This document shows positions 1 through 64,000 of a stretch of 64,000 nt of DNA, one piece after another. The notes under the pieces were generated by a model. The model saw nothing but the letters and a program-made list of their open reading frames with translations, was not told the DNA's origin and ran no database searches. Every line of letters begins with the position of its first letter. Within the stretch, counting starts at the first letter, position 1. The stretch is from Candidatus Omnitrophota bacterium (GTDB lineage Bacteria; Omnitrophota; Gorgyraeia; 2-01-FULL-45-10). Where the stretch lies: positions 54,814-118,813 of the forward strand of contig JAUYOL010000036.1 in assembly GCA_030695905.1 (NCBI GenBank), read 5' to 3'. Made by a program: the position numbers and the translations under genes.

Positions 1-263
1 ATAAAACAATCGTCCTCGATCTTAATACCCCTGTGGATGAGGGCCTTGCTCATGATCTTTACATTGTTGCCTACCACAACTTTCCGGTCGATGAATACAC
101 CGTTACCTATTACACAATCTTCTCCTATTGCGGCATCACGCATGATCTGCGAAAAATGCCAGACCGCGGTCCCCTTTCCTATCCTGGCAGATCTATCCAC
201 TACAGCTGTTTTTGCTATGGTAACGCCCTTACCCGGATTTATCTTAGATTCTCTTTTGCCCAT
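1..263 (-). CDS. Hexapeptide-repeat (left-handed beta-helix) sugar N-/O-acyltransferase, N-terminal part; gene continues past window start
   Basis: Minus-strand translation from ATG at 263 gives MGKRESKINPGKGVTIAKTAVVDRSARIGKGTAVWHFSQIMRDAAIGEDCVIGNGVFIDRKVVVGNNVKIMSKALIHRG..., imperfect [LIV]-G-x-x-x-x hexapeptide repeats typical of PglD/WbpD/NeuD-type acetyltransferases. Absent from the ORF track because no stop lies inside the window. Overlaps the stop of the upstream gene by about 25 nt. Confidence 0.5.
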   Translation of the reverse strand, partial: MGKRESKINPGKGVTIAKTAVVDRSARIGKGTAVWHFSQIMRDAAIGEDCVIGNGVFIDRKVVVGNNVKIMSKALIHRGIKIEDDCF

Positions 264-1213
264 TCTACGTTTCTCCTCAATCCTTCCTCGATACCGATTT
301 TCGGTTTCCAGCCGAATAGTCTTTCTGCCAGGCCGTAATTACAATTCAATTTTCTAACCTGTGCCGCCCTGTCGGCAGTATGCACTATCCTGGAATCGCT
401 GCCTGAGATGTCTATTATCTTCTTTGCGATATAATTCACACTGACATCCTTACCATTTCCAAAGTTCACTGCATTTCCCACCGCTTTCGGATGAGAGCCC
501 ATAACAAGGAAGGCATCGATCATATCATCAACATATGTAAAATCCCTGGTCTGTTTGCCGTCACCGTGTATCGTCAATGTTTCGCCTTTCAGTGCAAGGT
601 CTATAAATTTCGGTATGACATCGTAAGTATGACGCGGCCCATAAGTATTAAATGGTCTTATAATAGCAACCGGTATGTGATAGGTATTCCAATAGGCATA
701 ACAATATCGGTCAGCAGCTACTTTGCTTGCCGCATATGGCGATGATGGATAAAGAGGGTGCTCTTCACTGATTCTCCTGCCCAGCGTCATTCCGTATATC
801 TCGCTCGACGAAGTGCATACGATCCTTTTTGTGCACTTCGTTTCCATAACAGCATGCAACATGTTCAGCGTCCCTAAAACATTAGTTTCCATTACTTCTA
901 AGGGATGCGTAAAGGAATTAGGCACATAAGCATCGGCCGCGAGATGGAATATAATCTCCGGACAATTATTCTTTACCAGCGTCCTGCAGTCAGCACTTGC
1001 TATATCGCCCGTTATTATCTCTGCAAACCTTCTTTCCAGCGGCTTTATGTTCTTGAGGTTATATTGAGTAGTCCCTATGGTAGAATTACCTCGCACATAA
1101 ACCGAGACTTTGGCGCCATCCGCAAGCAGTCTTTCCGCAAGATGCGAACCCATAAAACCGTCGGCCCCCGTAACCAATATTCTTTTACTTTTATAAAAAC
1201 TTTTCATCAACAA
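239..1213 (-). CDS. NAD-dependent epimerase/dehydratase (extended SDR), UDP-glucuronate decarboxylase (UXS / ArnA C-domain)-like
   Basis: N-terminal Rossmann motif ILVTGADGFMGSHLAERLL. TSSSEIYG (Ser-rich catalytic strand as in UXS, not the D/E of 4,6-dehydratases). YAASK YxxxK motif. GDGKQTRDFTYVDD motif shared by UXS, ArnA-C and RmlB. Confidence 0.7.
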   Translation of the reverse strand: MLMKSFYKSKRILVTGADGFMGSHLAERLLADGAKVSVYVRGNSTIGTTQYNLKNIKPLERRFAEIITGDIASADCRTLVKNNCPEIIFHLAADAYVPNSFTHPLEVMETNVLGTLNMLHAVMETKCTKRIVCTSSSEIYGMTLGRRISEEHPLYPSSPYAASKVAADRYCYAYWNTYHIPVAIIRPFNTYGPRHTYDVIPKFIDLALKGETLTIHGDGKQTRDFTYVDDMIDAFLVMGSHPKAVGNAVNFGNGKDVSVNYIAKKIIDISGSDSRIVHTADRAAQVRKLNCNYGLAERLFGWKPKIGIEEGLRRNVEWAKENLR

Positions 1214-2928
1214 TCCCCTTTCATTTTTACAATAAATTTTTTCATTATTTTTCTTATTGGAGGCCCTTTTAACTCTTCTGCAGGAGTAACCCGTTCAAGA
1301 TCAATTAATCGCCTTACGAACCTTTTAAGCATTTTATAACAATTCTCTTTTACAATGCTACCTAAAAAAGCGCTGCTCGGAAAGCCTGTTATGCATATGG
1401 CGCTGGTTGGATAGCAATTCTCGGCAGGTCTGCCTCTCCACCATTTATAAAATAACGTCATGTTGGAAGGTATGAGGGATTTTTTGGAAATAGCGTATTC
1501 CAAAATATTATTCAGTATGATCGGCACTTCTTTATATTTACTTGTATGAGCATACACGATAACGGGAAGGCCGCATGAGAGCATCTCATCTATAGCTCTC
1601 TTGTAATATGTTGTTATCTTATCGATATCCTTCATTCCCGCGTTTAAAAATAATTCGGGAGCTACGGGAAAGACCGGAACCTGCAGGACATTCGATATCC
1701 TGCTGCCCAAGCTGGGATATGTTGGAAGGCCCAAGTAATCATATGAAAACTCCGAAGAGTACTCATAGCCTTCGTCTTCTAATGCGCGCGAGAGCCCCGG
1801 ATTCCACCTTCCTGCGGGAGAAACGAAGCCCTTTGTAGGAATGCCGAGGCCATCAAAAAATAACCGCGCCTTTTTAATATTATGGCGGTTGCTTTCATAA
1901 TCGCCGTAGGTGTGATGATAAAACCCATGCGATTGTATATCGATACCCTCGTTGTGCCATCTTTTTATTAAGTCCTGTTTATCGGAAAAATTATCTGCAT
2001 TGACAAATATGGTTATTGCATCCCGGTATTTAGTAAGCAAAGAGCTGAATGCAGAGATAGTATCCTCATGATATTCGTCTGCATCTATGCGCAAACAAAA
2101 TATATTCGGATAGTCGATCTTCATGCCCTTCATGTAAGTAATAAGCGGCTTCTTTGCCACCTCTTCCACAACCGACACTGATCCGTCTCCAAAAACTTTG
2201 AGCACCGAATCGCGCTTCCGCCATTCTGACAGCCGTTTCTTTAGAGAGGCTTTTTCTTCGGGACGTGCCCTCCCGTATGTCTTTGAGAAATTACTGTCCT
2301 GCACCGAATAGACCTTAACTCCTGCCTCGATCCGGGAGATGGCCTCGTTTATTTTTTTCGCTCCCAGGTATATATTTTTTATCCTCAGACCGCCTATGGT
2401 ATCACAAGGGTGTACACGCAGCCTTTCCTGTACTATTACATCGCCGGTATCGAGAGATTCGTCTATGAAATGGATTGAGACGCCGACCCTGTCAGGCTCA
2501 TTATTGTAAAGGGCCCAAAACTCTGAGTCCGAACCGCGATAGAACGGCAGTATTCCAGAATGAAGATTTATAGCGCCTGCCGGCGCTATAGAGAATACCT
2601 CCTTCTTTAGTTTCCTCGTCCCGACAACCACAATCAGGTCGGGCCTGATCGAATTAAGAAAATCTACACTATCAGGATTATTGATATTTTCCGTAAACTT
2701 TACCTTTACTCCCCGAAAATCCCCGGCCATTTCTTCGAAACTTCCGTATTTTAATCTTCCCGCTGCTTTTAATAAAAGGCTTTTTATATCCGTCCTTAAT
2801 CGCTCTACGGGCTTTTTCGCTCCGCCTTTTTCATACACTATGGCGCTTACTGAACGGCCCATCCTTAAAAGTTCTTCGGCCACTATCCTGCCGTCTATAA
2901 TATCGCTTGTTAATATAGCCAGCTTCAT
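1207..2928 (-). CDS. Bifunctional protein: N-terminal formyltransferase domain (Fmt/ArnA-N/WbkC-like) fused to C-terminal polysaccharide deacetylase (NodB/ArnD-like) domain
   Basis: NLHSGILPFYRGSDSEFWALYNNE...HFIDESLDTGDV matches the N10-formyl-THF transferase catalytic region (N-x-H-x-SLLP-x-x-RG ... D-x-G-x-D). The C-terminal half carries RIDADEYHEDT and SHGFYHH metal-binding motifs of the NodB-type carbohydrate esterase 4 fold. 573 aa; 7-nt overlap with the downstream SDR gene. Confidence 0.6.
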   Translation of the reverse strand: MKLAILTSDIIDGRIVAEELLRMGRSVSAIVYEKGGAKKPVERLRTDIKSLLLKAAGRLKYGSFEEMAGDFRGVKVKFTENINNPDSVDFLNSIRPDLIVVVGTRKLKKEVFSIAPAGAINLHSGILPFYRGSDSEFWALYNNEPDRVGVSIHFIDESLDTGDVIVQERLRVHPCDTIGGLRIKNIYLGAKKINEAISRIEAGVKVYSVQDSNFSKTYGRARPEEKASLKKRLSEWRKRDSVLKVFGDGSVSVVEEVAKKPLITYMKGMKIDYPNIFCLRIDADEYHEDTISAFSSLLTKYRDAITIFVNADNFSDKQDLIKRWHNEGIDIQSHGFYHHTYGDYESNRHNIKKARLFFDGLGIPTKGFVSPAGRWNPGLSRALEDEGYEYSSEFSYDYLGLPTYPSLGSRISNVLQVPVFPVAPELFLNAGMKDIDKITTYYKRAIDEMLSCGLPVIVYAHTSKYKEVPIILNNILEYAISKKSLIPSNMTLFYKWWRGRPAENCYPTSAICITGFPSSAFLGSIVKENCYKMLKRFVRRLIDLERVTPAEELKGPPIRKIMKKFIVKMKGDC

Positions 2929-3845
2929 TTTTCCGCCTCAAATATCTGTCTTATCTTTTTGTCGGATACCGCTATTGCCCGCAAGACATCTCTTCTACGG
3001 CGGATGACCCTGGGCAACATGGAAAGCGCCCACAGGCTGCCGGCAACCAGGTCAGAACGCATGCGTAAGACATTGTAAATGATCAGGAGTGGATATAAGA
3101 ATATATTGGAAAAAAGAATCGCCGGGTCATGTATATTTTTCCATACAAATAGATACGCGTTTCGCGCCGCCATCTTCTGCCGCCTCCTCTCGCCATAGAC
3201 CTTCTTGAAAGATGCGGAATCTTCATGATACGCTACTGCGCTCTCCTCATAAACACACAGCCATCCCCTCTGCCATGCCCTATAGCACAGGTCCATGTCT
3301 TCGTATGTGCCCGGCAGGTATATTGGGTCATAGCCTCCCAGTGCCATGAATTTTTCTCTGTCATACGCGGCAGTGCTTCCCACGAAAAAGGTATAATCAT
3401 TTTTATTCATATTCTTTAACTTATTCCTGAACAATCCCGTTCTAACTGAAAAATCCATACATCCGCCGGTTATGTTCACACCCTCCTTATCCAGGATCTT
3501 TGGCGCAGCCACGAAAACCTTATCATCATTCAATCTCTCTATCAGGCGATCTATGCAGCCCGGCGCCATGTAAGCATCGTTATTCAAAAGAAGTATTATC
3601 TTTTCGGGTATCGTTCCCAAAAAATCATTGTATGATGCCACAATACGGTTGACCTTTGCAACCACAACATTAACTGAAGGAAAGTTCTCTTTTATAAAAG
3701 CGACGCTATTGTCGCTGCTCTTATTGTCAAGGACCGTAACTTTAACATTATGAGATGAGTTCCCCGCTTCTTTCACGACAAGCGGTAGATACTCCTTCAA
3801 TATATCTACGCCGTTATAATTCAATATTACTATATGAGCATCCAT
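2925..3845 (-). CDS. Glycosyltransferase family 2 (GT-A fold)
   Basis: 306-aa ORF; N-terminal VILNYNGVDILKEYL...LDNKSSDNS...LLNNDAY pattern (GT2 DxD region), then YDREKFMALGGYD typical of WbbL-type GT2 enzymes. Confidence 0.65.
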   Translation of the reverse strand: MDAHIVILNYNGVDILKEYLPLVVKEAGNSSHNVKVTVLDNKSSDNSVAFIKENFPSVNVVVAKVNRIVASYNDFLGTIPEKIILLLNNDAYMAPGCIDRLIERLNDDKVFVAAPKILDKEGVNITGGCMDFSVRTGLFRNKLKNMNKNDYTFFVGSTAAYDREKFMALGGYDPIYLPGTYEDMDLCYRAWQRGWLCVYEESAVAYHEDSASFKKVYGERRRQKMAARNAYLFVWKNIHDPAILFSNIFLYPLLIIYNVLRMRSDLVAGSLWALSMLPRVIRRRRDVLRAIAVSDKKIRQIFEAEK

Positions 3846-3855
3846 CTCTAATACC

Positions 3856-5418
3856 TTAGTCCTTTACCGCTGCTTTTGAATAAGTGCTCCGTACTATATA
3901 GGTAAGCGAAAATGCGACGGCTATGACAAGTAGCAATAACAGGCCAAAGACCTGCATATTATATTCGGACCTTATACCAAGCACCTTTAAAAACCAAAAA
4001 TCAAAATTATTATAACCAGACATACTACCTCTCACAGGAGAGATAAGTCTATAGTCGGGATTATATACAAACGGAATGTCTAACCCCTTTGTAATAAATA
4101 TTATACGGGTAATAACCATCTTCCATCCTCCCAGGATGGGTGAAAGATCCGGAATAAAATTTACCATGTATTCCGGGATGCCAAGCTTTTCTTTGACAAA
4201 GAAATAAAATTTTGACTGATTTATAAGCATGCACGGAAGCATGATGAAAAAACCGGCAATAGACAAAACCCACGCCGCTGATTTTGCGGTTAAATTTTTA
4301 TTATTTTCCAGAAAATCGCCTATCAAGAATATCAGAAATGCGACAGACGGCAAGAGATAGCGCGGCCCCCAGGCAAAGAGGGACCCGCGCCTGAAAGACA
4401 TGGCAAAAAATATAAGGCTGGATATGAAGATAAGCAGAAAAAGGACCGCCTCTTTTTTTCTTTTCCCGGAAATTCCTGCCAAGCCTATAAAAGACAGGAT
4501 AATGGGAAGATTAAAGATAAAAAATCCTTTTCCCGTGCTTATCAGATAATAATATAAGCCCTTTAGCACATGTGGCGCTTCCGCCACGCGCCCGGTGACC
4601 GCGAGCGCTTCCCTACTCCCGAATTTTAATAATTTTCCGTAAATAACATAATTATATGCTGTTATCAAAACAAGGAATACGGCTAAAACCGTTAACAATA
4701 CAGAGGCATCCTTAAGAATCTCCGCCTTGGCCCGCGCTCCGCTGAATATCAGGCAACACGCATAAATAGTAAAGGCCGGCAGGAAAATTATTGCGGTTGA
4801 CTTTGTAAAGACCGATAGCCCTATCGCAGTTCCTGCTAATAATAGATATTTTATTTCAGCGGAATTTTTGTACTTCAAGATAAAATAAAAAGCGAAAAGC
4901 ATGAATAATATCATGACCGGCTCCTCAAACCCGGTCCTCGAATATGCGGGGGCCATTGTTGCCAGACCGTAGATGAAGGCCAGGATAATAGAAATACGCC
5001 TTGAAAAAAAAAGATTTGTGGAAATAATAAATATCAGCAGACAATTTATTGCCGATACAAGAGGGTTGGAAAAAGAAACAAAGAACATTGTTATGAAATC
5101 ATGCGGGATGTTTTTAAAAAAATGCGCGGTTATATGACCTGTGTAAAAAAATACCGAAAGGATAACAGGCACGGCCAGACCTCCTCTGGAGCTGTATGTA
5201 TTTCCGCCACTTCCCTCAATGCCCGACTTTTTCATATAGCCAAACCCATCTATATCGGTAGGGCTGTCATTAAATGCCAGGCTATGATTTAGCACGATGC
5301 TTTTTGCGGTAAGGTAATCCTCATAACCGTCTCCGCCGTAATGACCGATTGAAAATAAACAATACAAAGACATAAAGAATACCGCTATGGCTATGGCGCA
5401 CATTCTTTGATTATTCAT
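3856..5418 (-). CDS. Polytopic membrane glycosyltransferase, GT-C fold (PMT_2/ArnT-like)
   Basis: More than 10 predicted TM helices plus periplasmic loops. Start moved to internal Met (MNNQRM...) preceded by AAGGAG 9 nt upstream; the annotated longer ORF (to 5445) overlaps the upstream gene by 35 nt. Confidence 0.45.
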   Translation of the reverse strand: MNNQRMCAIAIAVFFMSLYCLFSIGHYGGDGYEDYLTAKSIVLNHSLAFNDSPTDIDGFGYMKKSGIEGSGGNTYSSRGGLAVPVILSVFFYTGHITAHFFKNIPHDFITMFFVSFSNPLVSAINCLLIFIISTNLFFSRRISIILAFIYGLATMAPAYSRTGFEEPVMILFMLFAFYFILKYKNSAEIKYLLLAGTAIGLSVFTKSTAIIFLPAFTIYACCLIFSGARAKAEILKDASVLLTVLAVFLVLITAYNYVIYGKLLKFGSREALAVTGRVAEAPHVLKGLYYYLISTGKGFFIFNLPIILSFIGLAGISGKRKKEAVLFLLIFISSLIFFAMSFRRGSLFAWGPRYLLPSVAFLIFLIGDFLENNKNLTAKSAAWVLSIAGFFIMLPCMLINQSKFYFFVKEKLGIPEYMVNFIPDLSPILGGWKMVITRIIFITKGLDIPFVYNPDYRLISPVRGSMSGYNNFDFWFLKVLGIRSEYNMQVFGLLLLLVIAVAFSLTYIVRSTYSKAAVKD

Positions 5419-6352
5419 GCGAAAGAGCTCCTTTTTTCTTATCAAAACCGTGCCTCAATAAGATAAAACTGAATACAGGCCCCAATATGAACGTCAATGT
5501 CATCGTTATTATTCTGTCGGTAAGAGTCGCGAGCGCGCCGGATGCGAATGAGACATCGGTCAATGTAGAGACAGCTCCTACCGCAGCTTCTTTGATCCCG
5601 TAGGCGCCCGGGACTATGCTCATGAAATGCGTTATGATATTAAATGGAGCTATAAGCACGCAGGAAGTGAATGTAACGGGCAAAGAAAATATCCTGAATA
5701 GCACAAAATAACGCGCCGCCATAGACAATATTATCAGGAGATCCCAGAAAGAAAGGATCGTGATTGTCCTGGCGTCTTTACGAAGCACTTCCCATCCTTC
5801 AAAAAATTCATTTATCTTTACAAAGAGGCCCTTCTCGGGGAGTTTAATCCTCGGCATTAAAAAAAGCACCAGAGACCCTGCGATCATGCCAAAAAATAGC
5901 ACTAGAAAAATTATTTTATCTATGCGGTGCGGCAGACCGGAGCATAAACTGAAAGCGAAACCAACCAATCCCGAAGCAAGGATCGTGATCAATCCTGTTG
6001 TGATCAATATACCCATGTATTTATTATAATCCAGATCATACTTGTTTTTTAAATACAGGCCGCAGGCCGCAGTGCCGCTTTTTGGGGCGAGATAATTATA
6101 GAAATTATTTACGCATGACATGCCGAACCATTCCTTAAATAAAAGCCTTATATTGAACGACTCCAGTATCTTCTTGGTCTTAAGCCCAAGGCATACTTTA
6201 TTAGCAATATTAAGCAGCACCAGCAAAACAAGGAAATACGGCTTTATTGAGACCGCCTCTTTGATCTGATTAAAGTTCTTCTTTATATAAAAGGCAAACG
6301 CTGCCGTTATAATAATAATCAGCACTAGTTGTGCTATGTTTTTTTTAGACAT
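5411..6352 (-). CDS. Flippase-like integral membrane protein (lysylphosphatidylglycerol-synthase TM-region / UPF0104 family)
   Basis: 313 aa, about 8 TM helices, no soluble domain. Resembles the flippase-like domain commonly adjacent to GT2 polyprenyl-phosphate glycosyltransferases. Confidence 0.45.
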   Translation of the reverse strand: MSKKNIAQLVLIIIITAAFAFYIKKNFNQIKEAVSIKPYFLVLLVLLNIANKVCLGLKTKKILESFNIRLLFKEWFGMSCVNNFYNYLAPKSGTAACGLYLKNKYDLDYNKYMGILITTGLITILASGLVGFAFSLCSGLPHRIDKIIFLVLFFGMIAGSLVLFLMPRIKLPEKGLFVKINEFFEGWEVLRKDARTITILSFWDLLIILSMAARYFVLFRIFSLPVTFTSCVLIAPFNIITHFMSIVPGAYGIKEAAVGAVSTLTDVSFASGALATLTDRIITMTLTFILGPVFSFILLRHGFDKKKGALSHE

Positions 6353-6974
6353 ATTTTCCGATGGCCTTTTCCAAATAATTTTTTACCACACCTTTGATAT
6401 TGTCCATACTGCCTTCGGCTATCCTCACATTAGGCACTGCCCTGTACATATCGTCATACAGAACGCTCTTGACTATGAAGTATTCCTTATCGTATTCCCT
6501 TTTTCTGTCATAAGCCAGGGCCGGCTCCGACCTTAGAAAAAATACTATGTCCGGCTGTATTATACATTTCTTAAACATGACAAGGAAACCTTTTCTCATA
6601 ATGCCCAAATACACGCCCTGCACGATATCGTCATAAAAATATCTGTCCGTAACTATGTTATGCTGTATATTATTTTTATATCTGTGATACTGCAAGTTAA
6701 AACACAAAAGATTGATGAACAGAACCATCTTTTTCATGCATTTCGAAATAAAAATAGATATACCGCCTTTTTTCTTTCTGAGATTTTCTTCCAGAGAGCG
6801 TTGTGCGTTTTTTGAAACTTTCCCGATAACCTTATGGAGTATCTTATGATAAAAGGAATCCCGTATAATATGCGAATATTCTGCCGTAATATTTCTTTTT
6901 CTTAAATAATCCAAGACAAATTCAGCAGCTGTAGTTTTGCCTGAACCATCGATCCCCGAAAAAGCTATTATCAC
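6345..6974 (-). CDS. P-loop nucleoside/nucleotide kinase, thymidylate-kinase-like fold
   Basis: N-terminal IIAFSGIDGSGKTT Walker A, identical in form to the dTMP kinase signature. 209 aa. 8-nt overlap with the downstream gene and 2-nt gap to upstream rtcB-like gene. Confidence 0.5.
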   Translation of the reverse strand: MIIAFSGIDGSGKTTAAEFVLDYLRKRNITAEYSHIIRDSFYHKILHKVIGKVSKNAQRSLEENLRKKKGGISIFISKCMKKMVLFINLLCFNLQYHRYKNNIQHNIVTDRYFYDDIVQGVYLGIMRKGFLVMFKKCIIQPDIVFFLRSEPALAYDRKREYDKEYFIVKSVLYDDMYRAVPNVRIAEGSMDNIKGVVKNYLEKAIGKYV

Positions 6975-6975
6975 T

Positions 6976-8568
6976 TTATCTCCACCCTTTAAGGTCCGCT
7001 AACGGCCGTAGCCTGGCCACCGGCTCTGCTATATTATTTTTTGAGATAACATCCAATATTTTATCTACATCCTTAAATGCCTTAGGCGCTTCTTCCGCGA
7101 TATAACCATTGCCATAATCGTAAATCTTGACATTGTTTCCGCGCACTTCATCGATCACATTCTTTGCGTCAAAAATTTGCCTTGCCGCACCTCTATCCAC
7201 CAGCCTTCCCGTGCCATGGCATGTCGAATAATAGGAGCCGGCGCATCCTTTTGTGGCAGCGCATAAAAAGGAATGCCGCCCCAAAGAACTGGGTAAAAGG
7301 ACCGGCTGCCCTGTCTTCGAAAAAACAGGATGGCCGCTGAAATAGCGCGGCGGATATGCCCTGCAGGCGCCGTTCCTGTGCACATAATATTCCTCTCCGT
7401 CTATCCGTTCTTTCTGTAATGCATCGTGGTTACCGTCATACAGGATATTCAGGCAACCGCCGTCCTTGCCAAACGTCTTTTGCAGTGCGCGCTGTATGAC
7501 AGAGGCCATATACGCCCTGTTCGCGTAACCAAAATTAATAGCGCAATAAGTACTTATAAGGTACGAACGCCCTTCTTCGTTATTTGCGTCTATCCCTTCG
7601 AATATAAAATTCTTTTTTTTGTTCCACTTATCCACCTTCCAGTATACAGTTGATTTGATCCTGTTTAAATTTTTATTAACTGACCTCAAGAAATCCCTGA
7701 GAATATATGATGACCCGAACATGCTGTAATAAAGCTTTTTATATATCTGCTGTGCGCCGAAAAGCTTTTTTGCTTTCTGAGAATAGAAATCGAAGATCGA
7801 CTGTCCAAAATCTCTTGAATCGCTGTGTATCATGAAGCAAACCTGGCTCTTTTTAATGCCGAAAAGGCCGGCTACATCTTTATTGATTATATCGTCGATT
7901 ACCTGAAGTTCTATAAAGTGATTGCCATAACCCAGGACCCCTATGCTGAAAAGGCCTATGTTCTGACACGCCTTCGGCACATAGGACATTATTTCAGTTA
8001 TATCCGTTTTATCATTCTTAAAAAGAGACCCGTTGTTCTCAAAATTCATCAGGTCCGACGGATCAATGCCATGTTTTTCTACGGCCCAGCCCGCGCCTTC
8101 TTTTATGATATGCTTAAGATCGTCATGCGAAATTATAGGAGCATTTCTCATGGAGACCGAGATGTTCTTCTGCAAATATCCGAATATAGAATCCAGCGCG
8201 TTTTCGTTTATATCACCTGACGAAAATTCCGTCTTAATAAAAGACATTGCGCAGTTCGCGTTCACGAACTTCGGAAATATCCTGTCCTTTGAAAGAACGA
8301 CTACGCCCGTAGGCGTATGGTAGGAATATTTGAAATGAACATCCGGCAGGGCCACTATCGGCCTGACAACGCCCTCGGTCCCGGCCATCTTCTCAAGTAT
8401 AGTAGACGTATTTTCGTCTATACCGTAATCCGGGTGTGTAAATATCCTGACATTGCTGCTCATCGTTAAATCATCCCCCGATCTCAGAGTATATCTTATC
8501 GTACTCGGCCGCCATTGCGTCCATTGTAAAACATCTCTTAACACCATCCTGAGATTTATTTGCGACAT
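6976..8568 (-). CDS. rtcB: RtcB-family 3'-phosphate RNA ligase homolog (530 aa, N-terminal extension)
   Basis: Ordered RtcB motifs: ALPDVHFKYSYHTPTGVV (cf. MPDVHLGKGSTIG), NANCAM (metal Cys), LGYGNHFIE (GNHFIE), MIHSDSRDFG (HSGSRG), YDGNHDAL (HHN), STCHGTGR (SHGAGR), APKAFKDVD (PMAYKDID). Confidence 0.8.
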   Translation of the reverse strand: MSQINLRMVLRDVLQWTQWRPSTIRYTLRSGDDLTMSSNVRIFTHPDYGIDENTSTILEKMAGTEGVVRPIVALPDVHFKYSYHTPTGVVVLSKDRIFPKFVNANCAMSFIKTEFSSGDINENALDSIFGYLQKNISVSMRNAPIISHDDLKHIIKEGAGWAVEKHGIDPSDLMNFENNGSLFKNDKTDITEIMSYVPKACQNIGLFSIGVLGYGNHFIELQVIDDIINKDVAGLFGIKKSQVCFMIHSDSRDFGQSIFDFYSQKAKKLFGAQQIYKKLYYSMFGSSYILRDFLRSVNKNLNRIKSTVYWKVDKWNKKKNFIFEGIDANNEEGRSYLISTYCAINFGYANRAYMASVIQRALQKTFGKDGGCLNILYDGNHDALQKERIDGEEYYVHRNGACRAYPPRYFSGHPVFSKTGQPVLLPSSLGRHSFLCAATKGCAGSYYSTCHGTGRLVDRGAARQIFDAKNVIDEVRGNNVKIYDYGNGYIAEEAPKAFKDVDKILDVISKNNIAEPVARLRPLADLKGWR

Positions 8569-9595
8569 CCGAGTAAAACTTTGCGTCCTTAAGACATCTT
8601 ATCAGGTTTTCAGCATATGCATCCGCGCCATCTCCGCTTATTTTAATGCCGATGCCGTGCCTTTCAAGCTCGTCCAACGGCGCGATATTGCCGTATATTA
8701 CAGGCTTGCCTAATACGGCTAATTCGAGTAAAACAAGCGGTATCTCTAAAATTCCTACCATCGGGCGCCTTACAGGCATGATGCCTGCCGCGCAACTATT
8801 AAAAAGCGCGGGCATATCCTCAACAGTATCCAGCAACGTAAAGTTTTCTACGCCATTATTTTTCAGCAATACGGCAAACTCTTTCTTTAGCTTCGCGTCT
8901 TCTTTCGTCCTCACGCGGCATGCCATCACGAATTCGGCATTTCGTATTTTTTTCGTAACCAGTAAAGCTATTTTCAGTAGCTCAGAAAATGAGTAGGAGT
9001 CATTTAATATCTTATATGTGCCCGGATATATTACGCGTGGTAAAGGCGCGTGTTTTAAATCGGAACCGCGCGGCGCGCCAAACCGCTGCGTCTCGACTCC
9101 CGGATAGACCCTGATTACATTTTTCACGCCGAGTGCGGTAAGTTTTTCTTTAGCGTAATCGGAGTGCACCACTACACGGTCGGCAAAGAATAAAGACGAT
9201 ATCGGCACGTTAGCGTTCTTATTAAATAAAGTATGTATCGAAGTTAATATCTGCACCGATTTCTTTCCATTCTTTTTTACGAATCTACTGTAAAAGCCGG
9301 AAAAATACGGCTGCGGAGTGATAAAAAATTGGAACACGTCTATTTTTTTAGCGATTAAGACTGTTATAAATAGCACATAAAGCTTCTGCAGAATCGACAT
9401 GCTGTGCCTGCCCGGCTTCTGGAAAAGCGAAGGAATAAATGCTATGTTTGTTTCCGGAGCAAATTTATTTCCAAGCGATGACACAAAATAAAATAAATGC
9501 TTTTTTATGCGCTGCGCAATACCCATGACAATATTTTTCGCGCCATCATTGTAAGGCGGACTGATAGGGGCCATTGTTATCGTAAATATCTTCAC
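8471..9595 (-). CDS. Glycosyltransferase, GT-B fold (family 1/4-like)
   Basis: 374 aa; C-terminal ...GILEIPLVLLELAVLGKPVIYGN... resembles the GT4 E-x7-E donor-binding region; N-terminal half is Rossmann-like. Confidence 0.5.
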   Translation of the reverse strand: MKIFTITMAPISPPYNDGAKNIVMGIAQRIKKHLFYFVSSLGNKFAPETNIAFIPSLFQKPGRHSMSILQKLYVLFITVLIAKKIDVFQFFITPQPYFSGFYSRFVKKNGKKSVQILTSIHTLFNKNANVPISSLFFADRVVVHSDYAKEKLTALGVKNVIRVYPGVETQRFGAPRGSDLKHAPLPRVIYPGTYKILNDSYSFSELLKIALLVTKKIRNAEFVMACRVRTKEDAKLKKEFAVLLKNNGVENFTLLDTVEDMPALFNSCAAGIMPVRRPMVGILEIPLVLLELAVLGKPVIYGNIAPLDELERHGIGIKISGDGADAYAENLIRCLKDAKFYSDVANKSQDGVKRCFTMDAMAAEYDKIYSEIGG

Positions 9596-11076
9596 TTTTT
9601 CCGCGCCTTTGGACTGATAAATACGTCCTTTAATCTTGATGCGATACCTGATTCGACTATCACCTTTTGAAATATTTCCGTGTAGTAAAGCCGCGCAAGG
9701 ATCTTGCTGATAAAAACCGGCAGCCCTATGCCACTGAATATGTTTTCCATCTCAGCTGAAAATTTAAGTTTTGTTTTCAGGGTATGTTTTTTCGCTTTTT
9801 TATTAAATTCATTATATAATTTTTTTCTTAAGCCGGCTGACATTTCAGGGGTCTCAAACACAGGGTTATTGACCCAGTGCGAAGAATGATTAAGATATGT
9901 TTCTTCTTTCTCTCTGAAATATTTGTTCTGTTTGACCCATTCATAAAGCTCGGTTCCGGGAAACGGTATGGGGTTATAAAATCTTATATCAAATACCGGA
10001 TATTTAACGGCCAATTGCAAAGATTCATAGGCGTCTTTTTCGGTCTCATGAGGCAGGCCCAATATAAAAAACAAAGTGACCATATAACCAAGGCCACATG
10101 CGTCGCTTATGGCCTTTTCCACGTCTGAAAGCTTTTCGCCCTTCTTAATAATGCTCAGCATCTTTTCGCTGCCGCTCTCTACGCCAAAAGCCAGGTAATT
10201 AAAACCCGCTTCCTTCATTGCGATAAGAGTTTGTTTGTCTATTGTATCTGCTCTTATCCCATTTCTGCAGCTTAGTATGAGCCCGGAGAGTTTTCTTTTT
10301 TTGATATCAGCGCATATATCCAATACCCTCTGTTTCTGAAAAGAAAAGTTGTCATCCACTATGTTGAATATCCTCATACCGTCTTTTTTATACCAGTACT
10401 CAATTTCGTCGACGACCGAAGACGGCGACCTTGTCCTTAACTTTCTCCCTATCGTGACCTTAACCGGACAAAATATGCAGCTATAAGGGCAACCTCTGCT
10501 TGTCAAAAGCGGTATGAAGCGTGGGTACTTATCCTTTTCTAAATATTCGTACTTTGGGAAGCCTATGTTATCAAGATCGATCTTGAAATCCCTGTCTCCG
10601 GAATACAGAACCTTGCCGCCTTCCCTGTAAAGCAACCCCTTTATCTCTTCCGGATTTTTCATACCGCTGCATAGTTCCAATATAGTATCTTCGCCTTCAA
10701 GCGCAACGCCATAATCTATTGAAATGCATTCTTCAAGGGTCCGCGCCCTAAAAGTGGATATGTGCGGCCCGCCTGCCACTATCTTTATATTTTTAAAGCT
10801 ATCTTTTATAAAATCGGCAAGCGCATAATGATCCCTATATTTGAAGCTCATCATACTTATGCCGATAAGGTCCGGATTGAACGAGCTTATGGACTCAAGA
10901 AGATCCCTATTGCTATAACCAAGGGACATGTCAAAGACCTTATGCGCTATTTTTCCTTTCTTTAACGATTCGGAAATATAGCCCAGGCCTGCCGGCAGCC
11001 CCACATATTCATAATGCGACTGCTTATAGTTCGGCCGTATCAGCAATACTCTTTTATAAGCATTTAAAGGCTTCAT
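9592..11076 (-). CDS. Cobalamin (B12)-binding radical SAM enzyme (class B)
   Basis: N-terminal Rossmann-type B12-binding domain (VLLIRPNY...DLIGISMM...). Radical-SAM cluster motif LLTSRGCPYSCIFCPV (CxxxCxxC). 494 aa. Confidence 0.8.
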   Translation of the reverse strand: MKPLNAYKRVLLIRPNYKQSHYEYVGLPAGLGYISESLKKGKIAHKVFDMSLGYSNRDLLESISSFNPDLIGISMMSFKYRDHYALADFIKDSFKNIKIVAGGPHISTFRARTLEECISIDYGVALEGEDTILELCSGMKNPEEIKGLLYREGGKVLYSGDRDFKIDLDNIGFPKYEYLEKDKYPRFIPLLTSRGCPYSCIFCPVKVTIGRKLRTRSPSSVVDEIEYWYKKDGMRIFNIVDDNFSFQKQRVLDICADIKKRKLSGLILSCRNGIRADTIDKQTLIAMKEAGFNYLAFGVESGSEKMLSIIKKGEKLSDVEKAISDACGLGYMVTLFFILGLPHETEKDAYESLQLAVKYPVFDIRFYNPIPFPGTELYEWVKQNKYFREKEETYLNHSSHWVNNPVFETPEMSAGLRKKLYNEFNKKAKKHTLKTKLKFSAEMENIFSGIGLPVFISKILARLYYTEIFQKVIVESGIASRLKDVFISPKARKK

Positions 11077-12179
11077 CGCTTCTCCATGAGCTGTGCATAC
11101 TGAGCAAGATAGTCGCCCGCTATCCTGTCCCAGCTGAAATTATACATGACATATTCTCTGGATTTTTTTGCCAGGTCCAGCCTTAAATCCGGCCTGGAAA
11201 GCAATGAACTCACGGTTTCGGCAAAAGCATTGTAATCGCCTTCCTTTATAAGAATCCCGTTTTTATTGTTATGCAGGGCTTCCGCGATACCATCCACTTC
11301 ATACGCTACAACAGGCAGAGCATTCATCCCGGCCTCAAGCACAACCAAACCAAAACCTTCAGCGTCATCCTTTACCTTAATATTAGGCATTACAAAAACA
11401 TCGCTTGCCGTAAATAATGCATTATAAAGACCGCTGTCATGTTCAACGTATCCCAGCCTGTGCGCCTTTCCGAAGAATCCCGACCTTCTAATGGCATTAT
11501 CTATCTCGGGCGCCTGCGGACCATCGCCTGCCACCAAAAAAAGTATATCTTTGTTTTTTTCATTGATCCTCGGCATCCCCTCTTCAATAAACTCTTTTAT
11601 GCCCTTTTTTGGCACGAGCCTGGAAACAGAAAGAATAATCTTTTTATCTGTTAACATAATCCCAAAATGCGCCGCTATTGCCCTACGGGCAATATCTTTG
11701 TCCAAACAGTTATTAATACGGCCCTTTATATCAATGCCATTGGGTATGACCGCAAGCTTATTCTCCGGAATGCCCCGCGCGGCCAGCCTTTCTTTTATAT
11801 AATTGCTTACACAAATTATCCTATCGAGCTTTTTTGCCGGACACAATACTAAAAGATCGTACAAAATACCCGCATACGCCGAATCCCTTCCGTGCGATAC
11901 AGACAGAACGGGCTTATTGAATAATATCTTGAGTAAAAATCCGAGAGGAGAAAGCACCAGGTCGCCTAGCTGAATAACATCCACCTTATTTGTAATTACC
12001 AATAAAACCGATACCATAAAGGCGTATGCCATAAAAAGCGGTAGAAAGAGCTGCGAGTGCCCCCATGCTATCAAATACACCTTATTACCTGCGGCAATAC
12101 TGTCATAAAATTGCCTGCTTTGGGTCTGCATCCCGCCTATGCTGGGTGGAAATTTACGCGTTATATATAAAATGTTCAT
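11073..12179 (-). CDS. Glycosyltransferase family 4 (GT-B)
   Basis: Canonical EGFGLVVLEAGMNALPVVAYEVDGIAE (E-x7-E) motif. 368 aa. Confidence 0.8.
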   Translation of the reverse strand: MNILYITRKFPPSIGGMQTQSRQFYDSIAAGNKVYLIAWGHSQLFLPLFMAYAFMVSVLLVITNKVDVIQLGDLVLSPLGFLLKILFNKPVLSVSHGRDSAYAGILYDLLVLCPAKKLDRIICVSNYIKERLAARGIPENKLAVIPNGIDIKGRINNCLDKDIARRAIAAHFGIMLTDKKIILSVSRLVPKKGIKEFIEEGMPRINEKNKDILFLVAGDGPQAPEIDNAIRRSGFFGKAHRLGYVEHDSGLYNALFTASDVFVMPNIKVKDDAEGFGLVVLEAGMNALPVVAYEVDGIAEALHNNKNGILIKEGDYNAFAETVSSLLSRPDLRLDLAKKSREYVMYNFSWDRIAGDYLAQYAQLMEKR

Positions 12180-13124
12180 TTAAGGCTTAGACTGCTCCTT
12201 TCTCTGCCTATACAGGATCTCTTCCGATAGTTTCCTGTTAGCGGCAATAATATCAGCCAGAAGACCTGTAAATATCAGCTGAGCTCCTATTATGGTCAGG
12301 ATCAGCGCCAGGATAAGAGATTGCACGTGCCCGCCCCTCTTTACTCCGAAAAAGAAGAAATACAGGTATCTGCCACCTAATATGGCTGCACCGCCTAAGA
12401 ATAACGACCCTATCTTAACAAAGAACTTCATCGGCTCATACATAAGATATATGCGCAATATCGTTGCAATGGACCTCAGAATATATGAGGCGGTATTTTT
12501 AATCAATCGCGATTCCCGCAGCTTTGGGTTTGCTTTTATATCTATATGCGCCACAGGGATTTCCTTCCTCCCCGCCTGAATCACCGTTTCCAAAGTATAG
12601 GTGTAAGTAGAAAATACATTTAACCGCAATGCAGCTTCTCTCGTATAAGCCCTGAATCCGCTTGTCACATCGGGGATAGCGGTATTCGAGAACTTCCTGA
12701 CCACCCAGCTTCCGAGCTGCTGCAAGACTTTTTTCAGCAACGAAAAATGCTGTATCGCGAACATGTCCCTGCAGCCTATGGTAATCTCTGCCTTGCCGTT
12801 TAATATAGGCCCTATAAGCCGCGGAATATCCTCGCCCTTGTACTGATTATCGCCATCCGTATTCACTATTATATCTGCGCCAAGAGCTAGGCTCTTTTCC
12901 AAGCCTCTCCTGAATGCCTCGGCCAACCCCCTATGCGAAGGCATGTCTACTATATAATCAACGCCCAGTTTTTTTGCGGTTTCAACGGTAGCATCGCCGC
13001 TCCCGTCATTTATGACTAATATTTTAATATCGTCGATACCTTTTATCCTTCTTGGTATGCTGTTTATAACTACCGGTAAAGTATTCTCTTCGTTATAACA
13101 CGGTATCTGAACTACGAGTTTCAT
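12180..13124 (-). CDS. GT2 polyprenyl-phosphate glycosyltransferase (DPM1/ArnC/CsbB-like) with C-terminal TM helices
   Basis: VVQIPCYNEENTL...ILVINDGSGDATVE...DGDNQY (DxD) typical of dolichyl/undecaprenyl-phosphate sugar synthases. Two C-terminal TM helices (IGSLFLGGAAILGG..., LILALILTIIGAQLIFTGLL). Confidence 0.8.
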   Translation of the reverse strand: MKLVVQIPCYNEENTLPVVINSIPRRIKGIDDIKILVINDGSGDATVETAKKLGVDYIVDMPSHRGLAEAFRRGLEKSLALGADIIVNTDGDNQYKGEDIPRLIGPILNGKAEITIGCRDMFAIQHFSLLKKVLQQLGSWVVRKFSNTAIPDVTSGFRAYTREAALRLNVFSTYTYTLETVIQAGRKEIPVAHIDIKANPKLRESRLIKNTASYILRSIATILRIYLMYEPMKFFVKIGSLFLGGAAILGGRYLYFFFFGVKRGGHVQSLILALILTIIGAQLIFTGLLADIIAANRKLSEEILYRQRKEQSKP

Positions 13125-13147
13125 CTTTCACCTCTCAATTTAGTAAA

Positions 13148-13942
13148 TCATTTTTCTAAAATAAACAAATTACTTCCAGCGCAAATATATGGAAAAAACT
13201 TTTCTAAAATATTACCCCATTTAACTGCAAGCTTGCTTTCGCCGTCATACGTATTTTTGTCTCTAAAGAAAGATGAAAATTCCACCAAAGAAAATGTATG
13301 ATCTATCGGCTTATGAAGGACTACCCTATACCCTGCTTCATTAAATTTTGCCATTAATTTTTTCGGGGCAAAATATTTCTGATAATAATACACCTTCTTT
13401 TCTTTTGAAAAAATACTCCTTAAAAATGGAGATCTCTTCAGCCATACAATCGGGCTCTTAATGATAGTAAAAATATTTCTGTGAGGAACCGTTACAAGCG
13501 CTGTCCCCCCTTTTTTAAGCACCCTATACGCTTCCCTTAAGGCAGCATTCGGACCTTCTATGAAATGCTCAATCACCCCGAATGAGATATATGTATCTAA
13601 ACTTTCGTCCTGAAACGGCAATGTCCTGACGTCGGCTGTGGCTAAACGAATATCGGGGTTGTAACTTTTCGCCTGCCTTATAGTAGGTTCGTTGTAATCG
13701 ATACCTATTATATTGTAACCTTTGGAACGAAGATATCCCACCCACTGCCCCAGGCCGCATCCTGCTTCCAGCACTAATCCCTTTTTCGGAAGATAATTGA
13801 GATATACGTCGATTATCTTTTTGACTCTAGGATAATCGAATATTTCATTGATGGATTTAAGGTCCACCTTGCTCCAATTAAGTTCCCACGACTTCTTGGT
13901 ATCTGATTCTATTTTCTTACAGAGCTCTCTTTGAATATCCAT
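13148..13942 (-). CDS. Class I SAM-dependent methyltransferase
   Basis: VLEAGCGLGQWVGYL...IGIDYNEP (motif I GxGxG plus acidic motif II). Confidence 0.7.
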   Translation of the reverse strand: MDIQRELCKKIESDTKKSWELNWSKVDLKSINEIFDYPRVKKIIDVYLNYLPKKGLVLEAGCGLGQWVGYLRSKGYNIIGIDYNEPTIRQAKSYNPDIRLATADVRTLPFQDESLDTYISFGVIEHFIEGPNAALREAYRVLKKGGTALVTVPHRNIFTIIKSPIVWLKRSPFLRSIFSKEKKVYYYQKYFAPKKLMAKFNEAGYRVVLHKPIDHTFSLVEFSSFFRDKNTYDGESKLAVKWGNILEKFFPYICAGSNLFILEK

Positions 13943-14721
13943 TTTTTATCTTTCAAATTCTGTCTGAATAACCGCCTGTTAGAGGCGTATACTGAAAAAG
14001 TGTTTTCTTTTGCCAGAGGCAGCATCTGAACCTTTCCGCCAGCCCCGGTAACAATTGCAACCCCAGCGGCGACGTCCCATAGCATTATATTATTTTCACG
14101 GTAAACATCCGCTCTGCCTGCCGCGACATAGGCTAGCGACAAAGCAGCGGACCCGATCAAACGGACTTTTTTATAGCTTTGAATTTGCTTGGTAAATTTT
14201 AATATACCGCCGGATGAAAAATCGGCGCTCACTGGAAAACCCGTACAAAGTACGGCGTTTGCTTCTTTGGAAACAGCGCTCACTCTTATCCGTCTTTGGT
14301 TCAAGAACGCAATTTTACCGGCTATGCCGGAAAAAAGTTCATTTTTATTGAAGTCGTAAATTACTCCCAACAAAGGCTCCTCGCCCCTCCACAGACCTAC
14401 AGAAACGCAGCTTATAGGAATCCCGCGTAAAAAATTCATAGTTCCATCAAGCGGGTCAATAATCCAAAGAAAACGCTTTTCAGAATTTCCCGGCAGAAAC
14501 CCTCTTTCTTCTGTAAGAATATCAAATTCAGATTTGGCTCTTAACATATTTACGATGATCTTTTCTGAATGTAAATCAGCGGAGATCTTTACATCTTTCC
14601 CGAGATCGGCCAGGATTTTATTGTCTTTTATTTTCGTCCGAGACAAAAACGCGCCGGCGCCGCGCGCCGCCTTTTCAGCGATAAATAACCATTTCTCTAG
14701 CTCATGCATTTCCCTAGTCAT
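13909..14721 (-). CDS. Inositol-monophosphatase family phosphatase (IMPase/SuhB/CysQ fold), putative sugar-phosphate phosphatase
   Basis: WIIDPLDGTMNF (DPxDGT) and upstream E-E metal-binding residues. C-terminal WDVAAG motif of the IMPase family. Confidence 0.75.
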   Translation of the reverse strand: MTREMHELEKWLFIAEKAARGAGAFLSRTKIKDNKILADLGKDVKISADLHSEKIIVNMLRAKSEFDILTEERGFLPGNSEKRFLWIIDPLDGTMNFLRGIPISCVSVGLWRGEEPLLGVIYDFNKNELFSGIAGKIAFLNQRRIRVSAVSKEANAVLCTGFPVSADFSSGGILKFTKQIQSYKKVRLIGSAALSLAYVAAGRADVYRENNIMLWDVAAGVAIVTGAGGKVQMLPLAKENTFSVYASNRRLFRQNLKDKKWIFKESSVRK

Positions 14722-15644
14722 TAATATTTCCTTAAAGCTTCGATAAGGTTTTTGACCGCTTCCATTTCCATCCGCTTTCTACACTCAACCGTGTAAGAAC
14801 CAACGTGGGGGGTAAGCATAACTTGCGGATATTTTATCAACGGCCCAGCATATGGCTCCTCTTCAAATACATCAAGCCATGCCCCTGCAATGCGTTTTTC
14901 CTCCAGCGCCTTTACGAGAGCGTCTTCATTTACAGCTCCGCCGCGTGCCGCATTAAGGATAAATGCGCCTTTTTTTATCTTCCGCAATTCATTCTTTCCA
15001 ATAATACAATTGTTCCCACTGGAATGTATACTGATAATATCGGCTTCTGACAATGCCTTCTCAAGCGATAGGGTTGTTACATTAGCATCGCTATTCTTTA
15101 TAAGCGGGTCTACTACCAATACCCTTACTCTAAAAGGTATAAGCAGCTGGCTTAATCTTCTGCCTATGCGCCCAAAACCTACGATTACCACTGTCTTCCC
15201 TTCAAGCAGGAAGCCTATCCGCTTGGCCCATCTGCCTTTATGAAGTTCATTGTCCATAAAAGGCACGGCCCTTATAAGACTCAGTATGGCTGCCAGTGTA
15301 AGTTCGGCAACAGAATTTACTGGAGCGTCCGGAGTTGAACATACTGTAATTCCTAATTCCTCGGCTGCCGCAAGATCCACATTAGACATCCCGGAACCAC
15401 ATCTGGATATAACCTTTAATCTGGATTTAGACATTATTTCTTTGTCTAGAATTTCTAATCCTGCAATCAAACCTGTTATGCCCTTTGACAATAATCCTAA
15501 CAGTTCAGGTTTTGTTAGCCGGCGCTTATAAGGATTATCCATTACTTCACACCCTGCATTTTTAAGCATATCTAAGGGTTCCGTGTCAGTAGCTGCAAAA
15601 GATGAGGTGCTTATAAGTATCTTTTCTCCGAAAAATTGCTTCAT
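14721..15644 (-). CDS. D-isomer-specific 2-hydroxyacid dehydrogenase (phosphoglycerate-dehydrogenase-like)
   Basis: GKTVVIVGFGRIGRRL NAD-binding motif. ...RGGAVNEDAL...H catalytic region typical of the family. Confidence 0.75.
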   Translation of the reverse strand: MKQFFGEKILISTSSFAATDTEPLDMLKNAGCEVMDNPYKRRLTKPELLGLLSKGITGLIAGLEILDKEIMSKSRLKVISRCGSGMSNVDLAAAEELGITVCSTPDAPVNSVAELTLAAILSLIRAVPFMDNELHKGRWAKRIGFLLEGKTVVIVGFGRIGRRLSQLLIPFRVRVLVVDPLIKNSDANVTTLSLEKALSEADIISIHSSGNNCIIGKNELRKIKKGAFILNAARGGAVNEDALVKALEEKRIAGAWLDVFEEEPYAGPLIKYPQVMLTPHVGSYTVECRKRMEMEAVKNLIEALRKY

Positions 15645-15651
15645 ACAAACA

Positions 15652-16263
15652 TTATCCTTTTCGTTTTTTAAACCACATCCAGGTATAGATAAGATGGTCC
15701 ATTATCATGTGGATATCCTCAACGGGCCCATATTCGCCTTTCGGCGTATTCACATGTACGCAGATATCGCTTATTTCCTTTAATTTACCTCCGTCAAAGC
15801 CGACAAGGCCTATAACTCTGCCTCCTCGTTTTTTGACCCATCTTGCGGCATTTACAACATTAGGGGAATTGCCGCTTGCCGAAATGGCTACAAGCTTATC
15901 GCCCCGCTTGTAATAGAGATTGAGCTGTCTGATAAAAATATTGTCATAACCGGAATCGTTTGCAATGGCAGTTATGGATGAAACATTGTCGGTAAGAGAT
16001 ATTGCGCGAAACGGCAGCTTCTCATCCTTGCGCGTCCCTAATCCAAAATCGTTTGCCATGTGCGAAGCCGTTGATGCAGAGCCGCCGTTGCCTATGAAAA
16101 ACACGGTATTGCGATTTTTATGCGCCTTGTCAAATTCCCTGACGATACCTTCTATCACACCCATGTCAAGCCGGTCCATCAGGCCGCACAGATACCTGAA
16201 ATAACCCTTGCTGAACTGGTGTATATCGGCCGAGTTATTAAAAAGAGTTTCTATATTTTCCAT
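15652..16263 (-). CDS. gmhA: SIS-domain sedoheptulose-7-phosphate isomerase (GmhA-like)
   Basis: 203 aa; VFFIGNGGSASTASHMANDF and AISASGNSPNVV match the GmhA phosphoheptose isomerase signature. Confidence 0.7.
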   Translation of the reverse strand: MENIETLFNNSADIHQFSKGYFRYLCGLMDRLDMGVIEGIVREFDKAHKNRNTVFFIGNGGSASTASHMANDFGLGTRKDEKLPFRAISLTDNVSSITAIANDSGYDNIFIRQLNLYYKRGDKLVAISASGNSPNVVNAARWVKKRGGRVIGLVGFDGGKLKEISDICVHVNTPKGEYGPVEDIHMIMDHLIYTWMWFKKRKG

Positions 16264-16278
16264 AATCCTCTTCGCCTT

Positions 16279-17007
16279 TCATTTTTGCCTTATAAAGATA
16301 AGATTTGAATACTTATCGTCAAGACGGTGCTGTTGAGATTTTTCAAACCCGATGGCTGTCAGGAAATTTGTTATTTTACTATACCGCTCCGTATCGGATT
16401 CAATCAATATACTTTTTACTCTGGGGAGTAATTTCACGGCCCCCTGCAATATCTCATATTCATTACCATCAACATCAAGTTTTATATGATCTATCTGCGG
16501 CAAGTTGAATTCCTCCGCAAAATCATCCAGCGAGTAAGAAAGAACGTGCTGGATCCAGTTATCGCCTATTACTGTATTTACAATAGTATTGCAAGATCCG
16601 CCTTCGGACGTCTGATTATATGAAAAAGCGTTTATGCGCTTATCGCTGTACAAGGCGATATTAAACGGAATAATACTGGTAAACCTGTTTGCTAGTATGT
16701 TTTTCTCCAGCATATAAAAATTAAAAATGGACGGCTCAAAGGCATAAACAAGCCTGCAGTATCTGGATGCTACCAAAGAGTACGCGCCTACGTTGGCCCC
16801 GATATCAACAAAAACGTCATTTTTCCCGAACGTTTCTATCCATTTTATGGTCCCCGGTTCCTTGGCGCATGAATTAAGGCGCAGATTATCACACATCAGG
16901 ATATCGAATTTCGCGTAATCTAATTTATGAATGATTTTAATCTTTTTGATTGTGTCCGCTACAATAGATTTTGACCTGTTTTTTAAAGAATTCCACGATA
17001 GCTTCAT
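16279..17007 (-). CDS. FkbM-family SAM-dependent methyltransferase
   Basis: VFVDIGANVGAYSL...AFEPSIFNFYMLEKNI is the FkbM-domain signature. Confidence 0.7.
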   Translation of the reverse strand: MKLSWNSLKNRSKSIVADTIKKIKIIHKLDYAKFDILMCDNLRLNSCAKEPGTIKWIETFGKNDVFVDIGANVGAYSLVASRYCRLVYAFEPSIFNFYMLEKNILANRFTSIIPFNIALYSDKRINAFSYNQTSEGGSCNTIVNTVIGDNWIQHVLSYSLDDFAEEFNLPQIDHIKLDVDGNEYEILQGAVKLLPRVKSILIESDTERYSKITNFLTAIGFEKSQQHRLDDKYSNLIFIRQK

Positions 17008-17031
17008 TCAGATATCCTCCTAAGCAAGTTA

Positions 17032-18561
17032 CTATGCCTTCTCTTTGGTAAAATCCCAAACTGCCTCTTTTCTGGTGATAAAGTAAAAGATTTTCCTCAA
17101 AAGACTATAAAGCCTGCGGGAAAACACGCTATCATTTTCTGCCAGACCAATCAATGGATAAAATATTTTGGGTAATTTTAAATACATCTGAAAAGTTTTG
17201 AAAATACCGTTCAGCTCTTTTCTGGACACGTCTTTTAAGTTAAGGCAGGAGTCTGTCCTGTAACCGTCCTCGAACTCTCTTTCTTTTGATATATCAAAAA
17301 TATTTTCTTGAACACACAGGCCTCTAACCTTTGTGCCGCGATAGGGATGTAAAAAGGTAAGCGTGGTAGTCGTAGGGTTGGCCTTCCGGTTTAATTCAAT
17401 GGTTTCAAATATATTTTTCCTGGTCTCATGCGGTATACCTATGATATTGAAAGATGAGCTGCGCACTTTATATTTATGCGCCAATTTAAAAACATTGATA
17501 ATATGCTCATCGGAACAACGACGCTCAAAAATCTCTTCCCTTATTTTTGGATTACCGGACTCGAGCCCGACGCAAATATTGCGGCAGCCGGCGTCAACAA
17601 GTTTGGCAAACTGTTTCTCTCGGACCAGCTCTGCGTGTAAACTTACATTGAAAGGGATCTTTACGTTCTTTTTATAAAGACGACAGAACTCGTCCAAAAC
17701 ATCCTCTTTGTGCAGAGGAAAAATATCATCTACAAAGAACGCAAAATTAAGATTATATTTTTCCTTGCATTCCGCTATCTCTTTAACCGCCAGATCCGGG
17801 CGTTTTATACGATATAGCGCACCCTTGTTTTTATAGATATTGGACAGGGCAAAATTGGCGCAATAAGTACAGCGGAAAAGACAACCGCGCGTGAGAGAAA
17901 ATATACCCATGCGGTACATCTTACCCCCCAGGGGACGTATTAAATGGCGCTCGTCAAACAAGCTCCAGTCAGGTTGCAGCAAAGAATCCAGATCGATGAG
18001 CGACCGCACATCATTACGATAGACTTTCCCATTGTGTTTTATCCATATATTGCCGACGTTTAGGATGTCTTTGCCTTCAGCGAATTTTGAGCACAATTCC
18101 GGAACGGCTTCTTCGCCTTCTCCGACGCAGATAGCATCCACGCAATCTTCAGCGATAACTTCCTCGGGAGAAAAAGTGACCGTAGGTCCGCCGAACAAAA
18201 CAAAGATATTCTTATAGTCCCTCTTTATCGCCCTCGCAAGCTCTAAACCAAAACGGTAATTAGGGTCAACGACGCTGATACCGACGACATCCGGAACGCA
18301 CTTTTCTATTTTTTTAAAAAGTTCGCCGATAACATCCGCCTCCTGCTCAATAATATTGTATTCAGAGAAGTCGGGATTACGCACCTGCAGAGAATATGCC
18401 CTTAATTGATCATCGCTGACGCCGCTACCGCATTTCACAAAAGTCGTGTCAAAAACATCCACCTGATGCCCGGCGGCCTTAAGATAAGAGATTAGATATC
18501 CTACCCCCAGCGGCATGCGGGTCGTCATCGTTTTATTGGGATATATAAGTAAAATCTTCAT
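17032..18561 (-). CDS. Cobalamin (B12)-binding radical SAM enzyme (class B)
   Basis: MKILLIYPN...PDVVGISVV B12-binding Rossmann region. FSLTRGCLFRCTYCAN radical-SAM motif. 509 aa. Confidence 0.8.
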   Translation of the reverse strand: MKILLIYPNKTMTTRMPLGVGYLISYLKAAGHQVDVFDTTFVKCGSGVSDDQLRAYSLQVRNPDFSEYNIIEQEADVIGELFKKIEKCVPDVVGISVVDPNYRFGLELARAIKRDYKNIFVLFGGPTVTFSPEEVIAEDCVDAICVGEGEEAVPELCSKFAEGKDILNVGNIWIKHNGKVYRNDVRSLIDLDSLLQPDWSLFDERHLIRPLGGKMYRMGIFSLTRGCLFRCTYCANFALSNIYKNKGALYRIKRPDLAVKEIAECKEKYNLNFAFFVDDIFPLHKEDVLDEFCRLYKKNVKIPFNVSLHAELVREKQFAKLVDAGCRNICVGLESGNPKIREEIFERRCSDEHIINVFKLAHKYKVRSSSFNIIGIPHETRKNIFETIELNRKANPTTTTLTFLHPYRGTKVRGLCVQENIFDISKEREFEDGYRTDSCLNLKDVSRKELNGIFKTFQMYLKLPKIFYPLIGLAENDSVFSRRLYSLLRKIFYFITRKEAVWDFTKEKA

Positions 18562-18566
18562 AATCC

Positions 18567-19592
18567 TTACTTTTTTATTGCCGCGATCCTCACATGTGAA
18601 CTTAATTGAAAATGCTGCAAATACTCCTGAAGCGAGCGCAGAGACTCTTTGCCTCTATTATCAAAAATATATTTCCAAAAACCGTCGATAGATATACCAC
18701 GATCTTTCTCGTACTCCCTCTTGACAGTCTCAACGTCAAACCTGCCCGGAGTGCTCACTTCGATTATTTCAAAACCGGCGTTTTTTATCCCGGAGATCAT
18801 GGCCTCCAGCGACAATATGTTTAACCTGTCGGGGACTATAACGTTAGGAGAGATATCCCTCAAGACTTGATATTCAAACCCGCTTGCAGTAACGGACGTA
18901 ATGATAAACAGGCCGTTCTTTGCGCAGGAACGATATGCTAAATCAAACAGATCCTTAGGCGAAAAAACCCTTTCTATTATTTCAAAGGCAGCGAAAATGT
19001 CCACCTTACCGGCGAATTCTCCGGTGTTTTTTAAAATTTTTGCGTTCTTTAACAACAGATCTTCTTGTTCATAGCACTGCGGCATCAATGAAATGGACGA
19101 AGAAAAGACACCGGATTCATTAAGTTCTTTTAGAAAATCCGGATACCTGGTGCCGTAATCTAAAAATATCCCTTTCTTGGAAAGATACTCTCCGACCAAA
19201 TCGATAAGCCACTGGGTACGATAAGAAAAGACATTTTGTGCGCGCGTTTCCGAAGTTTTTTTGAAAAAAACTTCCCTAAGGAATTTTCCGGAACTGGAAT
19301 CTTTATAGAAATTCCTCAGCGCTTCTTCGCTGGGACGCGGAGAAGCATACCAGGAACCGCAGATACCGCATACATGATAGGTAAAACCATTTTTAACAAA
19401 ATGCCTCTCCTCTTTTTTAGACAGGCAACCCGGGCATTTAATATCCGTCAACAGCGATTTATCAGAAAAATATTGTTTTATGTCCTTAACAACCAGCTTC
19501 TTGTACTCATTGTAGATATGCTCTGGCCGAATCTCCGATTCTTTTAAATCATCTAAAAATACTACATTTCTCATATTTTCCCCCTTCCGCAA
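18567..19592 (-). CDS. SAM-dependent methyltransferase with N-terminal zinc-ribbon (sugar C-methyltransferase-like, TylCIII-type architecture)
   Basis: CPGCLSKKEERHF...HVCGICGSWYASPRP Cys4 ribbon followed by a Rossmann methyltransferase fold (FLDYGTRYPDFL...). Confidence 0.45.
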   Translation of the reverse strand: MRKGENMRNVVFLDDLKESEIRPEHIYNEYKKLVVKDIKQYFSDKSLLTDIKCPGCLSKKEERHFVKNGFTYHVCGICGSWYASPRPSEEALRNFYKDSSSGKFLREVFFKKTSETRAQNVFSYRTQWLIDLVGEYLSKKGIFLDYGTRYPDFLKELNESGVFSSSISLMPQCYEQEDLLLKNAKILKNTGEFAGKVDIFAAFEIIERVFSPKDLFDLAYRSCAKNGLFIITSVTASGFEYQVLRDISPNVIVPDRLNILSLEAMISGIKNAGFEIIEVSTPGRFDVETVKREYEKDRGISIDGFWKYIFDNRGKESLRSLQEYLQHFQLSSHVRIAAIKK

Positions 19593-20641
19593 AGATCTGA
19601 AACACCGCCGGCATTTATGTTCTTATCATCGGCATATATCCTCTGGACCAGGTCCATTGTCTTTATCGCGTCATCCACCCCGCCATTAGTGATCGGCTTA
19701 TCCTCTGCCACGCACTCTACAAACTCGCTGATCTCAGCTATCCAGGAGTCGTCGTCATCATAATAAACCATATTTTCCTGAGGATTAGGCATGGGGTAAT
19801 TATTTTTGTCAAAAATACACCTGGCTATCTTTAATGTCTCCCTGCCATATGTCCGCGTTGAGGAAAGGATCCCGTCTATCTCCAAATACCCTTTTTCCAT
19901 ATATATCTCCAGCAGAAATTTATGCCTCCACTGTGTTGCCGAAGAATGAATCATCGCGGTCTGCCCGGTCCCGGCGTTGCGCAGCAACGCGAAGACATTA
20001 TCCTCGACTTCCACCTTCCAGTACGAATTACCGACAAAGCTTTTAACCTCATCAAATTCTCCGCAAAAATAACGGAAGAGGTCGAGCATGTGGATCCCCT
20101 GGTCTATCAATATACCCCCTCCGGACAGCGCTTTCTTATTGCGCCAATCTAAATCATAACCGGCTCCTCCGGCTTTGCCATATATGCCACGCATCCACAT
20201 TATATTCCCTAATCTGGCGCTCTTTACAATTGACCTGGCCTCTTTAACACCTTCGTGATAACGGTGGTTAAAACCGAATTTTACCTTTACCGAAGGATTG
20301 TTGACGGATGAGCGCTGAATCGCCTTTACATCTTCCAGGGTACAGCCTGGCGGTTTCTCGCTGAACACGTGAATCCCGCGCGATATAGCCTCAACGGCAA
20401 TCTCCGGTATGTGCCGGTTATAAGAACATATGAACACGATATCCGGTTTTTTATCCAAAACTTTTCTAAAATCATCGAAAAACGGCACGCCCGGCTGCTG
20501 CCACACACCGGGGTTGATATCGCACACGCCCGTCAATTCAAGGGCGGGATGGCGATCGACGCATTCATGGCGTATCTTTCCCACCTTGCCGTAGCCGATA
20601 ATCCCGACCTTATACTTTTTTTTCAATCTGTTCGTCGTCAT
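19571..20641 (-). CDS. Gfo/Idh/MocA-family NAD(P)-dependent oxidoreductase (sugar dehydrogenase)
   Basis: KVGIIGYGKVGKIRHE...ELTGVCD N-terminal dinucleotide-binding motif. EKP active-site motif (FSEKPPG). Confidence 0.8.
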   Translation of the reverse strand: MTTNRLKKKYKVGIIGYGKVGKIRHECVDRHPALELTGVCDINPGVWQQPGVPFFDDFRKVLDKKPDIVFICSYNRHIPEIAVEAISRGIHVFSEKPPGCTLEDVKAIQRSSVNNPSVKVKFGFNHRYHEGVKEARSIVKSARLGNIMWMRGIYGKAGGAGYDLDWRNKKALSGGGILIDQGIHMLDLFRYFCGEFDEVKSFVGNSYWKVEVEDNVFALLRNAGTGQTAMIHSSATQWRHKFLLEIYMEKGYLEIDGILSSTRTYGRETLKIARCIFDKNNYPMPNPQENMVYYDDDDSWIAEISEFVECVAEDKPITNGGVDDAIKTMDLVQRIYADDKNINAGGVSDLCGRGKI

Positions 20642-22134
20642 TTTGTAAAATATTTATCCTGATAAATCTTCTTAAGCATATTGAACATGCGGTTGCCCTC
20701 ATCGTCAAACTTTTCAGCTCTCTTTATCTGCTGCCAATATTCCTTCGGCATGCGGGCATATAAAGCAAACGTCCTTTGCAGTCCCCTTACCTCTTCTTTG
20801 GATAATTGAGGCATATCCAATGACACGTCTACGTTGATAGAGCCGGGGGTAAAACCCTCAGATATAAAGCCCTTTTCAACACAAAGTTTATACAAGGGTG
20901 TGCCGTGAAAAGGGGCGAAAGTAGCGGCATTTACAGTATCAAAAACAAGCTGACGGTTCAATCCAATAGTATCAAAAATCAGCTCCCGGGTTTCACCGGG
21001 GAATCCTATTATATTATTAACCGTTAAGGGTATTCCGACGTCGGCTATTATCTTCGATGCCTTTATCATCTTATCATTATCGAATCTTTTCTTTAGCACC
21101 TTCTTCCGAAACTCATCATTGCCGTGCTCGAGCCCCATGGACATGCGGTGGCACCCCACCTCTTTAAGTTTTTTTATCTTGTATTTAGTAATCACCTCGA
21201 CTCGTGACTGCATCCAAAAAGGCAGTTTTATATCCGCATAAAAATCGATAAATTCTTCAAACTCATCATCGGTAAGAGTTAAAAAAGTATCGGAAGCAAA
21301 ATAAACATATTCAGCATTCCATTTCTTTACCAAATACTGCACTTCTTCCTTGATCTTCTTCATGGATTTTTTCCTGAAAAATACTCCGGCATCACTGTCA
21401 CGATACAGCTGTGAAGTCGACGGAGAATTACAAAAAGTGCAGGAATACGGACATCCCCTGTTAGTTTCTATCGGTATTGTCAAATATACCTTGCCTGCCA
21501 TGGGGCGGAAAAATCTCTGCTTCTCAAATAAGTCGTAATCGGGAATTGGCAGCCCGTTCAGATCTATGGGCTTTTTTAATTTATTGACTATTATCCTGCC
21601 GTCTTTTTTGATGACCAGGTTCTCTACGCCAAAACAATCTTTGCCTTCCGACAAACGCTTGCACACCTCAATCAGGGCGTCTTCTCCTTCACCGCGGCAT
21701 ACCATGCTAATATTTTTGTTTGACAGGATAATTTCCGGCGCAAAAGTAGCGAATACCCCGCCGGCAAGAACAGGGATATCAAATCTTTCAATGGCTTTTA
21801 TCATGCGAAGAGCGATCGGATATGTGCATTCCAGGATAGAAATGGTAATCAGGTCCGGCTTAAAATCCTGCACTTTTTTGACAAGATCGTCTTCAAAGAG
21901 CCCTTCATTAAGCCTTACGTCTCTTTCTCCATAATCAAAAGGACGGACCTGAAGATTTTCCTGCTTGGCATCATCCGATCCCCTCTCTTTTTTGTCGGCA
22001 TAAAAAGTAGTATCAAACAAGTCCGCTTCAAAACCATTTTGCTTGAGTAAAGCTGTAAATATGCCGATAGAGATCGGCGGCGGATTTAAAAGTTTACCGT
22101 TGGGATATAAAAGCAAAGCTTTAAAAGGTTTCAT
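20638..22134 (-). CDS. Cobalamin (B12)-binding radical SAM enzyme (class B)
   Basis: ALLLYPN...PDLITISIL B12-binding domain. IETNRGCPYSCTFCNS radical-SAM motif. 498 aa. Confidence 0.8.
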   Translation of the reverse strand: MKPFKALLLYPNGKLLNPPPISIGIFTALLKQNGFEADLFDTTFYADKKERGSDDAKQENLQVRPFDYGERDVRLNEGLFEDDLVKKVQDFKPDLITISILECTYPIALRMIKAIERFDIPVLAGGVFATFAPEIILSNKNISMVCRGEGEDALIEVCKRLSEGKDCFGVENLVIKKDGRIIVNKLKKPIDLNGLPIPDYDLFEKQRFFRPMAGKVYLTIPIETNRGCPYSCTFCNSPSTSQLYRDSDAGVFFRKKSMKKIKEEVQYLVKKWNAEYVYFASDTFLTLTDDEFEEFIDFYADIKLPFWMQSRVEVITKYKIKKLKEVGCHRMSMGLEHGNDEFRKKVLKKRFDNDKMIKASKIIADVGIPLTVNNIIGFPGETRELIFDTIGLNRQLVFDTVNAATFAPFHGTPLYKLCVEKGFISEGFTPGSINVDVSLDMPQLSKEEVRGLQRTFALYARMPKEYWQQIKRAEKFDDEGNRMFNMLKKIYQDKYFTK

Positions 22135-22951
22135 ATTTTAAGTTGGTTTTACCCAGCATGCCGTATTTCTCCGGCATCAGGACGTTAAAAGGTATATGTA
22201 TTATATCTATAACCGGATCGACCGACCTTACAAACTCGTGTATTTGGGCCAGATTACCGGGAGTATCAGTGACTTTTGGAATCAGGGGCACCCTTACGGA
22301 TACATGTTTCTTTGCCTCATGCAAACGCCTAAAATTATCCAAAATACATCCGTTTGACCTGCCTGTATATTTTTCATGAAGCTCGGGATCGATAAATTTC
22401 AGATCAAACAGGAAAAGATCGACAAAAGGCAAAATTTTCATGAAGGCTTCGGGCTCGGAATAACCGCTGGTATCCAAGGCCACGTTTATTCCGTTTTTCT
22501 CCGCAAGACTTGCCAATTCACAGGAAAAGTCTATCTGAAACAGCGGTTCGCCCCCGGAAATCGTTACCCCTCCTCCGGACATCTCATAATAACTTTTATC
22601 GCTAAGCGCCTGATGAATAATCTCCTCGGCTGGCAATTCCATGCCTGACCATAAAAGCGCTTTCAAACTGCAATTATTGACACACAAACCGCAACGATCG
22701 CAATCATCGCTTTTAAAAACAATCTTATCCTGCCAGTCAAAACATTTTTTCGAACAAAGCTCCACGCATCTGCGGCACCCTGCGCAACGCTCGCGCAAAA
22801 ACAAGACCTCGGAAAACCGCGGGATATTTTCCGGATTATGGCACCAGACACAATTAAGGGGGCAGCCTTTTAAAAAAATCGTGGTACGGATGCCCGGCCC
22901 GTCATGCAGGGAAAACTTTTGTACCCTGGTAATAAAACCTTTTGCGCTCAT
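22121..22951 (-). CDS. Glycyl-radical-enzyme activating enzyme (PflA family) with two ferredoxin-like 4Fe-4S motifs
   Basis: HDGPGIRTTIFLKGCPLNCVWCHNPE (classic GRE-AE CxxxCxxC). Two additional clusters, CAGCRRCVELCSKKC and CDRCGLCVNNCS. 4-nt overlap with the upstream GRE gene. Confidence 0.85.
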   Translation of the reverse strand: MSAKGFITRVQKFSLHDGPGIRTTIFLKGCPLNCVWCHNPENIPRFSEVLFLRERCAGCRRCVELCSKKCFDWQDKIVFKSDDCDRCGLCVNNCSLKALLWSGMELPAEEIIHQALSDKSYYEMSGGGVTISGGEPLFQIDFSCELASLAEKNGINVALDTSGYSEPEAFMKILPFVDLFLFDLKFIDPELHEKYTGRSNGCILDNFRRLHEAKKHVSVRVPLIPKVTDTPGNLAQIHEFVRSVDPVIDIIHIPFNVLMPEKYGMLGKTNLKYETF

Positions 22952-24960
22952 TGCGCCCTCGCTATCACATGGTCCTGCATTTCTTTGCTTAACAAGACAA
23001 AGTAGTAAGAAAAACCCCAGACGCGGACGATAAGGTCTTTGTATCTATCGGGATGCTTTTGCGCGTCTAAAAGCTTTTGTTTATCCAAAATATTAATATT
23101 TAAAACACACCCCCCTTTTTGGCAAAACACTTTAACCAGAGATATCAGGATGCTCTCAGGATGCTCGATCTCTTTGAAAACCGTAAGCGGCAGATTTAAA
23201 TGTAAAGTCGACCCAAATACCTGTTCACTTAAATTTAATTTACAAACGGAATTTATCACAGCGGTCGGACCTTTAAGAGCCGTACCGGGAGTAGGTGATA
23301 TATGCTCCCCCACCAAAGAGCCGAATTCGCGACCGTCAGGCGTTGCGCCGACGCTATACGCCGTATGATTGAATAAATGATTATAAAGCCCCGGCAAGAT
23401 TGGCCGTCCCGTGCGATCCTTATGCTCCTGCACCCATAAAGCGAATTTTCCGGCGATATCAACTGCCAGTTTATCCACGAAATCGTCATCATTACCGAAC
23501 TTAGGGGCGCCCTTGCAAAGACCCTGCAAAACGCGATAATCCTGAAAATTATTACGCAGGGCCGAAAGAAGGTCTTCCCGGCAAATATTCTTTTTGTCAT
23601 AGATTAAATATTTGACCGCCGCTAAGCTATTTACGGCCGTACCCAATGAACCTATGAAAAGCCCGTAAGTGTGATAACAGGACGGGTTTCTATATGGTTC
23701 CGTGGCATTTTCCAGAACATCAGGCATTGTTGCGGCGGTGAATAAACGCATGGGGTAAGCATCGCTGTTATAAGGGTCTTTAAGCATGACCCTTATCTGA
23801 TATTTTATCTGTTTTAAATAAGCCTCATAGAATTCATCGAAGCTTTCCATTTTTAAAAAATCGCCTGTGCTCAGCCCTTTTCTAATAGGCGATCCTACAT
23901 CAATTGAATCCTGCATCGAAGAATAATACTGCATCTTCTTTTTATCGGGAATATTCTCCGCACCATTAAACAGAACATGTTCGACGGCTTTAACGCAATC
24001 TATGTAACGAAACCAGGTCTCTCCGCACCCGTCGAGGATTATTTCAGAACAGCCGTCGTTACAATAGTTATAAGCGATTTTCTCAGGACGGCCGCATAGC
24101 TTTAATCCCTTAATAATAAAGTCGTCGTTAAATACGGTACATATGCCCCTGCCGGTAAGCTGCAGGCGAGCAACAAGTTCCAGCAGTCTCGGCGTACTAT
24201 TCTTGTGTAAACGAACATTAATTTTTGGCTCGATGTATTTGTTGATGATCATGGATTCCAGAATGATGTAGCTGATGTCATTAGTCTGGTCGTTGCCATC
24301 TGCATCCTGCCCTGAAAGCATAATATTCTGTAAGGTGTCGCCTACCCCCGATCCGCGTTTTTCAAAACGAAACAAAAGTTCATCCACGATCTTTTTTGCT
24401 TCGTGGCAGGTAAGGATATTTCTTCCGACGTCATTCTTATAAAAATGGAAAAGATGCTGATCTGTGCGCCCGACAGTAGAAGTTCCTATCCGGAAGATCA
24501 CGGCAAACCAGTAAAGCTGACATGCCTCGAGGAACGTCTGTGGGGCCCTTTCAGTCAAAGCAACACAAGTCTTATGGATTTCTTTTAACCCGAGTTTTTG
24601 CGCAGCCAAAGAGAATTTTTTCACGATCTCGATCACGGCCGAATAAACCTGTGCTATAAGCAACAGGTATTCCTTCTCATTGCCATTGAATTTTTGGGCA
24701 TTGTCTAAAGCCTCTTTTTTAATTCCGGCAAATCCCAGAGAAAGAAGCCTGCGCATGCCCAGCGGGTAATGAAAGTTATCATGGTTGCGCGGCCAGACCG
24801 GATAAGGGGGAGAAACAAATGGACCGGCCAGATAAGAATCTGGGCCGACGTCTATCCCGATCTTATTAAGCCAGTCGAGATACATCTCATTATCCTTTTT
24901 AATAGTTTGGATGACAGTATTTGTTATAGGCATAATATTCCGATTACTAATTAAGCACAA
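22948..24960 (-). CDS. Glycyl radical enzyme, short (670 aa) PFL-like family member of unknown specificity
   Basis: C-terminal HPDRYKDLIVRVWGFSYYFVLLSKEMQDHVIARAQ aligns with the PFL glycine-radical domain ([32 protein letters not shown]); Gly is retained in RVWGF. ATPDGREFGSLVGEHISPTPG matches PFL NTPDGRRAGAPFGPGANP. Candidate Cys loop NDGCSEI. A cognate activase lies immediately downstream. Confidence 0.75.
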   Translation of the reverse strand: MCLISNRNIMPITNTVIQTIKKDNEMYLDWLNKIGIDVGPDSYLAGPFVSPPYPVWPRNHDNFHYPLGMRRLLSLGFAGIKKEALDNAQKFNGNEKEYLLLIAQVYSAVIEIVKKFSLAAQKLGLKEIHKTCVALTERAPQTFLEACQLYWFAVIFRIGTSTVGRTDQHLFHFYKNDVGRNILTCHEAKKIVDELLFRFEKRGSGVGDTLQNIMLSGQDADGNDQTNDISYIILESMIINKYIEPKINVRLHKNSTPRLLELVARLQLTGRGICTVFNDDFIIKGLKLCGRPEKIAYNYCNDGCSEIILDGCGETWFRYIDCVKAVEHVLFNGAENIPDKKKMQYYSSMQDSIDVGSPIRKGLSTGDFLKMESFDEFYEAYLKQIKYQIRVMLKDPYNSDAYPMRLFTAATMPDVLENATEPYRNPSCYHTYGLFIGSLGTAVNSLAAVKYLIYDKKNICREDLLSALRNNFQDYRVLQGLCKGAPKFGNDDDFVDKLAVDIAGKFALWVQEHKDRTGRPILPGLYNHLFNHTAYSVGATPDGREFGSLVGEHISPTPGTALKGPTAVINSVCKLNLSEQVFGSTLHLNLPLTVFKEIEHPESILISLVKVFCQKGGCVLNINILDKQKLLDAQKHPDRYKDLIVRVWGFSYYFVLLSKEMQDHVIARAQ

Positions 24961-25724
24961 AGGTATCCGCCGTCAACCGGTATTACGGCACCGTTGAGAT
25001 AGTCGGACATCGGCGAAGATAAGAATATTACAATACCTTTTAGATCCTCGCCCTTCCCCCAGCGTCCCAGCGATATTCTTTGCAAGATCGCGGCGTTGCG
25101 TTTTTGATCCTGCTGCAGGGGCAATGTCAAATCCGTAGCCATAAAGCCCGGAGCTACAGCGTTAACATTGATGCCGTATTTGCCCAGTCCGTTGGCGAAG
25201 CTTTTAGTCAAGCCGATAATCCCGTGTTTCGACGCGACATAAGACGGCACTCTTAAACCGCCCTGAAAAGAAAGCATGGAGGCCAGATTGATAATCTTTC
25301 CGGATCTCTGTTTAATAAATATCTTAGCTGCCACCCTGGATAAATAAAACGGGACGGTTAAATTTATCTTCAGAACATCCTGCCAGTCGGTGTCGCTGAA
25401 ATCCTCTACTTCACCGCGGCGGCTTATGCCCGCGCTATTAATAAGTATATCTAAACGGGAAAATTCTTTTTTCACCTGATTTACAACCTTCTCGAGGTCT
25501 TTCTCGGATGCCTGCAAAAGGTCGACCTTGATCCGTTCGAAAACAACGCCAAGCCTTTTTCCCAGTTTAGGCAAATAGTCGTTTTCCGAGCGATCCAGGG
25601 CAACGACATCGGCCCCGGCCTCAAGCAACCCTTCGGCAATTGACCGCCCCAACCCTTTTGAGGTACCGGTTATCAAAACGACTTTCCCCTTCAAACCAAA
25701 TTTATCCAGCAACTTATTTTTCAT
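24951..25724 (-). CDS. Short-chain dehydrogenase/reductase (classical SDR)
   Basis: KVVLITGTSKGLGRSIA (TGxxxGxG); NSAG; YVASKHG (YxxxK). Confidence 0.8.
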   Translation of the reverse strand: MKNKLLDKFGLKGKVVLITGTSKGLGRSIAEGLLEAGADVVALDRSENDYLPKLGKRLGVVFERIKVDLLQASEKDLEKVVNQVKKEFSRLDILINSAGISRRGEVEDFSDTDWQDVLKINLTVPFYLSRVAAKIFIKQRSGKIINLASMLSFQGGLRVPSYVASKHGIIGLTKSFANGLGKYGINVNAVAPGFMATDLTLPLQQDQKRNAAILQRISLGRWGKGEDLKGIVIFLSSPMSDYLNGAVIPVDGGYLCA

Positions 25725-26485
25725 AGGTTCCCGTAGCTCCTAAAAAAAGGATCGTTCTCCATGATCTTCGAGACCGCCTCGCGATCCTGCGGAGTATCGA
25801 TCCCCTTAGTCTTATTGGGAGACAAGATCACCTTAACCTTGATCCCGGTTTCTATAAACCGCATCATGTCATCGGACTCGGCGATCTCCAGAGGCGTTTC
25901 TTTCATGGTTAAATACTTCAGCGCTATCTCCCTGGACAAGCCATAAAGTCCCAGCTGCTTGTAATGCCCGCGCGCCTTCCCGTAAGGGATGGGCAGGCGC
26001 GAGAAATATAGAGCAAACCCGTTTTGATCAAAAACCACCTTAACATTGTTGTAACTATTTATCTCCTCCTCGCCTTCCAAGATTTCAATAAGGTTAACGC
26101 AGAAAATGTCTTTCTCTTCAAGAAATGGTTTTACCAGTAAATCCAGCGTATCCGGGTCAAGCATGGGCTCATCGCCCTGTATGTTCAAAACAACGTCAAA
26201 AGCAATGCCGGCCTTATCCAGTTTCTGACAGGCTTCGGCAATGCGATCCGTGCAGCGCGTATGTTTGGAACTTGTCATGATCACCTTTGCGCCAAACGCC
26301 AAGGCCTTTTCTTTTATCTCGGTATCACAAGTAGCTATATAAATATCGCTGATATTTTTATTAAGCCTCGCCCGCCGCCAAACATGCTCTATCATGGTCT
26401 TGCCGCAGATATCCGCAAGAGGTTTCCCCGGGAAACGGCTTGATCCCATGCGGGCGGGGATCATAGCAATAATTTTCATAGACAA
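25721..26485 (-). CDS. kdsB: 3-deoxy-manno-octulosonate cytidylyltransferase-like CMP-ulosonic-acid synthetase (KdsB family)
   Basis: Near-collinear with E. coli KdsB motifs: IPARMGSSRFPGKPLADICGKTMIEHV, QGDEPM, VKVVFDQNGFALYFSRLPIP, GIDTPQD. Confidence 0.8.
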   Translation of the reverse strand: MSMKIIAMIPARMGSSRFPGKPLADICGKTMIEHVWRRARLNKNISDIYIATCDTEIKEKALAFGAKVIMTSSKHTRCTDRIAEACQKLDKAGIAFDVVLNIQGDEPMLDPDTLDLLVKPFLEEKDIFCVNLIEILEGEEEINSYNNVKVVFDQNGFALYFSRLPIPYGKARGHYKQLGLYGLSREIALKYLTMKETPLEIAESDDMMRFIETGIKVKVILSPNKTKGIDTPQDREAVSKIMENDPFFRSYGNL

Positions 26486-27237
26486 CTCCTAATCTCCCTT
26501 AAACATTTTTTGGTATATTCGCCCAAAAAGAGAAAATCCACCCCAAAACCTATAAACTTAACCCCCTCCTTTACCCTCTCCTTGACCAAGACGGGCCGCG
26601 GCTCCACAACATGCTGGCCCATAAGATAACCAAACTTTTTTGATTTCCGATGGATCTCTTTAAGCGCAGACTTCACTCTGGTATCGGAAAAATCCCCAGG
26701 ACAGCCCAGCGAAGCGGAAAGGTCATACAGCCCTATGATAAAACCATCCACGCCTTCAACGCTCATGATCTCTTCAAGATTTTCAACGGCTTTAATATGC
26801 TCCACCTGTACAATAACAATGCTTTTTTTCTGGTTCCAGTCCCTGTACTTTTTAAAATCAAGGCTATAACCCTGCGCACGGGTGAGCCCTGCCCCTCTTG
26901 TGCCAATAGGGGGATATTTCACAGCATTGACACACTTTTGGGCGTCAGCCTTTGAATTAACAAGCGGCACCAAAACACCGTGGGCTCCGGCATCCATAAA
27001 TCTTTTAATAATATCATGATCATTCTGCCTGACCCGCACCAGTGGGGTTACCCCGCAAAGTTCGACCACCCTGATCAGTTCAGCAGCCTGGGCAAAAGAA
27101 AGCTGGCTATGCTCAGTGTCTACGACCAACCAGTCAAAACCTAACTTGGCCATGATCTCGGCAACCGCGCAGTCCGCGAGAGTAATCCATGTGCCTATCG
27201 TCACGGCGCCTTTGGCGAGCCTGTTCTTCAGATCCAT
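26476..27237 (-). CDS. HpcH/HpaI-family class II (metal-dependent) pyruvate aldolase
   Basis: GTWITLADCAVAEIMAKLGFDWLVVDTEHS...RV...DAGAHGVLVP pattern of HpcH/HpaI/GarL aldolases. 253 aa. Confidence 0.7.
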   Translation of the reverse strand: MDLKNRLAKGAVTIGTWITLADCAVAEIMAKLGFDWLVVDTEHSQLSFAQAAELIRVVELCGVTPLVRVRQNDHDIIKRFMDAGAHGVLVPLVNSKADAQKCVNAVKYPPIGTRGAGLTRAQGYSLDFKKYRDWNQKKSIVIVQVEHIKAVENLEEIMSVEGVDGFIIGLYDLSASLGCPGDFSDTRVKSALKEIHRKSKKFGYLMGQHVVEPRPVLVKERVKEGVKFIGFGVDFLFLGEYTKKCLREIRSCL

Positions 27238-27239
27238 AT

Positions 27240-28520
27240 CTATCCCTTTCTTAGTTTTTTAAACTCATTCAAAATATCGTTTGCCATGTTTTCTATTATC
27301 GTATCCGGTTCGTTTCCGCCGGCAACCCATTTCCTGCAGAATTGGCTTATATCTTTGTGTGCGCAGCTTTTTTCCCCTCTTGCCTTTAAAAAAGCCAGAA
27401 GATCCTCATATTTATTACAGCAATTAAATCCGTCTTTAAATATATTTACAACTATACCGGCGGATTGCCAGAAATCCCCGATATCATATATAACGATCTT
27501 TCTGTGTCCTTCCGGCAAGAAGTCAAAAAACGCGCTTGTAATCATCGATATTATGAAATCTACGTGCTCTAAATAGCAGACCAGAGGGTCGTCCTCCAGG
27601 ATGTAAAAATCATTAAACCCGACTTCTCTCATTACACGCCTTATCTTATCCTCATATCGGTACCTGGGGTGCGGTTTGATCAGAAGCGCCGCATTTCCCA
27701 GCTCTTTAACGGCCCTTACGACATCGGAGATATTCCTGTATTTTTCAGCGTCAGCCCTGCCTGTTTCCAGGTTCGGGCAGATATATAATATCCTGGTTTT
27801 GGACGATACACCCATCTGCCCAATGTTCTTTCTGACATCTTCCAAAAAAACTCTCTTAATGCTTTTTTTCCAGTTTATGTCATAACGCGGATCGCCGAAG
27901 ACAAGTATCGGCGTATCCTTCTCGATATGTTCGGCGCAATATTTCTGCCTTTCATGTTCATGCGGGACATAGTACCTGTCAAAATTCAGCTGTTTTTGCT
28001 CAAGCTCCAGCGGATAACAGGGCAACCCGTTGAATATATCAAAGCTTTTAATACCCAATTCGTCCGATATTTTCTTTATATAATAACTTCCATAGGGATA
28101 ATCGACATACTTCACAAGGCTTATGGTATCAAAAAATCCAATGGCGGGCGACAGCCCTGTCAACATTTCCCTTATGAATTTTTCTGTCATCTTGAGCTTC
28201 AATAATTTCGATCGCAGGCCTATGCATTTGTTTCGGAGGAACGCGCATTTTAAATATTTAAAAAATTCCACAAAGAGGCTTATGGTTCTTAAAATTAGAT
28301 CTTTTCTCATGAAAAAGGAATAATCCATGACATTAAGTCCATAGGCCCGGATGATCTTCATCTGCGCCCTGGAAAGTCCGTCTCTATAATTATAATTCTG
28401 GTAAAACATAAGCGGCCTTGCGCCCTTCTCTTTCAAGCTTACCATAAGGGGCAGGCACCTCTCGATCCCGTTGCTTACATGGGACCAAAAAACAAAATCA
28501 CATTTTTGTTTATTTTGCAC
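27240..28520 (-). CDS. Hypothetical protein, possible capsule-biosynthesis / CMP-ulosonic-acid-dependent transferase (GT-B-like); function unassigned
   Basis: 426-aa ORF in operon context between the aldolase and the Wzx flippase; no diagnostic motif recognised. Call is positional only. Confidence 0.3.
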   Translation of the reverse strand: MQNKQKCDFVFWSHVSNGIERCLPLMVSLKEKGARPLMFYQNYNYRDGLSRAQMKIIRAYGLNVMDYSFFMRKDLILRTISLFVEFFKYLKCAFLRNKCIGLRSKLLKLKMTEKFIREMLTGLSPAIGFFDTISLVKYVDYPYGSYYIKKISDELGIKSFDIFNGLPCYPLELEQKQLNFDRYYVPHEHERQKYCAEHIEKDTPILVFGDPRYDINWKKSIKRVFLEDVRKNIGQMGVSSKTRILYICPNLETGRADAEKYRNISDVVRAVKELGNAALLIKPHPRYRYEDKIRRVMREVGFNDFYILEDDPLVCYLEHVDFIISMITSAFFDFLPEGHRKIVIYDIGDFWQSAGIVVNIFKDGFNCCNKYEDLLAFLKARGEKSCAHKDISQFCRKWVAGGNEPDTIIENMANDILNEFKKLRKG

Positions 28521-29991
28521 TTGTTTTTCTCTCGTATATGCGAAGCATATGATAAATTATGTTCGTCCTTGCATTAATATATATCAGAAATGGCAGCATA
28601 GCAATACTTAAAAGGACGCTTTTTACCAGTACGCAACCATATATATTGGGCACCTTGACAAAAAATTCCAGCAAAAGAATAACTATCGAGGAATAAATAA
28701 AAGGCGTGGTTATCTCTATAAAAAATAAAACGATCTCCTTCGGTTTCATGAAATAGCGTAGAGCGTAAACCTGTAAGAGCGAGAAATAGATTAAAGATGC
28801 TATGGAAGTTGCCCAGGCCACGCCATATATACCAAAACCCTTCCTAATCAGGATGTAATTACCGATCACGCTCACAATTATACATACCAATATCACGCCA
28901 ACAATTTTTTTATAGTCCTTGATTACTATCAGAAAATGCACCGCCTGCGGCGAGCAGGAGCGGAAAAACATATCTATCAGCAATATCTGTATTGCAAGGA
29001 TCCCAGGCGTAAATTTAGGCAAAACCAGTTTTATGAAAACCGGCGCAATAAAAAATATCAGGCCAAGCAGCAATGGCAGGATGTAAGCATTTACCTTTGG
29101 CGGTATTATCGCATATTTCTTTATATCTTCCATATTCTGCCGCTTGCCATAGTCCTTAAGAATGTAAGGATAGAGCACCGTGCCGAAACTGGAAAGCTTG
29201 GCTATGTAATTTTTGGCCATTATAGAGATACTGTAATATCCAACAAAAACAACGCCTATCATCTTAGCTATCATGATCCTGTCCACACTTATCAAAATAC
29301 CGTCCAGGAATCCAATGACCGTGATCGGAAAACCTACCTTGATCAGCTCGGGCAGGCCTCTAAAATCCATGCTCAGGCTGACTTTATATTTCACAAGCAT
29401 ATGCATAAAAATTATATTCAACGCCGACACGGCCATTATCGCCATGTACAAGCCGTAAATATTGTAATTCCTGACCAATAGCATGACTAAGATCAAATTT
29501 ATCGCCGCATCAAAAATGATCGACTTGCTCAAAGCGTTAAAATTATTCCTAGCACGTAGAAGCAGCATATAATACCCGCAAAGCCGGTCCAGTATAATGT
29601 ATACTGACAGGATAAGAAGCCCTGCCACGACCTCCGCGGGATACCTATTCCGGAAAACTATCGCGCTGACCAACAACATAAGGCTGGCCGCCAAAGAGGC
29701 CAAAAATATAAGGCTGAACGCTAGATCTTTTACGCGCTCTGCTTTTGCGCGGTTGTCCCGGCCCAGATTAAAAGGTATCTCGTAACCGGCGCCTTCCGCG
29801 ACACCCATGGATATATACGATGAATAATCAGAGATAATCTTTAAAATGCTCCAGATGCCTGTGTAAAACGGCCCCAGGAAACGGCGCATTGCAATAGAAG
29901 TAAAAAATCCTATTCCCTGCGAAACATAACGGGCAAAAGTGAGTTCAAACGTCGCCTTTATTATGGATTTTTTTGTTTCGCTCATTATCAA
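28510..29991 (-). CDS. Wzx-type oligosaccharide flippase (MOP/PST superfamily)
   Basis: 493 aa, about 12-14 TM helices, N-terminal ...FARYVSQGIGFFTSIAMRRFLGPFYTGIWSI... typical of polysaccharide-biosynthesis (PST) exporters. Confidence 0.7.
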   Translation of the reverse strand: MIMSETKKSIIKATFELTFARYVSQGIGFFTSIAMRRFLGPFYTGIWSILKIISDYSSYISMGVAEGAGYEIPFNLGRDNRAKAERVKDLAFSLIFLASLAASLMLLVSAIVFRNRYPAEVVAGLLILSVYIILDRLCGYYMLLLRARNNFNALSKSIIFDAAINLILVMLLVRNYNIYGLYMAIMAVSALNIIFMHMLVKYKVSLSMDFRGLPELIKVGFPITVIGFLDGILISVDRIMIAKMIGVVFVGYYSISIMAKNYIAKLSSFGTVLYPYILKDYGKRQNMEDIKKYAIIPPKVNAYILPLLLGLIFFIAPVFIKLVLPKFTPGILAIQILLIDMFFRSCSPQAVHFLIVIKDYKKIVGVILVCIIVSVIGNYILIRKGFGIYGVAWATSIASLIYFSLLQVYALRYFMKPKEIVLFFIEITTPFIYSSIVILLLEFFVKVPNIYGCVLVKSVLLSIAMLPFLIYINARTNIIYHMLRIYERKTSAK

Positions 29992-31841
29992 TCCTTATCA
30001 AAATAGTCAATCGCACTGCGATCGGGTAAAGGTATTTCGAGCACGAAATCCCTCGCCGGCGCATCGATAAAATTAGCTATAACGCTGATCGCCTCCGGTA
30101 TTGTGTTAAATATCTTAAGAGAACTTCCAAAAAAAGATTCGATACTTTCGTCGATCTTAAATGTCTTATGCCATAGCGACATCACTGGTATCCCGGATAC
30201 TGCGGCTTCAAATAACCCGGTTGACGGGTAGTCAAATATAATCCGTTCCGGACCATGGAGACACTTCGCCAACGGCCTCGTCTTTACGGAGATATTGCTG
30301 TATTTTTTATCTTTGATATAAGAAAGCAGGGATCGATGCTGCCAGCTCTGGCCGGACGCGTACTTGTATATAAAATGCCTATCTTCTATAGCCGCAAAAT
30401 AGTCTATAATCGATTTTTGCATTTCATAATACCATGGAAGCGTATAGAAATTTACATTATATACATTAACGCCTGTAAATACTTTTGTAGGCACATACAT
30501 TATAACGTTATTCTGACACCGCCTGTTCTTATACCTACTTTTAATCGCGCCAAGATAATGTGACGATCGAGATATGTTGCATTTAGCCGGAAAACCAGGC
30601 CGAATACAGTCTTTGAAGTACCTTTCCGAAATACTATCCATCGCAAAATAGTGATCTACAAGATCCAGCTCCGTGACCCCCGCAACTTTTGTGTCATACG
30701 TTATCCCATGCTGAAAAACTACCCTTTTATTATGATCCGCAGCCGCCAAAAAAGCGCCTATCGAATCCTCTTCAGAGCTGGAACGCGCAACAACATAATC
30801 AATGTTCTCTTTTTTGTAAAAATTTTTTAATAATAATATTTCTGTCAAGTTGCGCAAACAAACATGTTCAATAAAGTGCTTAAAATACGGCGTGATAACC
30901 GAAGAAATATCCAGGCCACATTTACCACTTATCCAGCCAATCACGTCTTTTTTCATGCGTATATCACTGAACGCCTTAACGCAATCACTTGTAATATCTT
31001 TTTGTCCGTCCGTATTGCATGATAGTTTTAGCACATCTTTTTGAATAATATCACTGATGAGAACAACCCTGTTTTGATCCTTGAAAAATACCCGGTTACC
31101 GCGCGCTATACTATCCTTTATTATCATATCTATGCCCAGCCATCCGGCATGAAGTACAAATAAGCTCAGGCGCGCCCTGTCTGCCGGCTTTTGGATAAAT
31201 TTATTGATCTTACCGTATTTAAAAAAGTAATAGACGGATTTACAGCGCAGTCTTTTTAAAATTTTCTTTATTTCTTTCACCAAACAGTGCAATTGATTGG
31301 CAGGAATATTTTCCTGCGCGCCGCACTTTATAGATAGCGGCGTACCGTATTTTTCGCATACCAAAGTGACTAATTTCTTAAAAAATGTTCTTTTATTATT
31401 GCTAAGATCGTAGAAATCATCCACTGCATTATCTTTTTTCTTTAAGCAGACGTAAACGATCGAATCGGGCTTTATATTAAAAAGAACCTCCCTCAACACG
31501 CGGGCCTGTATAATAATGGAATCAATAAAATATTTTAGCTGATAAAAGTGCGCCTTTGATAAGCCTATGTTATGCTCTCTGCAATAAGTTATATTCTGTT
31601 TGAGGATCTCATCAAAATAATTGAACCATTGCAACTGGTCATTGAAATATGCATCTTCTTCTGTTTTCAAATCGTCAACACTATAATAATCTTCTATTAA
31701 CTTATACTGAATGCCCGTACGCCCTAAATCATAACAGGCTTCCGGAGTCAGGGCTATAACCATATTATTTCCATAATCCACATCTGGAAGATGGTCTTCG
31801 ACCAAATAACATTTCTTACCGCTTTTAAAATTATTTATCAC
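29988..31841 (-). CDS. Hypothetical 617-aa soluble protein (orphan; candidate nonulosonic-acid transferase/Maf-like, unverified)
   Basis: Long uninterrupted ORF in operon context, no TM segments, no motif recognised. Confidence 0.5.
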   Translation of the reverse strand: MINNFKSGKKCYLVEDHLPDVDYGNNMVIALTPEACYDLGRTGIQYKLIEDYYSVDDLKTEEDAYFNDQLQWFNYFDEILKQNITYCREHNIGLSKAHFYQLKYFIDSIIIQARVLREVLFNIKPDSIVYVCLKKKDNAVDDFYDLSNNKRTFFKKLVTLVCEKYGTPLSIKCGAQENIPANQLHCLVKEIKKILKRLRCKSVYYFFKYGKINKFIQKPADRARLSLFVLHAGWLGIDMIIKDSIARGNRVFFKDQNRVVLISDIIQKDVLKLSCNTDGQKDITSDCVKAFSDIRMKKDVIGWISGKCGLDISSVITPYFKHFIEHVCLRNLTEILLLKNFYKKENIDYVVARSSSEEDSIGAFLAAADHNKRVVFQHGITYDTKVAGVTELDLVDHYFAMDSISERYFKDCIRPGFPAKCNISRSSHYLGAIKSRYKNRRCQNNVIMYVPTKVFTGVNVYNVNFYTLPWYYEMQKSIIDYFAAIEDRHFIYKYASGQSWQHRSLLSYIKDKKYSNISVKTRPLAKCLHGPERIIFDYPSTGLFEAAVSGIPVMSLWHKTFKIDESIESFFGSSLKIFNTIPEAISVIANFIDAPARDFVLEIPLPDRSAIDYFDKD

Positions 31842-32979
31842 GATTATTATAGCCTTTGTCCCAAATATTATCTTTTACCCACTTACCGTTCTCTTTTCTC
31901 CAAACTCTGGGGTCTCTGAATGAATCCGCAACTTTCCAAAACTCATCTTCGGACATACCCACGTATTCTAACCAATAATACAGATCACTGGAGACGACAT
32001 GATCGTATTTCCTGACCATTTCAATGCCTTCATCCCTCGTCATATATCCCATGCGTATGTCTTTTGACGCATGATCTGTTGCCCGGCCATAACCAAATTT
32101 AATATATTTCATAAGGTCGTGAATCCCGTTTTCATACCTGTCATCAAGATTCGATATTTTCCTGTAGGTCCTCTCAAAAGGCGTTTGACTCGGCTTCCAA
32201 TTGTATTTCTGCTGCACCATCTTTGCGTGTTCATTAGGGTCCCATTTGAAAAAATTGCCTATATAAAGACCCCTTACACCTACGCTGAGGATCTCCTCGT
32301 CGCTAGGGTATTTCGCCCACAAAAGGTCTTTTTCGCTAAGCTTTTCGACCGGGTCGTTTAACATGTCATACCATTCAAAGCCGCGCAACCCATGTTCATG
32401 CCTAACCCTGGCGCTGAATTCGACATAATCATCGGGATCATACATTCCGGATATGTCCCAGGCGATTTCTCCCCATATTATAAGCGGTGTTTTGAATCTC
32501 ACGGCCATCTGTATCGGAACTGTAAAAATACCGCAATGTGCGTGCCAGTTCATGTCACCCATTTTTCGAAAACAAAGCCTGTTCATTTTCTTAAGCGTAT
32601 CTACGCTAGGCCCGACCACGACATGGTCCGCATCAAATACATGACGCATCCGGTCCCTGTTATAATCGCCTTCCGGAAGATAATTATTCCCATGATAAGT
32701 AACTAAAAGTGGCTTAAGCTTGTACTCGTCAACTATTATATGCGTCTGATAATAGCTGTCTTTTCCTCCGCTGACAGGAACTATGCAGTCATAATTAGAT
32801 TTATTTGAAGCTCGCGCTTCTGCTATTATCCTGTCGAACCTTTTTTTGCGCTGTTCCCAAAAATCGCCATTCATGCTCATCAGTTTTTCAAACACACGGC
32901 ATGAGCTGCATACTCCTTCTTCGTCAACGTACAGATTTACCGCAATTTGGGGATAAAGGCAGTGCTTACAGTATTTCAT
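31831..32979 (-). CDS. N-acetyl-sugar amidotransferase (PseA/WbpG family, PP-loop ATP pyrophosphatase)
   Basis: CIVPVSGGKDSYYQ PP-loop (SGGxDS). N-terminal Cys-rich region CKHCLYP...CSSC. Family is normally partnered with HisH/HisF paralogs, as seen here. Confidence 0.75.
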   Translation of the reverse strand: MKYCKHCLYPQIAVNLYVDEEGVCSSCRVFEKLMSMNGDFWEQRKKRFDRIIAEARASNKSNYDCIVPVSGGKDSYYQTHIIVDEYKLKPLLVTYHGNNYLPEGDYNRDRMRHVFDADHVVVGPSVDTLKKMNRLCFRKMGDMNWHAHCGIFTVPIQMAVRFKTPLIIWGEIAWDISGMYDPDDYVEFSARVRHEHGLRGFEWYDMLNDPVEKLSEKDLLWAKYPSDEEILSVGVRGLYIGNFFKWDPNEHAKMVQQKYNWKPSQTPFERTYRKISNLDDRYENGIHDLMKYIKFGYGRATDHASKDIRMGYMTRDEGIEMVRKYDHVVSSDLYYWLEYVGMSEDEFWKVADSFRDPRVWRKENGKWVKDNIWDKGYNNRDK

Positions 32980-33800
32980 ACGATTATCTCTTCTTTATTT
33001 TGGAAAAGTTCTGAATTCCTTACATTACAACCTTTTTCATATAGATATTTCTTCGCCAGATAAACACTCTGATCTATGTAATGAAATATATTCGCGGCAG
33101 CAACAGCATCCACCGCGGTAGTATTTAGTGCCTGCGCCAAATGTTCCCATTCGCCTACGCCTCCGCATGCTATAACAGGTATGCGCACTGCCTTGCTGAT
33201 GGCACCAATAAGATCTATGTCATATCCGCTGCGCATTCCGTCGCGATCTATCGAATTTATCAGTATTTCGCCGGCTCCGCAATCTTCGACTTTCTTCGCC
33301 CAACTGGAAGCATCGTATCCCGTAGGCGTCTTTCCGCCGCGTGACATCACCATATGACTACCGCAGGATAGCTTTGCATCGATAGACACTATTATGCATT
33401 GCGAGCCGAACTCTTTCGCAGCCTGGGTGATAAATGACGGGTCCTCCAGTGCCTTGGTATTGATCGCTATCTTATCAGCTCCACTCTTCAGCCTGATACT
33501 TATATCGTCCAACGATCGGATTTTGCCTCCAACAGTAATCGGCATGTAGCATTCTTTGGATACATCATTAAGAATATCTATTATATTTCCCCTATTAGGG
33601 TAGCGCAGGTCCTCTCTCCGGATATCGTAAATATCGTCGCTTGTTATGTCGAGATAGATCAGTTCGTCTGAAGCCCAGTCGCTCATACGCCGCACAGCGG
33701 TTATCGGATTACCAATATTTTGATAGCGGCAGAATCCTTTGCTCTGCACAAGAAAACCGTTTTTTAGCAATAAAACCGGTATCAGTCTTTTCTTCTTCAT
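32976..33800 (-). CDS. Imidazole-glycerol-phosphate-synthase cyclase subunit paralog (HisF-like) of glycan amidotransferase systems
   Basis: Collinear with HisF: RLIPVLLLKNG, YLDITS, TVGGKIRSLDD, GADKIAINT, CIIVSIDAK, GAGEILINSIDRDGMRSGYDIDL, IPVIACGGVG. Confidence 0.85.
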   Translation of the reverse strand: MKKKRLIPVLLLKNGFLVQSKGFCRYQNIGNPITAVRRMSDWASDELIYLDITSDDIYDIRREDLRYPNRGNIIDILNDVSKECYMPITVGGKIRSLDDISIRLKSGADKIAINTKALEDPSFITQAAKEFGSQCIIVSIDAKLSCGSHMVMSRGGKTPTGYDASSWAKKVEDCGAGEILINSIDRDGMRSGYDIDLIGAISKAVRIPVIACGGVGEWEHLAQALNTTAVDAVAAANIFHYIDQSVYLAKKYLYEKGCNVRNSELFQNKEEIIV

Positions 33801-34438
33801 TTTAGGCTCATAAAATTCTTAAGAAGCATTATACCGGCTTTCTGACTTTTTTCCGGGTGAAATTGTACTCCATATATATTATCCCTATTAACTATGGCTG
33901 CAAATTCTTCCCCGTAATTTGACGATGCCATCATCTCTTCCGAGTTTAGCGGCTCAAGATGATAGCTATGAACATAGTAAAAATCAGTATTATCACTCAT
34001 GCCTTCCAGTAAAGGACTTTTTCTTACAACCCTGATATTATTCCACCCCACATGCGGCAATGATAAGTTCGGGGCATTTATTCTCTTCACGGCACCGGGG
34101 ATCCATCCCAGCCCATCGCAGGAACCGTGCTCGTGCCCGACATCGGCCAATACTTGCATACCGACACATATGCCCAGAAACATCTTCTTCTTATTCAAAA
34201 CACTGTATTCTAGCAGCTCAAATGTCGGCATTTTTTTTATCTTATCAATAGCTGCTTTAAATGCGCCTACGCCCGGCAACACCAGATGAGTAGCCTTTTC
34301 CATGTCTTTGGCATCATTAGATACCATTACTGAATCGTGAAAACTTTTAAATGCATTATAGACTGAATTTACATTTCCAAATCCATAGTCTATTATACAT
34401 ACGTTAGATTTTCCTGAGGTCATATCAAAACATCCCAC
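33797..34438 (-). CDS. Glutamine amidotransferase subunit paralog (HisH-like, class I GATase)
   Basis: VCIIDYGFGNVNSV, LVLPGVGAF, GICVGMQVL (catalytic Cys), HVGWN, VQFHPEKS. Confidence 0.85.
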   Translation of the reverse strand: MGCFDMTSGKSNVCIIDYGFGNVNSVYNAFKSFHDSVMVSNDAKDMEKATHLVLPGVGAFKAAIDKIKKMPTFELLEYSVLNKKKMFLGICVGMQVLADVGHEHGSCDGLGWIPGAVKRINAPNLSLPHVGWNNIRVVRKSPLLEGMSDNTDFYYVHSYHLEPLNSEEMMASSNYGEEFAAIVNRDNIYGVQFHPEKSQKAGIMLLKNFMSLK

Positions 34439-35487
34439 GTTAATGGGGTGCCCTTTCTGATGTTCCGCGCGGCATTTTTCCCTAAGACTTTCTTGTAATA
34501 CTTAGGTGCAATTCCATATGCCGGCCTGATAGATTTCACATTATCCTGAGTAAGCTTTGACCCTTTAACAATGTCACGAACAGCAAAAATAGATCGCCTG
34601 AAGATACGGTTATCCCTTTCGCCTTTAGTAAGCCCGTAGTGGACTTTTCCCAGTGCCTTTTCTGCGGTTCGTATACAGGAAACGAGCGCGGCAAATTCAT
34701 GCGGCTCTACGGAGAAAAAACTATCCGGCGTCTTCAATCTGCGTGACAAGATAAAATGCTTTTCCACCATAATGGCGCCAAGGCTGACAGCGGCAACGGC
34801 AACGCTGGTCCCGCAAGTATGATCCGACAGCCCAATCGGAAGATCGAACCTTTTTGCCATATCGGGTATCGTCCTTATATTCATCTCTTCCGGAACTGCC
34901 GGATATCCGCTAACACATTTCATCAGAGTGATATCTTTTGCTCCGGCTTTTTTTGCGGCAGATACCGCATCTTTTATCTCAAGAATGGTCGCCATGCCCG
35001 TTGACAATATGATCGGTTTTTTAGTCTTAGCCGCATATTCTATCAACGGCAGGTCTATTAATTCAAATGATGATATTTTGTGGCAGCTCACTCCTATCTC
35101 TTCCAGAAAATCCACCGAAGTCCTGTCAAACGCGGAAGCAAAAAATACCAGACCCAATCCGTCCGCTACTCTTTTTAACCTCTTAAACCAGTTCCATGGA
35201 GTATAAGACTGCCGATACAATTCGTAAAGCGTCTGGTTGCCCCAGCTAGGGTGCTTGATCCTGAAATATTTGCTATTCGCGTCTATCGTTATAATATCCG
35301 GATTGTAAGCCTGAAATTTTACCGCGTCTGCGCCACATCGTTTTGCGGCCCTTATCATCTCTACAGCGCGCGCAAATTTTTGGCCATGATTTGCCGAGAT
35401 TTCGGCTATTATAAAAACACGGTCTTTTCTACCAGCCATCTGGGCACCTTGCCTTATAAATAATGCCTTTATCATTATGTCCGGCAT
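34420..35487 (-). CDS. pseI: Nonulosonic acid synthase (NeuB/PseI/LegI family) with C-terminal SAF domain
   Basis: IIAEISANHGQKFARAVEMIRAAKRCGADAVKFQ NeuB-family TIM-barrel signature. C-terminal SAF region (...VRDIVKGSKLTQDNVKSIRP...). Neighbouring PseB/C/F suggest the pseudaminic acid branch. Confidence 0.8.
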   Translation of the reverse strand: MPDIMIKALFIRQGAQMAGRKDRVFIIAEISANHGQKFARAVEMIRAAKRCGADAVKFQAYNPDIITIDANSKYFRIKHPSWGNQTLYELYRQSYTPWNWFKRLKRVADGLGLVFFASAFDRTSVDFLEEIGVSCHKISSFELIDLPLIEYAAKTKKPIILSTGMATILEIKDAVSAAKKAGAKDITLMKCVSGYPAVPEEMNIRTIPDMAKRFDLPIGLSDHTCGTSVAVAAVSLGAIMVEKHFILSRRLKTPDSFFSVEPHEFAALVSCIRTAEKALGKVHYGLTKGERDNRIFRRSIFAVRDIVKGSKLTQDNVKSIRPAYGIAPKYYKKVLGKNAARNIRKGTPLTWDVLI

Positions 35488-36661
35488 ATTTGTATCCTGC
35501 CTTTAAAAATACCTTGCGCGATACCTGATTTTCTTTTTTGATCTCGGCAAATATCGGCTTGGAGCTCCCAAATTCAGAAAAAGCTTTTTTCGTCCCGAGC
35601 TTCACCATACCTGTACCAAAGCCTCTGTTAAAAAAAACCGGATTCGTATTAACGCTCACTATTACTGATCTTCCCCTTACCTCGAACCTTATGACGCCCG
35701 CCTTGTCCTGCCCCTGCTGGCATATATATATTCTGGAATTATTATCCTGCATCTTACAGTCAAACCATTTCTTATGCGTACACCATGGTACGGGCTTATC
35801 ATTAAAACTGTTCTTTCTGATTTCGGGCCTGTTCCTCCATTTCCACAGGTCCTTGCAGTCGTCCCGGGTCGCAGTCCTTAAAATAAAACTCTTCTCTTTC
35901 CCAGTCAATGCTTTGAAAAAGTCTATATCTTCTTTAAAATCAGTCAAGTCTTTTGCAGGGTCCTTCGGGGTCTCCAGCGTACAGAGTTTGATGCTGCTTC
36001 CGTTTTTTTTGATCGTCTCCATTATAGCGCCTAGATCGCACTCGCTCCGATTTAAGCAAAGGTGGTCATTGGCCCCCGAATTGTAACTTATCCCCGCGAT
36101 ATGCATTATCTCCGGCTTTAACCTTAAAAAATCATTGATGACTTTAATACGTTCTTTGTGCGAACTATACGCGTAACCAACTGCGTGATTTACGTCAAAA
36201 CAGAATCCAACATTTGCTGTTTTTTTATAACGTTCTATCTCCCGCGGTGAACTGCCCACGCAGATAGTGTTCTTAAGCCCGTGCACCGGTTTATTCTCTA
36301 TCAATATCCGTTCATCGCCAAGAATCGCGAGCTGCTCCTCGGCTTCGGGTCGCTGTCCTAATACGCCACAGTGCACGACTATGTACCTGGCATTCAACTC
36401 ATCCGCGAAACATTGTGCTTCTTTAAAAAGGCGCCTATTGCGCCCCCTCTTGTCTTTGTCAGCCAGGTTGAATCCGTGTGCATAATGAGGTGCGTGTACT
36501 ATATAGGGAACATCTAAACTTTTCCATAATTTGATATAACGTGAGATAGTGCGCGGGACCGCGTAAAGTTCTATGAAATCGTAATTCCCGCCGCTATACA
36601 TCCTTGCGGCGGATTTGATATAGCAACTGTTGTCAGACCATAGCTTTAGCCCTATCTTCAC
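35429..36661 (-). CDS. Fusion: xylose-isomerase-like TIM-barrel (sugar-phosphate isomerase/epimerase fold) + C-terminal GNAT N-acetyltransferase (PseH-like)
   Basis: N-terminal roughly 250 aa has YIVVHCG...ENKP...FCFDVNHA pattern of AP-endonuclease-2/xylose-isomerase-like barrels. C-terminal roughly 150 aa (...VIRFEVRGRSVIVSVNTNPVFFNRGFGTGMV...) is a GNAT acetyl-CoA-binding core. Confidence 0.55.
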   Translation of the reverse strand: MKIGLKLWSDNSCYIKSAARMYSGGNYDFIELYAVPRTISRYIKLWKSLDVPYIVHAPHYAHGFNLADKDKRGRNRRLFKEAQCFADELNARYIVVHCGVLGQRPEAEEQLAILGDERILIENKPVHGLKNTICVGSSPREIERYKKTANVGFCFDVNHAVGYAYSSHKERIKVINDFLRLKPEIMHIAGISYNSGANDHLCLNRSECDLGAIMETIKKNGSSIKLCTLETPKDPAKDLTDFKEDIDFFKALTGKEKSFILRTATRDDCKDLWKWRNRPEIRKNSFNDKPVPWCTHKKWFDCKMQDNNSRIYICQQGQDKAGVIRFEVRGRSVIVSVNTNPVFFNRGFGTGMVKLGTKKAFSEFGSSKPIFAEIKKENQVSRKVFLKAGYKYAGHNDKGIIYKARCPDGW

Positions 36662-37386
36662 GACCGCCCTCGCTCGCTTATCTTCAATGCATCGATAAAT
36701 TTAATTACCCGTTCTAATCTTTTTTTATCTGCACTGATACCGGAAAATTTGTTGAATATCTTATATAGTGCACAATAGTCATCCATGGTATCCAGCGTTA
36801 CGCGTATGTCAGGCCTCCTGAGCTTCGGGATGGGCTCAAGATAACACACATTAAAAATTTCAGTGTTTTTATAAATATAGGTCGTAACATGCTCTCTATC
36901 ATGCGCCCGTCTTGCGGCCCTTGAAACCGCAATAAGCGTATCTCTACGAACCACCTCAACGCCGGACCCGTAAGGTATATTTTTCATTGTCACTAGGTCG
37001 CATCTCGTACTGGTGATTTTGTTAACACATAGATCTATAAAAGATGTTTCCGTCAAAGGATTATCAGCCGTTACGCGCACAATAACATCCGATCCAAGCC
37101 TTAAAGCTGCCTTCGCATATCTATCCAGCACATCTTCTTCGCTTCCTTTAAAGGAGATTACTTTATTTTTACTGGCCTCGGCCGAAATGATTTCGCCCGC
37201 TTCTCCGGTCGACGTAGCTACACATACAGAATCGACCGTCTTCGCGCGCTTGGCGGCATTTATGGCCCTCGCGAGAACTGTCTTGCCGCAAAGATCCATC
37301 ATGGCCTTGCCCGGAAGTCTCGTCGAACCCAAGCGCGCCTGTATAATAACCGACACTTTTTGTCTGCCGCTTACCATGCCGTCCAA
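36658..37386 (-). CDS. pseF: CMP-nonulosonic-acid synthetase (PseF/NeuA/SpsF cytidylyltransferase family)
   Basis: VSVIIQARLGSTRLPGKAMMDLCGKTVL N-terminal signature of SpsF/PseF cytidylyltransferases. 242 aa. Confidence 0.75.
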   Translation of the reverse strand: MDGMVSGRQKVSVIIQARLGSTRLPGKAMMDLCGKTVLARAINAAKRAKTVDSVCVATSTGEAGEIISAEASKNKVISFKGSEEDVLDRYAKAALRLGSDVIVRVTADNPLTETSFIDLCVNKITSTRCDLVTMKNIPYGSGVEVVRRDTLIAVSRAARRAHDREHVTTYIYKNTEIFNVCYLEPIPKLRRPDIRVTLDTMDDYCALYKIFNKFSGISADKKRLERVIKFIDALKISERGRS

Positions 37387-38180
37387 CCCCCGTCAACTAC
37401 GATATTGGAGCCCGTAACATAACTTGATGCGTCTGATGCCAAAAAAAGCAAGGCCCCCTTCAGATCTTCAGGGTTACCTATCCTTCCCAGCGGAATTTTG
37501 TTTTTAAGATTTGACATGAATCCCTTATTTTTTTGGATATCCCTGCTCGGAAATGCGCCCGGAGTTATTGAATTGACCCTTATATGCTTAGACGCAAGGT
37601 GACAAGCCGCATATCGTGTGAATTGTAGGATTGCTGCCTTTCCTGCCCCATATGCGGGAGGATTATTTAATTCGGATTTTCCGTATATACCCGAATACGG
37701 CGAAACAATGCCGTAAATAGAAGAAATATTGATTATCGAACCGCTGCCTCGCTTCTGCATATATGGTATAACGGCTTGGGTACATCTAAAAACTCCGCCT
37801 GCCGTTCCGTCAATGCCGCAGTTCCACATATCTTCCGACATAGACATCATGTCACATTTAAAACTGCCCCTGTGCCCAAAATATGCGTTATTTACTAATA
37901 TATCTACCCCACCCATCTTTCTGCTGATTAGCGACATTGTTTCTTTTACGCTTTCAGCGGATGATATATCGATCTCTATGCCTAAGGATATGGTTTTATA
38001 CTTCCTCATTAGTGTTGTCGCCGCCGATCCGCATTTTTTAATATCCCTTCCGGCCACTACAACGCGTGCGCCTGCCTGTGCAAGGCAATCGGACATCGAT
38101 GACCCGAGATGACCCGCACCTCCTGTAACTACCGCAACTTTATTCTTAAGCCCGAAAATGCTATTCTTTTTCATAGCCAC
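37371..38180 (-). CDS. Short-chain dehydrogenase/reductase
   Basis: KVAVVTGGAGHLGSSMS (TGxxxxxG); NNAY; YGAGK (YxxxK). Confidence 0.75.
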   Translation of the reverse strand: MAMKKNSIFGLKNKVAVVTGGAGHLGSSMSDCLAQAGARVVVAGRDIKKCGSAATTLMRKYKTISLGIEIDISSAESVKETMSLISRKMGGVDILVNNAYFGHRGSFKCDMMSMSEDMWNCGIDGTAGGVFRCTQAVIPYMQKRGSGSIINISSIYGIVSPYSGIYGKSELNNPPAYGAGKAAILQFTRYAACHLASKHIRVNSITPGAFPSRDIQKNKGFMSNLKNKIPLGRIGNPEDLKGALLFLASDASSYVTGSNIVVDGGWTAW

Positions 38181-39123
38181 CCTTTTTAGTTTTACTAAAC
38201 CAAAGAGACGGAATCTTCAGTCTCAAAGGAATGTCCGAAAAATACCGAAACAATCTTTTTTTTACGTCTTTGCCTATCCGTGCCTTTCTAAAAATATTTA
38301 TATCTTCCAGTATCTGATCGCTTGACTCCGCTCCTATAATAACGCTGGATATCTCCGGAATACTTTTTAGGAAACCAAGCGCGAGATCATGAATACCGAC
38401 GCCCTCACCACGCAAGAACTCGCGCAGCCTCTTTAAATATTTTGCGTAGAATTCCATTCCGCGCGGCATCCGGTCCGGGTCCAGAAAAAACAATCCCTGC
38501 AAAAATACGCTTCGCGCAAAAAGTATCTTTCCGCTTTTCTTGATACGTGCCAAAAGGCGCGGCTCGATAAATCTATGGTCAAAAAGATTTATAGGCACCT
38601 GTATTGCCCCTATTTCATCCATCGACAAAGCAGCTTCGACTTCATGGGCGTAATAGCAGGAGGCGCCTATCATACCTATTAGCCCATCTTTTTTTATCCT
38701 CGATAAGGCCTCAATAATTTTTTTCCCGTTTGATCCTATATCCGATGCGTCATGTAATAGATAAGCGTTAATCTTATCCTTTTTTAAGCGTTTTAACGAT
38801 CCCAGGACACTTTTCCTGATATTCTCATATATCAGATCACGGCCGGCGTATTTTAATTTCCCGACACCGGGAAGCTTAGAGATTATAAAAGGCTTGCACT
38901 TATTACTGCCTATAAAACGCCCTAAGATATCTTCGCTCTTACCATAAGCGCTTGCGGTATCAAAGCTATGTATGCCGTTATCGAAAGAAACTTCGAGTAT
39001 CCTGTAGGCTTCTTTTTCTCCTGGGCATCCCGTTCGGTTTGCAATTCCATAATGCGACCCGAGCTGGGTAGTCCCCAGAGTCAGTGCCGTGATATCTTCT
39101 TCTATTGCACGCTTCTTGAACAT
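38161..39123 (-). CDS. Aldo/keto reductase family oxidoreductase
   Basis: LGTTQLGSHYG...FDTASAYGKSEDILG...IGASCYY core AKR motifs. 320 aa. Confidence 0.75.
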   Translation of the reverse strand: MFKKRAIEEDITALTLGTTQLGSHYGIANRTGCPGEKEAYRILEVSFDNGIHSFDTASAYGKSEDILGRFIGSNKCKPFIISKLPGVGKLKYAGRDLIYENIRKSVLGSLKRLKKDKINAYLLHDASDIGSNGKKIIEALSRIKKDGLIGMIGASCYYAHEVEAALSMDEIGAIQVPINLFDHRFIEPRLLARIKKSGKILFARSVFLQGLFFLDPDRMPRGMEFYAKYLKRLREFLRGEGVGIHDLALGFLKSIPEISSVIIGAESSDQILEDINIFRKARIGKDVKKRLFRYFSDIPLRLKIPSLWFSKTKKGGYEKE

Positions 39124-40268
39124 AGAACACCTATGACCGTTTTTGCGACGTACAGGACTTCTTTATCCGACATTCCCGGATGAAGTGGAAGCGAGATGGT
39201 ATTGTTATAAAATCTCTGAGCGTTACAAAATTCCGACGTCTTGTATCCTTTAGACCTATAGTATGGATGGCTTGTCACGGGTATATAATGAACCTGAGCG
39301 CCTATGCCTTTATCATGCAACCTCTGATACAGCCCTCTCCTGGATATACGGCACCTTTTTTCATTTAACCTCAATACATAAAGGTGCCATGCGTGCGTCC
39401 TGTCCGGAAAATCTACGGCCGGCAATTTTACAAGGTCTCCCAGATTTTCATTAAATGCCTTGTCGTACATGCTTGCTATTGCGCTGCGACGCACAAGGAA
39501 TTCCGGAAGCTTATTCATCTGGCTATATCCTAACGCGGCCTGTAGTTCTGTCATCCTGTAATTAAATCCGATATCAAGCATTTCATAATACCAGCCGCCA
39601 TTTTTTCTAAGAGCCTCTTTTCTCTTATAGATACCATGGCTGCGCAAAGCAAGCATTTTTTCATAAAATCTTTTCGAGTTAGTCGTAACCATACCGCCTT
39701 CTCCGGTTGTTACGTGCTTAACCGGATGAAAACTAAAAATACTCATATCGGAATATCTACATGACCCCGTGCGGGACTCGTTATATTCGGAACCCAGAGC
39801 ATGGCAGGAATCTTCTATTACAATTAGGCCATGCCTTCTTGCAATATTATATATTTCGAACATATCGCACGGAAGGCCCGCAAAATTTACCGACAATATG
39901 GCTTTTGTGGTGGCAGTGATCTTCTCTTTTATTTTGCCGGCGCTTATATTCATGGTTTCATAATCGATATCAACGAATACTGGCCTGGCGCCTGTATACA
40001 ACACCGCATTCGACGTGGCCACGAACGTAATCGGTGAAGTTATAGCCTCGTCTCCTTTTTTTAGACCCGCCGCCAGACATGCCAGGTGAAGTGCCGCGGT
40101 GCCGCTTGAGACTGCAAGAGCGTATTTCACACGGCAGTATTCCGCAACTCGCTTCTCAAATTTTTGCACCATAGGACCCTGCGTGATAAGATCCGACTTC
40201 AGAGCCTTGATTACCTCCCGTATGTCATTATTATCTATATTCTGCTTTCCGTAGGGTATAAAACGCAT
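39102..40268 (-). CDS. pseC: PLP-dependent sugar aminotransferase, DegT/DnrJ/EryC1 family (PseC-like UDP-4-keto-6-deoxy-HexNAc aminotransferase)
   Basis: FIPYGKQNIDNNDIREVIKALKSDLITQGP N-terminus characteristic of PseC. PLP-Lys motif SIFSFHPVKHVTTGEGG. LRSHG. Confidence 0.8.
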   Translation of the reverse strand: MRFIPYGKQNIDNNDIREVIKALKSDLITQGPMVQKFEKRVAEYCRVKYALAVSSGTAALHLACLAAGLKKGDEAITSPITFVATSNAVLYTGARPVFVDIDYETMNISAGKIKEKITATTKAILSVNFAGLPCDMFEIYNIARRHGLIVIEDSCHALGSEYNESRTGSCRYSDMSIFSFHPVKHVTTGEGGMVTTNSKRFYEKMLALRSHGIYKRKEALRKNGGWYYEMLDIGFNYRMTELQAALGYSQMNKLPEFLVRRSAIASMYDKAFNENLGDLVKLPAVDFPDRTHAWHLYVLRLNEKRCRISRRGLYQRLHDKGIGAQVHYIPVTSHPYYRSKGYKTSEFCNAQRFYNNTISLPLHPGMSDKEVLYVAKTVIGVLCSRSVQ

Positions 40269-40270
40269 CT

Positions 40271-41275
40271 TTATACGACTTCCTTATTGATCATTTTTCT
40301 CATATCCTCTATCGAATACCAGTCTTTATTAGTATCGCTGCTGTAACCATCGAATCCGAAACCCAGTGCACGACCGCTGTCTTTTCCGTTTTTACGCACA
40401 ATTATATACGGATATGTCACGAACTTGTCTTTATACTCATAAGTGTAAATACCGTCATCCTTAGGCACTAATATCTCATGCAGCTTTTCGCCCGGTCGTA
40501 TACCTATTGTTTTTTGCCTGCAGCCGGGGCAAACCGATCTGGCAAGGTCGGTTATTTTAATGCTACGCATCTTAGGAATAAATATCTCTCCACCTTTCAT
40601 CTCTTTTATACTGCTTATAACAAAATTAACACCCTCTTCGAGCGTTATGAAGAACCTGGTCATCCTTGGGTCCGTAATCGGAACTACGCCACTTTTTCTG
40701 CATTCCTTAAAAAACGGCACGGCGCTTCCCCTTGATCCGAGAACGTTGCCGTACCGCACCACGCTGAAAAACGGTTTACCCGTACGGTAGTTATTTGCTG
40801 CTATAAACATCTTTTCTGCACACAATTTTGTAGCTCCATATAGATTGACTGGGTTTGCCGCTTTATCGGTACTAAGCGCGATCACTTTTTTTACGCCGTT
40901 ATCTATCGCTATATTGATAACGTTTTCTGCGCCCATAATATTCGTTTTGACAGCCTCGAAAGGATTAAATTCTGCGTATGGTACGATCTTTAAAGCCGCA
41001 GCATGTACGACTATATCCACGTTATAAAAAGCCCTGTGTAACCTGTCAGGGTCACGCACATCTCCCAGGAAATATCTTATATTCGGATATTTTTCCTGAC
41101 TGTATATCTTGCTCATTTCGAACTGCTTCATCTCATCCCGGCTGAATATTATCAGCTTACACGGCTTGTGGTATTTCAGCACTATTTCGGTGAATTTCTG
41201 ACCGAACGAACCGGTGCCTCCCGTGATTAGAACAATCTTATCTTTAAAAATATCCGCATTCTTCATTTTACGCAT
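40271..41275 (-). CDS. pseB: UDP-N-acetylglucosamine 4,6-dehydratase (PseB/FlaA1/CapD family)
   Basis: KIVLITGGTGSFG; IIFSRDEMKQFEM; ALSTDKAANPVNLYGATK (catalytic Tyr/Lys of the Polysacc_synt_2 family). Confidence 0.8.
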   Translation of the reverse strand: MRKMKNADIFKDKIVLITGGTGSFGQKFTEIVLKYHKPCKLIIFSRDEMKQFEMSKIYSQEKYPNIRYFLGDVRDPDRLHRAFYNVDIVVHAAALKIVPYAEFNPFEAVKTNIMGAENVINIAIDNGVKKVIALSTDKAANPVNLYGATKLCAEKMFIAANNYRTGKPFFSVVRYGNVLGSRGSAVPFFKECRKSGVVPITDPRMTRFFITLEEGVNFVISSIKEMKGGEIFIPKMRSIKITDLARSVCPGCRQKTIGIRPGEKLHEILVPKDDGIYTYEYKDKFVTYPYIIVRKNGKDSGRALGFGFDGYSSDTNKDWYSIEDMRKMINKEVV

Positions 41276-41295
41276 CTCCTTTTAAGCTTTTAATA

Positions 41296-41538
41296 TTAAG
41301 CTTTATCGACGTCTTCATGAACCCATCTGCGCGCTTTATTGTAGGCTTTTCCGACCTTATCTTCCAGTTTGGGCGAGACTAAACGCAAGATCTCTTTACC
41401 AAGTATGCGGTACTGCTTGCCCACTTTAGCAGTCTTAATAATACCTTTTTTGATCAGACGCATCGTGGTGCTCGGACTTATCTTTAAAAGCTGTTGCACT
41501 TCTTCTGTTGTGTATATTTCGTTATCCTTTATCTCCAT
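41296..41538 (-). CDS. Small helix-turn-helix DNA-binding protein (MerR/excisionase-type HTH)
   Basis: 80 aa; YTTEEVQQLLKISPSTTMRLIKKGIIKTAKVGKQYRI is a canonical HTH_17-type motif. Only non-enzymatic gene in the window. Confidence 0.6.
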   Translation of the reverse strand: MEIKDNEIYTTEEVQQLLKISPSTTMRLIKKGIIKTAKVGKQYRILGKEILRLVSPKLEDKVGKAYNKARRWVHEDVDKA

Positions 41539-41606
41539 ATTTTTTCTCCTTATGTATTGATACCAATTATACCGATTAAACGGAAAAAGTCAACAGCAAT
41601 CTATAG

Positions 41607-41632
41607 TAGTCATTGGTAGTCATTGGTAGTCA
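41607..41632. repeat. Tandem direct repeats, 2.6 copies of 10-bp unit TAGTCATTGG in the HTH-gene upstream intergenic region
   Basis: Plus strand reads tagtcattgg tagtcattgg tagtca. Lies in the 119-bp gap between the GT2 gene stop (41658) and the HTH gene start (41538). Confidence 0.7.
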
Positions 41633-41657
41633 AAAAGCTGTGCTCTTTTGGGTGTTT

Positions 41658-42389
41658 TCAGCTGTATTTGCGAGATAAGGCGGTTAGCTTTATTATCAGT
41701 ATGCTTATGAAGGATTTTATTGCATCCTTTACTGGCTTTACTTTAGACTCGCTCTTGTGGATCCATCTAACGGGTACCTCTTTTATCTTAAGGCCGTATT
41801 TATTTAACAAAAACAGCAGCTCAACATCAAAGCTCCAGTCATTCATTTTTTGTAACTCGAATATACGGTAGGTGGTTCTTGTGTTATAAACCTTAAATCC
41901 GCAATTAAAATCGCTTAAGTTTAATCCAAGTATGAGCCGCGCCAGAAAAATATAAAATTGGCCCATCTTTGCCCTAAAAAAAGGCTGCGGCTCTTCCACA
42001 TTGGAAGTTTTAAGCCTTCTCGATGCTATGACGGCATCATATCCCTCTTTAAGATAAGGCAGGAATTTGTCAAATTCATAAATAGATGTAGAATTGTCGG
42101 CATCCATGAATAGCGCGTACTCTCCTTTAGCGAAAAGAATCCCCCTCTTTACTGAATACCCCTTACCTTTATTGGCGTCGTTCTTAAGGACTTTGAAATC
42201 GCTGAAAAGATTCGAGCAAGTTTGAGTATTTTCAAAAGTCTTGTCCTTGGATCCGTCGTCTATGACAATTATTTCATATGAAAATTTTTTTTTATTTAAA
42301 TAACCCGATATCTCTTCAAGCGTCGTCCGGATATTTTTCTCTTCATTGTATGCAGGTATGACGACTGTTAAAAGAATGTCCTGGTTCAC
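41658..42389 (-). CDS. GT2 polyprenyl-phosphate glycosyltransferase (DPM1/ArnC/CsbB-like)
   Basis: ILLTVVIPAYNEEKNI...IIVIDDGSKDKT...DADNS. Start set to GTG preceded by AAAGGAGG (6-nt spacer); the longer ATG ORF would overlap the upstream gene by 134 nt, while this start still overlaps by about 47 nt. Confidence 0.75.
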   Translation of the reverse strand: MNQDILLTVVIPAYNEEKNIRTTLEEISGYLNKKKFSYEIIVIDDGSKDKTFENTQTCSNLFSDFKVLKNDANKGKGYSVKRGILFAKGEYALFMDADNSTSIYEFDKFLPYLKEGYDAVIASRRLKTSNVEEPQPFFRAKMGQFYIFLARLILGLNLSDFNCGFKVYNTRTTYRIFELQKMNDWSFDVELLFLLNKYGLKIKEVPVRWIHKSESKVKPVKDAIKSFISILIIKLTALSRKYS

Positions 42390-44064
42390 TTTGCGCCTCC
42401 TTTTTTGTAAAATCATAGATAAATATGGAATGACCGGCTGTTGCGGTCGGTTTATGTTCCTTCGCCCACTTAGCATGCTCTAAATATTGGGCGCTTATCG
42501 CATATATATTATTTCCCGGTACCTCAAATTCGTCGGGCGTAAACTTTCGATAATGAACGCCATAAACAGCCGGGTCTGCCTGGCCGAAATATTCTAACAC
42601 TACCTCTTTTACACTATTTTTTTCCATATACCGTGATAGCGACGGCAGGTCCTGTCCCCAATCAACATTTGAATCTCTAATATATTTATATCCGTTTGCC
42701 GGGCCTCCAACAGCTTCATTAAAGTAGCCCAGATAATGCGGCCATGCCGTGAAGGCCGAAAAGGCGTACCAGACAATCAATAGCGCCATGGCAATAACCG
42801 CGGCTTTATTCTTCAGGAACTCCACGCTTCTGCCCGCTATCATAAAACAGAAAGGATATACCGGCAATATGTGCCGCAACCCCAGCTTCAATCCGCTTAG
42901 AGACGATACTGCCAGGAATATGACAGTAAAGATAAGGATAAACCTTTCGCCCATGCCGAGCCTGCGCCTTAATAATGCCATAAGGCCGGCCAATAATAGT
43001 ATTATTGCCGCGATGGGCGTCTTTATCAGGAACGCCGTGACAAAATATAGCGGGCTTCCGTGGGCCGACCATCTTCCCAGGAAAAAAGTATTGTGGCCCT
43101 CCTGGCCGTGGCGCAGGACCCCTATTATACCGAGCATGTGTGACGGCAATGGCACCGGAACTTTCAGTAAAATATCGTCCAGTCTGCGAATGGCCTCGGG
43201 TCCCGCGGCCGGGAATATCTTCTTGGCGATACTGTGCGCGATCTGGAGCTTTTCGTCTACTCGCATCGCATCCTTCAATAATGGCTGAAACTCAAAGCCG
43301 TACCCGGCCCAAATAACTATTAAAGACAATAGAACTATAATAAAGAAGTTTAAAAGAGCGAGATTGCTTCGTCGTTTCGCTCCTCGCAATGACAGTTTTT
43401 CAGCAATCCCGAATAATTCAAGAAGTGGAATTAATAGAAATACCGGATAGAGCAGGATGGCCGTATACTTGGACAATTGCGCCAGGCCAAGGGCAAGGCC
43501 CGCCAATACAGCGTTCTTCATGGAGGGCTCTTTCAAAAATAGCCAGAATGTATAACACGATAGCAGGATAAAGAAAGCGGCTATCATATCCGTAGTGGCA
43601 AGACCGGAATGCGCCAGCATCTCAGGAGATGAGGAGTAGAGGAACAGGCTCAATAAAGCCGCCTTCTCACCCCAAAGCGCCTTTGCCCACACGAACAATA
43701 ATAGGCCGCATAATACACCCACAAGCACCACTGGCAGCCTGGCGGCCCATACGATCGCGACCTGTCCTGCATTGTACTTATAGAAAAAATCCCTGCCGAA
43801 AACAGAACGATCCGCCGCTCGCCATACAGCCTTGTCGTCAGGCATGTCTATATTCATGAATAACTTCAGGGGCAATGCCACTATGTATCGCGGCAGCGGC
43901 GGCTGCGATGTATCCATCTTGAAATCGGCCTTTGTCAATAAAACATACCCCACGGGTATATGATGGGCGATCTCATCGCATGTTGCGGAATTCTGCCGCA
44001 TACTTGATATAGTTAAAACAGCAAATACCAAAAGTAGAATTATTACAGGTATTTTTGTCTTCAT
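42343..44064 (-). CDS. GT-C membrane glycosyltransferase (ArnT/PMT_2, GT83/GT39-like)
   Basis: 573 aa, N-terminal TM bundle with CDEIAHH periplasmic-loop acidic motif (DE of GT-C), more than 10 TM helices, C-terminal soluble domain. Confidence 0.6.
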   Translation of the reverse strand: MKTKIPVIILLLVFAVLTISSMRQNSATCDEIAHHIPVGYVLLTKADFKMDTSQPPLPRYIVALPLKLFMNIDMPDDKAVWRAADRSVFGRDFFYKYNAGQVAIVWAARLPVVLVGVLCGLLLFVWAKALWGEKAALLSLFLYSSSPEMLAHSGLATTDMIAAFFILLSCYTFWLFLKEPSMKNAVLAGLALGLAQLSKYTAILLYPVFLLIPLLELFGIAEKLSLRGAKRRSNLALLNFFIIVLLSLIVIWAGYGFEFQPLLKDAMRVDEKLQIAHSIAKKIFPAAGPEAIRRLDDILLKVPVPLPSHMLGIIGVLRHGQEGHNTFFLGRWSAHGSPLYFVTAFLIKTPIAAIILLLAGLMALLRRRLGMGERFILIFTVIFLAVSSLSGLKLGLRHILPVYPFCFMIAGRSVEFLKNKAAVIAMALLIVWYAFSAFTAWPHYLGYFNEAVGGPANGYKYIRDSNVDWGQDLPSLSRYMEKNSVKEVVLEYFGQADPAVYGVHYRKFTPDEFEVPGNNIYAISAQYLEHAKWAKEHKPTATAGHSIFIYDFTKKEAQSEPGHSFNSRHTCIQ

Positions 44065-46244
44065 CTTTTAAATAAAGAAAATTGTGGTTTGTACACAAAA
44101 ATAACTTTATGATGCCCCTTGCCTACAGCAACGGCCTGCAGGATATCCTTAACTCTTACCATATCCTTCTCTATACCGTCGACAAATGCGTGCCATCCGG
44201 GATAGTAATTTTCAGAAAATACAACAAACCCATCGTCATATGCCGTGACCTCAGCTTCGATATATCCGTTTTTGTATGTTAATATTTTAACGGCCGCTAA
44301 AGGCGACTGTCTTACGTCTGAGACTATGCTTGCGGTAAAGAACAGCCGCGGGAAAAAATCCCTCATCCTGTAAAGAAATACGCCGTTATCCGTATAAACT
44401 TTTTCCAGCCCCCGGTCCTCCAGTTCTTTTTGCGCTATTATGTATTTAACGTTAAGCAGCCGCAACGTGTCCGCACCGGTCTTTATCGCGTCGTCTGCGG
44501 CATCCGCATAACCGAGAGAATCATCTATAGCCCCCAGAGCGAGAAACTTATCCCTATACACCTTGGTCACGAGCGGGGTGTAGCACGCAACGCTGTCTAT
44601 GCCATATGCGATATTCGCGTTGGCTATAGACCAGTTAGGTAATTTCCCTGGCCTAGAATCAAATGGAAGGATCCTGTAAATATCGCGATCCTTCTTAAGG
44701 TATTCCAGAAGGCCGTTATTATCCGGTGCCAGGCTCAAAAACGGCTTTATGTTCTGGCTGAAGCCTTTTCCGTAAAAACTGAATATAAATATATCGACAA
44801 ATATCAAAGCAACAGCTATATATTTCGACCTTTTACGTAAAGGCATCAGGCAGAACAATAATGCCGCTATAAGGATCGCCCATGACAAAATAACAAAAAT
44901 GCTTGAGAAAGAAAAACCGCCCAAAACCGCGTCATATGAAATCTTAAACTTATCTATATAGTATTCCAGGCCGTAACGGTGATGCGGCTTATTGTAGATA
45001 AAATTGCGCACAAAATAATCCCCGAAACTAATAATGTTGGTCTTGAACAGGGCCAATAAAAATTTTACTGCAAAAAATGCGCATCCCGCCGCGGATAACA
45101 CCAGTAAAAATACAAAATTGGTTTTTCGCCTGGCTGCGGTGTCATCATCGTTAAAGTACCGGGTCAGCCCTATCCCGGCCAGGACCGCCAAGGAAAAAGA
45201 CCCGAAGAACAAGAATTTGGACGGGTTCCTGAAGATGTATAACTTCGTGATCTTGATCAATGCAAAATATACAGGATTATATCTCCCGAGAGCCAGGAAC
45301 ACTGATAATATCAGGAGCAATACAAGCGGCCTTGCTGACCTGTCTTTTTTCAACGAATAAAGACAGGATACGACAAATAGAAGGCTCAATATCCCCACAT
45401 AAAGATCGCCTTTAAAGGCGAAGGAATAAGGAAATACGGTCCCCAGCAGCCCCGAAGGAAAGACCGAGCCCCATAGCGCAAAGGCCGCCGTTGCGCCCTC
45501 TCTATTGGATAATCCGGCCAATTGGTAAGTAAGTACAAGCTGAGGCAACGCTATCAAAATAGCTGTAGCAAAAAATCCGGCTAAAGAGGCTGTGATCCTT
45601 ACCGCACCTTTTTTCTCTATCATCGCCTTATAAATAAAATACGCCAGATAGAAAAAAGCGCTGTATGCGGCCATCTGCACGAATCCCGCGAGAAACTGCA
45701 GCCCCAGTATTACGCCGCCTAAAAATAAATATTTCAGTTCTTTTTTATCAAAATGGTTCTCTATGAACAGCAGAACCAGCGGAAACCACGCCAGGGTCCG
45801 TAGCGTGACTATATTGTAGAAACACCCGGTATAAGCGCTCCCAAAACAGAAAAGTAAGGCTGCGAGGCTGCCTCCGGATTGATCCGTGCCCAATTTGCGG
45901 CTGTATAGATAGGTAAAAATACCTCCCATTATGAAGTGTAGGATTACCGAATAATTATATGCGATCTTGAACGGCAGGGCAAAAAATAGCACTATATTGA
46001 GCGGATAAAAACCGCCCACCTGCCCTTCGGCCATAAGAGGAAATCCGCTGCCCATTGCCTTTATCCAATAAGGGAACGAAAAGGATTTTATTGATTCCGC
46101 ATAGCACTTCGACCAGGGGTAGAATTGAACAAATGAATCTCCCCATATAAATCCTCCCCGCATGGTTATTAGAGGATACAAAAATACCGCTATCGTGAAA
46201 GAAAAAAACGCGATAAATCCTAAGTGGTTTTTAAGTATTCTCAT
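44061..46244 (-). CDS. YfhO-family polytopic membrane glycosyltransferase (GT-C-like)
   Basis: Large (about 727 aa from Met at 46244) protein, N-terminal 12+ TM helices then C-terminal extracytoplasmic domain. N-terminal ...GDSFVQFYPW...GFPLMAEGQVGGFYPLNIV... resembles YfhO. Start chosen at the Met abutting the upstream stop; the longer Arg-rich ORF to 46319 is an alternative. Confidence 0.5.
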   Translation of the reverse strand: MRILKNHLGFIAFFSFTIAVFLYPLITMRGGFIWGDSFVQFYPWSKCYAESIKSFSFPYWIKAMGSGFPLMAEGQVGGFYPLNIVLFFALPFKIAYNYSVILHFIMGGIFTYLYSRKLGTDQSGGSLAALLFCFGSAYTGCFYNIVTLRTLAWFPLVLLFIENHFDKKELKYLFLGGVILGLQFLAGFVQMAAYSAFFYLAYFIYKAMIEKKGAVRITASLAGFFATAILIALPQLVLTYQLAGLSNREGATAAFALWGSVFPSGLLGTVFPYSFAFKGDLYVGILSLLFVVSCLYSLKKDRSARPLVLLLILSVFLALGRYNPVYFALIKITKLYIFRNPSKFLFFGSFSLAVLAGIGLTRYFNDDDTAARRKTNFVFLLVLSAAGCAFFAVKFLLALFKTNIISFGDYFVRNFIYNKPHHRYGLEYYIDKFKISYDAVLGGFSFSSIFVILSWAILIAALLFCLMPLRKRSKYIAVALIFVDIFIFSFYGKGFSQNIKPFLSLAPDNNGLLEYLKKDRDIYRILPFDSRPGKLPNWSIANANIAYGIDSVACYTPLVTKVYRDKFLALGAIDDSLGYADAADDAIKTGADTLRLLNVKYIIAQKELEDRGLEKVYTDNGVFLYRMRDFFPRLFFTASIVSDVRQSPLAAVKILTYKNGYIEAEVTAYDDGFVVFSENYYPGWHAFVDGIEKDMVRVKDILQAVAVGKGHHKVIFVYKPQFSLFKR

Positions 46245-47926
46245 CTTGCACTGTATATTACCAGATATGGCCCTGCGGCGCGCCTTGAGAAAAGCTCTCT
46301 TGTGCCCGCGGGCACGCATGTCAACTCTGTCGTATCATATGGAAGCCTGAATTTATCATCTTTATAAGGACTGAATACGGCAACCACCTTTAATATGCCG
46401 TCTGCTTCATCATGCAGCCCCTTTATCGCTTCGGATGGATCCATATTATTGAACACTATATAACCGATGTCGTTTTTCTTTATATCGTCCATCGAATTCT
46501 CTACCATCGGCCATAAATTCAAGAATTGGCCTGGCGCCTCGTTATCGCCCCTTAAATAATATACCCGATATGTCTTGGGGGCTTTACGGCCCTTTATAAG
46601 AAGCTCCAGTTTTCTGCGCTTCAATTCCTTCAGCTCGGGCTGTCCGGAAACTATGCCCTCTTTTTCTATCAGCTGCTCCGTTATCTGTTGCAGCGGAGGG
46701 CTGAAGAAGGTGTGGGCAAGGGCTATGCGCGTACCCGCTTCTATATTCTTTTCTATCCATTCCTTTGCCTCTATGCGCGTATCCTTACTTGTAAAAAGCA
46801 GGTCTGCCTTGATAGACTTGGCCGTTGTCGGTATTATCAGCGCCAATGAGGCCGCGACGATGGCGGCCTTTAATGCCTTCGTTCTTATCTTTTCGTATGA
46901 TCCGAATAGTAAAAAAGATAGGCCTATTGCCAGAAAAGGAATTATCGGCAAGGCGTACCTCGGAAAAGGCTGGCTCTTGAAAACAAGATGTATGTAGAAA
47001 AACGCCGGAAAGGAAAGAAGAAAAACCGCTTTTTTAAAATCTTTCTTCAAAAACCACACTAACCCAGCAACCCCTAAAATAGTAGGAATCACGCCCAGTC
47101 CTTCGAATAATGAATATGTAAGATGGTAACTAAGGCCCCTGTACCCGCCCCTGATCCTGTGTGTCAAGGACTCCAGAAAGAACCTGCTATCCAGGACAGA
47201 GTACGGGTTGCATATGATAAAAGTTGCTATTGCCGCGGCGGCGAATAAAGCAAGGTCGGGGACAGCGGAACTTGCGCGTTCCGGCGCGCGCCGTCTTATA
47301 AAATGAGCGGCCAAAAAAGGCGCCCCAAGCAATACGGCATTATATTTAGTGGCCGTTGCTATCCCTATAAGCACCCCGGCGATAATATAATTCATCCTAC
47401 GCGGATCGCTTATAAGCCTCTCCAACTGAAGATACGCGGCCAATATAAAGAGTGCCAAAAGATTATCGGTATAGGCGTAATGAGCGTTGACGACGTTCAG
47501 GAACGCCAGGGCCATTACGAACGCCGCGTAAATAGCTACTCTGTTTGAAAATAATCTCGCGGCCAGCCTGTAAGTAAGATATATACACAAGATACCTGGT
47601 AATGTCCCCAGGACCACCCTTCCTATGATATAAAATATCGTCGGGTCGTTGAAAAAACTGAGGGCAAAACTTTCCGCTCCTTTGAATATACCGCAGGCGC
47701 TGCCCGCTAAAAAATAAATTATATAACAGCCGAACAAAATATAGGAGGCAATCGGAGGGATTATAAAAAAATGCGGGTTCAGGTCACCGGTACCATAGGC
47801 AAGCGCATGATTAACTATTATCGGCTCGTCCTGGTGGAATTGATACGGAAGGCCAAAATTTAATCCCCAAAGACGGAGAATAGTGCCTATGCCTATGATA
47901 ATCAATAACGGAAAATATTTTTTCAT
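46241..47926 (-). CDS. GT-C membrane glycosyltransferase (ArnT/PMT_2-like, GT83)
   Basis: RLWGLNFGLPYQFHQDEPIIV (DE motif in first periplasmic loop), 11-13 TM helices, C-terminal soluble domain. 561 aa. Confidence 0.65.
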   Translation of the reverse strand: MKKYFPLLIIIGIGTILRLWGLNFGLPYQFHQDEPIIVNHALAYGTGDLNPHFFIIPPIASYILFGCYIIYFLAGSACGIFKGAESFALSFFNDPTIFYIIGRVVLGTLPGILCIYLTYRLAARLFSNRVAIYAAFVMALAFLNVVNAHYAYTDNLLALFILAAYLQLERLISDPRRMNYIIAGVLIGIATATKYNAVLLGAPFLAAHFIRRRAPERASSAVPDLALFAAAAIATFIICNPYSVLDSRFFLESLTHRIRGGYRGLSYHLTYSLFEGLGVIPTILGVAGLVWFLKKDFKKAVFLLSFPAFFYIHLVFKSQPFPRYALPIIPFLAIGLSFLLFGSYEKIRTKALKAAIVAASLALIIPTTAKSIKADLLFTSKDTRIEAKEWIEKNIEAGTRIALAHTFFSPPLQQITEQLIEKEGIVSGQPELKELKRRKLELLIKGRKAPKTYRVYYLRGDNEAPGQFLNLWPMVENSMDDIKKNDIGYIVFNNMDPSEAIKGLHDEADGILKVVAVFSPYKDDKFRLPYDTTELTCVPAGTRELFSRRAAGPYLVIYSAR

Positions 47927-48636
47927 CCGTTCCGTCTCTTAATCTTAAAAAGATCGATAAACATCGCAAGAGAACTATTAATAACCCGTACCTTGCTTTG
48001 TGGCGAGTTCTCCCAGATAATTCCAGTTTCCGCTATACGATAGCCTTTTTTCCCGGCAAGATAAAGCATCTCAACATCGAAACAAAAACCGTTTACTGTA
48101 AGCTCTTTCCCCAGCTCTCTTGCTACATTACCCTTAAAAAGCTTAAAACCACACTGAGTGTCATTGAACCCCTTTATCAACAACATATTGACCAGGAAAT
48201 TAAATATTCTGCCCATCCACTCCCTATAAAAAGGCTGATGAACTTTTACGTCGGCTCCGGCTATGCTGCGCGAACCGATCACTATGTCACACCCCTTTTT
48301 GATATAGCTAAAAAGCTTATCGGCCTCTTCGATTGGCGTGGATAGATCGGCGTCGCTGAAAAGTATATATTCTCCGGAACTGTTCAGAATACCGTTCTTT
48401 ACGGAAAACCCCTTACCTTTATTTGTGCCGTTATTGATTATCTTTAATTTGGCGATCTTGGCGAGTTCGCTATCCTGCGCCCGAATAACGGTATTATCGC
48501 TGCTTCCATCATCTACAAGGATAACTTCCCAGTCGTAATCTTTTGTTCTCAAAAATTCATAGACCTTAGAAAGAGTCGGCCCTATCCTGCCCTCTTCGTT
48601 ATAAGCCGGTATTATTACCGATAAATAAACAGACAT
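47923..48636 (-). CDS. GT2 polyprenyl-phosphate glycosyltransferase (DPM1/ArnC-like)
   Basis: LSVIIPAYNEEGRIGPTL...VILVDDGSSDNT...DADLSTP (DxD). 237 aa. Confidence 0.8.
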   Translation of the reverse strand: MSVYLSVIIPAYNEEGRIGPTLSKVYEFLRTKDYDWEVILVDDGSSDNTVIRAQDSELAKIAKLKIINNGTNKGKGFSVKNGILNSSGEYILFSDADLSTPIEEADKLFSYIKKGCDIVIGSRSIAGADVKVHQPFYREWMGRIFNFLVNMLLIKGFNDTQCGFKLFKGNVARELGKELTVNGFCFDVEMLYLAGKKGYRIAETGIIWENSPQSKVRVINSSLAMFIDLFKIKRRNG

Positions 48637-48638
48637 TC

Positions 48639-50012
48639 TTATTTCCTGTCCTTAAATGTTATTTTGTAAAACAATGTTCTTTCTGACTCATAAATAGGCT
48701 CGTAATCGAAATTATATTCTTCTTTTTTCTCCTTAAATATGTCCGGCAGTATTATACAATAAATCTCCTTTTTGCCCTGTGATATAAGAGACTGATATAC
48801 GCTTTTGTCCAACTCCCTGGTGAAGTCATAATAAAATATTTCAGAATCGTTTCCGCTGATCATATATATATCATTCCCGGCTTTATGCAGCTCCATGCCC
48901 AGCGCTGAAACTTTTTTTATATCAGGAGTATATTCCAGCTTAAATGCCCACGATAGCGGGATCTGGGCCAACATCCCTGCAAGGATGACAATAAGCGCTA
49001 CATATAGCAGCTTCTTTGTTAAAAATCTCTTCAGTAAAAAAGCGGACAGTAACGCAAGGGCCGGATATATAGGCATTATATACCATTGCAACTTAGTCCT
49101 TACCGCGCTGTACAGAAATAACGTAACAAGCACCCAGCTTAATAAAAATACCAGCCTTTTGTCCCTGTCTTTAAAACATCCATAAGCCGCGTAAAAAACA
49201 GACGCAAATATCATTATCGACCACGGCATGTTTTTCTTAAAGATTACCCTTATATAGTAATCAAGCCCTCCTTTGTGGCCTTCGAGCACGGAAGTCGCCC
49301 TCTGAAATATATGAAAACCAAAATATCCCTTTAGGGCAGCGGGCCCTGTCAGTAGAAATTGCGCCAGGTGCCATATAAAAATAACTGAAAAAGCGACCGC
49401 TGTGCCAAGCAGGAACTGCCGCCTGAGTACCAGGCGAATATCTTTAGACAATACGGCATAAACAATAATCACCAATAAAGGTAAAAATGCCGCGAAGCCT
49501 TTCAGCAAATACGAAACACAGAGTATCGCCCCGGAATAAAACAGATACTTTTCCTTCTGGGCTCCCAGCCAAAAAAGATAAAGTGTCAGCAGGGTAAAGA
49601 AAGCCACCGGCACATCCATCATCCCCATCTTGGAAAAATGGATATAATGAGGGAATGCCAGAAGTATAAGGGCCGATAAAAGCCCCGTCATTTTATCCGC
49701 GAGCTTCTTCCCGAAAAGATACAGTAGTAAAACAGATGCTACGCCCAAAATGCCGGAGGTCAACCTCGTGGAAAATTCACTCACTCCGAATATCTTATAA
49801 AAAACAGCCGTGCACCACATGTATAGAGGCGGCTTGTCAAACCACAGCTTTTCACCCTGGCGCATTACCAGCCAATCGCCTGTCTTGACGATATTCCTCG
49901 ATATGTTGGCATAAATCGCTTCATCAAATGTTGAAAGGCTCCCCGTGCCTATGTTGCCCAGAATATAAACAGAGGCAAATATAAGAAGCAGCCAGAATAT
50001 ATTGTCTTTCAT
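48639..50012 (-). CDS. GT-C membrane glycosyltransferase (ArnT/PMT_2-like, GT83)
   Basis: SLSTFDEAIYANISRN...WFDKPPLYMW N-terminal motifs shared with ArnT-type 4-amino-arabinose/mannose transferases. 457 aa. Confidence 0.65.
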   Translation of the reverse strand: MKDNIFWLLLIFASVYILGNIGTGSLSTFDEAIYANISRNIVKTGDWLVMRQGEKLWFDKPPLYMWCTAVFYKIFGVSEFSTRLTSGILGVASVLLLYLFGKKLADKMTGLLSALILLAFPHYIHFSKMGMMDVPVAFFTLLTLYLFWLGAQKEKYLFYSGAILCVSYLLKGFAAFLPLLVIIVYAVLSKDIRLVLRRQFLLGTAVAFSVIFIWHLAQFLLTGPAALKGYFGFHIFQRATSVLEGHKGGLDYYIRVIFKKNMPWSIMIFASVFYAAYGCFKDRDKRLVFLLSWVLVTLFLYSAVRTKLQWYIMPIYPALALLSAFLLKRFLTKKLLYVALIVILAGMLAQIPLSWAFKLEYTPDIKKVSALGMELHKAGNDIYMISGNDSEIFYYDFTRELDKSVYQSLISQGKKEIYCIILPDIFKEKKEEYNFDYEPIYESERTLFYKITFKDRK

Positions 50013-50019
50013 AATAGTC

Positions 50020-51423
50020 TCACGTATTTTTATACCCGGTCTCCTTTGCCGTATTTTTGCAGCGCAGGAGTATGAAAGAATATACGATCAGCATCGGCAC
50101 GGCCAACACACACATGCGTTTCCAAAAGGTCATTATCAGAAAATAGGACAGAAGAAAAACGAGCTGAAATTTTAAGCGTATATTGCTTAAGAAAATAAAG
50201 GGAATAACCCATAGCAGATACCATGCCTGAAATGGCGTAGAATTAGTGAAGAGGAGCGCAAGCAATATCAATGCGGCTGCTGTAAATAATGAACCCCTGT
50301 TCTTTTGGGCATTCCTTACGAGGTAGCCCAGTATGCAAAAGTATGCTATGGCAAACAGGGTAAGGAAAACATTCGCGAGTAGATTTTTCGAAATTGCAAT
50401 ACCCGCCTTGTCCGAAATAAAATATATCGCGGATGGAATGGAATCGACCCAGAAATTTTTGCTTAATTCGGTATAGTAATAAATAATCGCCTTAACGCTC
50501 TCCCGGCCGAAAGGAAGCCATGCAACTACCGTGGTAAATATAAATATCGCGCCCCCTATTATAACGCCATAAACCCTTTCCCTGACGCTATGCGTCTTTT
50601 TGGCATATAGGATAAATACGGGAATGAACAATACGTAAACAAATTTAACGGCTATGGCAAGCGCAAGAAACGCGTATGAAAGCACATGTTTCGATTTTAG
50701 CAGAAAATAAAAAGCGCAAAGTATAAAGAAAACCATGACAATCTCATTATGGCCGTCTATCAGCGTCATTACTATGACCAAGGGATTTAACAATAAAGCT
50801 AAAGTTGTAGCTCCTGCATCCTCGGGAATATTATCTTTACACAATTTGTAAAAAACAGATGGGGTCATGCCTAAAAAAGCCAGGAGCACCAGCTTGTGCA
50901 TGAATGAGGTCAGAGCTACATTGTTTTTAAAAAATAACGTATGAACTGCCCCTATCGCCACCCATAGCGGCCCATAACACTCTGGTGTGCTTTTCCAGAA
51001 TATCAGAGGAAAGAAGATATCATTCTTTATCTCCATTGGCACATGAAGATATGGATTTAACTTATAGATACTGAGCATGCGCCCTCTTACGGAATATTCG
51101 AACAAGTCGTGAGACAAGAGGGCCGAAGAATTGCAGAGTATCAAAAATATAATTATCGTGCTTGCCCAGAAATATAAAGACAGATTACCGGATTTAAAAA
51201 CCGATATCCCGGATTTTTTATAAAAATAAATGCATAGATAATACGCAAGAAAGGTTATTGAGAATACCCCTATGATATAAAACCGCAAGAATCTATCCAT
51301 GGGAGGAAGGAATTTTTCATGGATTAGGGGATATATGCGCGGGATATGATATATTACGATCAGCGATAAAAGAAATATGAGGTGTGAAAGTATAAAATTT
51401 ATTTTATCGCGTTCTGGACGCAT
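50020..51423 (-). CDS. Polytopic membrane protein, putative GT-C-type glycosyltransferase or glycan polymerase (DUF2029/GT87-like)
   Basis: 467 aa, about 12 TM helices, ...LLNPLVIVMTLIDGHNEIVMVFF... loop. Family assignment uncertain. Confidence 0.35.
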   Translation of the reverse strand: MRPERDKINFILSHLIFLLSLIVIYHIPRIYPLIHEKFLPPMDRFLRFYIIGVFSITFLAYYLCIYFYKKSGISVFKSGNLSLYFWASTIIIFLILCNSSALLSHDLFEYSVRGRMLSIYKLNPYLHVPMEIKNDIFFPLIFWKSTPECYGPLWVAIGAVHTLFFKNNVALTSFMHKLVLLAFLGMTPSVFYKLCKDNIPEDAGATTLALLLNPLVIVMTLIDGHNEIVMVFFILCAFYFLLKSKHVLSYAFLALAIAVKFVYVLFIPVFILYAKKTHSVRERVYGVIIGGAIFIFTTVVAWLPFGRESVKAIIYYYTELSKNFWVDSIPSAIYFISDKAGIAISKNLLANVFLTLFAIAYFCILGYLVRNAQKNRGSLFTAAALILLALLFTNSTPFQAWYLLWVIPFIFLSNIRLKFQLVFLLSYFLIMTFWKRMCVLAVPMLIVYSFILLRCKNTAKETGYKNT

Positions 51424-52534
51424 GTCTCCTCTGTATCTTTCTTATTGCCTCGCAGATAAATAAAATATTCTTATCTTTGAGCGCAAGCCCGGTAGGAAGA
51501 TAAAGGCCGTGGTCTGAAATATAGTCGGAAACGGGGTATCTCTTCTTTTTATCTACGAGCCCCAGCTTTTGTATTACCGGCTGCCTGTGCATGGGAATGA
51601 AAAAAGAACGTGTTTCGATCCCCTCTTTTAGAAGTTCGGTCCTGAACCTGTCCCTCGTCAGGCCAAAATCCTCTTCGACCAAAACTGAATACATCCAGTA
51701 CACGCTTTTTGCCCATTTCTCTTCTAACGGCAATCTCAAGCCTTCGACATCTTTAAGGTTTTCATAATATAATCCGGCTATGCGCCTTTTCCTGGCTATA
51801 AGACTATTCGCATTTTCTATCTGGGCAAGGCCTATTGCCGCCTGCATGTTTGTCATCCTGTAGTTATACGCCAACTCCGTATGCAGGAAACGCTGACCCG
51901 GAGAATGGGAAAGGTCTTTAAGCAGGCGCGCTCGTTCTGCCAGTTTTCTATTATTAGTAACGACCATCCCGCCCTCGCCCGTTGTGATAATCTTATTCGC
52001 GTAGAATGAAAAAGAATTGATATCTCCCATGGAGCCACATAGCTTATTCTTATATCTTGCGCCGTGCGCCTCGGCGGCATCCTCAACTATAAAAATGCCG
52101 TATTTTTTTGAAAGCTTGATAATAGGATCCATATTAACGGGGTGCCCGTATATATGTACAGGCAGCAATACCCTGGTTTTTGAGTTCACCGCTTCCTCGA
52201 TATCGGAGACATCCATATTCCATGTCCTGTCTTCACTATCAATAAATACAGGCTTTGCCCCCAGATACAGGACAGCGTAAGCGGTCGCGATCATAGTAAA
52301 GGTCGGCATAATGACTTCGTCGCCCTTCTTAATGCCCAGGCAGGCAAGGGCAAGATGAAGCGCCGCTGTCCCGTTTGTCGTAGAAATACCGTATCGGACA
52401 CCGCAAAATTTGGCAAACTCCTCTTCAAAACTTTTTATATACTTACCTTTTGAGGATATCCAACCGGACTTCACGCAATCAGTTATATATTGAAGCTCTT
52501 TCTTACCCATTAAAGGCTCGTTTACGGGGATCAT
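51404..52534 (-). CDS. PLP-dependent sugar aminotransferase, DegT/ArnB/Per family
   Basis: SFSFYANKIITTGEGG (PLP-Lys present); LRDLSHSPG hmm-like RxHG region; N-terminal ...GWISSKGKYIKSFEEEFA... typical DegT. 376 aa. Confidence 0.8.
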   Translation of the reverse strand: MIPVNEPLMGKKELQYITDCVKSGWISSKGKYIKSFEEEFAKFCGVRYGISTTNGTAALHLALACLGIKKGDEVIMPTFTMIATAYAVLYLGAKPVFIDSEDRTWNMDVSDIEEAVNSKTRVLLPVHIYGHPVNMDPIIKLSKKYGIFIVEDAAEAHGARYKNKLCGSMGDINSFSFYANKIITTGEGGMVVTNNRKLAERARLLKDLSHSPGQRFLHTELAYNYRMTNMQAAIGLAQIENANSLIARKRRIAGLYYENLKDVEGLRLPLEEKWAKSVYWMYSVLVEEDFGLTRDRFRTELLKEGIETRSFFIPMHRQPVIQKLGLVDKKKRYPVSDYISDHGLYLPTGLALKDKNILFICEAIRKIQRRHASRTR

Positions 52535-52947
52535 CGACCATTCTTTTCTTTGAAGTATTCCTTATCGTCCACGCCGGCATAAGGCCCTTGTTTAATTTCC
52601 AGCATCAAGCTATCTTTCAATACTTCTACGCCATGGCCTCCGCTTGCCAGAAGTATAGTATCGCCTTTCTTTAGTATGCGGGTTCCGAGGCATCTTTCTT
52701 TCTCATCATATAAATAAACCGCCACCTTGCCTTTTTTAACATGCAGGACTTCCTGGGTTCTCTCTATCCTCCTTTTTACCAGTTTATGGACATGGGGTTT
52801 TACCTGCGCCCCCTTCCGATGCCTTAAGAGGCCCACCTGCTGGGAAAACTCCGGTGGAGTAAAAAATGTAGCGCCTTTTGTATCTATGCGGCTTGGCAGG
52901 ATTATAGCTATCAGACTGCCCCTTTTTGATTTTATATATTCAACCAT
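52531..52947 (-). CDS. Small cupin-fold protein, sugar 3,4-ketoisomerase (FdtA/QdtA/WxcM-C)-like
   Basis: 138 aa with two His-containing strands (KPHVHK..., VLHVKKGKV), right size and pattern for FdtA-type NDP-4-keto-6-deoxyhexose 3,4-isomerases. Translationally coupled to the upstream DegT. Confidence 0.45.
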   Translation of the reverse strand: MVEYIKSKRGSLIAIILPSRIDTKGATFFTPPEFSQQVGLLRHRKGAQVKPHVHKLVKRRIERTQEVLHVKKGKVAVYLYDEKERCLGTRILKKGDTILLASGGHGVEVLKDSLMLEIKQGPYAGVDDKEYFKEKNGR

Positions 52948-52965
52948 GATTAGGATCTCCTTGAA

Positions 52966-53664
52966 TTATTTTGGCCCGGCGAATCTTATACAGACTATTC
53001 GTTTTAAATAGCCGAATCCCAGCGAAAAAAATCCTGAAAGACTGGCGGTGGTTTTAGACGTTCCTTTTTTTCTATCCTGGAAAACATAAGGAATCTCCTT
53101 TATTCTAAAGCCGGCTTTCTTGCATTTAAAAACAAACTCTATAAAATAATCCCCATAACCCTTTTTTGACGGGAACGGGACTTTTTGCAATACATTTTTT
53201 TTAAAAACAATAAAGCCGCTATCGTAATCTTTTATGTCAAATCCCAGCAGGGCCTGGGCAAACCAATTTATGATCCTGCTCGTGATTACCCTGAAAAGAG
53301 ATCTGGCGTCTTTACCGCCGCGGACATACCGTGACCCTATTACAATATCAAACCGGTCGAGACTCTTCAGCATTTCCGGCAGCGCGGATGGCGGCATGCT
53401 CATATCGGCATCCATCCAGCCCACTATATCTCCTTCGGATTCTTTTAGGCCCCTATCGATGGCGGAGGGCAGGCCTCTTTCGTTGCGTCGTATAACCTTT
53501 ACCCCGGGCCTCTTACACTCCTGGACGATTTTCCATGTCATATCAGGAGAATCATCATCTACAACAACCACTTCGAGAGGCCCCTTAATACTGCCGAATA
53601 ACGCATTGATGAGAGTTATTATGTTTTCACTTTCATTGTAGGTCGGCAATATTATGGAGACCAT
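52966..53664 (-). CDS. GT2 polyprenyl-phosphate glycosyltransferase (DPM1/ArnC-like)
   Basis: VSIILPTYNESENI...VVVVDDDSPDMT...DADMSMPP (DxD). 232 aa. Confidence 0.8.
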   Translation of the reverse strand: MVSIILPTYNESENIITLINALFGSIKGPLEVVVVDDDSPDMTWKIVQECKRPGVKVIRRNERGLPSAIDRGLKESEGDIVGWMDADMSMPPSALPEMLKSLDRFDIVIGSRYVRGGKDARSLFRVITSRIINWFAQALLGFDIKDYDSGFIVFKKNVLQKVPFPSKKGYGDYFIEFVFKCKKAGFRIKEIPYVFQDRKKGTSKTTASLSGFFSLGFGYLKRIVCIRFAGPK

Positions 53665-53667
53665 GCC

Positions 53668-54663
53668 TTATACTATTCCCCGTTTACTTTTTAACCGCTT
53701 CAAATCCGCATCCACCATCATCCTGACCAGGTCCGAAAATTTGACCGCGGGCTTCCACCCTAATTTTCTCCTTGCCTTACTATAATCTCCCTCAAGGATA
53801 TTCACCTCGGCTGGCCTGTATAGCTCCCTGTCTATAACCACGTATTTTCTCCAGTCAAGCTTTAAATGATCGAACGCAAGTTCCGCAAATTCTCTGACCG
53901 AATGCGTTTCGCCTGTCGCGATAACATAATCATCGGCTTTATCGTTCTGCAGCATGAGCCACATGGCTTTTACATAATCGCCCGCAAAGCCCCAGTCCCT
54001 CTTGGCTTCAAGGTTCCCCAACGGCAGTTTTTTAGATAAACCCAGCTTTATCTCTGCTACAGCATAAGAGATCTTTCTTGAAACAAACTCAAAACCTCTG
54101 GTAGGGCTTTCATGGTTAAAACATATACCGTTGCAGGCGAACAGGCCATAGGCCTCGCGGTAATTCCTGGTCAGTTCAAATCCGGCGAGTTTGGAAATAC
54201 CATACGGAGAACGCGGATGAAAAGGCGTAGACTCGCTTTGCGGCGTTTTCTTCACGCTGCCGAACATCTCGCTTGATGCGGCGAAGTAGAATTTGCATTT
54301 AGGCGCTTTTTGCTTTATGGCCGACAGCACGTAATGGGTGCCGTTTATATTGGTATTTATAGTGGAGAATTCGTCTTCGAAAGAATAACTCACAAACGTC
54401 TGCGCGGCCAGATGATAGCATTCGTGCGGCCGTATTTTTTCTATTATGTTAAATAGGCTTGCATAACTTTCGAGCGAAGCCGCGTGTATCTTGATCTTGC
54501 CCAAAAGGTGCCTTACCCTCCACAGCCTGTGCTCGGGATCTTCCAGCGCAACGCGCCTGACCAGTCCGTGGACCTCATAGCCTTTTTTTAATAAAAATTC
54601 TGCCATGTACGAACCGTCCTGGCCGGTTATTCCTGTTATAATGGCTCTCTTCATACTTTCCAC
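53668..54663 (-). CDS. gmd: GDP-mannose (GDP-hexose/heptose) 4,6-dehydratase
   Basis: AIITGITGQDGSYMAEFLLKKGYEVHG; FYFAASSEMFG; SPYGISK; FNHESPTRGFEFVSRKI. Near-identical motif set to E. coli Gmd. Confidence 0.9.
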   Translation of the reverse strand: MESMKRAIITGITGQDGSYMAEFLLKKGYEVHGLVRRVALEDPEHRLWRVRHLLGKIKIHAASLESYASLFNIIEKIRPHECYHLAAQTFVSYSFEDEFSTINTNINGTHYVLSAIKQKAPKCKFYFAASSEMFGSVKKTPQSESTPFHPRSPYGISKLAGFELTRNYREAYGLFACNGICFNHESPTRGFEFVSRKISYAVAEIKLGLSKKLPLGNLEAKRDWGFAGDYVKAMWLMLQNDKADDYVIATGETHSVREFAELAFDHLKLDWRKYVVIDRELYRPAEVNILEGDYSKARRKLGWKPAVKFSDLVRMMVDADLKRLKSKRGIV

Positions 54664-54709
54664 CTTCCTTTTATAGCCTACTATTATATCATTATAGGCG
54701 GGTGTATTT
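54664..54709 (-). promoter_or_regulatory. Candidate internal sigma70-like promoter/RBS upstream of gmd
   Basis: Minus-strand reading ...CCTATAATGATATAATAGTAGGCTATAAAAGGAAGGTGGAAAGT-ATG: two TATAAT-like hexamers and a purine-rich SD immediately 5' of the gmd start. One of the few non-overlapping gene junctions in the window. Confidence 0.25.
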
Positions 54710-56044
54710 CTACGGATTATTTTGTTTTAAAGGATTTTGAGGGGATTGAGGAGCGTGGGGGGTGTATTTGGGTTGTAACTTGTACTGATAATTCTGTACG
54801 TCGCCGGACCAGTCCAGCTGGCATAGTGATTCGAGCAGTTTTTCTCTCATTTTTTTGACATCTGCCCTCTTCATATTCTCGGTTTCAACTGTGAGCCCTC
54901 CCTCCTGGTATCCCGCTATATTGAAGTACTGCTCATAGTTCTTCTCAAAATAAATTATACCATAGTTCTGCGGATTGTTCCAAACATCACAACCCGGAAA
55001 AGGAACAAAGTTAAAAAGCGTGTATTGATGAGGGCGGCACTCCAGCATAAGATCGGCGGTATCCTGTATCGTCTGATATGTCTCTCCTGGAAAACCGACT
55101 ATAAGAAAAACCTTAACTATAAGCCCGGCCGCCTTGGCGTTTTTAATCGCTTTTTTTATCTGCTCTACCGTTGTATGCTTCTTCATCTTGCGCAGCAATT
55201 CCTGAGAACCGGTCTCTACACCAAAGGCAATGTTCCTGCAGCCTGCCGCGTAAAGGTCTTCATAGACCTCCGGGTCATTCACCCTTACAGTGCCGTTCGC
55301 GCGAAAGCGTATGTCCAACTGCTTAAACCGTTTGGACATCTCTCTTACCCTGACCCTGTCCAAGGTCATCGTATCGTCATAAAAAATAAAATTCCTGACA
55401 CCGTATTTTGATTTTATCAATGACAGCTCATTAATAACATTATCGAGATGCCGGAACCTGATCTTTTTACCAAACATGAAATTACAGCAAAATGCACATG
55501 TATTGGGACAACCCCTGCTGGTAACAAAACTTAGGCTTAGCTGGCCATCTACCTTTCTGTTATATGAGTGTATGTCTATTAATCCAAGATCCGGACATGG
55601 TAATTCGTCTAAATTTGAAATAAGCGGGCACCTGATGATCCTGGATTCCGGCGGCTTGCCGCTAGCCAGGTTCGTTACTAAATCGCGCAGGGCATACTCC
55701 CCTTCGCCAATGACTACATAATCAAAATCTTTAAGGGTTTCTTCAGGCAAAGCGGAAGGATGCGCTCCCCCCGCAACACTTATGGCTCCGGGATTATTCT
55801 GCTTGGCAAGTTTTAACATTTCTTTACATATATAATATGAGGGAGTGTATATCGTGAAGCCATATACGTCTGCCCAGCCAATTAGATCGGCCCAGCGTTT
55901 CATCGGTATGGACGATAAATCGAGAACCCTGGTTTCATACCCTGCCTTGCGCAGCACAGTGGCTAAGTACAACTGTCCAAGCGGGATATCCAGCCTGTCA
56001 TCAAGCGAATTGGGTTGAGGCGGATGTATAAGACAGACCTTCAT
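54710..56044 (-). CDS. Cobalamin (B12)-binding radical SAM enzyme (class B)
   Basis: MKVCLIHPP...B12-binding Rossmann region. VTSRGCPNTCAFCCN radical-SAM motif. 444 aa. Confidence 0.8.
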   Translation of the reverse strand: MKVCLIHPPQPNSLDDRLDIPLGQLYLATVLRKAGYETRVLDLSSIPMKRWADLIGWADVYGFTIYTPSYYICKEMLKLAKQNNPGAISVAGGAHPSALPEETLKDFDYVVIGEGEYALRDLVTNLASGKPPESRIIRCPLISNLDELPCPDLGLIDIHSYNRKVDGQLSLSFVTSRGCPNTCAFCCNFMFGKKIRFRHLDNVINELSLIKSKYGVRNFIFYDDTMTLDRVRVREMSKRFKQLDIRFRANGTVRVNDPEVYEDLYAAGCRNIAFGVETGSQELLRKMKKHTTVEQIKKAIKNAKAAGLIVKVFLIVGFPGETYQTIQDTADLMLECRPHQYTLFNFVPFPGCDVWNNPQNYGIIYFEKNYEQYFNIAGYQEGGLTVETENMKRADVKKMREKLLESLCQLDWSGDVQNYQYKLQPKYTPHAPQSPQNPLKQNNP

Positions 56045-56054
56045 GCGATATTCC

Positions 56055-57818
56055 TTATTTTTGGTGCGAACTTTTCAGAAAATCAATATCATCTTTTGTA
56101 ATATTATATATTAGCAGAGACCCACCCACCCATTCAACAGGTTTTATTTTATCCAGCCATTTTATTCTTTTTGCCGGAAAAGCAGTAGTCTCAATGACAT
56201 AAAATCCTTTATTAGGGATCAGTACCTCTTCATTCGTTATCAGCGTATATGGTATGCGATAGTAATCACATACTTTATCGCAACTAAATACCGCATCTAT
56301 CGTTATCTTGTTTATATTATTCTTTTCAAGATATTCTTTCAGCCTCTTCCAGTCCTGGCCCCAGGCAATGTTAGAATCGCCAAGGTACTTATAACCGTTC
56401 TTAAAACCTCCGACCATCCTATTAAAATATGAAAGATGCGCCGGGTATGAACTGAGGACATCCGCTGATAGTATTATTATCAAGGCAGATAAGGGATACT
56501 TCATCACCTTAGAGTTTCTTACTATGAACACGCTATAGCCGGCCATGACAAATAAAAACGGATAGACCGGCAATATATGACGAATACCTATATTCAATTT
56601 GTTTATAAACATGGCGATAAAAAGATAAATAAATGCCGGCATTATAAGAACCACCTTCATTAACATCTTTTCTTTTTTCATGCATAGCCCGATTGCCCCC
56701 AACAAGAAGAATAACAATGTAACAAAAGGCTCTTTAAAAAATATAGCAAGAGGGAAATAATACCACCACCCCCCTGACTTTGAATTAACCCCTAATAGAT
56801 ACGAATCCTGACCATATTGCGCATGGCCCTCAAAATAGGCAAAACCTTTGAAATACGGCATGGTTGCGCTGTGAAAAGGAAACCAGGAGTACTTGGTATA
56901 ATCGAGTATAACTATTACGAATGCGGCCGTCATGATAATGAGCAGTGACCTGCCCACAAAGTTTATTTTTGAGAAAATCGTCTTTTTGTTATAAAAAAGG
57001 TAAGAGATCGCGTATACAGCCAAGGCCGGCATTATCAATCTAAAGGATTTTTTATAAGAAACGGCGAATATCAAAAAAGGCAGAAATAGGGCCGCATGTG
57101 TCATCCATTTTTTTAAAGTCGCTTTCTTAGGTGCGTGAACCGGGTAAAACCCCCTCAGAAAAATAAGAAAATGCGATACCGGCATTAAAAGCAGTCCGCT
57201 GAATTTTGAAATAAAACTTAGGCCCGTGAAGGCGGCCACGGCAATAAGAACCCCTGTCTTCTCTGTTTCGAAATATCTCATCAGATAATAAATGGCTGCA
57301 AAATAGAAACAGCTTATTGTGGTATCCATGGTAACCAATGAAGAATGGCCTAAAAATAAGGGGGATAATACAAATAGCGATAAAGAAATAAAGCCCGCAA
57401 ATGCGCCGTTGAGCCTTTTAGAGTACAGGTATATGAATAATCCCAAGAGTGCGGCAATAATAATATCCACCGCTCGAGAAAGTAAAAGTAGTAGCTCCAG
57501 GTCATTGCCGCGGTTGTAAAGAAAATCGTTCTGGATCTTGACAATATCGTCCGGGACTGAAGTGCGGTAAATTTCAAAAGGAAAATTTAATTTTACAAAC
57601 AAAAGAGGAAGTGCCGCCAGTTGTTTTACGAAAGGCGGATGTTCTATGTTGAATCTATAGTCATGAAACTTAAGATTTATATAACCGACCGTGATATGCG
57701 TTTTTTCGTCGGATGTTATGGAATTAGTAGCGGCATAATACAATCCGCTCATTAAAAAAAATAATAGCAAAATCGCTACAGATATTTTTTCTGTTGTTTT
57801 CATACTAAGCCTTCCCAA
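56055..57818 (-). CDS. GT-C membrane glycosyltransferase (ArnT/PMT_2-like)
   Basis: ATNSITSDEKTHITVGY...NIEHPPFVKQL first-loop motifs (DE ... HPP) as in ArnT/PMT. 587 aa, more than 11 TM helices. Confidence 0.6.
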   Translation of the reverse strand: MGRLSMKTTEKISVAILLLFFLMSGLYYAATNSITSDEKTHITVGYINLKFHDYRFNIEHPPFVKQLAALPLLFVKLNFPFEIYRTSVPDDIVKIQNDFLYNRGNDLELLLLLSRAVDIIIAALLGLFIYLYSKRLNGAFAGFISLSLFVLSPLFLGHSSLVTMDTTISCFYFAAIYYLMRYFETEKTGVLIAVAAFTGLSFISKFSGLLLMPVSHFLIFLRGFYPVHAPKKATLKKWMTHAALFLPFLIFAVSYKKSFRLIMPALAVYAISYLFYNKKTIFSKINFVGRSLLIIMTAAFVIVILDYTKYSWFPFHSATMPYFKGFAYFEGHAQYGQDSYLLGVNSKSGGWWYYFPLAIFFKEPFVTLLFFLLGAIGLCMKKEKMLMKVVLIMPAFIYLFIAMFINKLNIGIRHILPVYPFLFVMAGYSVFIVRNSKVMKYPLSALIIILSADVLSSYPAHLSYFNRMVGGFKNGYKYLGDSNIAWGQDWKRLKEYLEKNNINKITIDAVFSCDKVCDYYRIPYTLITNEEVLIPNKGFYVIETTAFPAKRIKWLDKIKPVEWVGGSLLIYNITKDDIDFLKSSHQK

Positions 57819-59399
57819 TAATAAATGAGCCCATAACCAAATAATCGATTTCAGTTTGTATAAAACATCTGTAAGCGTCTTCGGGTGTACAAACGATCGG
57901 CTCGCCCATCCTGTTAAAAGATGTATTGATAATCATAGGGCATCCATGGTCTTTATAAAACTGCCTTATTAAATCGTAAAAAAGAGGGTTGTCTTCGCGC
58001 TTGACCGTCTGTACCCTCGCTGAGCCGTCAACATGTGTTATGGCCGGAAAACCGGATTTTTTAACCGCCGACACAAAAAGCATGTAGGGGCTTTCGCATT
58101 TGAGGTCAAAATAAGCTTGCGATTTTTCTAAAAGTACGCTGGGAGCGAATGGCCTGAACGCTTCTCTAAATTTTACCTTTGAATTAATCATGCCGCGCAT
58201 ATATTTTGAGCGCGGGTCCGCCAGAATACTGCGGTTTCCCAGAGAGCGCGGCCCAAATTCCATTCTACCCTGAAACCAACCGATTATTCTTTGATCGGCC
58301 AGAAAACCGGAAACTATTTTAAGCAAAGTCTTTCTTTCCAGTTTCTTATATTTTATATTATTTTCTTTTAAATAGCCTTCTATTTCTTCATCAGAGAACA
58401 ATGGGCCCAGAAGACTCGCTTTCTGCCGATCCCTATTTCTGCTAACTTTTCGGGGCTTGCCCATGTATTCATGCCAACCTATAAATGCCGCCCCTAATGC
58501 GCAGCCCGCATCTGAAGAAGAAGGCTGAATCCAGACTTTCTTAAATGGTCCCTCCCGTAATATTTTTCCGTTTGCCACGCAATTAAGCGCGACTTCTCCC
58601 GCCATACACAAGCTTTCCAAACCGGCTTTTCTGTGAAGGCGCCTTACCATGTTCATCAAGGCCATTTCTGCGACCGCTTGCACCGAACAGGCCAAATCCC
58701 TGTGCCTTTTTTTTATTTCCTCTTCTTTTCCTCTAGGAGGCCCGCCGAAAAGATCATTAAAATTCTTACCGGTTATTTTATGTCCGGAACGATAATTAAA
58801 ATATGACGGGTTTAATTTAAATGTGCCATTTTCTTTTAGTTCGATCACTTTTTCTAAAATAATATCGGTATAAACCGGATCGCCATACGGGGCCAACCCC
58901 ATCAATTTATATTCATCAGAGTTTGGAATAAACCCGCAATAATATGTAAATGCCGAATACAACAAACCTATTGAATCGGGAAACCTTGTGAGGGAGTGAA
59001 TTTTTGTAGAATTACCCGCCCCGCTACCAAGGGTCGCCGCTATACCGTTTTCCGCCCCGTCAACTGTAAGTATGGCGGCTTCCTTAAATGGTGATGGGTA
59101 AAAGGCGCTTGCGGAATGAGTAAGATGATGCCTGGAAAATATGATCTTTGCATCAAAATTTAGTTTTTTTTTACAACTTCTTTATAAACATCATCGTGAA
59201 ATACCACTAGATCGATATCGCTCTTTTTGATTCCGGCTTCGCGCAGGCAATAGTGTATGGCATTTTCAGGGAAACTCGAATCGTGTTTTTTGCGCGTAAA
59301 ACGCTCTTCCTGTGCCGCCATTATGATCTGGCCGTCTTTAAGAAGGGCCGCTGCCGCATCACGATAAAACGCCGATATTCCTAAAATATAATTAGACAT
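57805..59399 (-). pseudogene. Carbamoyltransferase (NodU/CmcH family) interrupted by a single-nucleotide frameshift in a T9/A9 homopolymer
   Basis: The 79-aa ORF 59160-59399 ([44 protein letters not shown]...) is the carbamoyltransferase N-terminus. ORF 57805-58965 carries the rest (…SSSDAGCALGAAF… and C-domain). Inserting one A in the A9 run (plus-strand T9 at 59164-59172) restores LNFDAKIIFSRHHLTHSASAFYPSPFKEAAILTVDGAENG... in frame with the downstream ORF. Confidence 0.75.
59164..59172. repeat. T9 homopolymeric tract at the carbamoyltransferase frameshift site
   Basis: agTTTTTTTTTaca on the plus strand, which is A9 in the coding sense; the sole frame break in an otherwise intact 530+ aa gene. 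Confidence 0.8.
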
Positions 59400-60321
59400 A
59401 TTTTACCCTGCAACATTCGCATGTACGCCTCAGGCCATCGTCAAGCGAGACCTTGGGCCTCCACCCGAGGGAAAATATCTTTGAAGAATCAAGCAATCTA
59501 CGAGGGGTTCCGTCAGGTTTATCTTTCTGGAATATTATTTTACCATTATATCCGATCACGTTCCTCACCTTTTCCGCCAGCACCCTGACAGAGGTTTCTT
59601 TCCCAACCCCCATGTGCACAAGCTCGCTCTTGTCATATTTATTCATGAGAAAAATAAACCCTTCTGCGGCATCATCTATAAACATAAACTCTCTTTTAGG
59701 GGCGCCGGTCCCCCATACCGTAAATTTATTACGGCCGGGATCAATGGCTGCCAAATTGGCCCGTTCTATCAGCCCTGCTACTACGTGCCCTTCTCTCCCA
59801 AAGTGGTCGCCCGGGCCATAGACAGTTGCCGGTACAACACAAATAAAATCGGTCTTATGCTGCCTATTATAAGACTGGCACATCTTTATACCCGCTATCT
59901 TGGCAACTGCAAACGATTCACTCGTCGGCTCTATTGAGCCTGAGAGCAGGTACTTTTCCTTCATGGGCTGAGGGCAATGCTTAGGGTATATGCATGCGCT
60001 ACCCGGAAAAAGCAGTTTTTTTATTCCATATTTATACGCTGAGTGTATTACGTTCGTCTGAATAGCGATGTTCTGACAGATAAAGTCAGCGGGATAGGTA
60101 TTGTTTGCATATATTCCTCCAACCTTAGCCGCCATAAGAAAGACATATTCCGGACGTGAATCTTTAAATAATTTATCGATCTTGATGCAATCGGTCAGGT
60201 CCAGTTCTTTATGGGTCCTTAATATCAGGTTCTTATAGCCGTCCGCCTTTAACTTTCTTACCAATGCTGAACCAATGAATCCGGTGTGGCCGGCAACATA
60301 AATACGGGAATTTTTATTCAT
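59392..60321 (-). CDS. GDP-4-keto-6-deoxy-sugar 3,5-epimerase/4-reductase (GDP-L-fucose synthase Fcl / GDP-L-colitose synthase ColC family)
   Basis: [15 protein letters not shown]; ELDLTD; [51 protein letters not shown]; [23 protein letters not shown]. Collinear with E. coli Fcl. Confidence 0.85.
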
Positions 60322-60324
60322 ATT

Positions 60325-61521
60325 TTATTTCGCGTTAGCGGTTATAAATTTTTCTATCACATTCATGATATAATCGATATGCTCATCGCCTAGATCCTGA
60401 TGAACTCCTATATGCAGGCCGTTATTACCCATAAACTCTGCGTTGGGAAAATCTCCTAATTTATAGCCCAGATAAGCAAACCCGGGGCATTGGGTGGGCA
60501 TTGAAGAAAAGAGATCCCGCGTATCAATGCCATTTTTCTCCAGATAATCCACAAATCTGTCCCGGCTAAAAGGCGAGCCCTCCTTAACAATGATGGGGAA
60601 AGCATGGGGCCCGATCTTCTCGTCTTTGTCTTCCTGTATCGTAGTCAAATAATCATCAAATTTCTTGAGGCGTTTTATCATCGTCAAAAGATTATGCCTT
60701 CTTTTATCTATGATCTTATCGTATATTTCCAGACTGCCCAAGCCAACGGCGGCCTCTAATTCATTCATCTTGGAAGAATATCCTACCCTTTCAAAGATAA
60801 ACCTTATGTCCTTGCCGTATTGAAACCTCTTTTTACAATAATCGGAAGCCGTGTTGACTATACATATATTACATTTACAGGCGCGGCCATGGCAACGGAG
60901 CGACCTTAATATATCAGCAAATTTCTCTTTATTGGCAGTAACAATGCCGCCCTCTATGGTAGTGATAATATGCGCGAGGTAAAGGCTATACGCGGCCATA
61001 TCCCCCCATTCTCCTACTTTCTTACCTTTATAGGCCGCTCCATGCGCCTCAGCGGCATCTTCTATTACATACAGATTGTTCCTTTTGGCTATTTTATTAA
61101 TAATATCCATTTCAGCCGGTTTGCCCATAAGGTGTACCGGCATGATAGCGCGTGTTTTTTTAGTGATAGTTTTTTCTATAAGATTCGCATCTATATTTAA
61201 TGTAGCTCTCTCGATATCCACAAATACCGGCTTAAATCCGGCATGTAAAACAGCATTACCTGTAGCAACGAAGGATAGGGCAGGGATGATTATTTCATCA
61301 CCGCGCTTCGCGCCAAAATCATAAAGCACCGCCAATGCCAATACATCGGCGTCGGTCCCGCTGCTGACAGCAACCGCTTCCTTCGCGTTTACAAGCTTGG
61401 CAAATTTTTTCTCAAACTCACGGACATATTTGCCGCTGGAAACCCTTTTTGAGTTAAGGGCTTTGCCAATAAGATCTTTAGATTTTTGCGTAATGTCTAT
61501 CGTTCCAAATGGAATCTTCAT
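60325..61521 (-). CDS. DegT-family PLP enzyme with His in place of the Schiff-base Lys: ColD-like GDP-4-keto-6-deoxy-sugar 3-dehydratase (candidate)
   Basis: DegT fold (VSSGTDADVLA...IIPALSFVATGNAV...IEDAAEAHGA). At the PLP-Lys position the sequence reads AAYSLYLAHIITTIEGG (K replaced by H), the hallmark of ColD-type 3-dehydratases. Unusual Cys cluster LRCHGRACKCNICIV after the RxHG region. Confidence 0.6.
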   Translation of the reverse strand: MKIPFGTIDITQKSKDLIGKALNSKRVSSGKYVREFEKKFAKLVNAKEAVAVSSGTDADVLALAVLYDFGAKRGDEIIIPALSFVATGNAVLHAGFKPVFVDIERATLNIDANLIEKTITKKTRAIMPVHLMGKPAEMDIINKIAKRNNLYVIEDAAEAHGAAYKGKKVGEWGDMAAYSLYLAHIITTIEGGIVTANKEKFADILRSLRCHGRACKCNICIVNTASDYCKKRFQYGKDIRFIFERVGYSSKMNELEAAVGLGSLEIYDKIIDKRRHNLLTMIKRLKKFDDYLTTIQEDKDEKIGPHAFPIIVKEGSPFSRDRFVDYLEKNGIDTRDLFSSMPTQCPGFAYLGYKLGDFPNAEFMGNNGLHIGVHQDLGDEHIDYIMNVIEKFITANAK

Positions 61522-62212
61522 GCTTTTTCGCCTTTATATATCTTTCCGGGGTTCCAATATCGATAAAAAAACTTGATTTCGGATACCCGAAAGTCTTGCC
61601 TCCGGTCAATGACGGAAAAAAATCGCGTTCTAAAGAAAATCTTTTTCTTTGCGGCATTAGATCAAAGACCTGCCTGTCAAATATATAGACGCCGACATTG
61701 ACCAGGCATTTTTTTGCCTTGCTCCTTTTTTCATTAAAACTTTTTATACATAAAGATCTATCCAGCTCAACAATTCCGTATTCCCTGCCATCGGAAACCT
61801 GCCCTAATAATATCGAAACAACGGCCTTATTCTTATTATGAAATTTTACGAAATCTAAGGGGTTGAACTTACAATACGAATCTCCGTTCAAAACAAAAAA
61901 ATATCTGCTCCTTATTTTCTTTCTTGCATTCTTTACCGCGCCTCCCGTATCAAGAGGGCTTCTTTCTCGGGAAAATAAAATATTCAATCCGGTTTTTTTG
62001 TTACGGGTATAATGTTCTTTTATAGCTCCCGCCTTGTACCCCGTACCTAGAATAAAACGCCTGAATCCGAAACCTGCCATATAATTCAGGATCAGGTCAA
62101 GAAACGGCTTGCCGCCTATCTCCACCATGGGCTTGGGATTATTACGAGAAATCGCCCTTAATCTCTTTCCCAAGCCGCCGCAAAGAATAAAAACATCGAT
62201 ATCTTTGATCAT
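61478..62212 (-). CDS. hddC: Sugar-1-phosphate nucleotidyltransferase, D-glycero-alpha-D-manno-heptose-1-phosphate guanylyltransferase (HddC)-like
   Basis: VFILCGGLGKRLRAISRNNPKPMV (GGxGxRL pyrophosphorylase motif). 244 aa, short single-domain as in HddC. Directly downstream of the hddA-like kinase. Confidence 0.6.
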   Translation of the reverse strand: MIKDIDVFILCGGLGKRLRAISRNNPKPMVEIGGKPFLDLILNYMAGFGFRRFILGTGYKAGAIKEHYTRNKKTGLNILFSRERSPLDTGGAVKNARKKIRSRYFFVLNGDSYCKFNPLDFVKFHNKNKAVVSILLGQVSDGREYGIVELDRSLCIKSFNEKRSKAKKCLVNVGVYIFDRQVFDLMPQRKRFSLERDFFPSLTGGKTFGYPKSSFFIDIGTPERYIKAKKHEDSIWNDRHYAKI

Positions 62213-63201
62213 ATTTCCTGTGGATTATAGTAGATTATCTGGCTTCCCTCGTTCTCAAAATTAAATTTTACTTCCAGGAAATCTTCCAGGGCCTTTGAAA
62301 CCTTTTGCCGGTTCTCCGGCTTCACGAATAAAAGCATAAAACCCCCGCCGCCCGCGCCCAAAAGTTTTCCTCCGACAGCACCGGACTTTTGGGCCTTTTC
62401 ATACAAGCTATCTATCTGGGGGTTCGATATTCTTTTCGAAAATTGCTTCTTGATCTGCCAGGATTCATGAAGCAGTTTTCCGAACTCCGAGATGTCCTGG
62501 TTGCTGTTCAGGACATCAACAGCGCGGTCAACCATCTGACGCATCTTATTCAGCTCTTTTTCTTTCTCCGGGGTATTTCTGATCTGCTCCGCGGCGATCT
62601 CTGAGGCAAAACGCGAAAATCCAGTGAATATCAACATAAGATGGTCTTGCAAATGACCGATTTTTTCTTTAGGTAAAGTCATCGCCTCTACTCTGAAATT
62701 ATGGTCATTGTGAAAAATTATCTTATTGAACCCCCCGTGCGCAACGGCGATCTGATCCTGCGAACCTACATTTTCCTTGAGCACGACCCTTTCTATGTGG
62801 ATCGCTTCCTTTGCCAATTGCTCCTTAGAGACTATTTTGCCTTTCAAGGCATAAAGAGAATTAAGCATACCTACCGTAAAGGATGAGCTTGACCCCAATC
62901 CCGACCTGGCAGGCAGATCCCCGTCATGATGCACCTCTACCCCTTTATCAATTTTAAAATATTCCAACAACGCCCTGACTACCGGATGCTTAATGTCTGC
63001 GGATGATTTTATGTTCTCTACTATAGAATAAACGATCCTGTGTTTATGTTCAAAAAACGGAGGCAGGTAACGTATGTTTATATAGCAATATTTATCTATG
63101 GTAGTGGATAGCACGGCGCCTCCGCATTTTTCAAACCAGGCGGGATAATCTGTGCCGCCGCCAAAAAAAGAAATCCTAAAAGGAGTTTTGCTTATTATCA
63201 T
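62209..63201 (-). CDS. hddA: GHMP-family sugar kinase, D-glycero-alpha-D-manno-heptose 7-phosphate kinase (HddA)-like
   Basis: TPFRISFFGGGTDYPAWF N-terminal signature of HddA-type kinases. PARSGLGSSSSF (GHMP motif II). GAGGGGF (motif III). Confidence 0.75.
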   Translation of the reverse strand: MIISKTPFRISFFGGGTDYPAWFEKCGGAVLSTTIDKYCYINIRYLPPFFEHKHRIVYSIVENIKSSADIKHPVVRALLEYFKIDKGVEVHHDGDLPARSGLGSSSSFTVGMLNSLYALKGKIVSKEQLAKEAIHIERVVLKENVGSQDQIAVAHGGFNKIIFHNDHNFRVEAMTLPKEKIGHLQDHLMLIFTGFSRFASEIAAEQIRNTPEKEKELNKMRQMVDRAVDVLNSNQDISEFGKLLHESWQIKKQFSKRISNPQIDSLYEKAQKSGAVGGKLLGAGGGGFMLLFVKPENRQKVSKALEDFLEVKFNFENEGSQIIYYNPQEI

Positions 63202-64000
63202 TTCAGTACCTTTCTCCCCAATCTTGTTTCTGACATTTTCTCTACATTAGTCCTTACTGCTGGCCCAAATTTTTTCTCAAGCATACTTAAATAAGCCGGA
63301 TTACTAAAATATCTATGGAACGCATCATCTCTAAATTTTAAAACTTCTTTAGCGCTGACATGTTTGGTAGGTAAGGGTAACGTCTCATATGAATGTTGTG
63401 AAAAACCATGCCATTCTTCGGGAAGTTCCCATTCCTCTTTCTTTGCAATGCCGTACAACTTAGAGCCCGGATATGCCATGGCGCAATAAAAATTGGCAAA
63501 TTCACAACTAAGATCCATTGCCATATCGAGCGTTTCCTGCATCGTCTCCATGGTGTCATCAGGCAAACCAAAGATATAGTTCCCGATAACCCTGATGCCT
63601 TCATCCTGAATAATCCGGACAACATTTTTCACATCCTTCACCCTCATCTTCTTAGAGGAACTGTCCCTTATATCAGCGTTTGCAGACTCAATGCCAAGGG
63701 CAATCCAGTTTATCCCCGCTTTTTTCATTTTTTCTAAATTTTCGGGTTTCACCGTATCAACGCGCGCGTATGCCCAAATATTTAAATCGTAGCGTCTTTC
63801 TAAAAGCAAGTCTACGATCTTCATATAATGGCGTTCATCCAGCACAAATAATTCATCAACAATCTTGATATTCCTGACGCTGTATTCTTGTACCAAAATA
63901 CCTATCTCATCAACAACCATATGCGGGCTTCTGTATCGTATGCCGGGCTTCCCGAAAAGCGCGTTTATACAACAAAAGATACAATCATACGGACAGCCAA
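63198..64000 (-). CDS. Radical SAM enzyme (probably B12-binding class), C-terminal part; gene continues past window end
   Basis: ORF track gives a 240-aa C-terminal portion. Reading further upstream in the same frame to the window edge gives ...GCPYDCIFCCINALFGKPGIRYRSPH-MVVDE..., i.e. the CxxxCxxC radical-SAM motif, with no stop before position 64000. Confidence 0.7.
   Translation of the reverse strand, partial: GCPYDCIFCCINALFGKPGIRYRSPHMVVDEIGILVQEYSVRNIKIVDELFVLDERHYMKIVDLLLERRYDLNIWAYARVDTVKPENLEKMKKAGINWIALGIESANADIRDSSSKKMRVKDVKNVVRIIQDEGIRVIGNYIFGLPDDTMETMQETLDMAMDLSCEFANFYCAMAYPGSKLYGIAKKEEWELPEEWHGFSQHSYETLPLPTKHVSAKEVLKFRDDAFHRYFSNPAYLSMLEKKFGPAVRTNVEKMSETRLGRKVLK

Follow-up and report, generated by a model that had tools for sequence, protein, structure and literature searches.

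A formyltransferase-deacetylase fusion from Omnitrophota: a candidate acetyl-to-formyl exchange module of envelope glycan synthesis

The gene analysed here joins an N-formyltransferase domain (FT) to a NodB-fold, CE4-like deacetylase domain (CE4L), and the reading that we tentatively favour, from sequence comparisons, is that the product may act as a cytoplasmic bifunctional N-deacetylase/N-formyltransferase and would form a three-step unit with a coupled GT2 glycosyltransferase (GT2a). According to this scheme, GT2a would add an N-acetyl-hexosamine onto a membrane-bound, polyprenyl-linked glycan intermediate, the metal-dependent NodB-fold domain would then hydrolyse the N-acetyl group to free the amine, and the ArnA/WbkC-like domain would move a formyl group from N10-formyl-tetrahydrofolate onto that amine. 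The net effect would be an exchange of acetyl for formyl (-14 Da) in a single sugar of an envelope glycan resembling LPS/O-antigen. The substrate might be either a polyprenyl-PP-oligosaccharide or a polyprenyl-P-monosaccharide passed to the flippase-like and GT-C neighbours (compare Bordetella Lgm). An N-formyl sugar as end product, which an earlier note on this DNA had offered as its alternative, agrees with this scheme, for which we infer the substrate, the formyl donor, the order of both reactions and the kind of glycan that results.

The window, i.e., the whole 64,000-nt stretch of DNA that was analysed, derives from an uncultured Omnitrophota bacterium. The features concerned are:

1..263, minus strand: hexapeptide-repeat acyltransferase, 5' part (ATG 263), continuing past the left edge
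239..1207 (ORF 239-1213), minus strand: extended SDR, 322 aa from ATG 1207 (Pfam Epimerase, E 7e-59)
1207-2928, minus strand: FT-CE4L fusion ORF, 573 aa, FT domain N-terminal and NodB-fold domain C-terminal
2218..2928, minus strand: N-formyltransferase domain, aa 1-237 of the fusion (Pfam PF00551, Formyl_trans_N; ArnA-FT/WbkC matches)
1207..2217, minus strand: NodB-fold (CE4-like) deacetylase domain, aa 238-573 (~240-573) of the fusion (Pfam PF01522; stop codon inside the range)
2925..3845, minus strand: GT2 glycosyltransferase GT2a, 306 aa (Pfam GT2, E 1.7e-12)
3856..5445, minus strand: GT-C-like (PMT_2) polytopic membrane protein, 520-529 aa (Pfam PMT_2, E 1.2e-9)
5411..6352, minus strand: LPG_synthase_TM ("flippase-like") membrane protein, 313 aa (PF03706, E 1.4e-23)

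The fusion described in the earlier note was recovered with both catalytic sets intact, and the flanking GT2, GT-C, flippase-like and hexapeptide genes all lie where they had been placed, on the minus strand throughout. Its domain calls were right as well: Pfam mapping located Formyl_trans_N at aa 80-181 (E 1.9e-17, 64 bits vs. a cut-off of 26.1) and Polysacc_deac_1 at aa 288-390 (E 1e-9, 38.9 bits vs. a cut-off of 23.1), with no Formyl_trans_C subdomain in the FT domain of the fusion. Since an identical 573-aa protein has been deposited from an Omnitrophota MAG, and since the proposed search for the same fusion elsewhere yielded about 30 full-length homologues (41-74% identity) of the same two-domain architecture, the gene is neither a chance product nor an assembly artefact. 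The predicted structure of the whole two-domain protein is confident (pLDDT 92.8, pTM 0.88), and no N-terminal signal peptide was visible in the family sequences inspected. The family, so far uncharacterised, occurs mainly in Omnitrophota and in candidate phyla close to them.

In about 30 related loci, GT2 is followed by CE4L with a variable partner and then usually by an SDR, an acetyltransferase and an (alpha/alpha)6 protein; the usual order continues with a UDP-GlcNAc 2-epimerase, a number of GTs and a priming transferase. Of these, 13 have a fused FT as the partner, four a separate FT gene adjoining CE4L, and seven a SAM methyltransferase (MT), the latter in the layouts MT-CE4L, GT2a-MT-CE4L, GT2k-MT + CE4L and CE4L + GT2a-MT. 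One locus type combines a NodU/CmcH carbamoyltransferase with CE4L, locus L017 has CE4L without any partner, and in L035 the unit has shrunk to a GT plus FT-CE4L. GT domains are fused to the CE4L module in P0066 (locus L006, GT2a joined to MT-CE4L), P0034 and P0093 (GT-FT-NDOM-CE4L), and further orders in the family are FT-NDOM-CE4L (P0115), MT-NDOM-CE4L (P0151) and NDOM-CE4L-MT (P0160). In an unbootstrapped and poorly resolved NJ tree of the CE4L domain, FT-fused, MT-fused and unfused forms are interleaved, which suggests that partners were replaced on an orthologous CE4L scaffold. Because sister lineages have a SAM methyltransferase in place of FT or no partner at all, and one lineage has a carbamoyltransferase next to CE4L, the module would diversify the N-substituent of one sugar. 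Yet NodU-family enzymes are O-carbamoyltransferases and the methyltransferase partners could be O-methyltransferases, so partner variability is no proof that every partner targets the amine. No sugar aminotransferase (DegT/ArnB-type) was found within 10 kb in any of the loci, which makes CE4L the only local source of an amine for FT.

Compared with PDB sequences, the FT domain scored best against ArnA-FT (70 bits) and then WbkC (63 bits), versus about 43 bits for Met-tRNA formyltransferases, and is thus of the sugar type rather than the Met-tRNA type; PseJ and LgrA are also among its matches. Residues N121, H123 and D160 align with the ArnA catalytic motif, which is kept in all 19 FT copies examined, and the top Foldseek match is the ArnA FT domain (5j63/2bln, rmsd ~3 Å, 26-27% identity). 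Two points count against our preferred reading here. ArnA and WbkC, the closest characterised relatives, use nucleotide sugars and not glycan- or lipid-linked amines, and to our knowledge this preference for NDP-amino sugars extends to all sugar N-formyltransferases characterised in the literature (ArnA, WbkC, FdtF, QdtF, VioF, WlaRD). Moreover, three DegT aminotransferases, Gmd and a full nonulosonic-acid cluster lie farther off in the window, the nearest DegT 36 kb from the fusion gene, and the distal DegT genes and Gmd could act in trans as the source of an NDP-amino sugar. FT might then, in the manner of WbkC or PseJ, formylate an NDP-amino sugar made by the distal aminotransferases, for which GDP-perosamine (Gmd 53668-54663 plus DegT 51404-52534) or a Pse/Leg intermediate would be candidates, while the NodB domain would deacetylate a different residue and the fusion would merely co-localise tailoring enzymes of one glycan. 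We regard this as unlikely, as 36-60 kb separate the supply genes from the fusion, none of them has a counterpart within 10 kb in the other loci, and the minimal L035 unit is devoid of amino-sugar genes in cis; in addition, FT is always fused to or adjoining CE4L, and joined to it in several architectures, which argues for action of both on the same residue.

In the NodB-fold domain, the Asp/His set of CE4 enzymes is complete: D282, D284, H334, H338 and H461 are invariant in 59/59 family sequences, as are R280, P371 and G373. The AF2 model of the domain is confident (pLDDT 93.5), its basic C-terminal helix is conserved, and its Foldseek matches comprise 3rxz, PuuE 3cl6, 1z7a and 4m1b, with ArnD 8t0j at rank 8 (E 1e-8, TM 0.63). 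This fold neighbourhood, NodB1.2 (3rxz, 1z7a, 3s6o, 3qbu), is also the nearest set of ArnD. Membership of CE4L in the ArnD family was rejected at the sequence level, the NodB subclass being what the two have in common by fold. PuuE and its relatives among the top fold matches, the adjoining MprF-type flippase-like protein, and LgrA as a formyltransferase domain able to use non-sugar amines would fit a quite different target, with the NodB domain acting on a non-carbohydrate amide or lipid head group, FT formylating a lipid or peptide amine, and the MprF-like LPG_synthase_TM protein flipping the product. This strikes us as very improbable: PuuE is metal-independent (PMC10967932), whereas the Asp-His-His metal set is invariant in CE4L, and the module sits among glycosyltransferases in every locus and is itself fused to GT domains, as listed above.

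Further evidence comes from the neighbouring genes. GT2a overlaps the fusion gene by ATGA, as read from the sequence, indicative of translational coupling, and directly precedes the CE4L gene in nearly all related loci. Its family profile matches K4CP (38.9 bits; a GT2 that acts on glycans), SunS and TarS best, with only 18.6 bits for ArnC; assignment as a NodC-type processive chitin synthase was rejected. The LPG_synthase_TM protein passes the NCBIfam "flippase-like domain" model TIGR00374 (44.4 vs. a cut-off of 43.2 bits) and its gene is kept upstream in most related loci. The GT-C-like protein, which reaches 68 bits with the NCBIfam LA_3751/3752 family (under cut-off), lies beside the module in most loci, but not in L003, L010, L011, L035 and L036; in four of these (L003, L010, L035, L036) the LPG_synthase_TM gene is missing there as well. 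Other genes in the operon of the fusion encode a priming phosphoglycosyl transferase, a GT9 and GT4s. On the other side, the SDR gene probably starts at ATG 1207, overlapping the TGA stop of the fusion gene, and heads a separable SDR-acetyltransferase-(alpha/alpha)6 sub-block; the hexapeptide acyltransferase is complete on the parent contig (191 aa, Pfam Hexapep E 1.6e-22). The earlier description of the SDR as UXS/ArnA-C-like stood as regards the SDR class and the motifs (TSSSEIYG and GDGKQTRDFTYVDD are both in its translation), but the label itself fits weakly, with NCBIfam scores of 247 bits for LegB-type, 195 for dTDP-glucose 4,6-dehydratase, 87 for UXS-type and 75 for ArnA, and PDB scores of 183 bits for Pal, 159 for RmlB and, close behind, 152 for UXS1. 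The sub-block is absent in six CE4L-bearing loci (L004, L013, L020, L021, L026, L031), the first four of which carry the FT fusion. The SDR is no obligatory partner of the fusion, and its interpretation as a split-off ArnA decarboxylase was rejected.

These observations bear on the principal proposal of the earlier note, which fared poorly: an Ara4N pathway with shuffled domains, in which the formyl group would be transient. Here, FT would formylate an NDP-4-amino sugar, GT2 would transfer it to undecaprenyl phosphate, the NodB domain would deformylate it, and the flippase-like and GT-C proteins would pass the cationic sugar on to an acceptor such as lipid A. ArnA-FT as the best FT match in sequence and structure, the position of CE4L in the fold neighbourhood of ArnD, and the adjoining GT2, flippase-like and GT-C genes in the window and most loci are all in line with such a route, and the triple fusions GT-FT-CE4L are compatible with its order. 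We nevertheless consider it improbable, given the lack of an aminotransferase within 10 kb in the ~30 loci and of a UDP-glucose dehydrogenase (Ugd) gene in the window, the dispensable SDR, the poor ArnC score of GT2a, the four loci devoid of LPG_synthase_TM and GT-C beside the module, and the rejected ArnD membership of CE4L. A formylation-deformylation cycle cannot explain loci in which FT is replaced by MT, joined by a carbamoyltransferase, or missing: only a formyl cap is removable, and the other partners would make no sense.

Among known systems, Arn shares with the acetyl-to-formyl exchange module an FT nearest to ArnA-FT, a deacetylase of ArnD's NodB subclass by fold, and an accompanying GT2, putative flippase and GT-C. 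It differs in that the module comes without ArnB, Ugd and an ArnA-type decarboxylase fusion, its flippase candidate is MprF-like and not ArnE/F, GT2a is not ArnC-like, CE4L is no ArnD by sequence, and FT is interchangeable with a methyltransferase. For Bordetella Lgm, LgmA was reportedly proposed to be ArnC-like, LgmC to be ArnD-like and to deacetylate Und-P-GlcNAc, and LgmB to be ArnT-like. By these described classes, Lgm combines a GT2, a deacetylase and a GT-C without an aminotransferase, as does the partner-less locus L017; however, it leaves a free cationic amine, whereas the Omnitrophota deacetylase has a fused formyltransferase. lgmA, lgmB and lgmC are needed for glucosamine modification of lipid A (PMC4993483). 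Deacetylation followed by modification on a NodB fold has precedent, since NodS methylates only once NodB has deacetylated (PMC5080398) and NDST1 deacetylates first and sulfates second (PMC10864358). NDST1 likewise unites in one polypeptide an amine-recapping transferase and a metal-dependent deacetylase of the NodB-like (beta/alpha)7 type, whose triad is Asp-His-His (PMC10864358), although it is a eukaryotic Golgi-lumen enzyme that acts on a polymer, uses sulfate from PAPS and has the order deacetylase-transferase, while the Omnitrophota fusion is bacterial, predicted to be cytoplasmic, would install a formyl cap and has its transferase N-terminal; the resemblance is one of logic only and implies no common fusion origin. 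The NodC/NodB/NodS/NodU/NodA set similarly combines a GT2 and a NodB deacetylase of the cytoplasm with enzymes whose target is the sugar after its deacetylation, and the related loci draw on the same kinds of enzyme (GT2, NodB fold, class I MT, NodU/CmcH carbamoyltransferase). Unlike in that set, GT2a is not NodC-type, the acyl group would be formyl from folate instead of fatty acyl from ACP, the enzymes are fused, and the genes lie in an envelope-glycan operon and not in a signalling-molecule operon.

The minus strand carries every ORF of the window, and the formyltransferase-deacetylase gene lies there among the following genes, given from the upstream to the downstream side:

6345-8568, minus strand: RtcB homologue, then a dTMP-kinase-like P-loop protein, upstream of the LPG_synthase_TM gene
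5411-6352, minus strand: LPG_synthase_TM 'flippase-like' protein, upstream of the PMT_2/GT-C-like gene
3856-5445, minus strand: PMT_2/GT-C-like membrane protein, upstream of GT2a
2925-3845, minus strand: GT2 glycosyltransferase (GT2a; Pfam/NCBIfam search), upstream of the fusion gene
1207-2928, minus strand: formyltransferase-deacetylase fusion, 573 aa (Pfam Formyl_trans_N and Polysacc_deac_1)
239-1207, minus strand: extended SDR, downstream of the fusion on the coding strand
starting at 263 and continuing past the window edge, minus strand: hexapeptide acyltransferase, beyond the SDR

The stop of GT2a and the start of the fusion gene overlap as ATGA, and the TGA that ends the fusion gene is overlapped by the SDR's ATG (1207). 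The earlier note had described a formyltransferase joined to a NodB/CE4-type deacetylase and flanked by SDR, hexapeptide acyltransferase, GT2, GT-C-like and flippase-like genes; the neighbours are present as described, and both Pfam domains of the fusion, Formyl_trans_N (aa 80-181, E 1.9e-17) and Polysacc_deac_1 (aa 288-390, E 1e-9), lie above their gathering scores. A search for the same fusion elsewhere, as that note had suggested, yielded about 30 full-length homologues (41-74% identity) with identical architecture. AF2 modelled the complete protein with confidence (pLDDT 92.8, pTM 0.88). An identical protein in an Omnitrophota MAG is annotated as 'formyltransferase family protein' only, and no curated NCBIfam equivalog covering the fusion was among the NCBIfam matches.

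The formyltransferase domain (FT) scores 64 bits against PF00551 (cut-off 26.1, aa 80-181), and in alignment with ArnA its N121, H123 and D160 correspond to the catalytic Asn/His/Asp motif, NLHGSLLPKYRG...DAG. Both the Asn-His-Asp set and the HxxxLPxYRG folate loop are present, the motif being kept in 19 of 19 FT copies. The earlier note had allowed for a closer kinship with Met-tRNA formyltransferases; instead, phmmer comparison with PDB sequences gave 70 bits for ArnA (E 2e-18) and 63 for WbkC versus about 43 for Fmt and about 41 for PurN, with a smaller margin against NCBIfam models (ArnA 75, fmt 60). By these scores the domain lies nearer to the sugar N-formyltransferases than to those acting on Met-tRNA or GAR, and Foldseek on the AF2 model of the fusion likewise returned ArnA-FT structures as best matches, at about 3 Å rmsd. 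That the enzyme has a target other than a sugar we regard as very improbable. The protein was also tried, and rejected, as an ArnA bifunctional equivalog (NF005998, 75 bits against a cut-off of 777): the Formyl_trans_C subdomain (PF02911) is absent from it according to Pfam, and the SDR is likewise not fused to it.

The C-terminal NodB-fold deacetylase domain (CE4L) scores 38.9 bits against PF01522 (cut-off 23.1), and its AF2 model (pLDDT 93.5) is a NodB barrel. The top Foldseek matches of this model are all NodB-fold proteins, with E values down to 1e-10; the nearest structures include 3rxz, PuuE (3cl6), 1z7a, 4m1b, ArnD (8t0j; rank 8, E 1e-8, TM 0.63), 3s6o and 3qbu. A review of NodB architectures lists 3RXZ, 3QBU, 1Z7A and 3S6O as the closest relatives of ArnD (PMC10967932), and since the top fold matches of CE4L include 8t0j and these relatives, CE4L shares ArnD's structural subclass. 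As a member of the ArnD family it was rejected, the family HMM reaching 5 bits against E. coli ArnD and hhalign a probability of 9.8%. Phmmer against PDB sequences gave no significant match to CE4L, only marginal CE4 matches (E ~0.09) and none to ArnD, and no ArnD model was among the NCBIfam matches at E<=0.01. The motif order RIDxD, HxxxH, IPV, xYxH is common to CE4L and ArnD. The predicted resemblance to ArnD is one of fold only; membership at the sequence level is not established. The CE4 metal triad, whose possible loss the earlier note had raised, is intact: together with the catalytic Asp/His it comprises D282/D284 (RIDAD), H334/H338 (SHGFYH) and H461 (YAHT), invariant in 59 family members, and the CE4 catalytic motifs (1, 2, 5) were found in nearly all related loci. 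No hydrophobic stretch that could serve as signal peptide occurs at the N-termini of the fusion-family sequences inspected; for this reason, and because the partner domains require cytoplasmic cofactors, we assume action in the cytoplasm.

About 30 distinct related loci were assembled from exact-protein look-ups and a scan of GTDB species representatives, their ORFs being labelled by BLASTP against the reference proteins of this analysis. A recurring order emerges, [GT4, B12-radical SAM, GT4, RtcB, dTMPK-like], LPG_synthase_TM, GT-C-like, GT2a, then CE4L with a variable partner, followed by [SDR, hexapeptide acetyltransferase, (alpha/alpha)6 protein], UDP-GlcNAc 2-epimerase, GT4, GT9, GT4, GT4 and Bac_transf. 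The partner takes the following forms (MT, SAM methyltransferase; NDOM, an N-terminal domain of about 180 aa; L numbers denote loci, P numbers proteins):

Fused formyltransferase: 13 loci
Separate, adjoining formyltransferase gene: L015, L019, L023; broken copy in L018
Fused MT: L007
GT2a-MT-CE4L triple fusion: L006 (P0066)
GT2k-MT beside or fused to CE4L: L026, L027, L030, L036
GT2a-MT after CE4L: L022
NodU/CmcH carbamoyltransferase gene preceding a stand-alone CE4L: L008
No partner: L017
NDOM, N-terminal: L032, L033

Searched with a profile, 1.8 billion representatives yielded 342 proteins at E<1e-30. Among the proteins gathered here, NDOM-CE4L (about 500 aa) accounts for 90, CE4L alone for 69, FT-CE4L for 32 and MT-CE4L for 10; further fusions are GT-FT-NDOM-CE4L (P0093), FT-NDOM-CE4L (P0115), MT-NDOM-CE4L (P0151) and NDOM-CE4L-MT (P0160), and the unit of L035 consists of a GT and FT-NDOM-CE4L, nothing more. 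A neighbour-joining tree of the CE4L domain, unbootstrapped and star-like, served as a hint only. NDOM, part of the commonest architecture of the family, has no Pfam match; examples from Omnitrophota, WOR-3 and Margulisiibacteriota include L032 9464-11071, L033 2446-4035, P0067 and about 90 representatives. The (alpha/alpha)6-barrel protein (377 aa; 13238-14371 of L001, the window's parent contig, just past the window's left edge) has weak GH76/GH88/GH47/LanC-like matches; it always follows the hexapeptide acetyltransferase and is fused with it in L008 (10972-12528, 518 aa).

Formyltransferases require a free amine. As the fused deacetylase is its only local source, and as glycosyltransferase, deacetylase and capping enzyme are adjacent throughout the loci and joined in several architectures, the most economical model has three steps: the GT2 would place a HexNAc onto a lipid-linked intermediate, the NodB domain would take off the acetyl group, and FT would formylate the freed amine, which in lineage variants would be methylated or left free. 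We stop just short of calling this deacetylation-then-formylation of a HexNAc probable; functional statements made here rest on sequence, predicted structure and gene context. The carbamoyltransferase of L008 need not act on the amine, since NodU is an O-carbamoyltransferase (PMC5080398).

The earlier note had instead seen a rearranged Ara4N (Arn) pathway, in which the formyl group is transient and the SDR is the split-off decarboxylase of ArnA. The structural subclass common to CE4L and ArnD speaks for such a cycle, but the gene content of the loci does not. The SDR retains a Ser-Glu motif (SSSEIYG) that we take to resemble the 'TSE' of UXS/ArnA more than the 'TDE' of RmlB; its NCBIfam scores are highest for LegB-type enzymes (247 bits) and RmlB (dTDP-glucose 4,6-dehydratase, 195), ahead of UXS-type (87) and ArnA (75), and among PDB sequences Pal (183) and RmlB (159) outscore UXS1 (152), so that a decarboxylase identity is not clear. 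SDR, acetyltransferase and (alpha/alpha)6 protein travel as one block, which six loci lack (L004, L013, L020, L021, L026, L031); in four of these the formyltransferase fusion is present. A UDP-glucose dehydrogenase (UDPG_MGDP_dh, Ugd) is not encoded in the 64-kb window, leaving no UDP-GlcA source there. Because of the family scores, the six loci without the SDR and the lack of Ugd, the assignment as ArnA half was rejected. GT2a is not ArnC-like either: its profile scores 38.9 bits for K4CP, with SunS and TarS also above DPMS (20.9) and ArnC (18.6), and tblastn with ArnC did not match 2925-3845 and found four other GT2 genes of the window, listed here with the best ArnT-like candidate:

12180-13124, 41658-42476, 47923-48636 and 52966-53664, minus strand: ArnC-like small GT2 genes (tblastn with ArnC)
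48639-50012, minus strand: best ArnT-like GT-C of the window (tblastn with ArnT)

With profile and tblastn favouring other families and other genes, GT2a finds no support as an ArnC/GtrB-type polyprenyl-phosphate transferase. Moreover, each of the roughly 30 loci lacks a DegT-type aminotransferase within 10 kb of the module, and an MT standing exactly where FT would be is incompatible with a cycle that caps and then uncaps. Taken with the dispensable SDR, these findings run against the Ara4N proposal, and we consider a transient formyl group decidedly unlikely.

The window's three DegT genes (tblastn; 39-40, 51-52 and 60-61 kb) are part of a nonulosonic-acid cluster, of a Gmd-linked route and of a third block of sugar-nucleotide genes. 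The second bears on another explanation, an independent, WbkC-like formylation of a nucleotide sugar:

53668-54663, minus strand: GDP-mannose 4,6-dehydratase (Gmd)
51404-52534, minus strand: DegT aminotransferase near Gmd, with a small GT2 between

This group (51404-54663) might constitute a GDP-perosamine-type route that could in principle supply a WbkC-like FT in trans; we think such a role for the fusion rather unlikely.

If the fusion acts on a lipid-linked HexNAc, its substrate could be a polyprenyl-PP-oligosaccharide, which is favoured by the similarities of GT2a, the Bac_transf/GT4/GT9/Wzy_C context and L036, in which the LPG_synthase_TM/GT-C pair gives way to a Wzx-type flippase. By analogy with Lgm and Arn systems, it could also be a polyprenyl-P-monosaccharide handed to the flippase-like protein and GT-C; lgmA-C are needed if lipid A is to be modified with GlcN (PMC4993483).

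The remainder of the cluster contains further genes. The RtcB RNA-ligase homologue (287 bits against Pfam RtcB), on the minus strand within the 6345-8568 region between glycosyltransferase genes, recurs within the glycan operons of L004, L005, L008, L009, L013, L016, L019, L020, L022 and L032, and is paired with the dTMP-kinase-like protein in eight loci, window included. It retains equivalents of the metal-binding Cys/His of Pyrococcus RtcB and the GMP-accepting His, the Asp95 position being Asn; that it makes phosphodiester links in the glycan is speculation. Other genes are:

3856-5445, 42343-44064, 44061-46319, 46241-47926, 48639-50012, 50020-51423 and 56055-57818, minus strand: GT-C-type membrane genes
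22948-24960, minus strand: glycyl-radical enzyme (PFL-like plus Gly_radical), within the glycan cluster
22121-22951, minus strand: its radical-SAM activase
9592-11076, 17032-18561, 20638-22134 and 54710-56044, minus strand: B12-binding radical SAM enzymes
63198-63920, minus strand: radical SAM enzyme

The seven GT-C-type genes (five PMT_2, one YfhO, one GT87) lie in one direction within 64 kb; with the four small ArnC-like GT2 genes that accompany them, they suggest several three-component systems for periplasmic glycosylation next to one another. The glycyl-radical pair, of a class unusual for sugar biosynthesis, adjoins an SDR, a CMP-sugar-type cytidylyltransferase and an HpcH/HpaI aldolase (22121-27237). 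The B12-binding radical SAM enzymes may C-methylate sugars or tailor them by other radical chemistry; in many of the related loci one of them is kept upstream of the module, beside the GT4 genes. A complete-looking nonulosonic acid block (pseudaminic/legionaminic-type, 32976-41275) comprises a PseB-like dehydratase, DegT, NeuB, two CMP-transferases, a GNAT-xylose-isomerase-like TIM barrel fusion and a HisF/HisH-like pair. A NodU/CmcH-type carbamoyltransferase (57805-59399) seems interrupted, with a 79-aa N-terminal fragment (59160-59399), a gap of about 190 nt and a 386-aa ORF that spans Carbam_trans_C but, of Carbam_trans_N, the second half only; it is either a pseudogene or an assembly/frameshift error.

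To our knowledge, all characterised bacterial sugar N-formyltransferases use nucleotide-activated amino sugars supplied by aminotransferases, and we know of no prior description of a deacetylase-coupled bacterial N-formyl sugar route with an exchangeable cap domain; our literature search found no account of a formyltransferase-deacetylase fusion or of Omnitrophota formyl sugars. Somewhat more tentatively than the reaction order itself, we propose that bacteria have a second route to amino sugars bearing N-formyl (and N-methyl) groups, one that would need neither aminotransferase nor NDP-amino sugar: an NDST-like bifunctional enzyme would deacetylate a HexNAc already in place on a lipid-linked glycan and cap it anew there, and its cap domain (FT or MT) would have been swapped repeatedly on one shared NodB scaffold. 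Such exchange would amount to plug-and-play variation of surface-glycan chemistry. N-formyl groups on surface sugars are strong antigenic determinants, and Omnitrophota are a phylum of ultra-small bacteria, in part host-dependent; the route, if true, would give a first functional handle on their very large, unexplored envelope-glycan loci and further enzymes for editing glycan N-substituents, of use in glycoengineering. If our reading is wrong, the locus is an ordinary, though elaborate, polysaccharide cluster. Action of the fusion after glycosyl transfer would imply a different biosynthetic logic, making it NDST's counterpart in bacteria and extending NodB/NodS chemistry. The component families are familiar, and by analogy Nod-factor tailoring and NDST provide precedents for the logic proposed: NodS N-methylates only once NodB has deacetylated (PMC5080398), and in NDST1 deacetylation precedes sulfation (PMC10864358), the same deacetylate-then-modify order on a NodB fold as proposed here.

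Follow-up and report, generated by a model that had tools for sequence, protein, structure and literature searches.

Why is an RtcB-family protein encoded together with a thymidylate kinase-like protein in the middle of a glycan locus? We addressed this question for a window (the whole stretch of DNA analysed) of 64,000 nt from Candidatus Omnitrophota bacterium GCA_030695905.1 (contig JAUYOL010000036.1, 54,814-118,813, forward). A sequence-only reading had located both genes at 6345-8568, where they are indeed found, on the minus strand, and had offered two explanations: an inserted RNA-repair cassette or the repurposing of an RtcB fold for nucleotidyl transfer to a phospho-substrate made by the kinase.

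The two genes and their surroundings

The open reading frame 6976-8568 gives a full-length match to Pfam RtcB (PF01139; E = 3.9e-85, 287 bits, cut-off 27), which bears out the proposed family assignment, and scores below every NCBIfam RtcB equivalog cut-off. Its AF2 model (pLDDT 91.8) aligned in Foldseek with P. horikoshii RtcB (PhoRtcB) and human RTCB at TM 0.75-0.79. Identity to solved RtcBs is only 24-27% in the Foldseek alignments and about 28-33% to canonical RtcBs from metagenomes. The protein had been read as 530 residues long with an N-terminal extension of about 100 residues. We rejected this extension, which had played no role in the functional inference, as an ORF-calling artefact. 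The frame is open to 8568, but the gene (6976..8463, minus strand) encodes 495 residues from Met36 (ATG 8463-8461), a start that avoids the 98-nt overlap with the upstream gene that the far ATG would give. This start is supported by a Shine-Dalgarno-like GGGGGA run read from the sequence (8474..8479, minus strand), 10-16 nt 5' of the ATG. The database copy of the protein (P0001) is 100% identical and 495 residues long, it and 50-odd relatives all have 491-513 residues, and 495 is a normal length for an RtcB of the archaeal/human type, whose solved chains have 481-507 residues. An amphipathic insertion of 64 residues (about 229-292, at about 7779-7588) contains 15 K/R and 12 aromatic residues; it was modelled with low confidence as helical and adds about 40 residues relative to canonical RtcB.

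The second gene (6345..6974, minus strand, GTG start) encodes the expected 209-residue kinase with the dTMP kinase-type Walker A motif FSGIDGSGKTT and a match to Pfam Thymidylate_kin (PF02223) of 39 bits (cut-off 27). Its adjacency to the RtcB-like gene stood up, although the gap is 1 nt rather than 2: in our reading of the sequence the RtcB stop codon (6978-6976) is followed after one nucleotide by the GTG at 6974. A Shine-Dalgarno-like run, GGGTGGAG (6980..6987, minus strand, read from the sequence), lies inside the end of the RtcB-like gene, 6-13 nt 5' of this GTG, which suggests translational coupling of the two genes. The kinase carries a DRYFYD motif (D110, R111, D115) and a lid arginine, R157. 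The top folds for its AF2 model (pLDDT 90.7) are dTMP kinases (TM 0.6-0.7, 14-20% identity).

The kinase might merely recycle nucleotides, for example RtcB-released GMP to GDP, without making a phospho-substrate. Its family conserves the Tmk fold, the DRY motif and the lid arginine, and NMP kinases are established to phosphorylate phosphates. We nevertheless regard this as very improbable. The score against the dTMP kinase model TIGR00041 (40 bits) is far below the equivalog cut-off of 83, and the thymine/NMP-binding segment is without conservation in the family. The region that normally forms the NMP site instead holds a conserved hydrophobic helix (residues 72-99); of seven sampled members of the family, six have a 19-residue Kyte-Doolittle mean of 1.4-1.9 there and P0154 has 0.85. 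Moreover, the fusion of relatives to a GT4 glycosyltransferase, described below, is hard to reconcile with a housekeeping nucleotide kinase.

The claim that both genes are co-directional and tightly packed among glycan genes was confirmed; all the genes in this and the next two sentences lie on the minus strand. Directly upstream, 7 nt from the RtcB-like gene, ends a GT4 gene (8471..9595, stop codon 8473-8471; Pfam Glyco_trans_1_4 and Glycos_transf_1), preceded by a conserved block (9592..13124; profile matches and synteny) of a B12-binding radical SAM protein (9592-11076), a second GT4 (11073-12179) and an AglJ/ArnC-like GT2 (12180-13124). Downstream, the kinase stop codon overlaps the start of a gene for a flippase-like LPG_synthase_TM membrane protein (5411..6352; Pfam 84 bits, NCBIfam TIGR00374), followed by an ArnT-like GT-C glycosyltransferase (3856..5445; Pfam PMT_2, NCBIfam LA_3751/2 family, synteny) and, by profile matches and synteny, an Arn-like set (239..3845) of a GT2 (2925-3845), a formyltransferase fused to a polysaccharide deacetylase (1207-2928) and an NAD-dependent sugar dehydratase/epimerase (239-1213). 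The Arn-like set is conserved in loci L003, L097, L099, L101 and L010. Donors of the PMT_2/ArnT-like family are polyprenyl-phosphate-linked. The 64-kb window yielded no tRNA or Rfam RNA.

Linkage of the pair across genomes

The clade set comprised 19 non-redundant loci, 15 of which had at least 650 bp downstream of the RtcB gene and were used for the kinase count. A Tmk-like ORF lies immediately 3' of the RtcB gene in all 15 (gap -95 to +22 nt), and in two clade loci truncated downstream the start of the kinase ORF is visible. Among 79 further RtcB loci (L009-L087), which are mostly canonical but include the H-x-K forms L009 and L010, none has a member of the kinase family within 10 kb. The gene directly upstream encodes a GT4 in 16 of the 19 clade loci, a GT2 in two and a UDP-glucose dehydrogenase in one, and every annotated clade locus has a glycan context. 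The linkage to kinase and GT4 holds down to 38% identity on bacterial and archaeal contigs; in two loci the contig is archaeal and encodes ribosomal protein L37e, LSM or an eEF1A-type factor. In three loci of a second RtcB lineage ('DTAPNC'), with about 30% identity, the order is GT4, RtcB, Tmk-like kinase and flippase; one of these is labelled Moranbacteria, another 'bacterium BMS3Abin15', and the third is without a taxon. Hence the same pair does recur in related glycan loci, and is not a free-standing module in most relatives. Its conservation in the glycan operons of all 19 loci, archaeal contigs included, disfavours an inserted RNA-repair cassette. We found no prior description of a glycan-linked RtcB-kinase pair in the searchable literature.

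An ordinary RNA ligase of tRNA splicing or RNA repair could also simply travel in glycan operons, with the kinase serving RNA or nucleotide metabolism as a nucleotide or polynucleotide kinase. The full-length match, the RtcB fold, the complete catalytic core and the database annotations of clade proteins as RtcB or tRNA-splicing ligase all agree with this, and the basic, aromatic insertion would suit RNA binding, a point against the reading we prefer. We consider it improbable, however, given the linkage across both domains and a second lineage and the lack of rtcA, rtcR or archease beside the pair in the Pfam tables of annotated loci, as well as of RNA genes in the window. Since RtcB requires a 5'-OH end, pairing it with a 5'-kinase would be counterproductive. 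Furthermore, canonical RtcBs occur in other Omnitrophota MAGs (P0085, P0091, P0095, P0099), and the H-x-K forms separated from canonical RtcB in 50 of 50 NJ bootstraps.

Alternative partners of the kinase point to nucleotidyl transfer. In loci L089, L124 and L125 the kinase family is accompanied by an NTP_transf_5 (Pol-beta-type) nucleotidyltransferase and a GT4, and RtcB is absent. L089 has the gene order of the window, with the nucleotidyltransferase (26 bits against NTP_transf_5, below the Pfam cut-off of 31) in the RtcB slot and the kinase in the same position. Fusions join the Tmk-like domain to NTP_transf_5 (P0316), to GT4 and NTP_transf_5 (P0291) or to GT4 (P0264). Since Pol-beta nucleotidyltransferases usually modify hydroxyls and not phosphates, this displacement supports a nucleotidyl transfer step, not identical chemistry. 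Distant RtcB-like genes lie directly upstream of a CDP-alcohol phosphotransferase (CDP-OH_P_transf) in L118, L119 and L122, a remote branch in which, unlike in the window protein, Cys98 is Asp, and within a Wzy/Bac_transf locus in L126.

In Omnitrophota loci the LPG_synthase_TM gene is conserved downstream of the pair, and together with PMT_2 directly follows it. This arrangement, the position of the kinase in L089, the hydrophobic kinase helix and the amphipathic, basic insertion would suit lipid-carrier chemistry, in which both enzymes act on polyprenol or polyprenyl phosphate. A guanylylated polyprenyl phosphate might, for instance, be attacked by a sugar hydroxyl, and the product would pass to the flippase-like protein and the GT-C enzymes encoded next. 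We likewise think this improbable, as a clear transmembrane segment is lacking in both proteins, archaeal and DTAPNC loci have other flippase-like and GT-C neighbours or none, and we know of no precedent for such a reaction.

The active site of the RtcB-like protein

The active sites of 52 clade members and 47 canonical proteins were compared in PhoRtcB numbering. The active-site blocks predicted earlier are all present in order (LPDVH, NANC, GNHFIE, HSDSR, GNHD, CHGTGR, FKDVD), but the metal-2 ligand Asp95 is Asn. Residue mapping with verified codons (minus strand) placed the GMP-accepting histidine H404 at H416 (7218-7216), C98 at C71 (8253-8251) and H329-N330 at H346-D347 (7428-7423), with N68 replacing D95 (8262-8260) and K45 replacing G69 (8331-8329). 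Conserved in the clade are D65, H67, C98, N202, H203, E206, H234, H329, H404, R408 and K480, which include the GMP-accepting histidine, the guanine contacts (E206, K480) and metal site 1 (Cys, His, His). The second metal site is altered: D95 is Asn in 49 of 52 members and N330 is Asp in all 52, and both positions face metal 2 and the GTP gamma-phosphate (PMC9745838). It is very probable that GTP and Mn2+ give rise to a His-GMP adduct on this protein, as they do on canonical RtcB.

Contacts to the polynucleotide are lost. Residues R190, Q194 and H242 touch the 5'-OH strand in PhoRtcB (PMC8051266); in the clade R190 has become V/M/I/A/L in 51 of 52 members, Q194 Ser in 49 of 52 and H242 Gln or Arg. 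The loss of R190 and Q194 argues further against an ordinary RNA ligase. On the other hand, all catalytic residues for RNA ligation are present, and R238 (47/52), R408 and R412 are kept, so that RNA would still be a conceivable substrate.

The retained residues also bear on a glycan phosphodiester ligase. Here RtcB would perform all three of its steps: it would guanylylate a phosphate placed by the kinase on a glycan, sugar or lipid-linked intermediate, a hydroxyl belonging to a second sugar or an acceptor would attack, and the phosphodiester bridge would be sealed with release of GMP and without free GDP-X. The residue that holds the attacking 5'-OH in place in PhoRtcB (PMC8051266), N202, does not vary among the 52 members, and R238 is mostly kept. 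The linkage evidence fits equally well, and other phosphodiester-type chemistry is suggested by a weak Glyphos_transf match at 27240-28520 in the window and by the CDP-OH_P_transf gene in L118. Canonical RtcB is established to keep its ppG intermediate bound without release. However, R238 is missing from divergent clade members and the DTAPNC lineage, and the constant GT4 neighbour and the kinase-GT4-nucleotidyltransferase fusions suggest a soluble donor for a Leloir-type transferase. We rate such a ligase as unlikely, if well worth considering.

A candidate activation module and its known counterparts

Because the pair occurs in every related sugar-polymer cluster examined, in bacteria and archaea, we think it probable that glycan assembly has co-opted an RNA-repair fold to activate one of its phosphorylated building blocks. 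More specifically, we give an even chance to the RtcB-like protein and the Tmk-like kinase forming a two-enzyme activation module, not an RNA-repair system. From the comparative evidence we infer the following chemistry and nature of X. The kinase would use ATP to phosphorylate a building block X (a sugar, polyol or lipid-linked intermediate) to X-P. With GTP and Mn2+, the RtcB-like enzyme would form covalent His416-GMP, as in step 1 of RtcB, and would pass the GMP to the phosphate of X-P, yielding G(5')pp-X, as in step 2 with X-P replacing the RNA 3'-phosphate. The activated donor would be consumed by the upstream GT4 or another transferase. The earlier idea of a repurposed nucleotidyl transferase, still conditional, fits all the comparative evidence, given the Pol-beta alternative partner, the fusions and the GTP/His machinery kept while polynucleotide contacts were lost. 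Against an activation module, Tmk-fold kinases usually act on nucleotides rather than sugars, and a conventional GHMP kinase and NTP_transferase pair at 61478-63201 in the same window indicates that the organism has ordinary sugar activation.

Canonical RtcB (P. horikoshii, E. coli, human RTCB) shares with the window protein the Pfam family, the fold, the His nucleophile, the metal-1 ligands, His203, Asn202, Glu206, Lys480 and Arg408/Arg412. The window protein differs in G69 to K, the paired D95 to N and N330 to D changes, the replaced R190, Q194 and H242 and the helical insertion, and in a context of glycan synthesis and a kinase instead of rtcA/rtcR, archease or prfH. According to a title in the reference list of PMC10630183, RtcB3 of Myxococcus xanthus caps 5'-phosphate ends and RtcB caps DNA 3'-phosphates, so the RtcB fold can apparently hand GMP to several kinds of phosphomonoester. 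This is a precedent for phosphomonoesters other than RNA 3'-phosphate and for halting at a capped ppG product. Unlike in the glycan proposal, these substrates are nucleic acid ends, and we know of no glycan link or kinase partner for these enzymes. The kinase shares the fold, GxDGxGKT P-loop, D-R-Y motif and lid arginine of Tmk (TIGR00041/PF02223); its family differs in always occurring in glycan loci, sometimes fused to GT4 or NTP_transf_5. IPCT/DIPPS, a CTP:inositol-1-phosphate cytidylyltransferase fused to a CDP-alcohol phosphotransferase, is mirrored by the gene order in the remote L118/L119/L122 branch, where a nucleotidyltransferase would likewise precede a phospho-alcohol transferase, and not by the window protein.

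The activation logic is that of HddA/HddC (GDP-heptose), LicA/LicC (CDP-choline), AmgK/MurU (UDP-MurNAc) and Fkp (GDP-fucose), where a kinase and an NTP-dependent nucleotidyltransferase likewise adjoin in a glycan locus near the transferase using the product. These systems combine GHMP/APH-type kinases with GT-A-like or cytidylyltransferase-type enzymes without covalent enzyme-NMP, whereas the window pair has the unrelated Tmk and RtcB folds, the latter with covalent His-GMP; it is not a member of their group and resembles them by analogy only. The established His-NMP chemistry of galactose-1-phosphate uridylyltransferase (GalT, HIT superfamily) belongs to an unrelated fold, draws NMP from UDP-glucose rather than an NTP and proceeds without a binuclear metal site, but it offers a precedent for a covalent His-NMP from which an attacking sugar phosphate forms an NDP-sugar.

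The RtcB-like protein and its active site

All large ORFs of the window lie on the minus strand. The sequence-only reading had described an RtcB homologue of 530 amino acids with an N-terminal extension, and every RtcB motif that it named was found in the translated ORF 6976-8568. The length and the extension did not survive the comparison with relatives. The 100% identical database protein P0001, from a Candidatus Omnitrophota MAG (contig of 252 kb), has 495 residues, the usual size for archaeal and human-type RtcB. Since the relatives comprise 491-513 residues and since the ATG of Met36 (8463-8461) follows the stop codon of the upstream GT4 gene by 7 nt and is preceded by a GGGGGA run 10-16 nt upstream, the 530-residue version is an over-extended ORF. 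The gene thus spans 6976-8463 (minus strand). Its stop codon (6978-6976) is followed by a single base and then by the GTG start codon of the kinase gene at 6974, and the stop codon of the latter overlaps the start of the next gene.

Assignment to the RtcB family is clear from PF01139, which matched the ORF 6976-8568 with 287 bits (cut-off 27, E = 3.9e-85) over profile positions 3-426 of 426. With the NCBIfam RtcB equivalogs NF007153 and TIGR03073 the protein stayed below the cut-offs (152.7 versus 407 and 128.2 versus 271.8 bits, respectively). An AF2 model was obtained with a pLDDT of 91.8 and a pTM of 0.92, and in a Foldseek search against the PDB the significant matches were RtcB chains only (E down to 3e-36, TM 0.75-0.79). 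Residues ~229-292 form a helical insertion, rich in basic and aromatic residues, that was modelled with low confidence. Among the homologues, a tight group of ~55 proteins shares 38-100% identity with the window protein, and all others drop to ~30%.

For the active site, 52 members of the clade formed by the window protein and its close relatives were compared with 47 canonical RtcB proteins, using the residue numbering of Pyrococcus horikoshii RtcB (PhoRtcB) and residue roles from the literature (PMC9745838, PMC8051266). In PhoRtcB, H404 accepts GMP, E206 and K480 contact the guanine and N330 forms a hydrogen bond to the GTP gamma-phosphate (PMC9745838). The 5'-OH polynucleotide is held by the side chains of Arg190, Gln194, Arg238 and His242 (PMC8051266). 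The nucleophile H404 is present in all canonical (47/47) and all clade proteins (52/52; H416 in the window protein). The guanine contacts, kept in the canonical proteins, are likewise found in the clade (E206 in 52/52, K480 in 50/52; window E185 and K464), and the metal-1 ligands C98, H234 and H329, also kept in the canonical proteins, are invariant there (window C71, H213 and H346). N202, which anchors the 5'-OH and bridges to the GMP phosphate, occurs in 47/47 canonical and 52/52 clade proteins, the metal-2 ligand H203 in 47/47 and 51/52. R408 and R412, each Arg in 47/47 canonical proteins, are retained in 52/52 and 48/52 clade members.

Other positions differ sharply between the two sets. 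The metal-2 ligand D95 is Asp in 47/47 canonical proteins and Asn in 49/52 clade members, which leaves the metal-2 set Asp95/Cys98/His203 incomplete with Cys and His retained. N330 is Asn in 47/47 canonical proteins and Asp in 52/52 clade members (window D347). R190, a contact to phosphate and base of the 5'-OH strand, is Arg in 47/47 canonical proteins, whereas 51/52 clade members carry V, M, I, A or L. Q194, which contacts a phosphate of the same strand, is Gln in 46/47 canonical proteins versus Ser in 49/52 of the clade. The residue that packs on the 5' nucleobase, H242, is His or Tyr in 47/47 canonical proteins and mostly Gln, Arg or Lys in the clade. Finally, G69 is Gly in 47/47 canonical proteins and Lys in 52/52 clade members. 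As read from the alignment, the guanylyltransferase core of the clade is intact and its site for the incoming polynucleotide is remodelled. Because Asp95 has become Asn and Asn330 has become Asp, the metal-2 carboxylate may have been relocated.

These data bear on whether the window protein could simply be an ordinary RNA ligase. The retention of R408, R412 and R238, the last a contact to phosphates of the 5'-OH strand (Arg in 47/47 canonical and 47/52 clade proteins), speaks for this, and the basic insertion would suit RNA too. The polynucleotide-holding set of canonical RNA-ligating RtcB is incomplete in the clade. Overall, we regard ordinary RNA ligation as quite improbable.

Linkage to a Tmk-like kinase and to GT4 genes

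Exact protein look-up yielded six genomic contexts, each of which has a Tmk-like gene directly after RtcB, with glycan genes around the two. Two of the contexts are Omnitrophota-like and keep the gene order of the window, two are archaeal contigs with genes for ribosomal protein L37e, LSM or an eEF1A-type factor, and one is a locus whose RtcB is 38% identical to that of the window. The full clade alignment was also used to scan genomes. Of its two automatic patterns, one (LGxGNHF...) is common to all RtcBs, and the scan gave one clade locus (L008, the same as L006) among the matches listed. The 79 other loci from that scan (L009-L087, from species-representative genomes) were used as negative control. 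Metagenome contigs were then scanned with a segment of 53 residues specific to the clade, which added 18 loci. All ORFs were searched with HMMs, and clustering at 90% identity left 19 non-redundant clade loci. Among the assemblies with a clade member is the archaeal MAG GCA_964388715.1.

The kinase gene was found directly downstream of the RtcB gene in all 15 loci that extend at least 650 bp beyond it (gap -95 to +22 nt), and its beginning is visible in two further clade loci that end soon after RtcB. Among the 79 other RtcB loci in the matches listed, none has a kinase-family member within 10 kb. Directly upstream of RtcB, the 19 clade loci encode GT4 (16), GT2 (2) or UDP-glucose dehydrogenase (1). 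The clade thus presents an adjacency of the kinase/nucleotidyltransferase type, within a glycan locus and beside a transferase. The sequence-only reading had named a pair that is free-standing in most relatives as evidence against its interpretation. This was checked and is not the case. Genes for rtcA/rtcR, archease, prfH or tRNA splicing are absent from the 64-kb window, and none of these RNA-repair partners occurs in the annotated loci L001, L003, L005-L007, L088, L123 and that of protein P0093. Canonical RtcBs are present in other Omnitrophota MAGs. A search with a concatenated query detected no RtcB-Tmk fusion protein in the best 120 of 658 matches, and these 120 have at most 513 residues.

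The kinase gene (6345-6974, minus strand) encodes a P-loop protein of 209 residues with the motif FSGIDGSGKTT. It passes the Pfam profile Thymidylate_kin (39 bits, cut-off 27) and fails the dTMP kinase equivalog TIGR00041 (40.4 bits, cut-off 83.25); the protein is no Tmk orthologue. Across 62 family members G7, D9, G10, G12, K13, D110, R111 (the latter two within DRYFYD), D115 and R157 are invariant, and P-loop, D-R-Y/H motif and lid Arg are all present. In the structural model (pLDDT 90.7) the nearest proteins are dTMP kinases, followed by deoxynucleoside kinases (TM 0.6-0.7, 14-20% identity). The thymine/dTMP-binding segment of Tmk, which we take to consist of a stacking Phe and an Arg in the helix that follows the P-loop domain, would on this assignment correspond to residues ~70-100, and these are hydrophobic and variable within the family. 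The 19-residue Kyte-Doolittle mean of the hydrophobic helix is 1.4-1.9 in six of seven members sampled and 0.85 in P0154. The substrate of the kinase could be hydrophobic.

At E <= 1e-30 the kinase family comprises 460 clusters. Many members are proteins of 400-420 residues made up of two tandem Tmk-like domains. When RtcB is not nearby, the partners are an NTP_transf_5 (Pol-beta-type) nucleotidyltransferase and GT4 (L089, L124, L125). In L089 the order is GT4 - NTP_transf_5 - kinase - LPG_synthase_TM - PMT_2, with the nucleotidyltransferase, a sub-threshold Pfam match (26 bits, cut-off 31), in the slot that RtcB takes in the window. Fusions combine kinase and NTP_transf_5 (P0316), kinase, GT4 and NTP_transf_5 (P0291), or kinase and GT4 (P0264). 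Neighbours and fusions together indicate a functional unit of kinase, nucleotidyltransferase and GT4, in which RtcB holds the position of the nucleotidyltransferase in the lineage of the window. Since hydroxyls are the usual targets of Pol-beta nucleotidyltransferases, the displacement supports a nucleotidyl-transfer step rather than identical chemistry. The kinase family is the strongest clue to function.

The glycan locus and the wider RtcB-like branch

The window (1-64000, minus strand) is one co-directional array of ~55 glycan genes, an unusually large surface-glycan locus rich in radical SAM proteins. It includes five PMT_2 GT-C transferases (at 3856, 42343, 46241, 48639 and 56055), YfhO (44061) and GT87 (50020), at least four B12-binding radical SAM proteins (9592, 17032, 20638 and 54710), all on the minus strand, as well as three DegT aminotransferases and several methyltransferases. 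Neither tRNA nor Rfam RNA was found within the window. Promoter-like sites (37) are near the shuffle expectation of 31.6, and terminator-like sites (24) exceed the expected 12.6 (sd 3.9). Downstream of the pair are genes for a flippase-like LPG_synthase_TM protein, a PMT_2 GT-C, a GT2, a formyltransferase-deacetylase fusion and a sugar dehydratase, a set that by its families resembles the Arn pathway. Upstream follow GT4, B12-radical SAM, GT4, an AglJ/ArnC-like GT2, a methyltransferase, an IMPase-family phosphatase, a 2-hydroxyacid dehydrogenase, a GmhA-like SIS isomerase and more radical SAM enzymes.

The SIS gene (15652-16263) is near the RtcB pair and 46 kb from a conventional pair of GHMP kinase and PF00483 nucleotidyltransferase (HddA/HddC-like, 61478-63201) at the far window end; in L104, L106 and L107 it is found close upstream of the GT4-RtcB-kinase trio. 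Because GmhA-like SIS and the IMPase-family phosphatase are encoded upstream and SIS recurs in L104-L107, we considered RtcB and the kinase as substitutes for HddA and HddC in a GDP-heptose route. This idea is weakened, since the window has the conventional GHMP kinase and NTP_transferase and SIS is missing in many loci. A role in anti-phage defence was not favoured either; Pfam gave only faint GT4-conflict matches.

Several further features were observed along the array. A glycyl-radical enzyme (PFL-like plus Gly_radical, 670 residues) and its radical SAM activase (22121-24960) adjoin an SDR, a CTP_transf_3 cytidylyltransferase and an HpcH/HpaI aldolase. Sugar-nucleotide biosynthesis is an unusual setting for a glycyl-radical enzyme. 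The region 32976-41275 holds a complete-looking nonulosonic acid pathway of the pseudaminic or legionaminic type (HisF/HisH-like pair, NeuB, GNAT fusion, CTP_transf_3, SDR, aldo-keto reductase, DegT and PseB-like dehydratase), and two CTP_transf_3 genes are counted with this pathway. Three proteins of 426, 617 and 382 residues (27240-28520, 29988-31841 and 31831-32979) have no significant Pfam family. A sub-threshold match of the first to Glyphos_transf (CDP-glycerol glycerophosphotransferase; 21 versus 22.1 bits) hints at teichoic-acid-like phosphodiester chemistry in the locus. Farther along, a carbamoyltransferase is encoded, whose ORF (57805-58965) matches the profile of the N-terminal domain at positions 190-345 only and adjoins one of the few intergenic gaps of the window (58966-59391, ~430 nt). 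Truncation of the gene, a wrongly called start or a frameshift could account for this.

RtcB-like proteins with PD-x-H-x-K instead of the canonical PD-x-H-x-G (H-x-K forms) extend beyond the clade and split from canonical RtcB in 50/50 NJ bootstraps. The clade as defined by D347 is monophyletic in the NJ tree, yet in only 6/50 bootstraps, because divergent members move. H-x-K forms occur in Omnitrophota and marine bacteria, on archaeal contigs and in at least one MAG of the Patescibacteria (Moranbacteria). The sampled lineages reside in glycan loci with the exception of L009, where the neighbours are two-component and HlyD genes. In a second lineage, DTAPNC (~30% identical to the window protein), three loci share the order GT4 - RtcB - Tmk-like - flippase. 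Two of these carry the labels Moranbacteria and 'bacterium BMS3Abin15', respectively, and the third has none. In another Omnitrophota MAG (L010, 9025-15662) an RtcB-like gene, 30% identical to that of the window, has LPG_synthase_TM on one side and a protein of GT-C size on the other. This equivalent locus is likewise Arn-like and has no Tmk-like gene. RtcB-like genes have therefore come into loci of this type, or diverged there, on more than one occasion. The RtcB-like gene adjoins a Polysacc_synt flippase in L110 and L111, belongs to a Wzy/Bac_transf locus in L126, and in L118, L119 and L122 encodes a protein with the metal-bridging Cys98 replaced by Asp, directly upstream of a CDP-alcohol phosphotransferase. 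The last type (L118 9923-12080, also L119 and L122; marine metagenomes) is a very divergent RtcB-like protein of 462 residues with Lys480 replaced by Tyr, flanked by PIG-L, WbqC, GT4 and asparagine synthase.

A candidate role in donor activation and its relation to known systems

In the mechanism that we propose, the kinase would phosphorylate a building block X to X-P. RtcB would take GMP from GTP to give His416-GMP and then pass GMP on to X-P, yielding G-pp-X, and the neighbouring GT4 or another transferase would consume this activated donor. Reportedly, RtcB3 from Myxococcus caps 5'-phosphates, and RtcB is said to cap DNA 3'-phosphates. Enzymes with covalent His-NMP intermediates such as GalT make NDP-sugars. 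These precedents make GMP transfer by RtcB to X-P plausible, and we give this specific activation route roughly even chances. In its main variant, RtcB would also run the third step and seal a phosphodiester onto a hydroxyl. A broader and, in our estimation, unlikely proposal is that the whole PD-x-H-x-K superclade serves polysaccharide assembly and not RNA, in its boldest form by sealing glycan phosphodiesters. His-GMP would then give a ppG-activated phosphate that is attacked by a hydroxyl, with bonds formed in glycans or lipid-linked intermediates. We know of no counterpart in glycobiology for such GTP-driven "glycan ligase" chemistry.

To our knowledge, RtcB is regarded as acting on nucleic acids only. 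Full-text literature searches gave no description of a link between RtcB, kinase and glycan genes; a passing mention may exist in a 2016 comparative-genomics paper on RNA repair systems. In a 2023 review of the RtcB family the word stem "glyc" is absent (PMC10630183). The fold is known and the first-step chemistry probably is as well, while the biological role and the obligate partner are undescribed. Should H-x-K proteins activate or ligate phosphorylated glycan blocks, this would put the RtcB fold to a new catalytic use and add a third non-homologous route of sugar or alcohol activation to those of GT-A-type nucleotidyltransferases and HIT enzymes. The annotation "tRNA-splicing ligase" of members of this branch in metagenome-derived genomes would have to be corrected, and the finding would help to explain how surface glycans are built in Omnitrophota and in the archaea and Patescibacteria that carry the module. 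Consisting of GT4, RtcB and kinase, the module is compact and suited to tests with recombinant proteins.

With known sugar and alcohol activation pairs the module shares its layout, namely a kinase adjacent to a protein in the nucleotidyltransferase role, in a glycan locus and next to a transferase. In contrast to those pairs, the kinase has a Tmk-like fold without GHMP, APH or PfkB homology, and its partner has the RtcB fold without homology to PF00483 or cytidylyltransferases. The resemblance, as we read it, is one of functional analogy only.

What the first reader, a model, noticed from the sequence alone, without database searches (positions are those of the whole stretch)
9592..22134. Unusual density of cobalamin-dependent radical SAM enzymes interleaved with glycosyltransferases and methyltransferases
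Sequence: four complete class-B (B12-binding) radical SAM genes lie at 9592–11076, 17032–18561, 20638–22134 and 54710–56044, plus a fifth partial at the window end. Each has an N-terminal B12 Rossmann domain followed by RGCP(Y/N)(S/T)C.FC. They are mutually divergent paralogs rather than recent duplicates, and sit among GT4/GT2 genes, three SAM methyltransferases (class I, FkbM, Zn-ribbon C-MT-like) and a Gfo/Idh/MocA dehydrogenase.

Established knowledge: class-B rSAMs typically methylate unactivated carbons or P/N centres (GenK, Fom3, TsrM), or catalyse ring contractions/rearrangements; one or two per secondary-metabolite cluster is common.

Inference: five in a cell-surface glycan locus suggests extensive C-methylation or radical tailoring of sugars or of a polyprenyl/lipid carrier, i.e. 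an undescribed highly modified glycan.
Basis: partly seen in the sequence, partly recalled or inferred. Interest (0 to 1): 0.75.

Follow-up and report, generated by a model that had tools for sequence, protein, structure and literature searches.

The report
Radical enzymes tailoring a surface glycan
An uncultured Omnitrophota bacterium carries at least six vitamin-B12-type radical SAM enzymes, plus a glycyl radical enzyme, in one giant cell-surface sugar gene cluster, and two of them look like optional add-ons to a conserved pathway for a Kdo-like activated sugar acid, although what they do chemically is still unknown.

Summary
Four complete genes with a B12-binding domain and a radical SAM domain lie at the stated coordinates. 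The fifth, cut by the window edge, is complete on the source contig, and a sixth lies about 8 kb further upstream. They share only 22-33% identity. None reaches the cut-off of any curated family.

All 57 window genes are on one strand, in a glycan locus of at least 84 kb from a Candidatus Omnitrophota MAG.

Relatives carry this core with or without rSAM3, with or without the methyltransferase-rSAM2 pair, and with or without an adjacent glycyl radical enzyme and its activase. These therefore look like optional tailoring modules for a CMP-activated ulosonic acid. rSAM1 orthologues always sit beside GT4 glycosyltransferases.

C-methylation is the likeliest chemistry but is unproven, because sequence cannot separate methylating from non-methylating class B enzymes. 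Loci with several B12 radical SAM genes recur in uncultured lineages, so the density is real but not unique. I found no published description of such loci. The glycyl radical enzyme in a biosynthetic setting is the most novel element.

The parts
9592..11076 (-). B12 radical SAM gene 1 (rSAM1, 494 aa), translationally coupled between two GT4 genes
   Evidence: PF02310 and PF04055. 100% identical to an NCBI 'Candidatus Omnitrophota bacterium' MAG protein. Its family has 2301 hits at E<1e-20. Orthologues of 48-62% identity lie beside GT4 or capsule-synthesis genes in L105, L106 and L107.
17032..18561 (-). B12 radical SAM gene 2 (rSAM2, 509 aa)
   Evidence: PF02310 and PF04055. 32% identical to rSAM3. 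A 61% orthologue sits in the same position, Gfo-MT23-rSAM2-SIS2, in L090.
20638..22134 (-). B12 radical SAM gene 3 (rSAM3, 498 aa). It overlaps the activase stop and the Gfo start.
   Evidence: PF02310 and PF04055. Its family has 3233 hits at E<1e-20, and the top 120 are at least 54% identical, across several phyla. The AlphaFold model has pLDDT 92 and matches TsrM, AprD4, MgmA, CysS, OxsB and TokK over its whole length. It lies next to Gfo in L004, L090 and L091.
54710..56044 (-). B12 radical SAM gene 4 (rSAM4, 444 aa), between a GT-C (PMT_2) gene and a GDP-mannose-4,6-dehydratase-like gene
   Evidence: PF02310 at 74 bits and PF04055 at 101 bits. Rare sequence type: only one 50%-cluster representative is at least 50% identical, and about six reach E<1e-100.
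63198..64000 (-). C-terminal 266 aa of B12 radical SAM gene 5 (rSAM5, 489 aa on the source contig)
   Evidence: Starts at GCPYDCIFCC at the window edge. The complete gene in L108 has B12-binding and Radical_SAM domains. A split transketolase precedes it, and a GHMP kinase and an NTP transferase follow it.
22121..22951 (-). Glycyl-radical-enzyme activase (radical SAM, 276 aa)
   Evidence: TIGR02494 at 298 bits against a cut-off of 174. Pfam Radical_SAM and Fer4_12.
22948..24960 (-). Short glycyl radical enzyme (670 aa ORF, 661 aa as called) of the eliminase/isomerase type
   Evidence: PFL-like and Gly_radical domains. The Cys loop DGCSE aligns with GCVE (Cys433/Glu435) of glycerol dehydratase, and RVWG aligns with RVAG. 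Far below every equivalog cut-off. About 50 orthologue clusters at 56% identity or more, all metagenomic.
24951..25724 (-). KduD-like short-chain dehydrogenase (cassette core)
   Evidence: TIGR01832 at 303 bits against a cut-off of 339. 61-68% orthologues lie next to the KdsB-like gene in L088-L090.
25721..26485 (-). KdsB-like CMP-ulosonic acid synthetase (cassette core)
   Evidence: NF009905 at 270 bits against 255, NF003952 at 259 against 193, TIGR00466 at 156.1 against 155.2. 59-69% orthologues in L004 and L088-L090.
26476..27237 (-). HpcH/HpaI-family class II pyruvate aldolase (cassette core)
   Evidence: PF03328 at 118 bits. HpaI, GarL and 2-keto-3-deoxy-rhamnonate aldolase models match below their cut-offs. 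Orthologues in L004, L006 and L088-L090.
19571..20641 (-). Gfo/Idh/MocA oxidoreductase (cassette core)
   Evidence: Pfam. Nearest solved structures are inositol dehydrogenases, but weakly. 42-71% orthologues occur in every cassette.
18567..19592 (-). Class I SAM methyltransferase with an N-terminal CPGC...CGIC (MT23). It travels with rSAM3/Gfo and rSAM2.
   Evidence: PF13489 at 31 bits only. No TylC3-type domain at E<=1. 54-58% orthologues in L090 and L091.
16279..17007 (-). FkbM-family methyltransferase (accessory, seen only in this cassette)
   Evidence: PF05050, and TIGR01444 at 88 bits against a cut-off of 38.
13909..16263 (-). GmhA-like SIS isomerase (15652-16263), PGDH-like D-2-hydroxyacid dehydrogenase (14721-15644) and IMPase-like phosphatase (13909-14721). 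This is a conserved core block.
   Evidence: Pfam. NCBIfam matches below cut-offs. PDB 1wwk PGDH at E 2e-52 and IMPase 5zhh at E 2e-39. Same order, with 47-55% orthologues, in L004, L088 and L089.
8471..13942 (-). Block MT11 - GT2 - GT4 - rSAM1 - GT4
   Evidence: Pfam. The same block order is found in L105.
53668..54663 (-). GDP-mannose-4,6-dehydratase-like gene directly downstream of rSAM4
   Evidence: PF16363 at 403 bits.
61478..63201 (-). GHMP kinase and NTP transferase directly downstream of rSAM5
   Evidence: Pfam.

Best explanation
The B12 radical SAM genes are sugar-tailoring enzymes of a very large LPS or surface-glycan locus of a Candidatus Omnitrophota bacterium. The locus has Wzx/Wzy-type and GT-C-type assembly genes.

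rSAM3 and rSAM2 are optional decoration modules, rSAM2 together with a class I methyltransferase. They are grafted onto a conserved seven-gene cassette: an HpcH aldolase, a KdsB-like cytidylyltransferase, a KduD-like reductase, Gfo/Idh/MocA, a GmhA-like isomerase, a PGDH-like dehydrogenase and an IMPase-like phosphatase. This cassette builds a CMP-activated 2-ulosonic (Kdo-like) acid by enzymes that are not the canonical KdsD/A/C set.

The neighbouring glycyl radical enzyme and its activase form a third optional module. The enzyme probably removes a hydroxyl by radical 1,2-elimination, with the KduD-like reductase handling the resulting ketone.

The most likely chemistry for the B12 enzymes is methyl transfer to unactivated sugar carbons, from SAM through methylcobalamin to a substrate radical made by 5'-deoxyadenosyl. 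Precedents are GenK, GenD1, Fms7 and MoeK5. rSAM1 works at or after the glycosyl-transfer stage. rSAM4 acts on a GDP-6-deoxyhexose-derived sugar. rSAM5 acts on a kinase/NTP-transferase-activated sugar.

Shown: domain architecture, cluster motifs, fold, operon coupling, the conserved core with variable modules, and the KdsB-like assignment.

Inferred: substrates, methylation, the role of the glycyl radical enzyme, and the identity of the sugar.
For: - Architecture.
- Single-strand, overlapping operon.
- The locus carries a phosphoglycosyl transferase, Wzy_C, a flippase, a GT9 heptosyltransferase and many GTs.
- The core cassette is conserved at 40-71% identity in L004, L006/7, L088, L089 and L090. 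L088 and L089 have no B12 radical SAM in the cassette. L004 has rSAM3 only. L090 and the window have rSAM3 plus MT23 plus rSAM2. The glycyl radical enzyme is present in L088-L090 and absent in L004 and L006.
- The KdsB-like gene passes NCBIfam subfamily cut-offs, and the SDR is close to KduD.
- The glycyl radical enzyme has the CxE Cys loop and the RVxG glycine. The 2026 GRE review ties the CxE motif to C-O-cleaving eliminases and isomerases.
- rSAM1 orthologues are flanked by GT4 genes in three phyla.
- The review states that every class B group with a characterised member includes C-methyltransferases, and it lists the sugar methylases GenK, GenD1, Fms7 and MoeK5.
Against: - No family assignment: the best NCBIfam scores are a quarter of the cut-offs.
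- Methylating and non-methylating class B enzymes cannot be distinguished by sequence or structure.
- AprD4, a cobalamin-free sugar diol dehydratase, is among the closest solved relatives of all four.
- The rSAM3 orthologue in L002/L003 (Omnitrophota, 67% identity) has none of the core cassette genes within 10 kb. Its link to the cassette is therefore frequent, not obligate.
- The roles of the three core oxidoreductases and of the aldolase are not resolved, so the sugar's structure is unknown.
- Cobalamin binding and cobalamin supply in this organism are untested.
Confidence: 0.55

Rival explanations
1. The enzymes do tailor sugars, but by non-methylating radical chemistry. Candidates are diol dehydration (as in AprD4), ring contraction or carbocycle formation (as in OxsB, HpnJ or calditol synthase), epimerisation or oxidation. 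The class I methyltransferases in the locus would then do all the methylation, on oxygen or nitrogen.
For: - AprD4 is a top sequence and structure match for all four.
- HpnJ, a sugar ring-contraction enzyme, is the best NCBIfam model for all five.
- Three class I methyltransferases are interleaved with the radical SAM genes.
- The core contains inositol-dehydrogenase-like and IMPase-like enzymes, which would fit cyclitol-type chemistry.
- The review says such enzymes are indistinguishable from methylases.
Against: - The AprD4 similarity is confined to the radical SAM core. The NCBIfam AprD4 model aligns only from about residue 190 onward.
- The N-terminal domains score well above the Pfam B12-binding cut-off.
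- HpnJ scores are 105-166 bits against a cut-off of 578.
- Most characterised class B enzymes are methylases.
Confidence: 0.27
2. Some of them, especially rSAM1, modify a lipid rather than a sugar. The target could be the polyprenyl carrier, lipid A or membrane lipids, by analogy with hopanoid, ladderane or tetraether lipid enzymes.
For: - HpnJ, HpnR and ladderane-lipid models are among the matches.
- rSAM1 lies near an LPG_synthase_TM protein and a GT-C enzyme that uses lipid-linked donors.
- Omnitrophota carry membrane-spanning-lipid genes elsewhere.
Against: - No hopanoid, Tes, Mss or Grs gene is present in the roughly 84 kb examined.
- All lipid-family scores are far below their cut-offs.
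- The conserved neighbours of rSAM1 are GT4 glycosyltransferases, and those of rSAM2 and rSAM3 are soluble sugar-acid enzymes.
Confidence: 0.08
3. They modify peptides or proteins, by RiPP-type or post-translational C-methylation as in PoyC or MgmA/QCMT. On this view they sit in the glycan locus only by chance or because of shared regulation.
For: MgmA/QCMT is the best solved match for rSAM1 and rSAM4. RiPP methylase models ApyD and rSAM_ocin_1 appear in the match lists.
Against: - No precursor peptide, leader peptidase or RiPP transporter context was seen.
- Scores are far below the cut-offs (49-106 bits against 360 for QCMT).
- The glycan context is conserved across phyla.
- The genes are translationally coupled to glycan genes.
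Confidence: 0.03

Closest known systems
Aminoglycoside and moenomycin class B radical SAM sugar C-methyltransferases (GenK, GenD1/GntE, Fms7, MoeK5)
   Same: An N-terminal cobalamin-type Rossmann domain with a CxxxCxxC radical SAM core. They act within sugar-rich biosynthetic clusters on unactivated sugar carbons. The review lists them as class B methylases.
   Different: Those enzymes work in antibiotic pathways of actinomycetes, one or two per cluster. Here there are at least six, in a cell-envelope glycan locus of an uncultured anaerobe. Membership was not tested.
MgmA/QCMT (PDB 9ccb) and AprD4 (PDB 6fd2), the nearest solved structures
   Same: Sequence E-values of 1e-14 to 1e-21. Whole-length structural match of the rSAM3 model, with TM-score about 0.63-0.64.
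   Different: MgmA methylates a protein glutamine. AprD4 binds no cobalamin and dehydrates a sugar diol. NCBIfam scores for both families are 5- to 8-fold below their cut-offs. The window genes are not members.
Canonical CMP-Kdo pathway (KdsD, KdsA, KdsC, KdsB)
   Same: The logic is the same: a sugar-phosphate isomerase, a C3 condensation, a phosphatase and a cytidylyltransferase. The cytidylyltransferase passes KdsB subfamily cut-offs.
   Different: The isomerase is GmhA-like (SIS_2 without CBS domains). The condensing enzyme is an HpcH class II aldolase rather than KdsA. The phosphatase is IMPase-like rather than HAD. Three extra oxidoreductases are present, plus optional radical enzymes.
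Glycyl radical C-O eliminases and isomerases (glycerol dehydratase, HypD, HpyG, YbiW/PflD)
   Same: The CxE Cys loop, the RVxG glycine loop and a dedicated adjacent activase. Best PDB matches are HpyG 8id1, glycerol dehydratase 1r8w and HypD 6vxc. YbiW and PflD show that the family can act on sugar phosphates.
   Different: About 115 residues shorter at the N-terminus. 26-31% identity range to the longer relatives in the homologue search. Scores 276 bits against 678 for the subfamily model. All characterised members are catabolic or ribonucleotide reductases. This one sits in a nucleotide-sugar cassette, and the 2026 GRE review contains no occurrence of 'polysaccharide', 'biosynthetic gene cluster' or 'natural product'.

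Membership tests
Class B (cobalamin-dependent) radical SAM enzymes | CxxxCxxC cluster motif within a PF04055 radical SAM core | tested here: met
   All five genes.
Class B (cobalamin-dependent) radical SAM enzymes | N-terminal cobalamin-binding Rossmann domain (PF02310) preceding the core | tested here: met
   49-74 bits against a cut-off of 32 for the four complete genes. rSAM5 meets it on the source contig.
Class B (cobalamin-dependent) radical SAM enzymes | Whole-protein fold like solved class B enzymes | tested here: met
   The rSAM3 model (pLDDT 92) matches TsrM, MgmA, CysS, OxsB and TokK with TM-scores of 0.59-0.67. The other four were not modelled.
Class B (cobalamin-dependent) radical SAM enzymes | Actual cobalamin binding and methyl transfer | not testable with these tools
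   AprD4 has a related N-terminal domain but binds no cobalamin. This needs reconstitution of the protein.
HpnJ (TIGR03471), BchE (TIGR02026), MgmA/QCMT (TIGR04014), PhpK (TIGR04479), ladderane lipid rSAM (TIGR04072), AprD4 (NF033070) | Score at or above the curated equivalog cut-off | tested here: not met
   The best score in any case is HpnJ at 105-166 bits against 577.6. All other models are also 2- to 10-fold below their cut-offs.
KdsB (CMP-Kdo synthetase), for the gene at 25721-26485 | Score at or above the NCBIfam cut-offs | tested here: met
   NF009905 at 270.3 against 255, NF003952 at 258.9 against 193, TIGR00466 at 156.1 against 155.2, which is marginal. The substrate could be a Kdo analogue.
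Glycyl radical 1,2-eliminases and isomerases | C-terminal RVxG glycine loop, CxE Cys loop and an adjacent activase | tested here: met
   RVWG at 646 and GCSE at 303, both aligned to glycerol dehydratase Cys433/Glu435. Activase TIGR02494 at 298 bits against 174.
Glycyl radical 1,2-eliminases and isomerases | Assignment to a characterised member (HypD, CutC, sulfopropanediol dehydratase, PFL2/glycerol dehydratase subfamily) | tested here: not met
   TIGR01774 at 276 bits against 678. HypD at 267 against 1100. CutC at 210 against 1050.
TylC3-type NDP-sugar C-methyltransferases, for the gene at 18567-19592 | Pfam zinc-binding N-terminal domain and C-methyltransferase C-terminal domain | tested here: not met
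   Only PF13489 at 31 bits. No other methyltransferase domain at E<=1. A CPGC...CGIC pair is present.

The most novel reading that the evidence does not exclude
Anaerobic bacteria of several phyla make a family of CMP-activated, Kdo-like ulosonic acids by a non-canonical pathway. Its products are diversified by three interchangeable radical modules: a glycyl radical enzyme acting as a biosynthetic deoxygenase, and two B12 radical SAM enzymes that install C-methyl branches. This would be the first glycyl radical enzyme in glycan or nucleotide-sugar biosynthesis. It would also be the first B12 radical SAM C-alkylation of a cell-surface sugar, giving branched deoxy-ulosonic acids not yet seen in any glycan.
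Probability: 0.3. Interest if true: 0.8.

Novelty: new variant of a known kind. Interest (0 to 1): 0.6.

Why it matters
Class B radical SAM enzymes form one of the largest unexplored enzyme groups. A 2026 review counts more than 100 sequence groups and says the largest remain unstudied.

This locus and its relatives give several of those groups a concrete and testable setting. The setting is a conserved CMP-ulosonic-acid cassette, and the presence or absence of the radical modules should map onto specific changes in one sugar.

If the reading is right, it would extend B12 radical SAM alkylation and glycyl radical chemistry from antibiotics and catabolism into cell-envelope glycan diversification in uncultured anaerobes. 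It would also predict new branched or deoxy sugars on their surfaces. That is relevant to phage and host recognition in Omnitrophota, whose polysaccharide cassettes are reported to be hypervariable.

Tried and rejected
- NCBIfam classification of all five radical SAM proteins gave no family at cut-off.
It returned only distant relatives of 24-46% identity. These were useful for density statistics but not for orthologue context.
- The metagenome-contig scan with the single protein gave only 14 loci, of which one (L091) was informative.
- A TylC3-type C-methyltransferase identity for the 18567-19592 gene is not supported.
- The hopanoid, ladderane, bacteriochlorophyll and RiPP readings were rejected on score and context.
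- Literature searches for B12 radical SAM enzymes in O-antigen, capsule, nonulosonic-acid or HpcH/cytidylyltransferase pathways found nothing relevant.
- I sketched two routes to the sugar. One is aldol condensation of pyruvate or hydroxypyruvate with an aldose. The other runs from aldose to aldonate to 2-keto-aldonate, via the Gfo-like and PGDH-like enzymes. I could not discriminate between them, and I commit to neither.
- I could not check the rest of the genome for cobalamin synthesis or uptake genes.

Full report
**Observation**

All ORFs of real length lie on the minus strand. Pfam finds a B12-binding domain (PF02310) followed by a Radical_SAM domain (PF04055) in the ORFs at 9592-11076, 17032-18561, 20638-22134 and 54710-56044.

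The last 800 bases of the window encode the C-terminal 266 residues of a fifth such gene. It begins exactly at its GCPYDCIFCC cluster motif. The source contig shows this gene as a complete 489-aa protein with both domains. It also shows a sixth B12 radical SAM gene about 8 kb further upstream, which is 33% identical to rSAM2.

The paralogues share 22-33% identity, with rSAM2 and rSAM3 the closest pair. Five such genes among 57 is far beyond chance under any plausible genomic frequency.

**Source and locus**

The GRE and rSAM1 proteins are 100% identical to proteins of an NCBI 'Candidatus Omnitrophota bacterium' MAG. The window also lies on a 171.5-kb Logan metagenome contig.

The 57 window genes form one co-directional array. 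37 of 56 junctions overlap and only two gaps exceed 50 bp. The flanks extend it in both directions:
- Upstream lie a phosphoglycosyl transferase, a PglF-like dehydratase, Wzy_C and a split transketolase.
- Downstream lie an acetyltransferase, a UDP-GlcNAc 2-epimerase, GT4 genes, a GT9 heptosyltransferase, a second Bac_transf and a second Wzy_C.

The locus is therefore at least 84 kb of LPS or surface-glycan genes. Inside the window there are also:
- a pseudaminic-acid-type set with WbuX and HisH/HisF-like amidotransferases;
- five PMT_2 GT-C enzymes, plus YfhO and GT87, paired with small GT2 genes;
- an ArnA/ArnD-like fusion.

**Classification of the radical SAM proteins**

None reaches any NCBIfam cut-off. 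HpnJ is the best model for all five, at 105-166 bits against 577.6. BchE, ApyD, the ladderane model, PhpK and QCMT follow at similar fractions of their cut-offs.

The nearest solved structures by sequence are MgmA/QCMT (9ccb) and AprD4 (6fd2), with TokK, CysS, OxsB and TsrM further away. 9ccb is identified as QCMT/MgmA.

An AlphaFold model of rSAM3 built on 19 orthologues has pLDDT 92.3. It matches all of these structures over its full length, with TM-scores of 0.59-0.67, and is not clearly closer to any one.

A 2026 review counts more than 100 sequence groups of B12 radical SAM enzymes, with the largest unexplored. It states that non-methylating members show no features that distinguish them from alkylating ones. 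It also notes that AprD4 has a related Rossmann domain but binds no cobalamin. Class B architecture is therefore established, and the chemistry is not.

**Family sizes**

rSAM3 belongs to a large, well-conserved family. It has 3233 hits at E<1e-20, and the top 120 are at least 54% identical. Named sources include Omnitrophota, Candidatus Wunengus, Deltaproteobacteria, Thermodesulfobacteriota, Ignavibacteria, Rhodospirillaceae and Parcubacteria.

rSAM1 is similar, with 2301 hits from Omnitrophota, Patescibacteria, Scalindua, Planctomycetota and Nitrospiraceae.

rSAM4 is rare. Only one 50%-identity cluster representative is at least 50% identical, and about six reach E<1e-100, out of 54,912 superfamily representatives at E<=1e-3.

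**The conserved cassette**

The genes around rSAM2 and rSAM3 are not a loose mixture. In transcription order the window reads:

HpcH aldolase - KdsB-like cytidylyltransferase - KduD-like SDR - GRE - GRE activase - rSAM3 - Gfo/Idh/MocA - MT23 - rSAM2 - FkbM - GmhA-like SIS_2 - PGDH-like 2-hydroxyacid dehydrogenase - IMPase-like phosphatase - MT11 - GT2 - GT4 - rSAM1 - GT4.

Contexts of orthologues, where an arrow marks transcription order:

| Locus | Gene order |
|---|---|
| L090 | HpcH → KdsB-like → SDR → GRE → activase → MT24 → unknown → rSAM3 (69%) → Gfo (71%) → MT23 (58%) → rSAM2 (61%) → SIS_2 → 2-Hacid_dh |
| L089 | HpcH → KdsB-like → SDR → GRE → short activase → methyltransferase → Gfo → SIS_2 → 2-Hacid_dh → IMPase; no B12 enzyme in the cassette |
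| L088 | HpcH → KdsB-like → SDR → Gfo → SIS_2 → 2-Hacid_dh → IMPase, then GRE → activase a few genes on; no B12 enzyme |
| L004 (Deltaproteobacteria MAG) | KdsB-like (64%) → MT24 → rSAM/SPASM → SDR → unknown → rSAM3 (60%) → Gfo → SIS_2 → 2-Hacid_dh → IMPase → HpcH; no GRE |
| L006/L007 (Rhodospirillaceae MAGs) | rSAM3 (56%) → unknown → HpcH → KdsB-like → Gfo |
| L091 | SDR → rSAM3 (69%) → Gfo (71%) → MT23 (54%) |

One orthologue, L002/L003 at 67% identity, has none of these core genes within 10 kb.

The pattern is a seven-gene core with three modules that come and go:
- GRE with its activase;
- rSAM3;
- MT23 with rSAM2.

This is how tailoring enzymes behave.

**What the core makes**

- The cytidylyltransferase passes KdsB subfamily cut-offs.
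- The SDR scores 303 bits against 339 for KduD, which acts on 2-keto-3-deoxy-gluconate.
- The aldolase belongs with the HpaI, GarL and keto-deoxy-rhamnonate aldolases.
- The isomerase is GmhA-like. The dehydrogenase is closest to Pyrococcus PGDH. The phosphatase is closest to inositol monophosphatases.

Together these point to a CMP-activated 2-ulosonic acid made by enzymes that are not KdsD, KdsA or KdsC. This is an inference from family membership. The carbon number and the substituents of the sugar cannot be deduced.

**The glycyl radical enzyme**

It is intact:
- GCSE aligns with the catalytic Cys433/Glu435 loop of glycerol dehydratase.
- RVWG aligns with the glycyl loop.
- It is about 115 residues shorter at the N-terminus.

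Its best solved relatives are HpyG, glycerol dehydratase and HypD. It forms a discrete group of roughly 50 clusters at 56% identity or more, all from metagenomes.

The 2026 GRE review links the CxE motif to C-O eliminases and isomerases. These include the sugar-phosphate enzymes YbiW and PflD. The review text has no occurrence of 'polysaccharide', 'biosynthetic gene cluster' or 'natural product'. A radical deoxygenation step paired with the adjacent reductase would parallel AprD4/AprD3. That is my inference.

**The other B12 enzymes**

rSAM1 orthologues lie between GT4 genes in three places:
- a Patescibacteria-labelled MAG (L105), where the whole block MT-GT2-GT4-MT-rSAM1-GT4-RtcB-kinase-like-LPG_synthase_TM-PMT-GT2 is syntenic with the window;
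- a Scalindua MAG (L106);
- a Nitrospiraceae MAG (L107), next to Capsule_synth and a second B12 enzyme.

rSAM4 sits between a GT-C gene and a GDP-mannose-dehydratase-like gene. rSAM5 sits between a split transketolase and a GHMP kinase/NTP transferase pair. These positions suggest sugar substrates, but I have no comparative support for rSAM4 or rSAM5.

**How unusual is the density?**

I took 43 loci of at least 15 kb, each anchored on a distant B12 radical SAM gene in other genomes:

| B12 radical SAM genes per locus | Number of loci |
|---|---|
| 1 | 24 |
| 2 | 8 |
| 3 or more | 11 |

One locus has eight. About half of the 43 also hold homologues of the window's glycan genes. Clustering of several B12 radical SAM genes with glycan genes is therefore recurrent in uncultured Bacteria and Archaea. 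It also occurs in at least one cultured flavobacterium, L046. I found no paper that describes it.

**Verdict**

Sugar tailoring is well supported for rSAM2 and rSAM3 and plausible for the rest. C-methylation is the leading hypothesis but is unproven. These are new subfamilies of a known enzyme class in a new setting, and the co-recruited glycyl radical enzyme is the most surprising element.

Noticed in passing
window 22121-24960: A short glycyl radical enzyme and its activase are embedded in, and translationally coupled to, a nucleotide-sugar cassette. All characterised GREs are catabolic or ribonucleotide reductases. Orthologues sit in the same cassette in L088-L090.
   Followed up: yes
window 5411-8568; L105 10588-13644: A full-length but diverged RtcB is followed by a thymidylate-kinase-like P-loop protein and an LPG_synthase_TM protein inside the glycan operon. 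The RtcB keeps the metal-binding Cys and His residues and the GMP-accepting His in an STCHGTGR motif. The same order occurs in a Patescibacteria-labelled MAG. A kinase plus a GMP-dependent ligase could in principle form a phosphodiester in a glycan or lipid instead of sealing RNA. That idea is speculative and untested.
   Followed up: partly
L108 1-10004 (source contig upstream of window position 64000): A sixth B12 radical SAM gene (484 aa, 33% identical to rSAM2). Also a PglC-like Bac_transf, a PglF-like dehydratase, Wzy_C, a Peptidase_C1 gene and a split transketolase (277 + 318 aa) immediately before rSAM5.
   Followed up: partly
window 57805-59392: The carbamoyltransferase gene lacks about 190 N-terminal residues and is followed by a 426-bp gap. 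The source contig calls it as 79-aa and 365-aa pieces. This looks like a frameshift, a pseudogene or an assembly error.
   Followed up: no
window 3856-5445, 42343-51423, 56055-57818: The window holds five PMT_2 GT-C glycosyltransferases plus a YfhO and a GT87 protein. Several are paired with small DPM1/ArnC-like GT2 genes. That is an unusually large set of enzymes using lipid-linked sugar donors on the outer face of the membrane.
   Followed up: no
window 31831-41275: A pseudaminic-acid-type cassette (PseB/PseC-like, GNAT fusion, NeuB, cytidylyltransferase) with WbuX and HisH/HisF-like amidotransferases. This suggests an acetamidino-substituted nonulosonic acid.
   Followed up: no
P0381, P0394, P0401, P0404: Predicted proteins of 1800-2300 aa contain three to five tandem matches to the B12 radical SAM architecture. 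They are either fusions or unresolved gene calls.
   Followed up: no
L074 (whole locus, 21 kb); L049; L067: One unclassified MAG contig has eight to nine B12 radical SAM ORFs in 21 kb. Two Bathyarchaeia contigs have four each.
   Followed up: no
L046 3228-20671 (Tenacibaculum xiamenense WJ-1, cultured type strain): Heptose genes (HldE-like, GmhA, GT9) and a GT87 gene are interleaved with one B12 radical SAM gene, one SPASM radical SAM gene and several further radical SAM genes. This strain is a possible cultivable model for radical SAM enzymes in glycan loci.
   Followed up: partly
L105 versus window 2925-13942: An 11-gene block is syntenic between the Omnitrophota MAG and a MAG labelled 'Patescibacteria group', with 62% identity for rSAM1. 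This is either lateral transfer of a glycan block or a binning or labelling problem.
   Followed up: no
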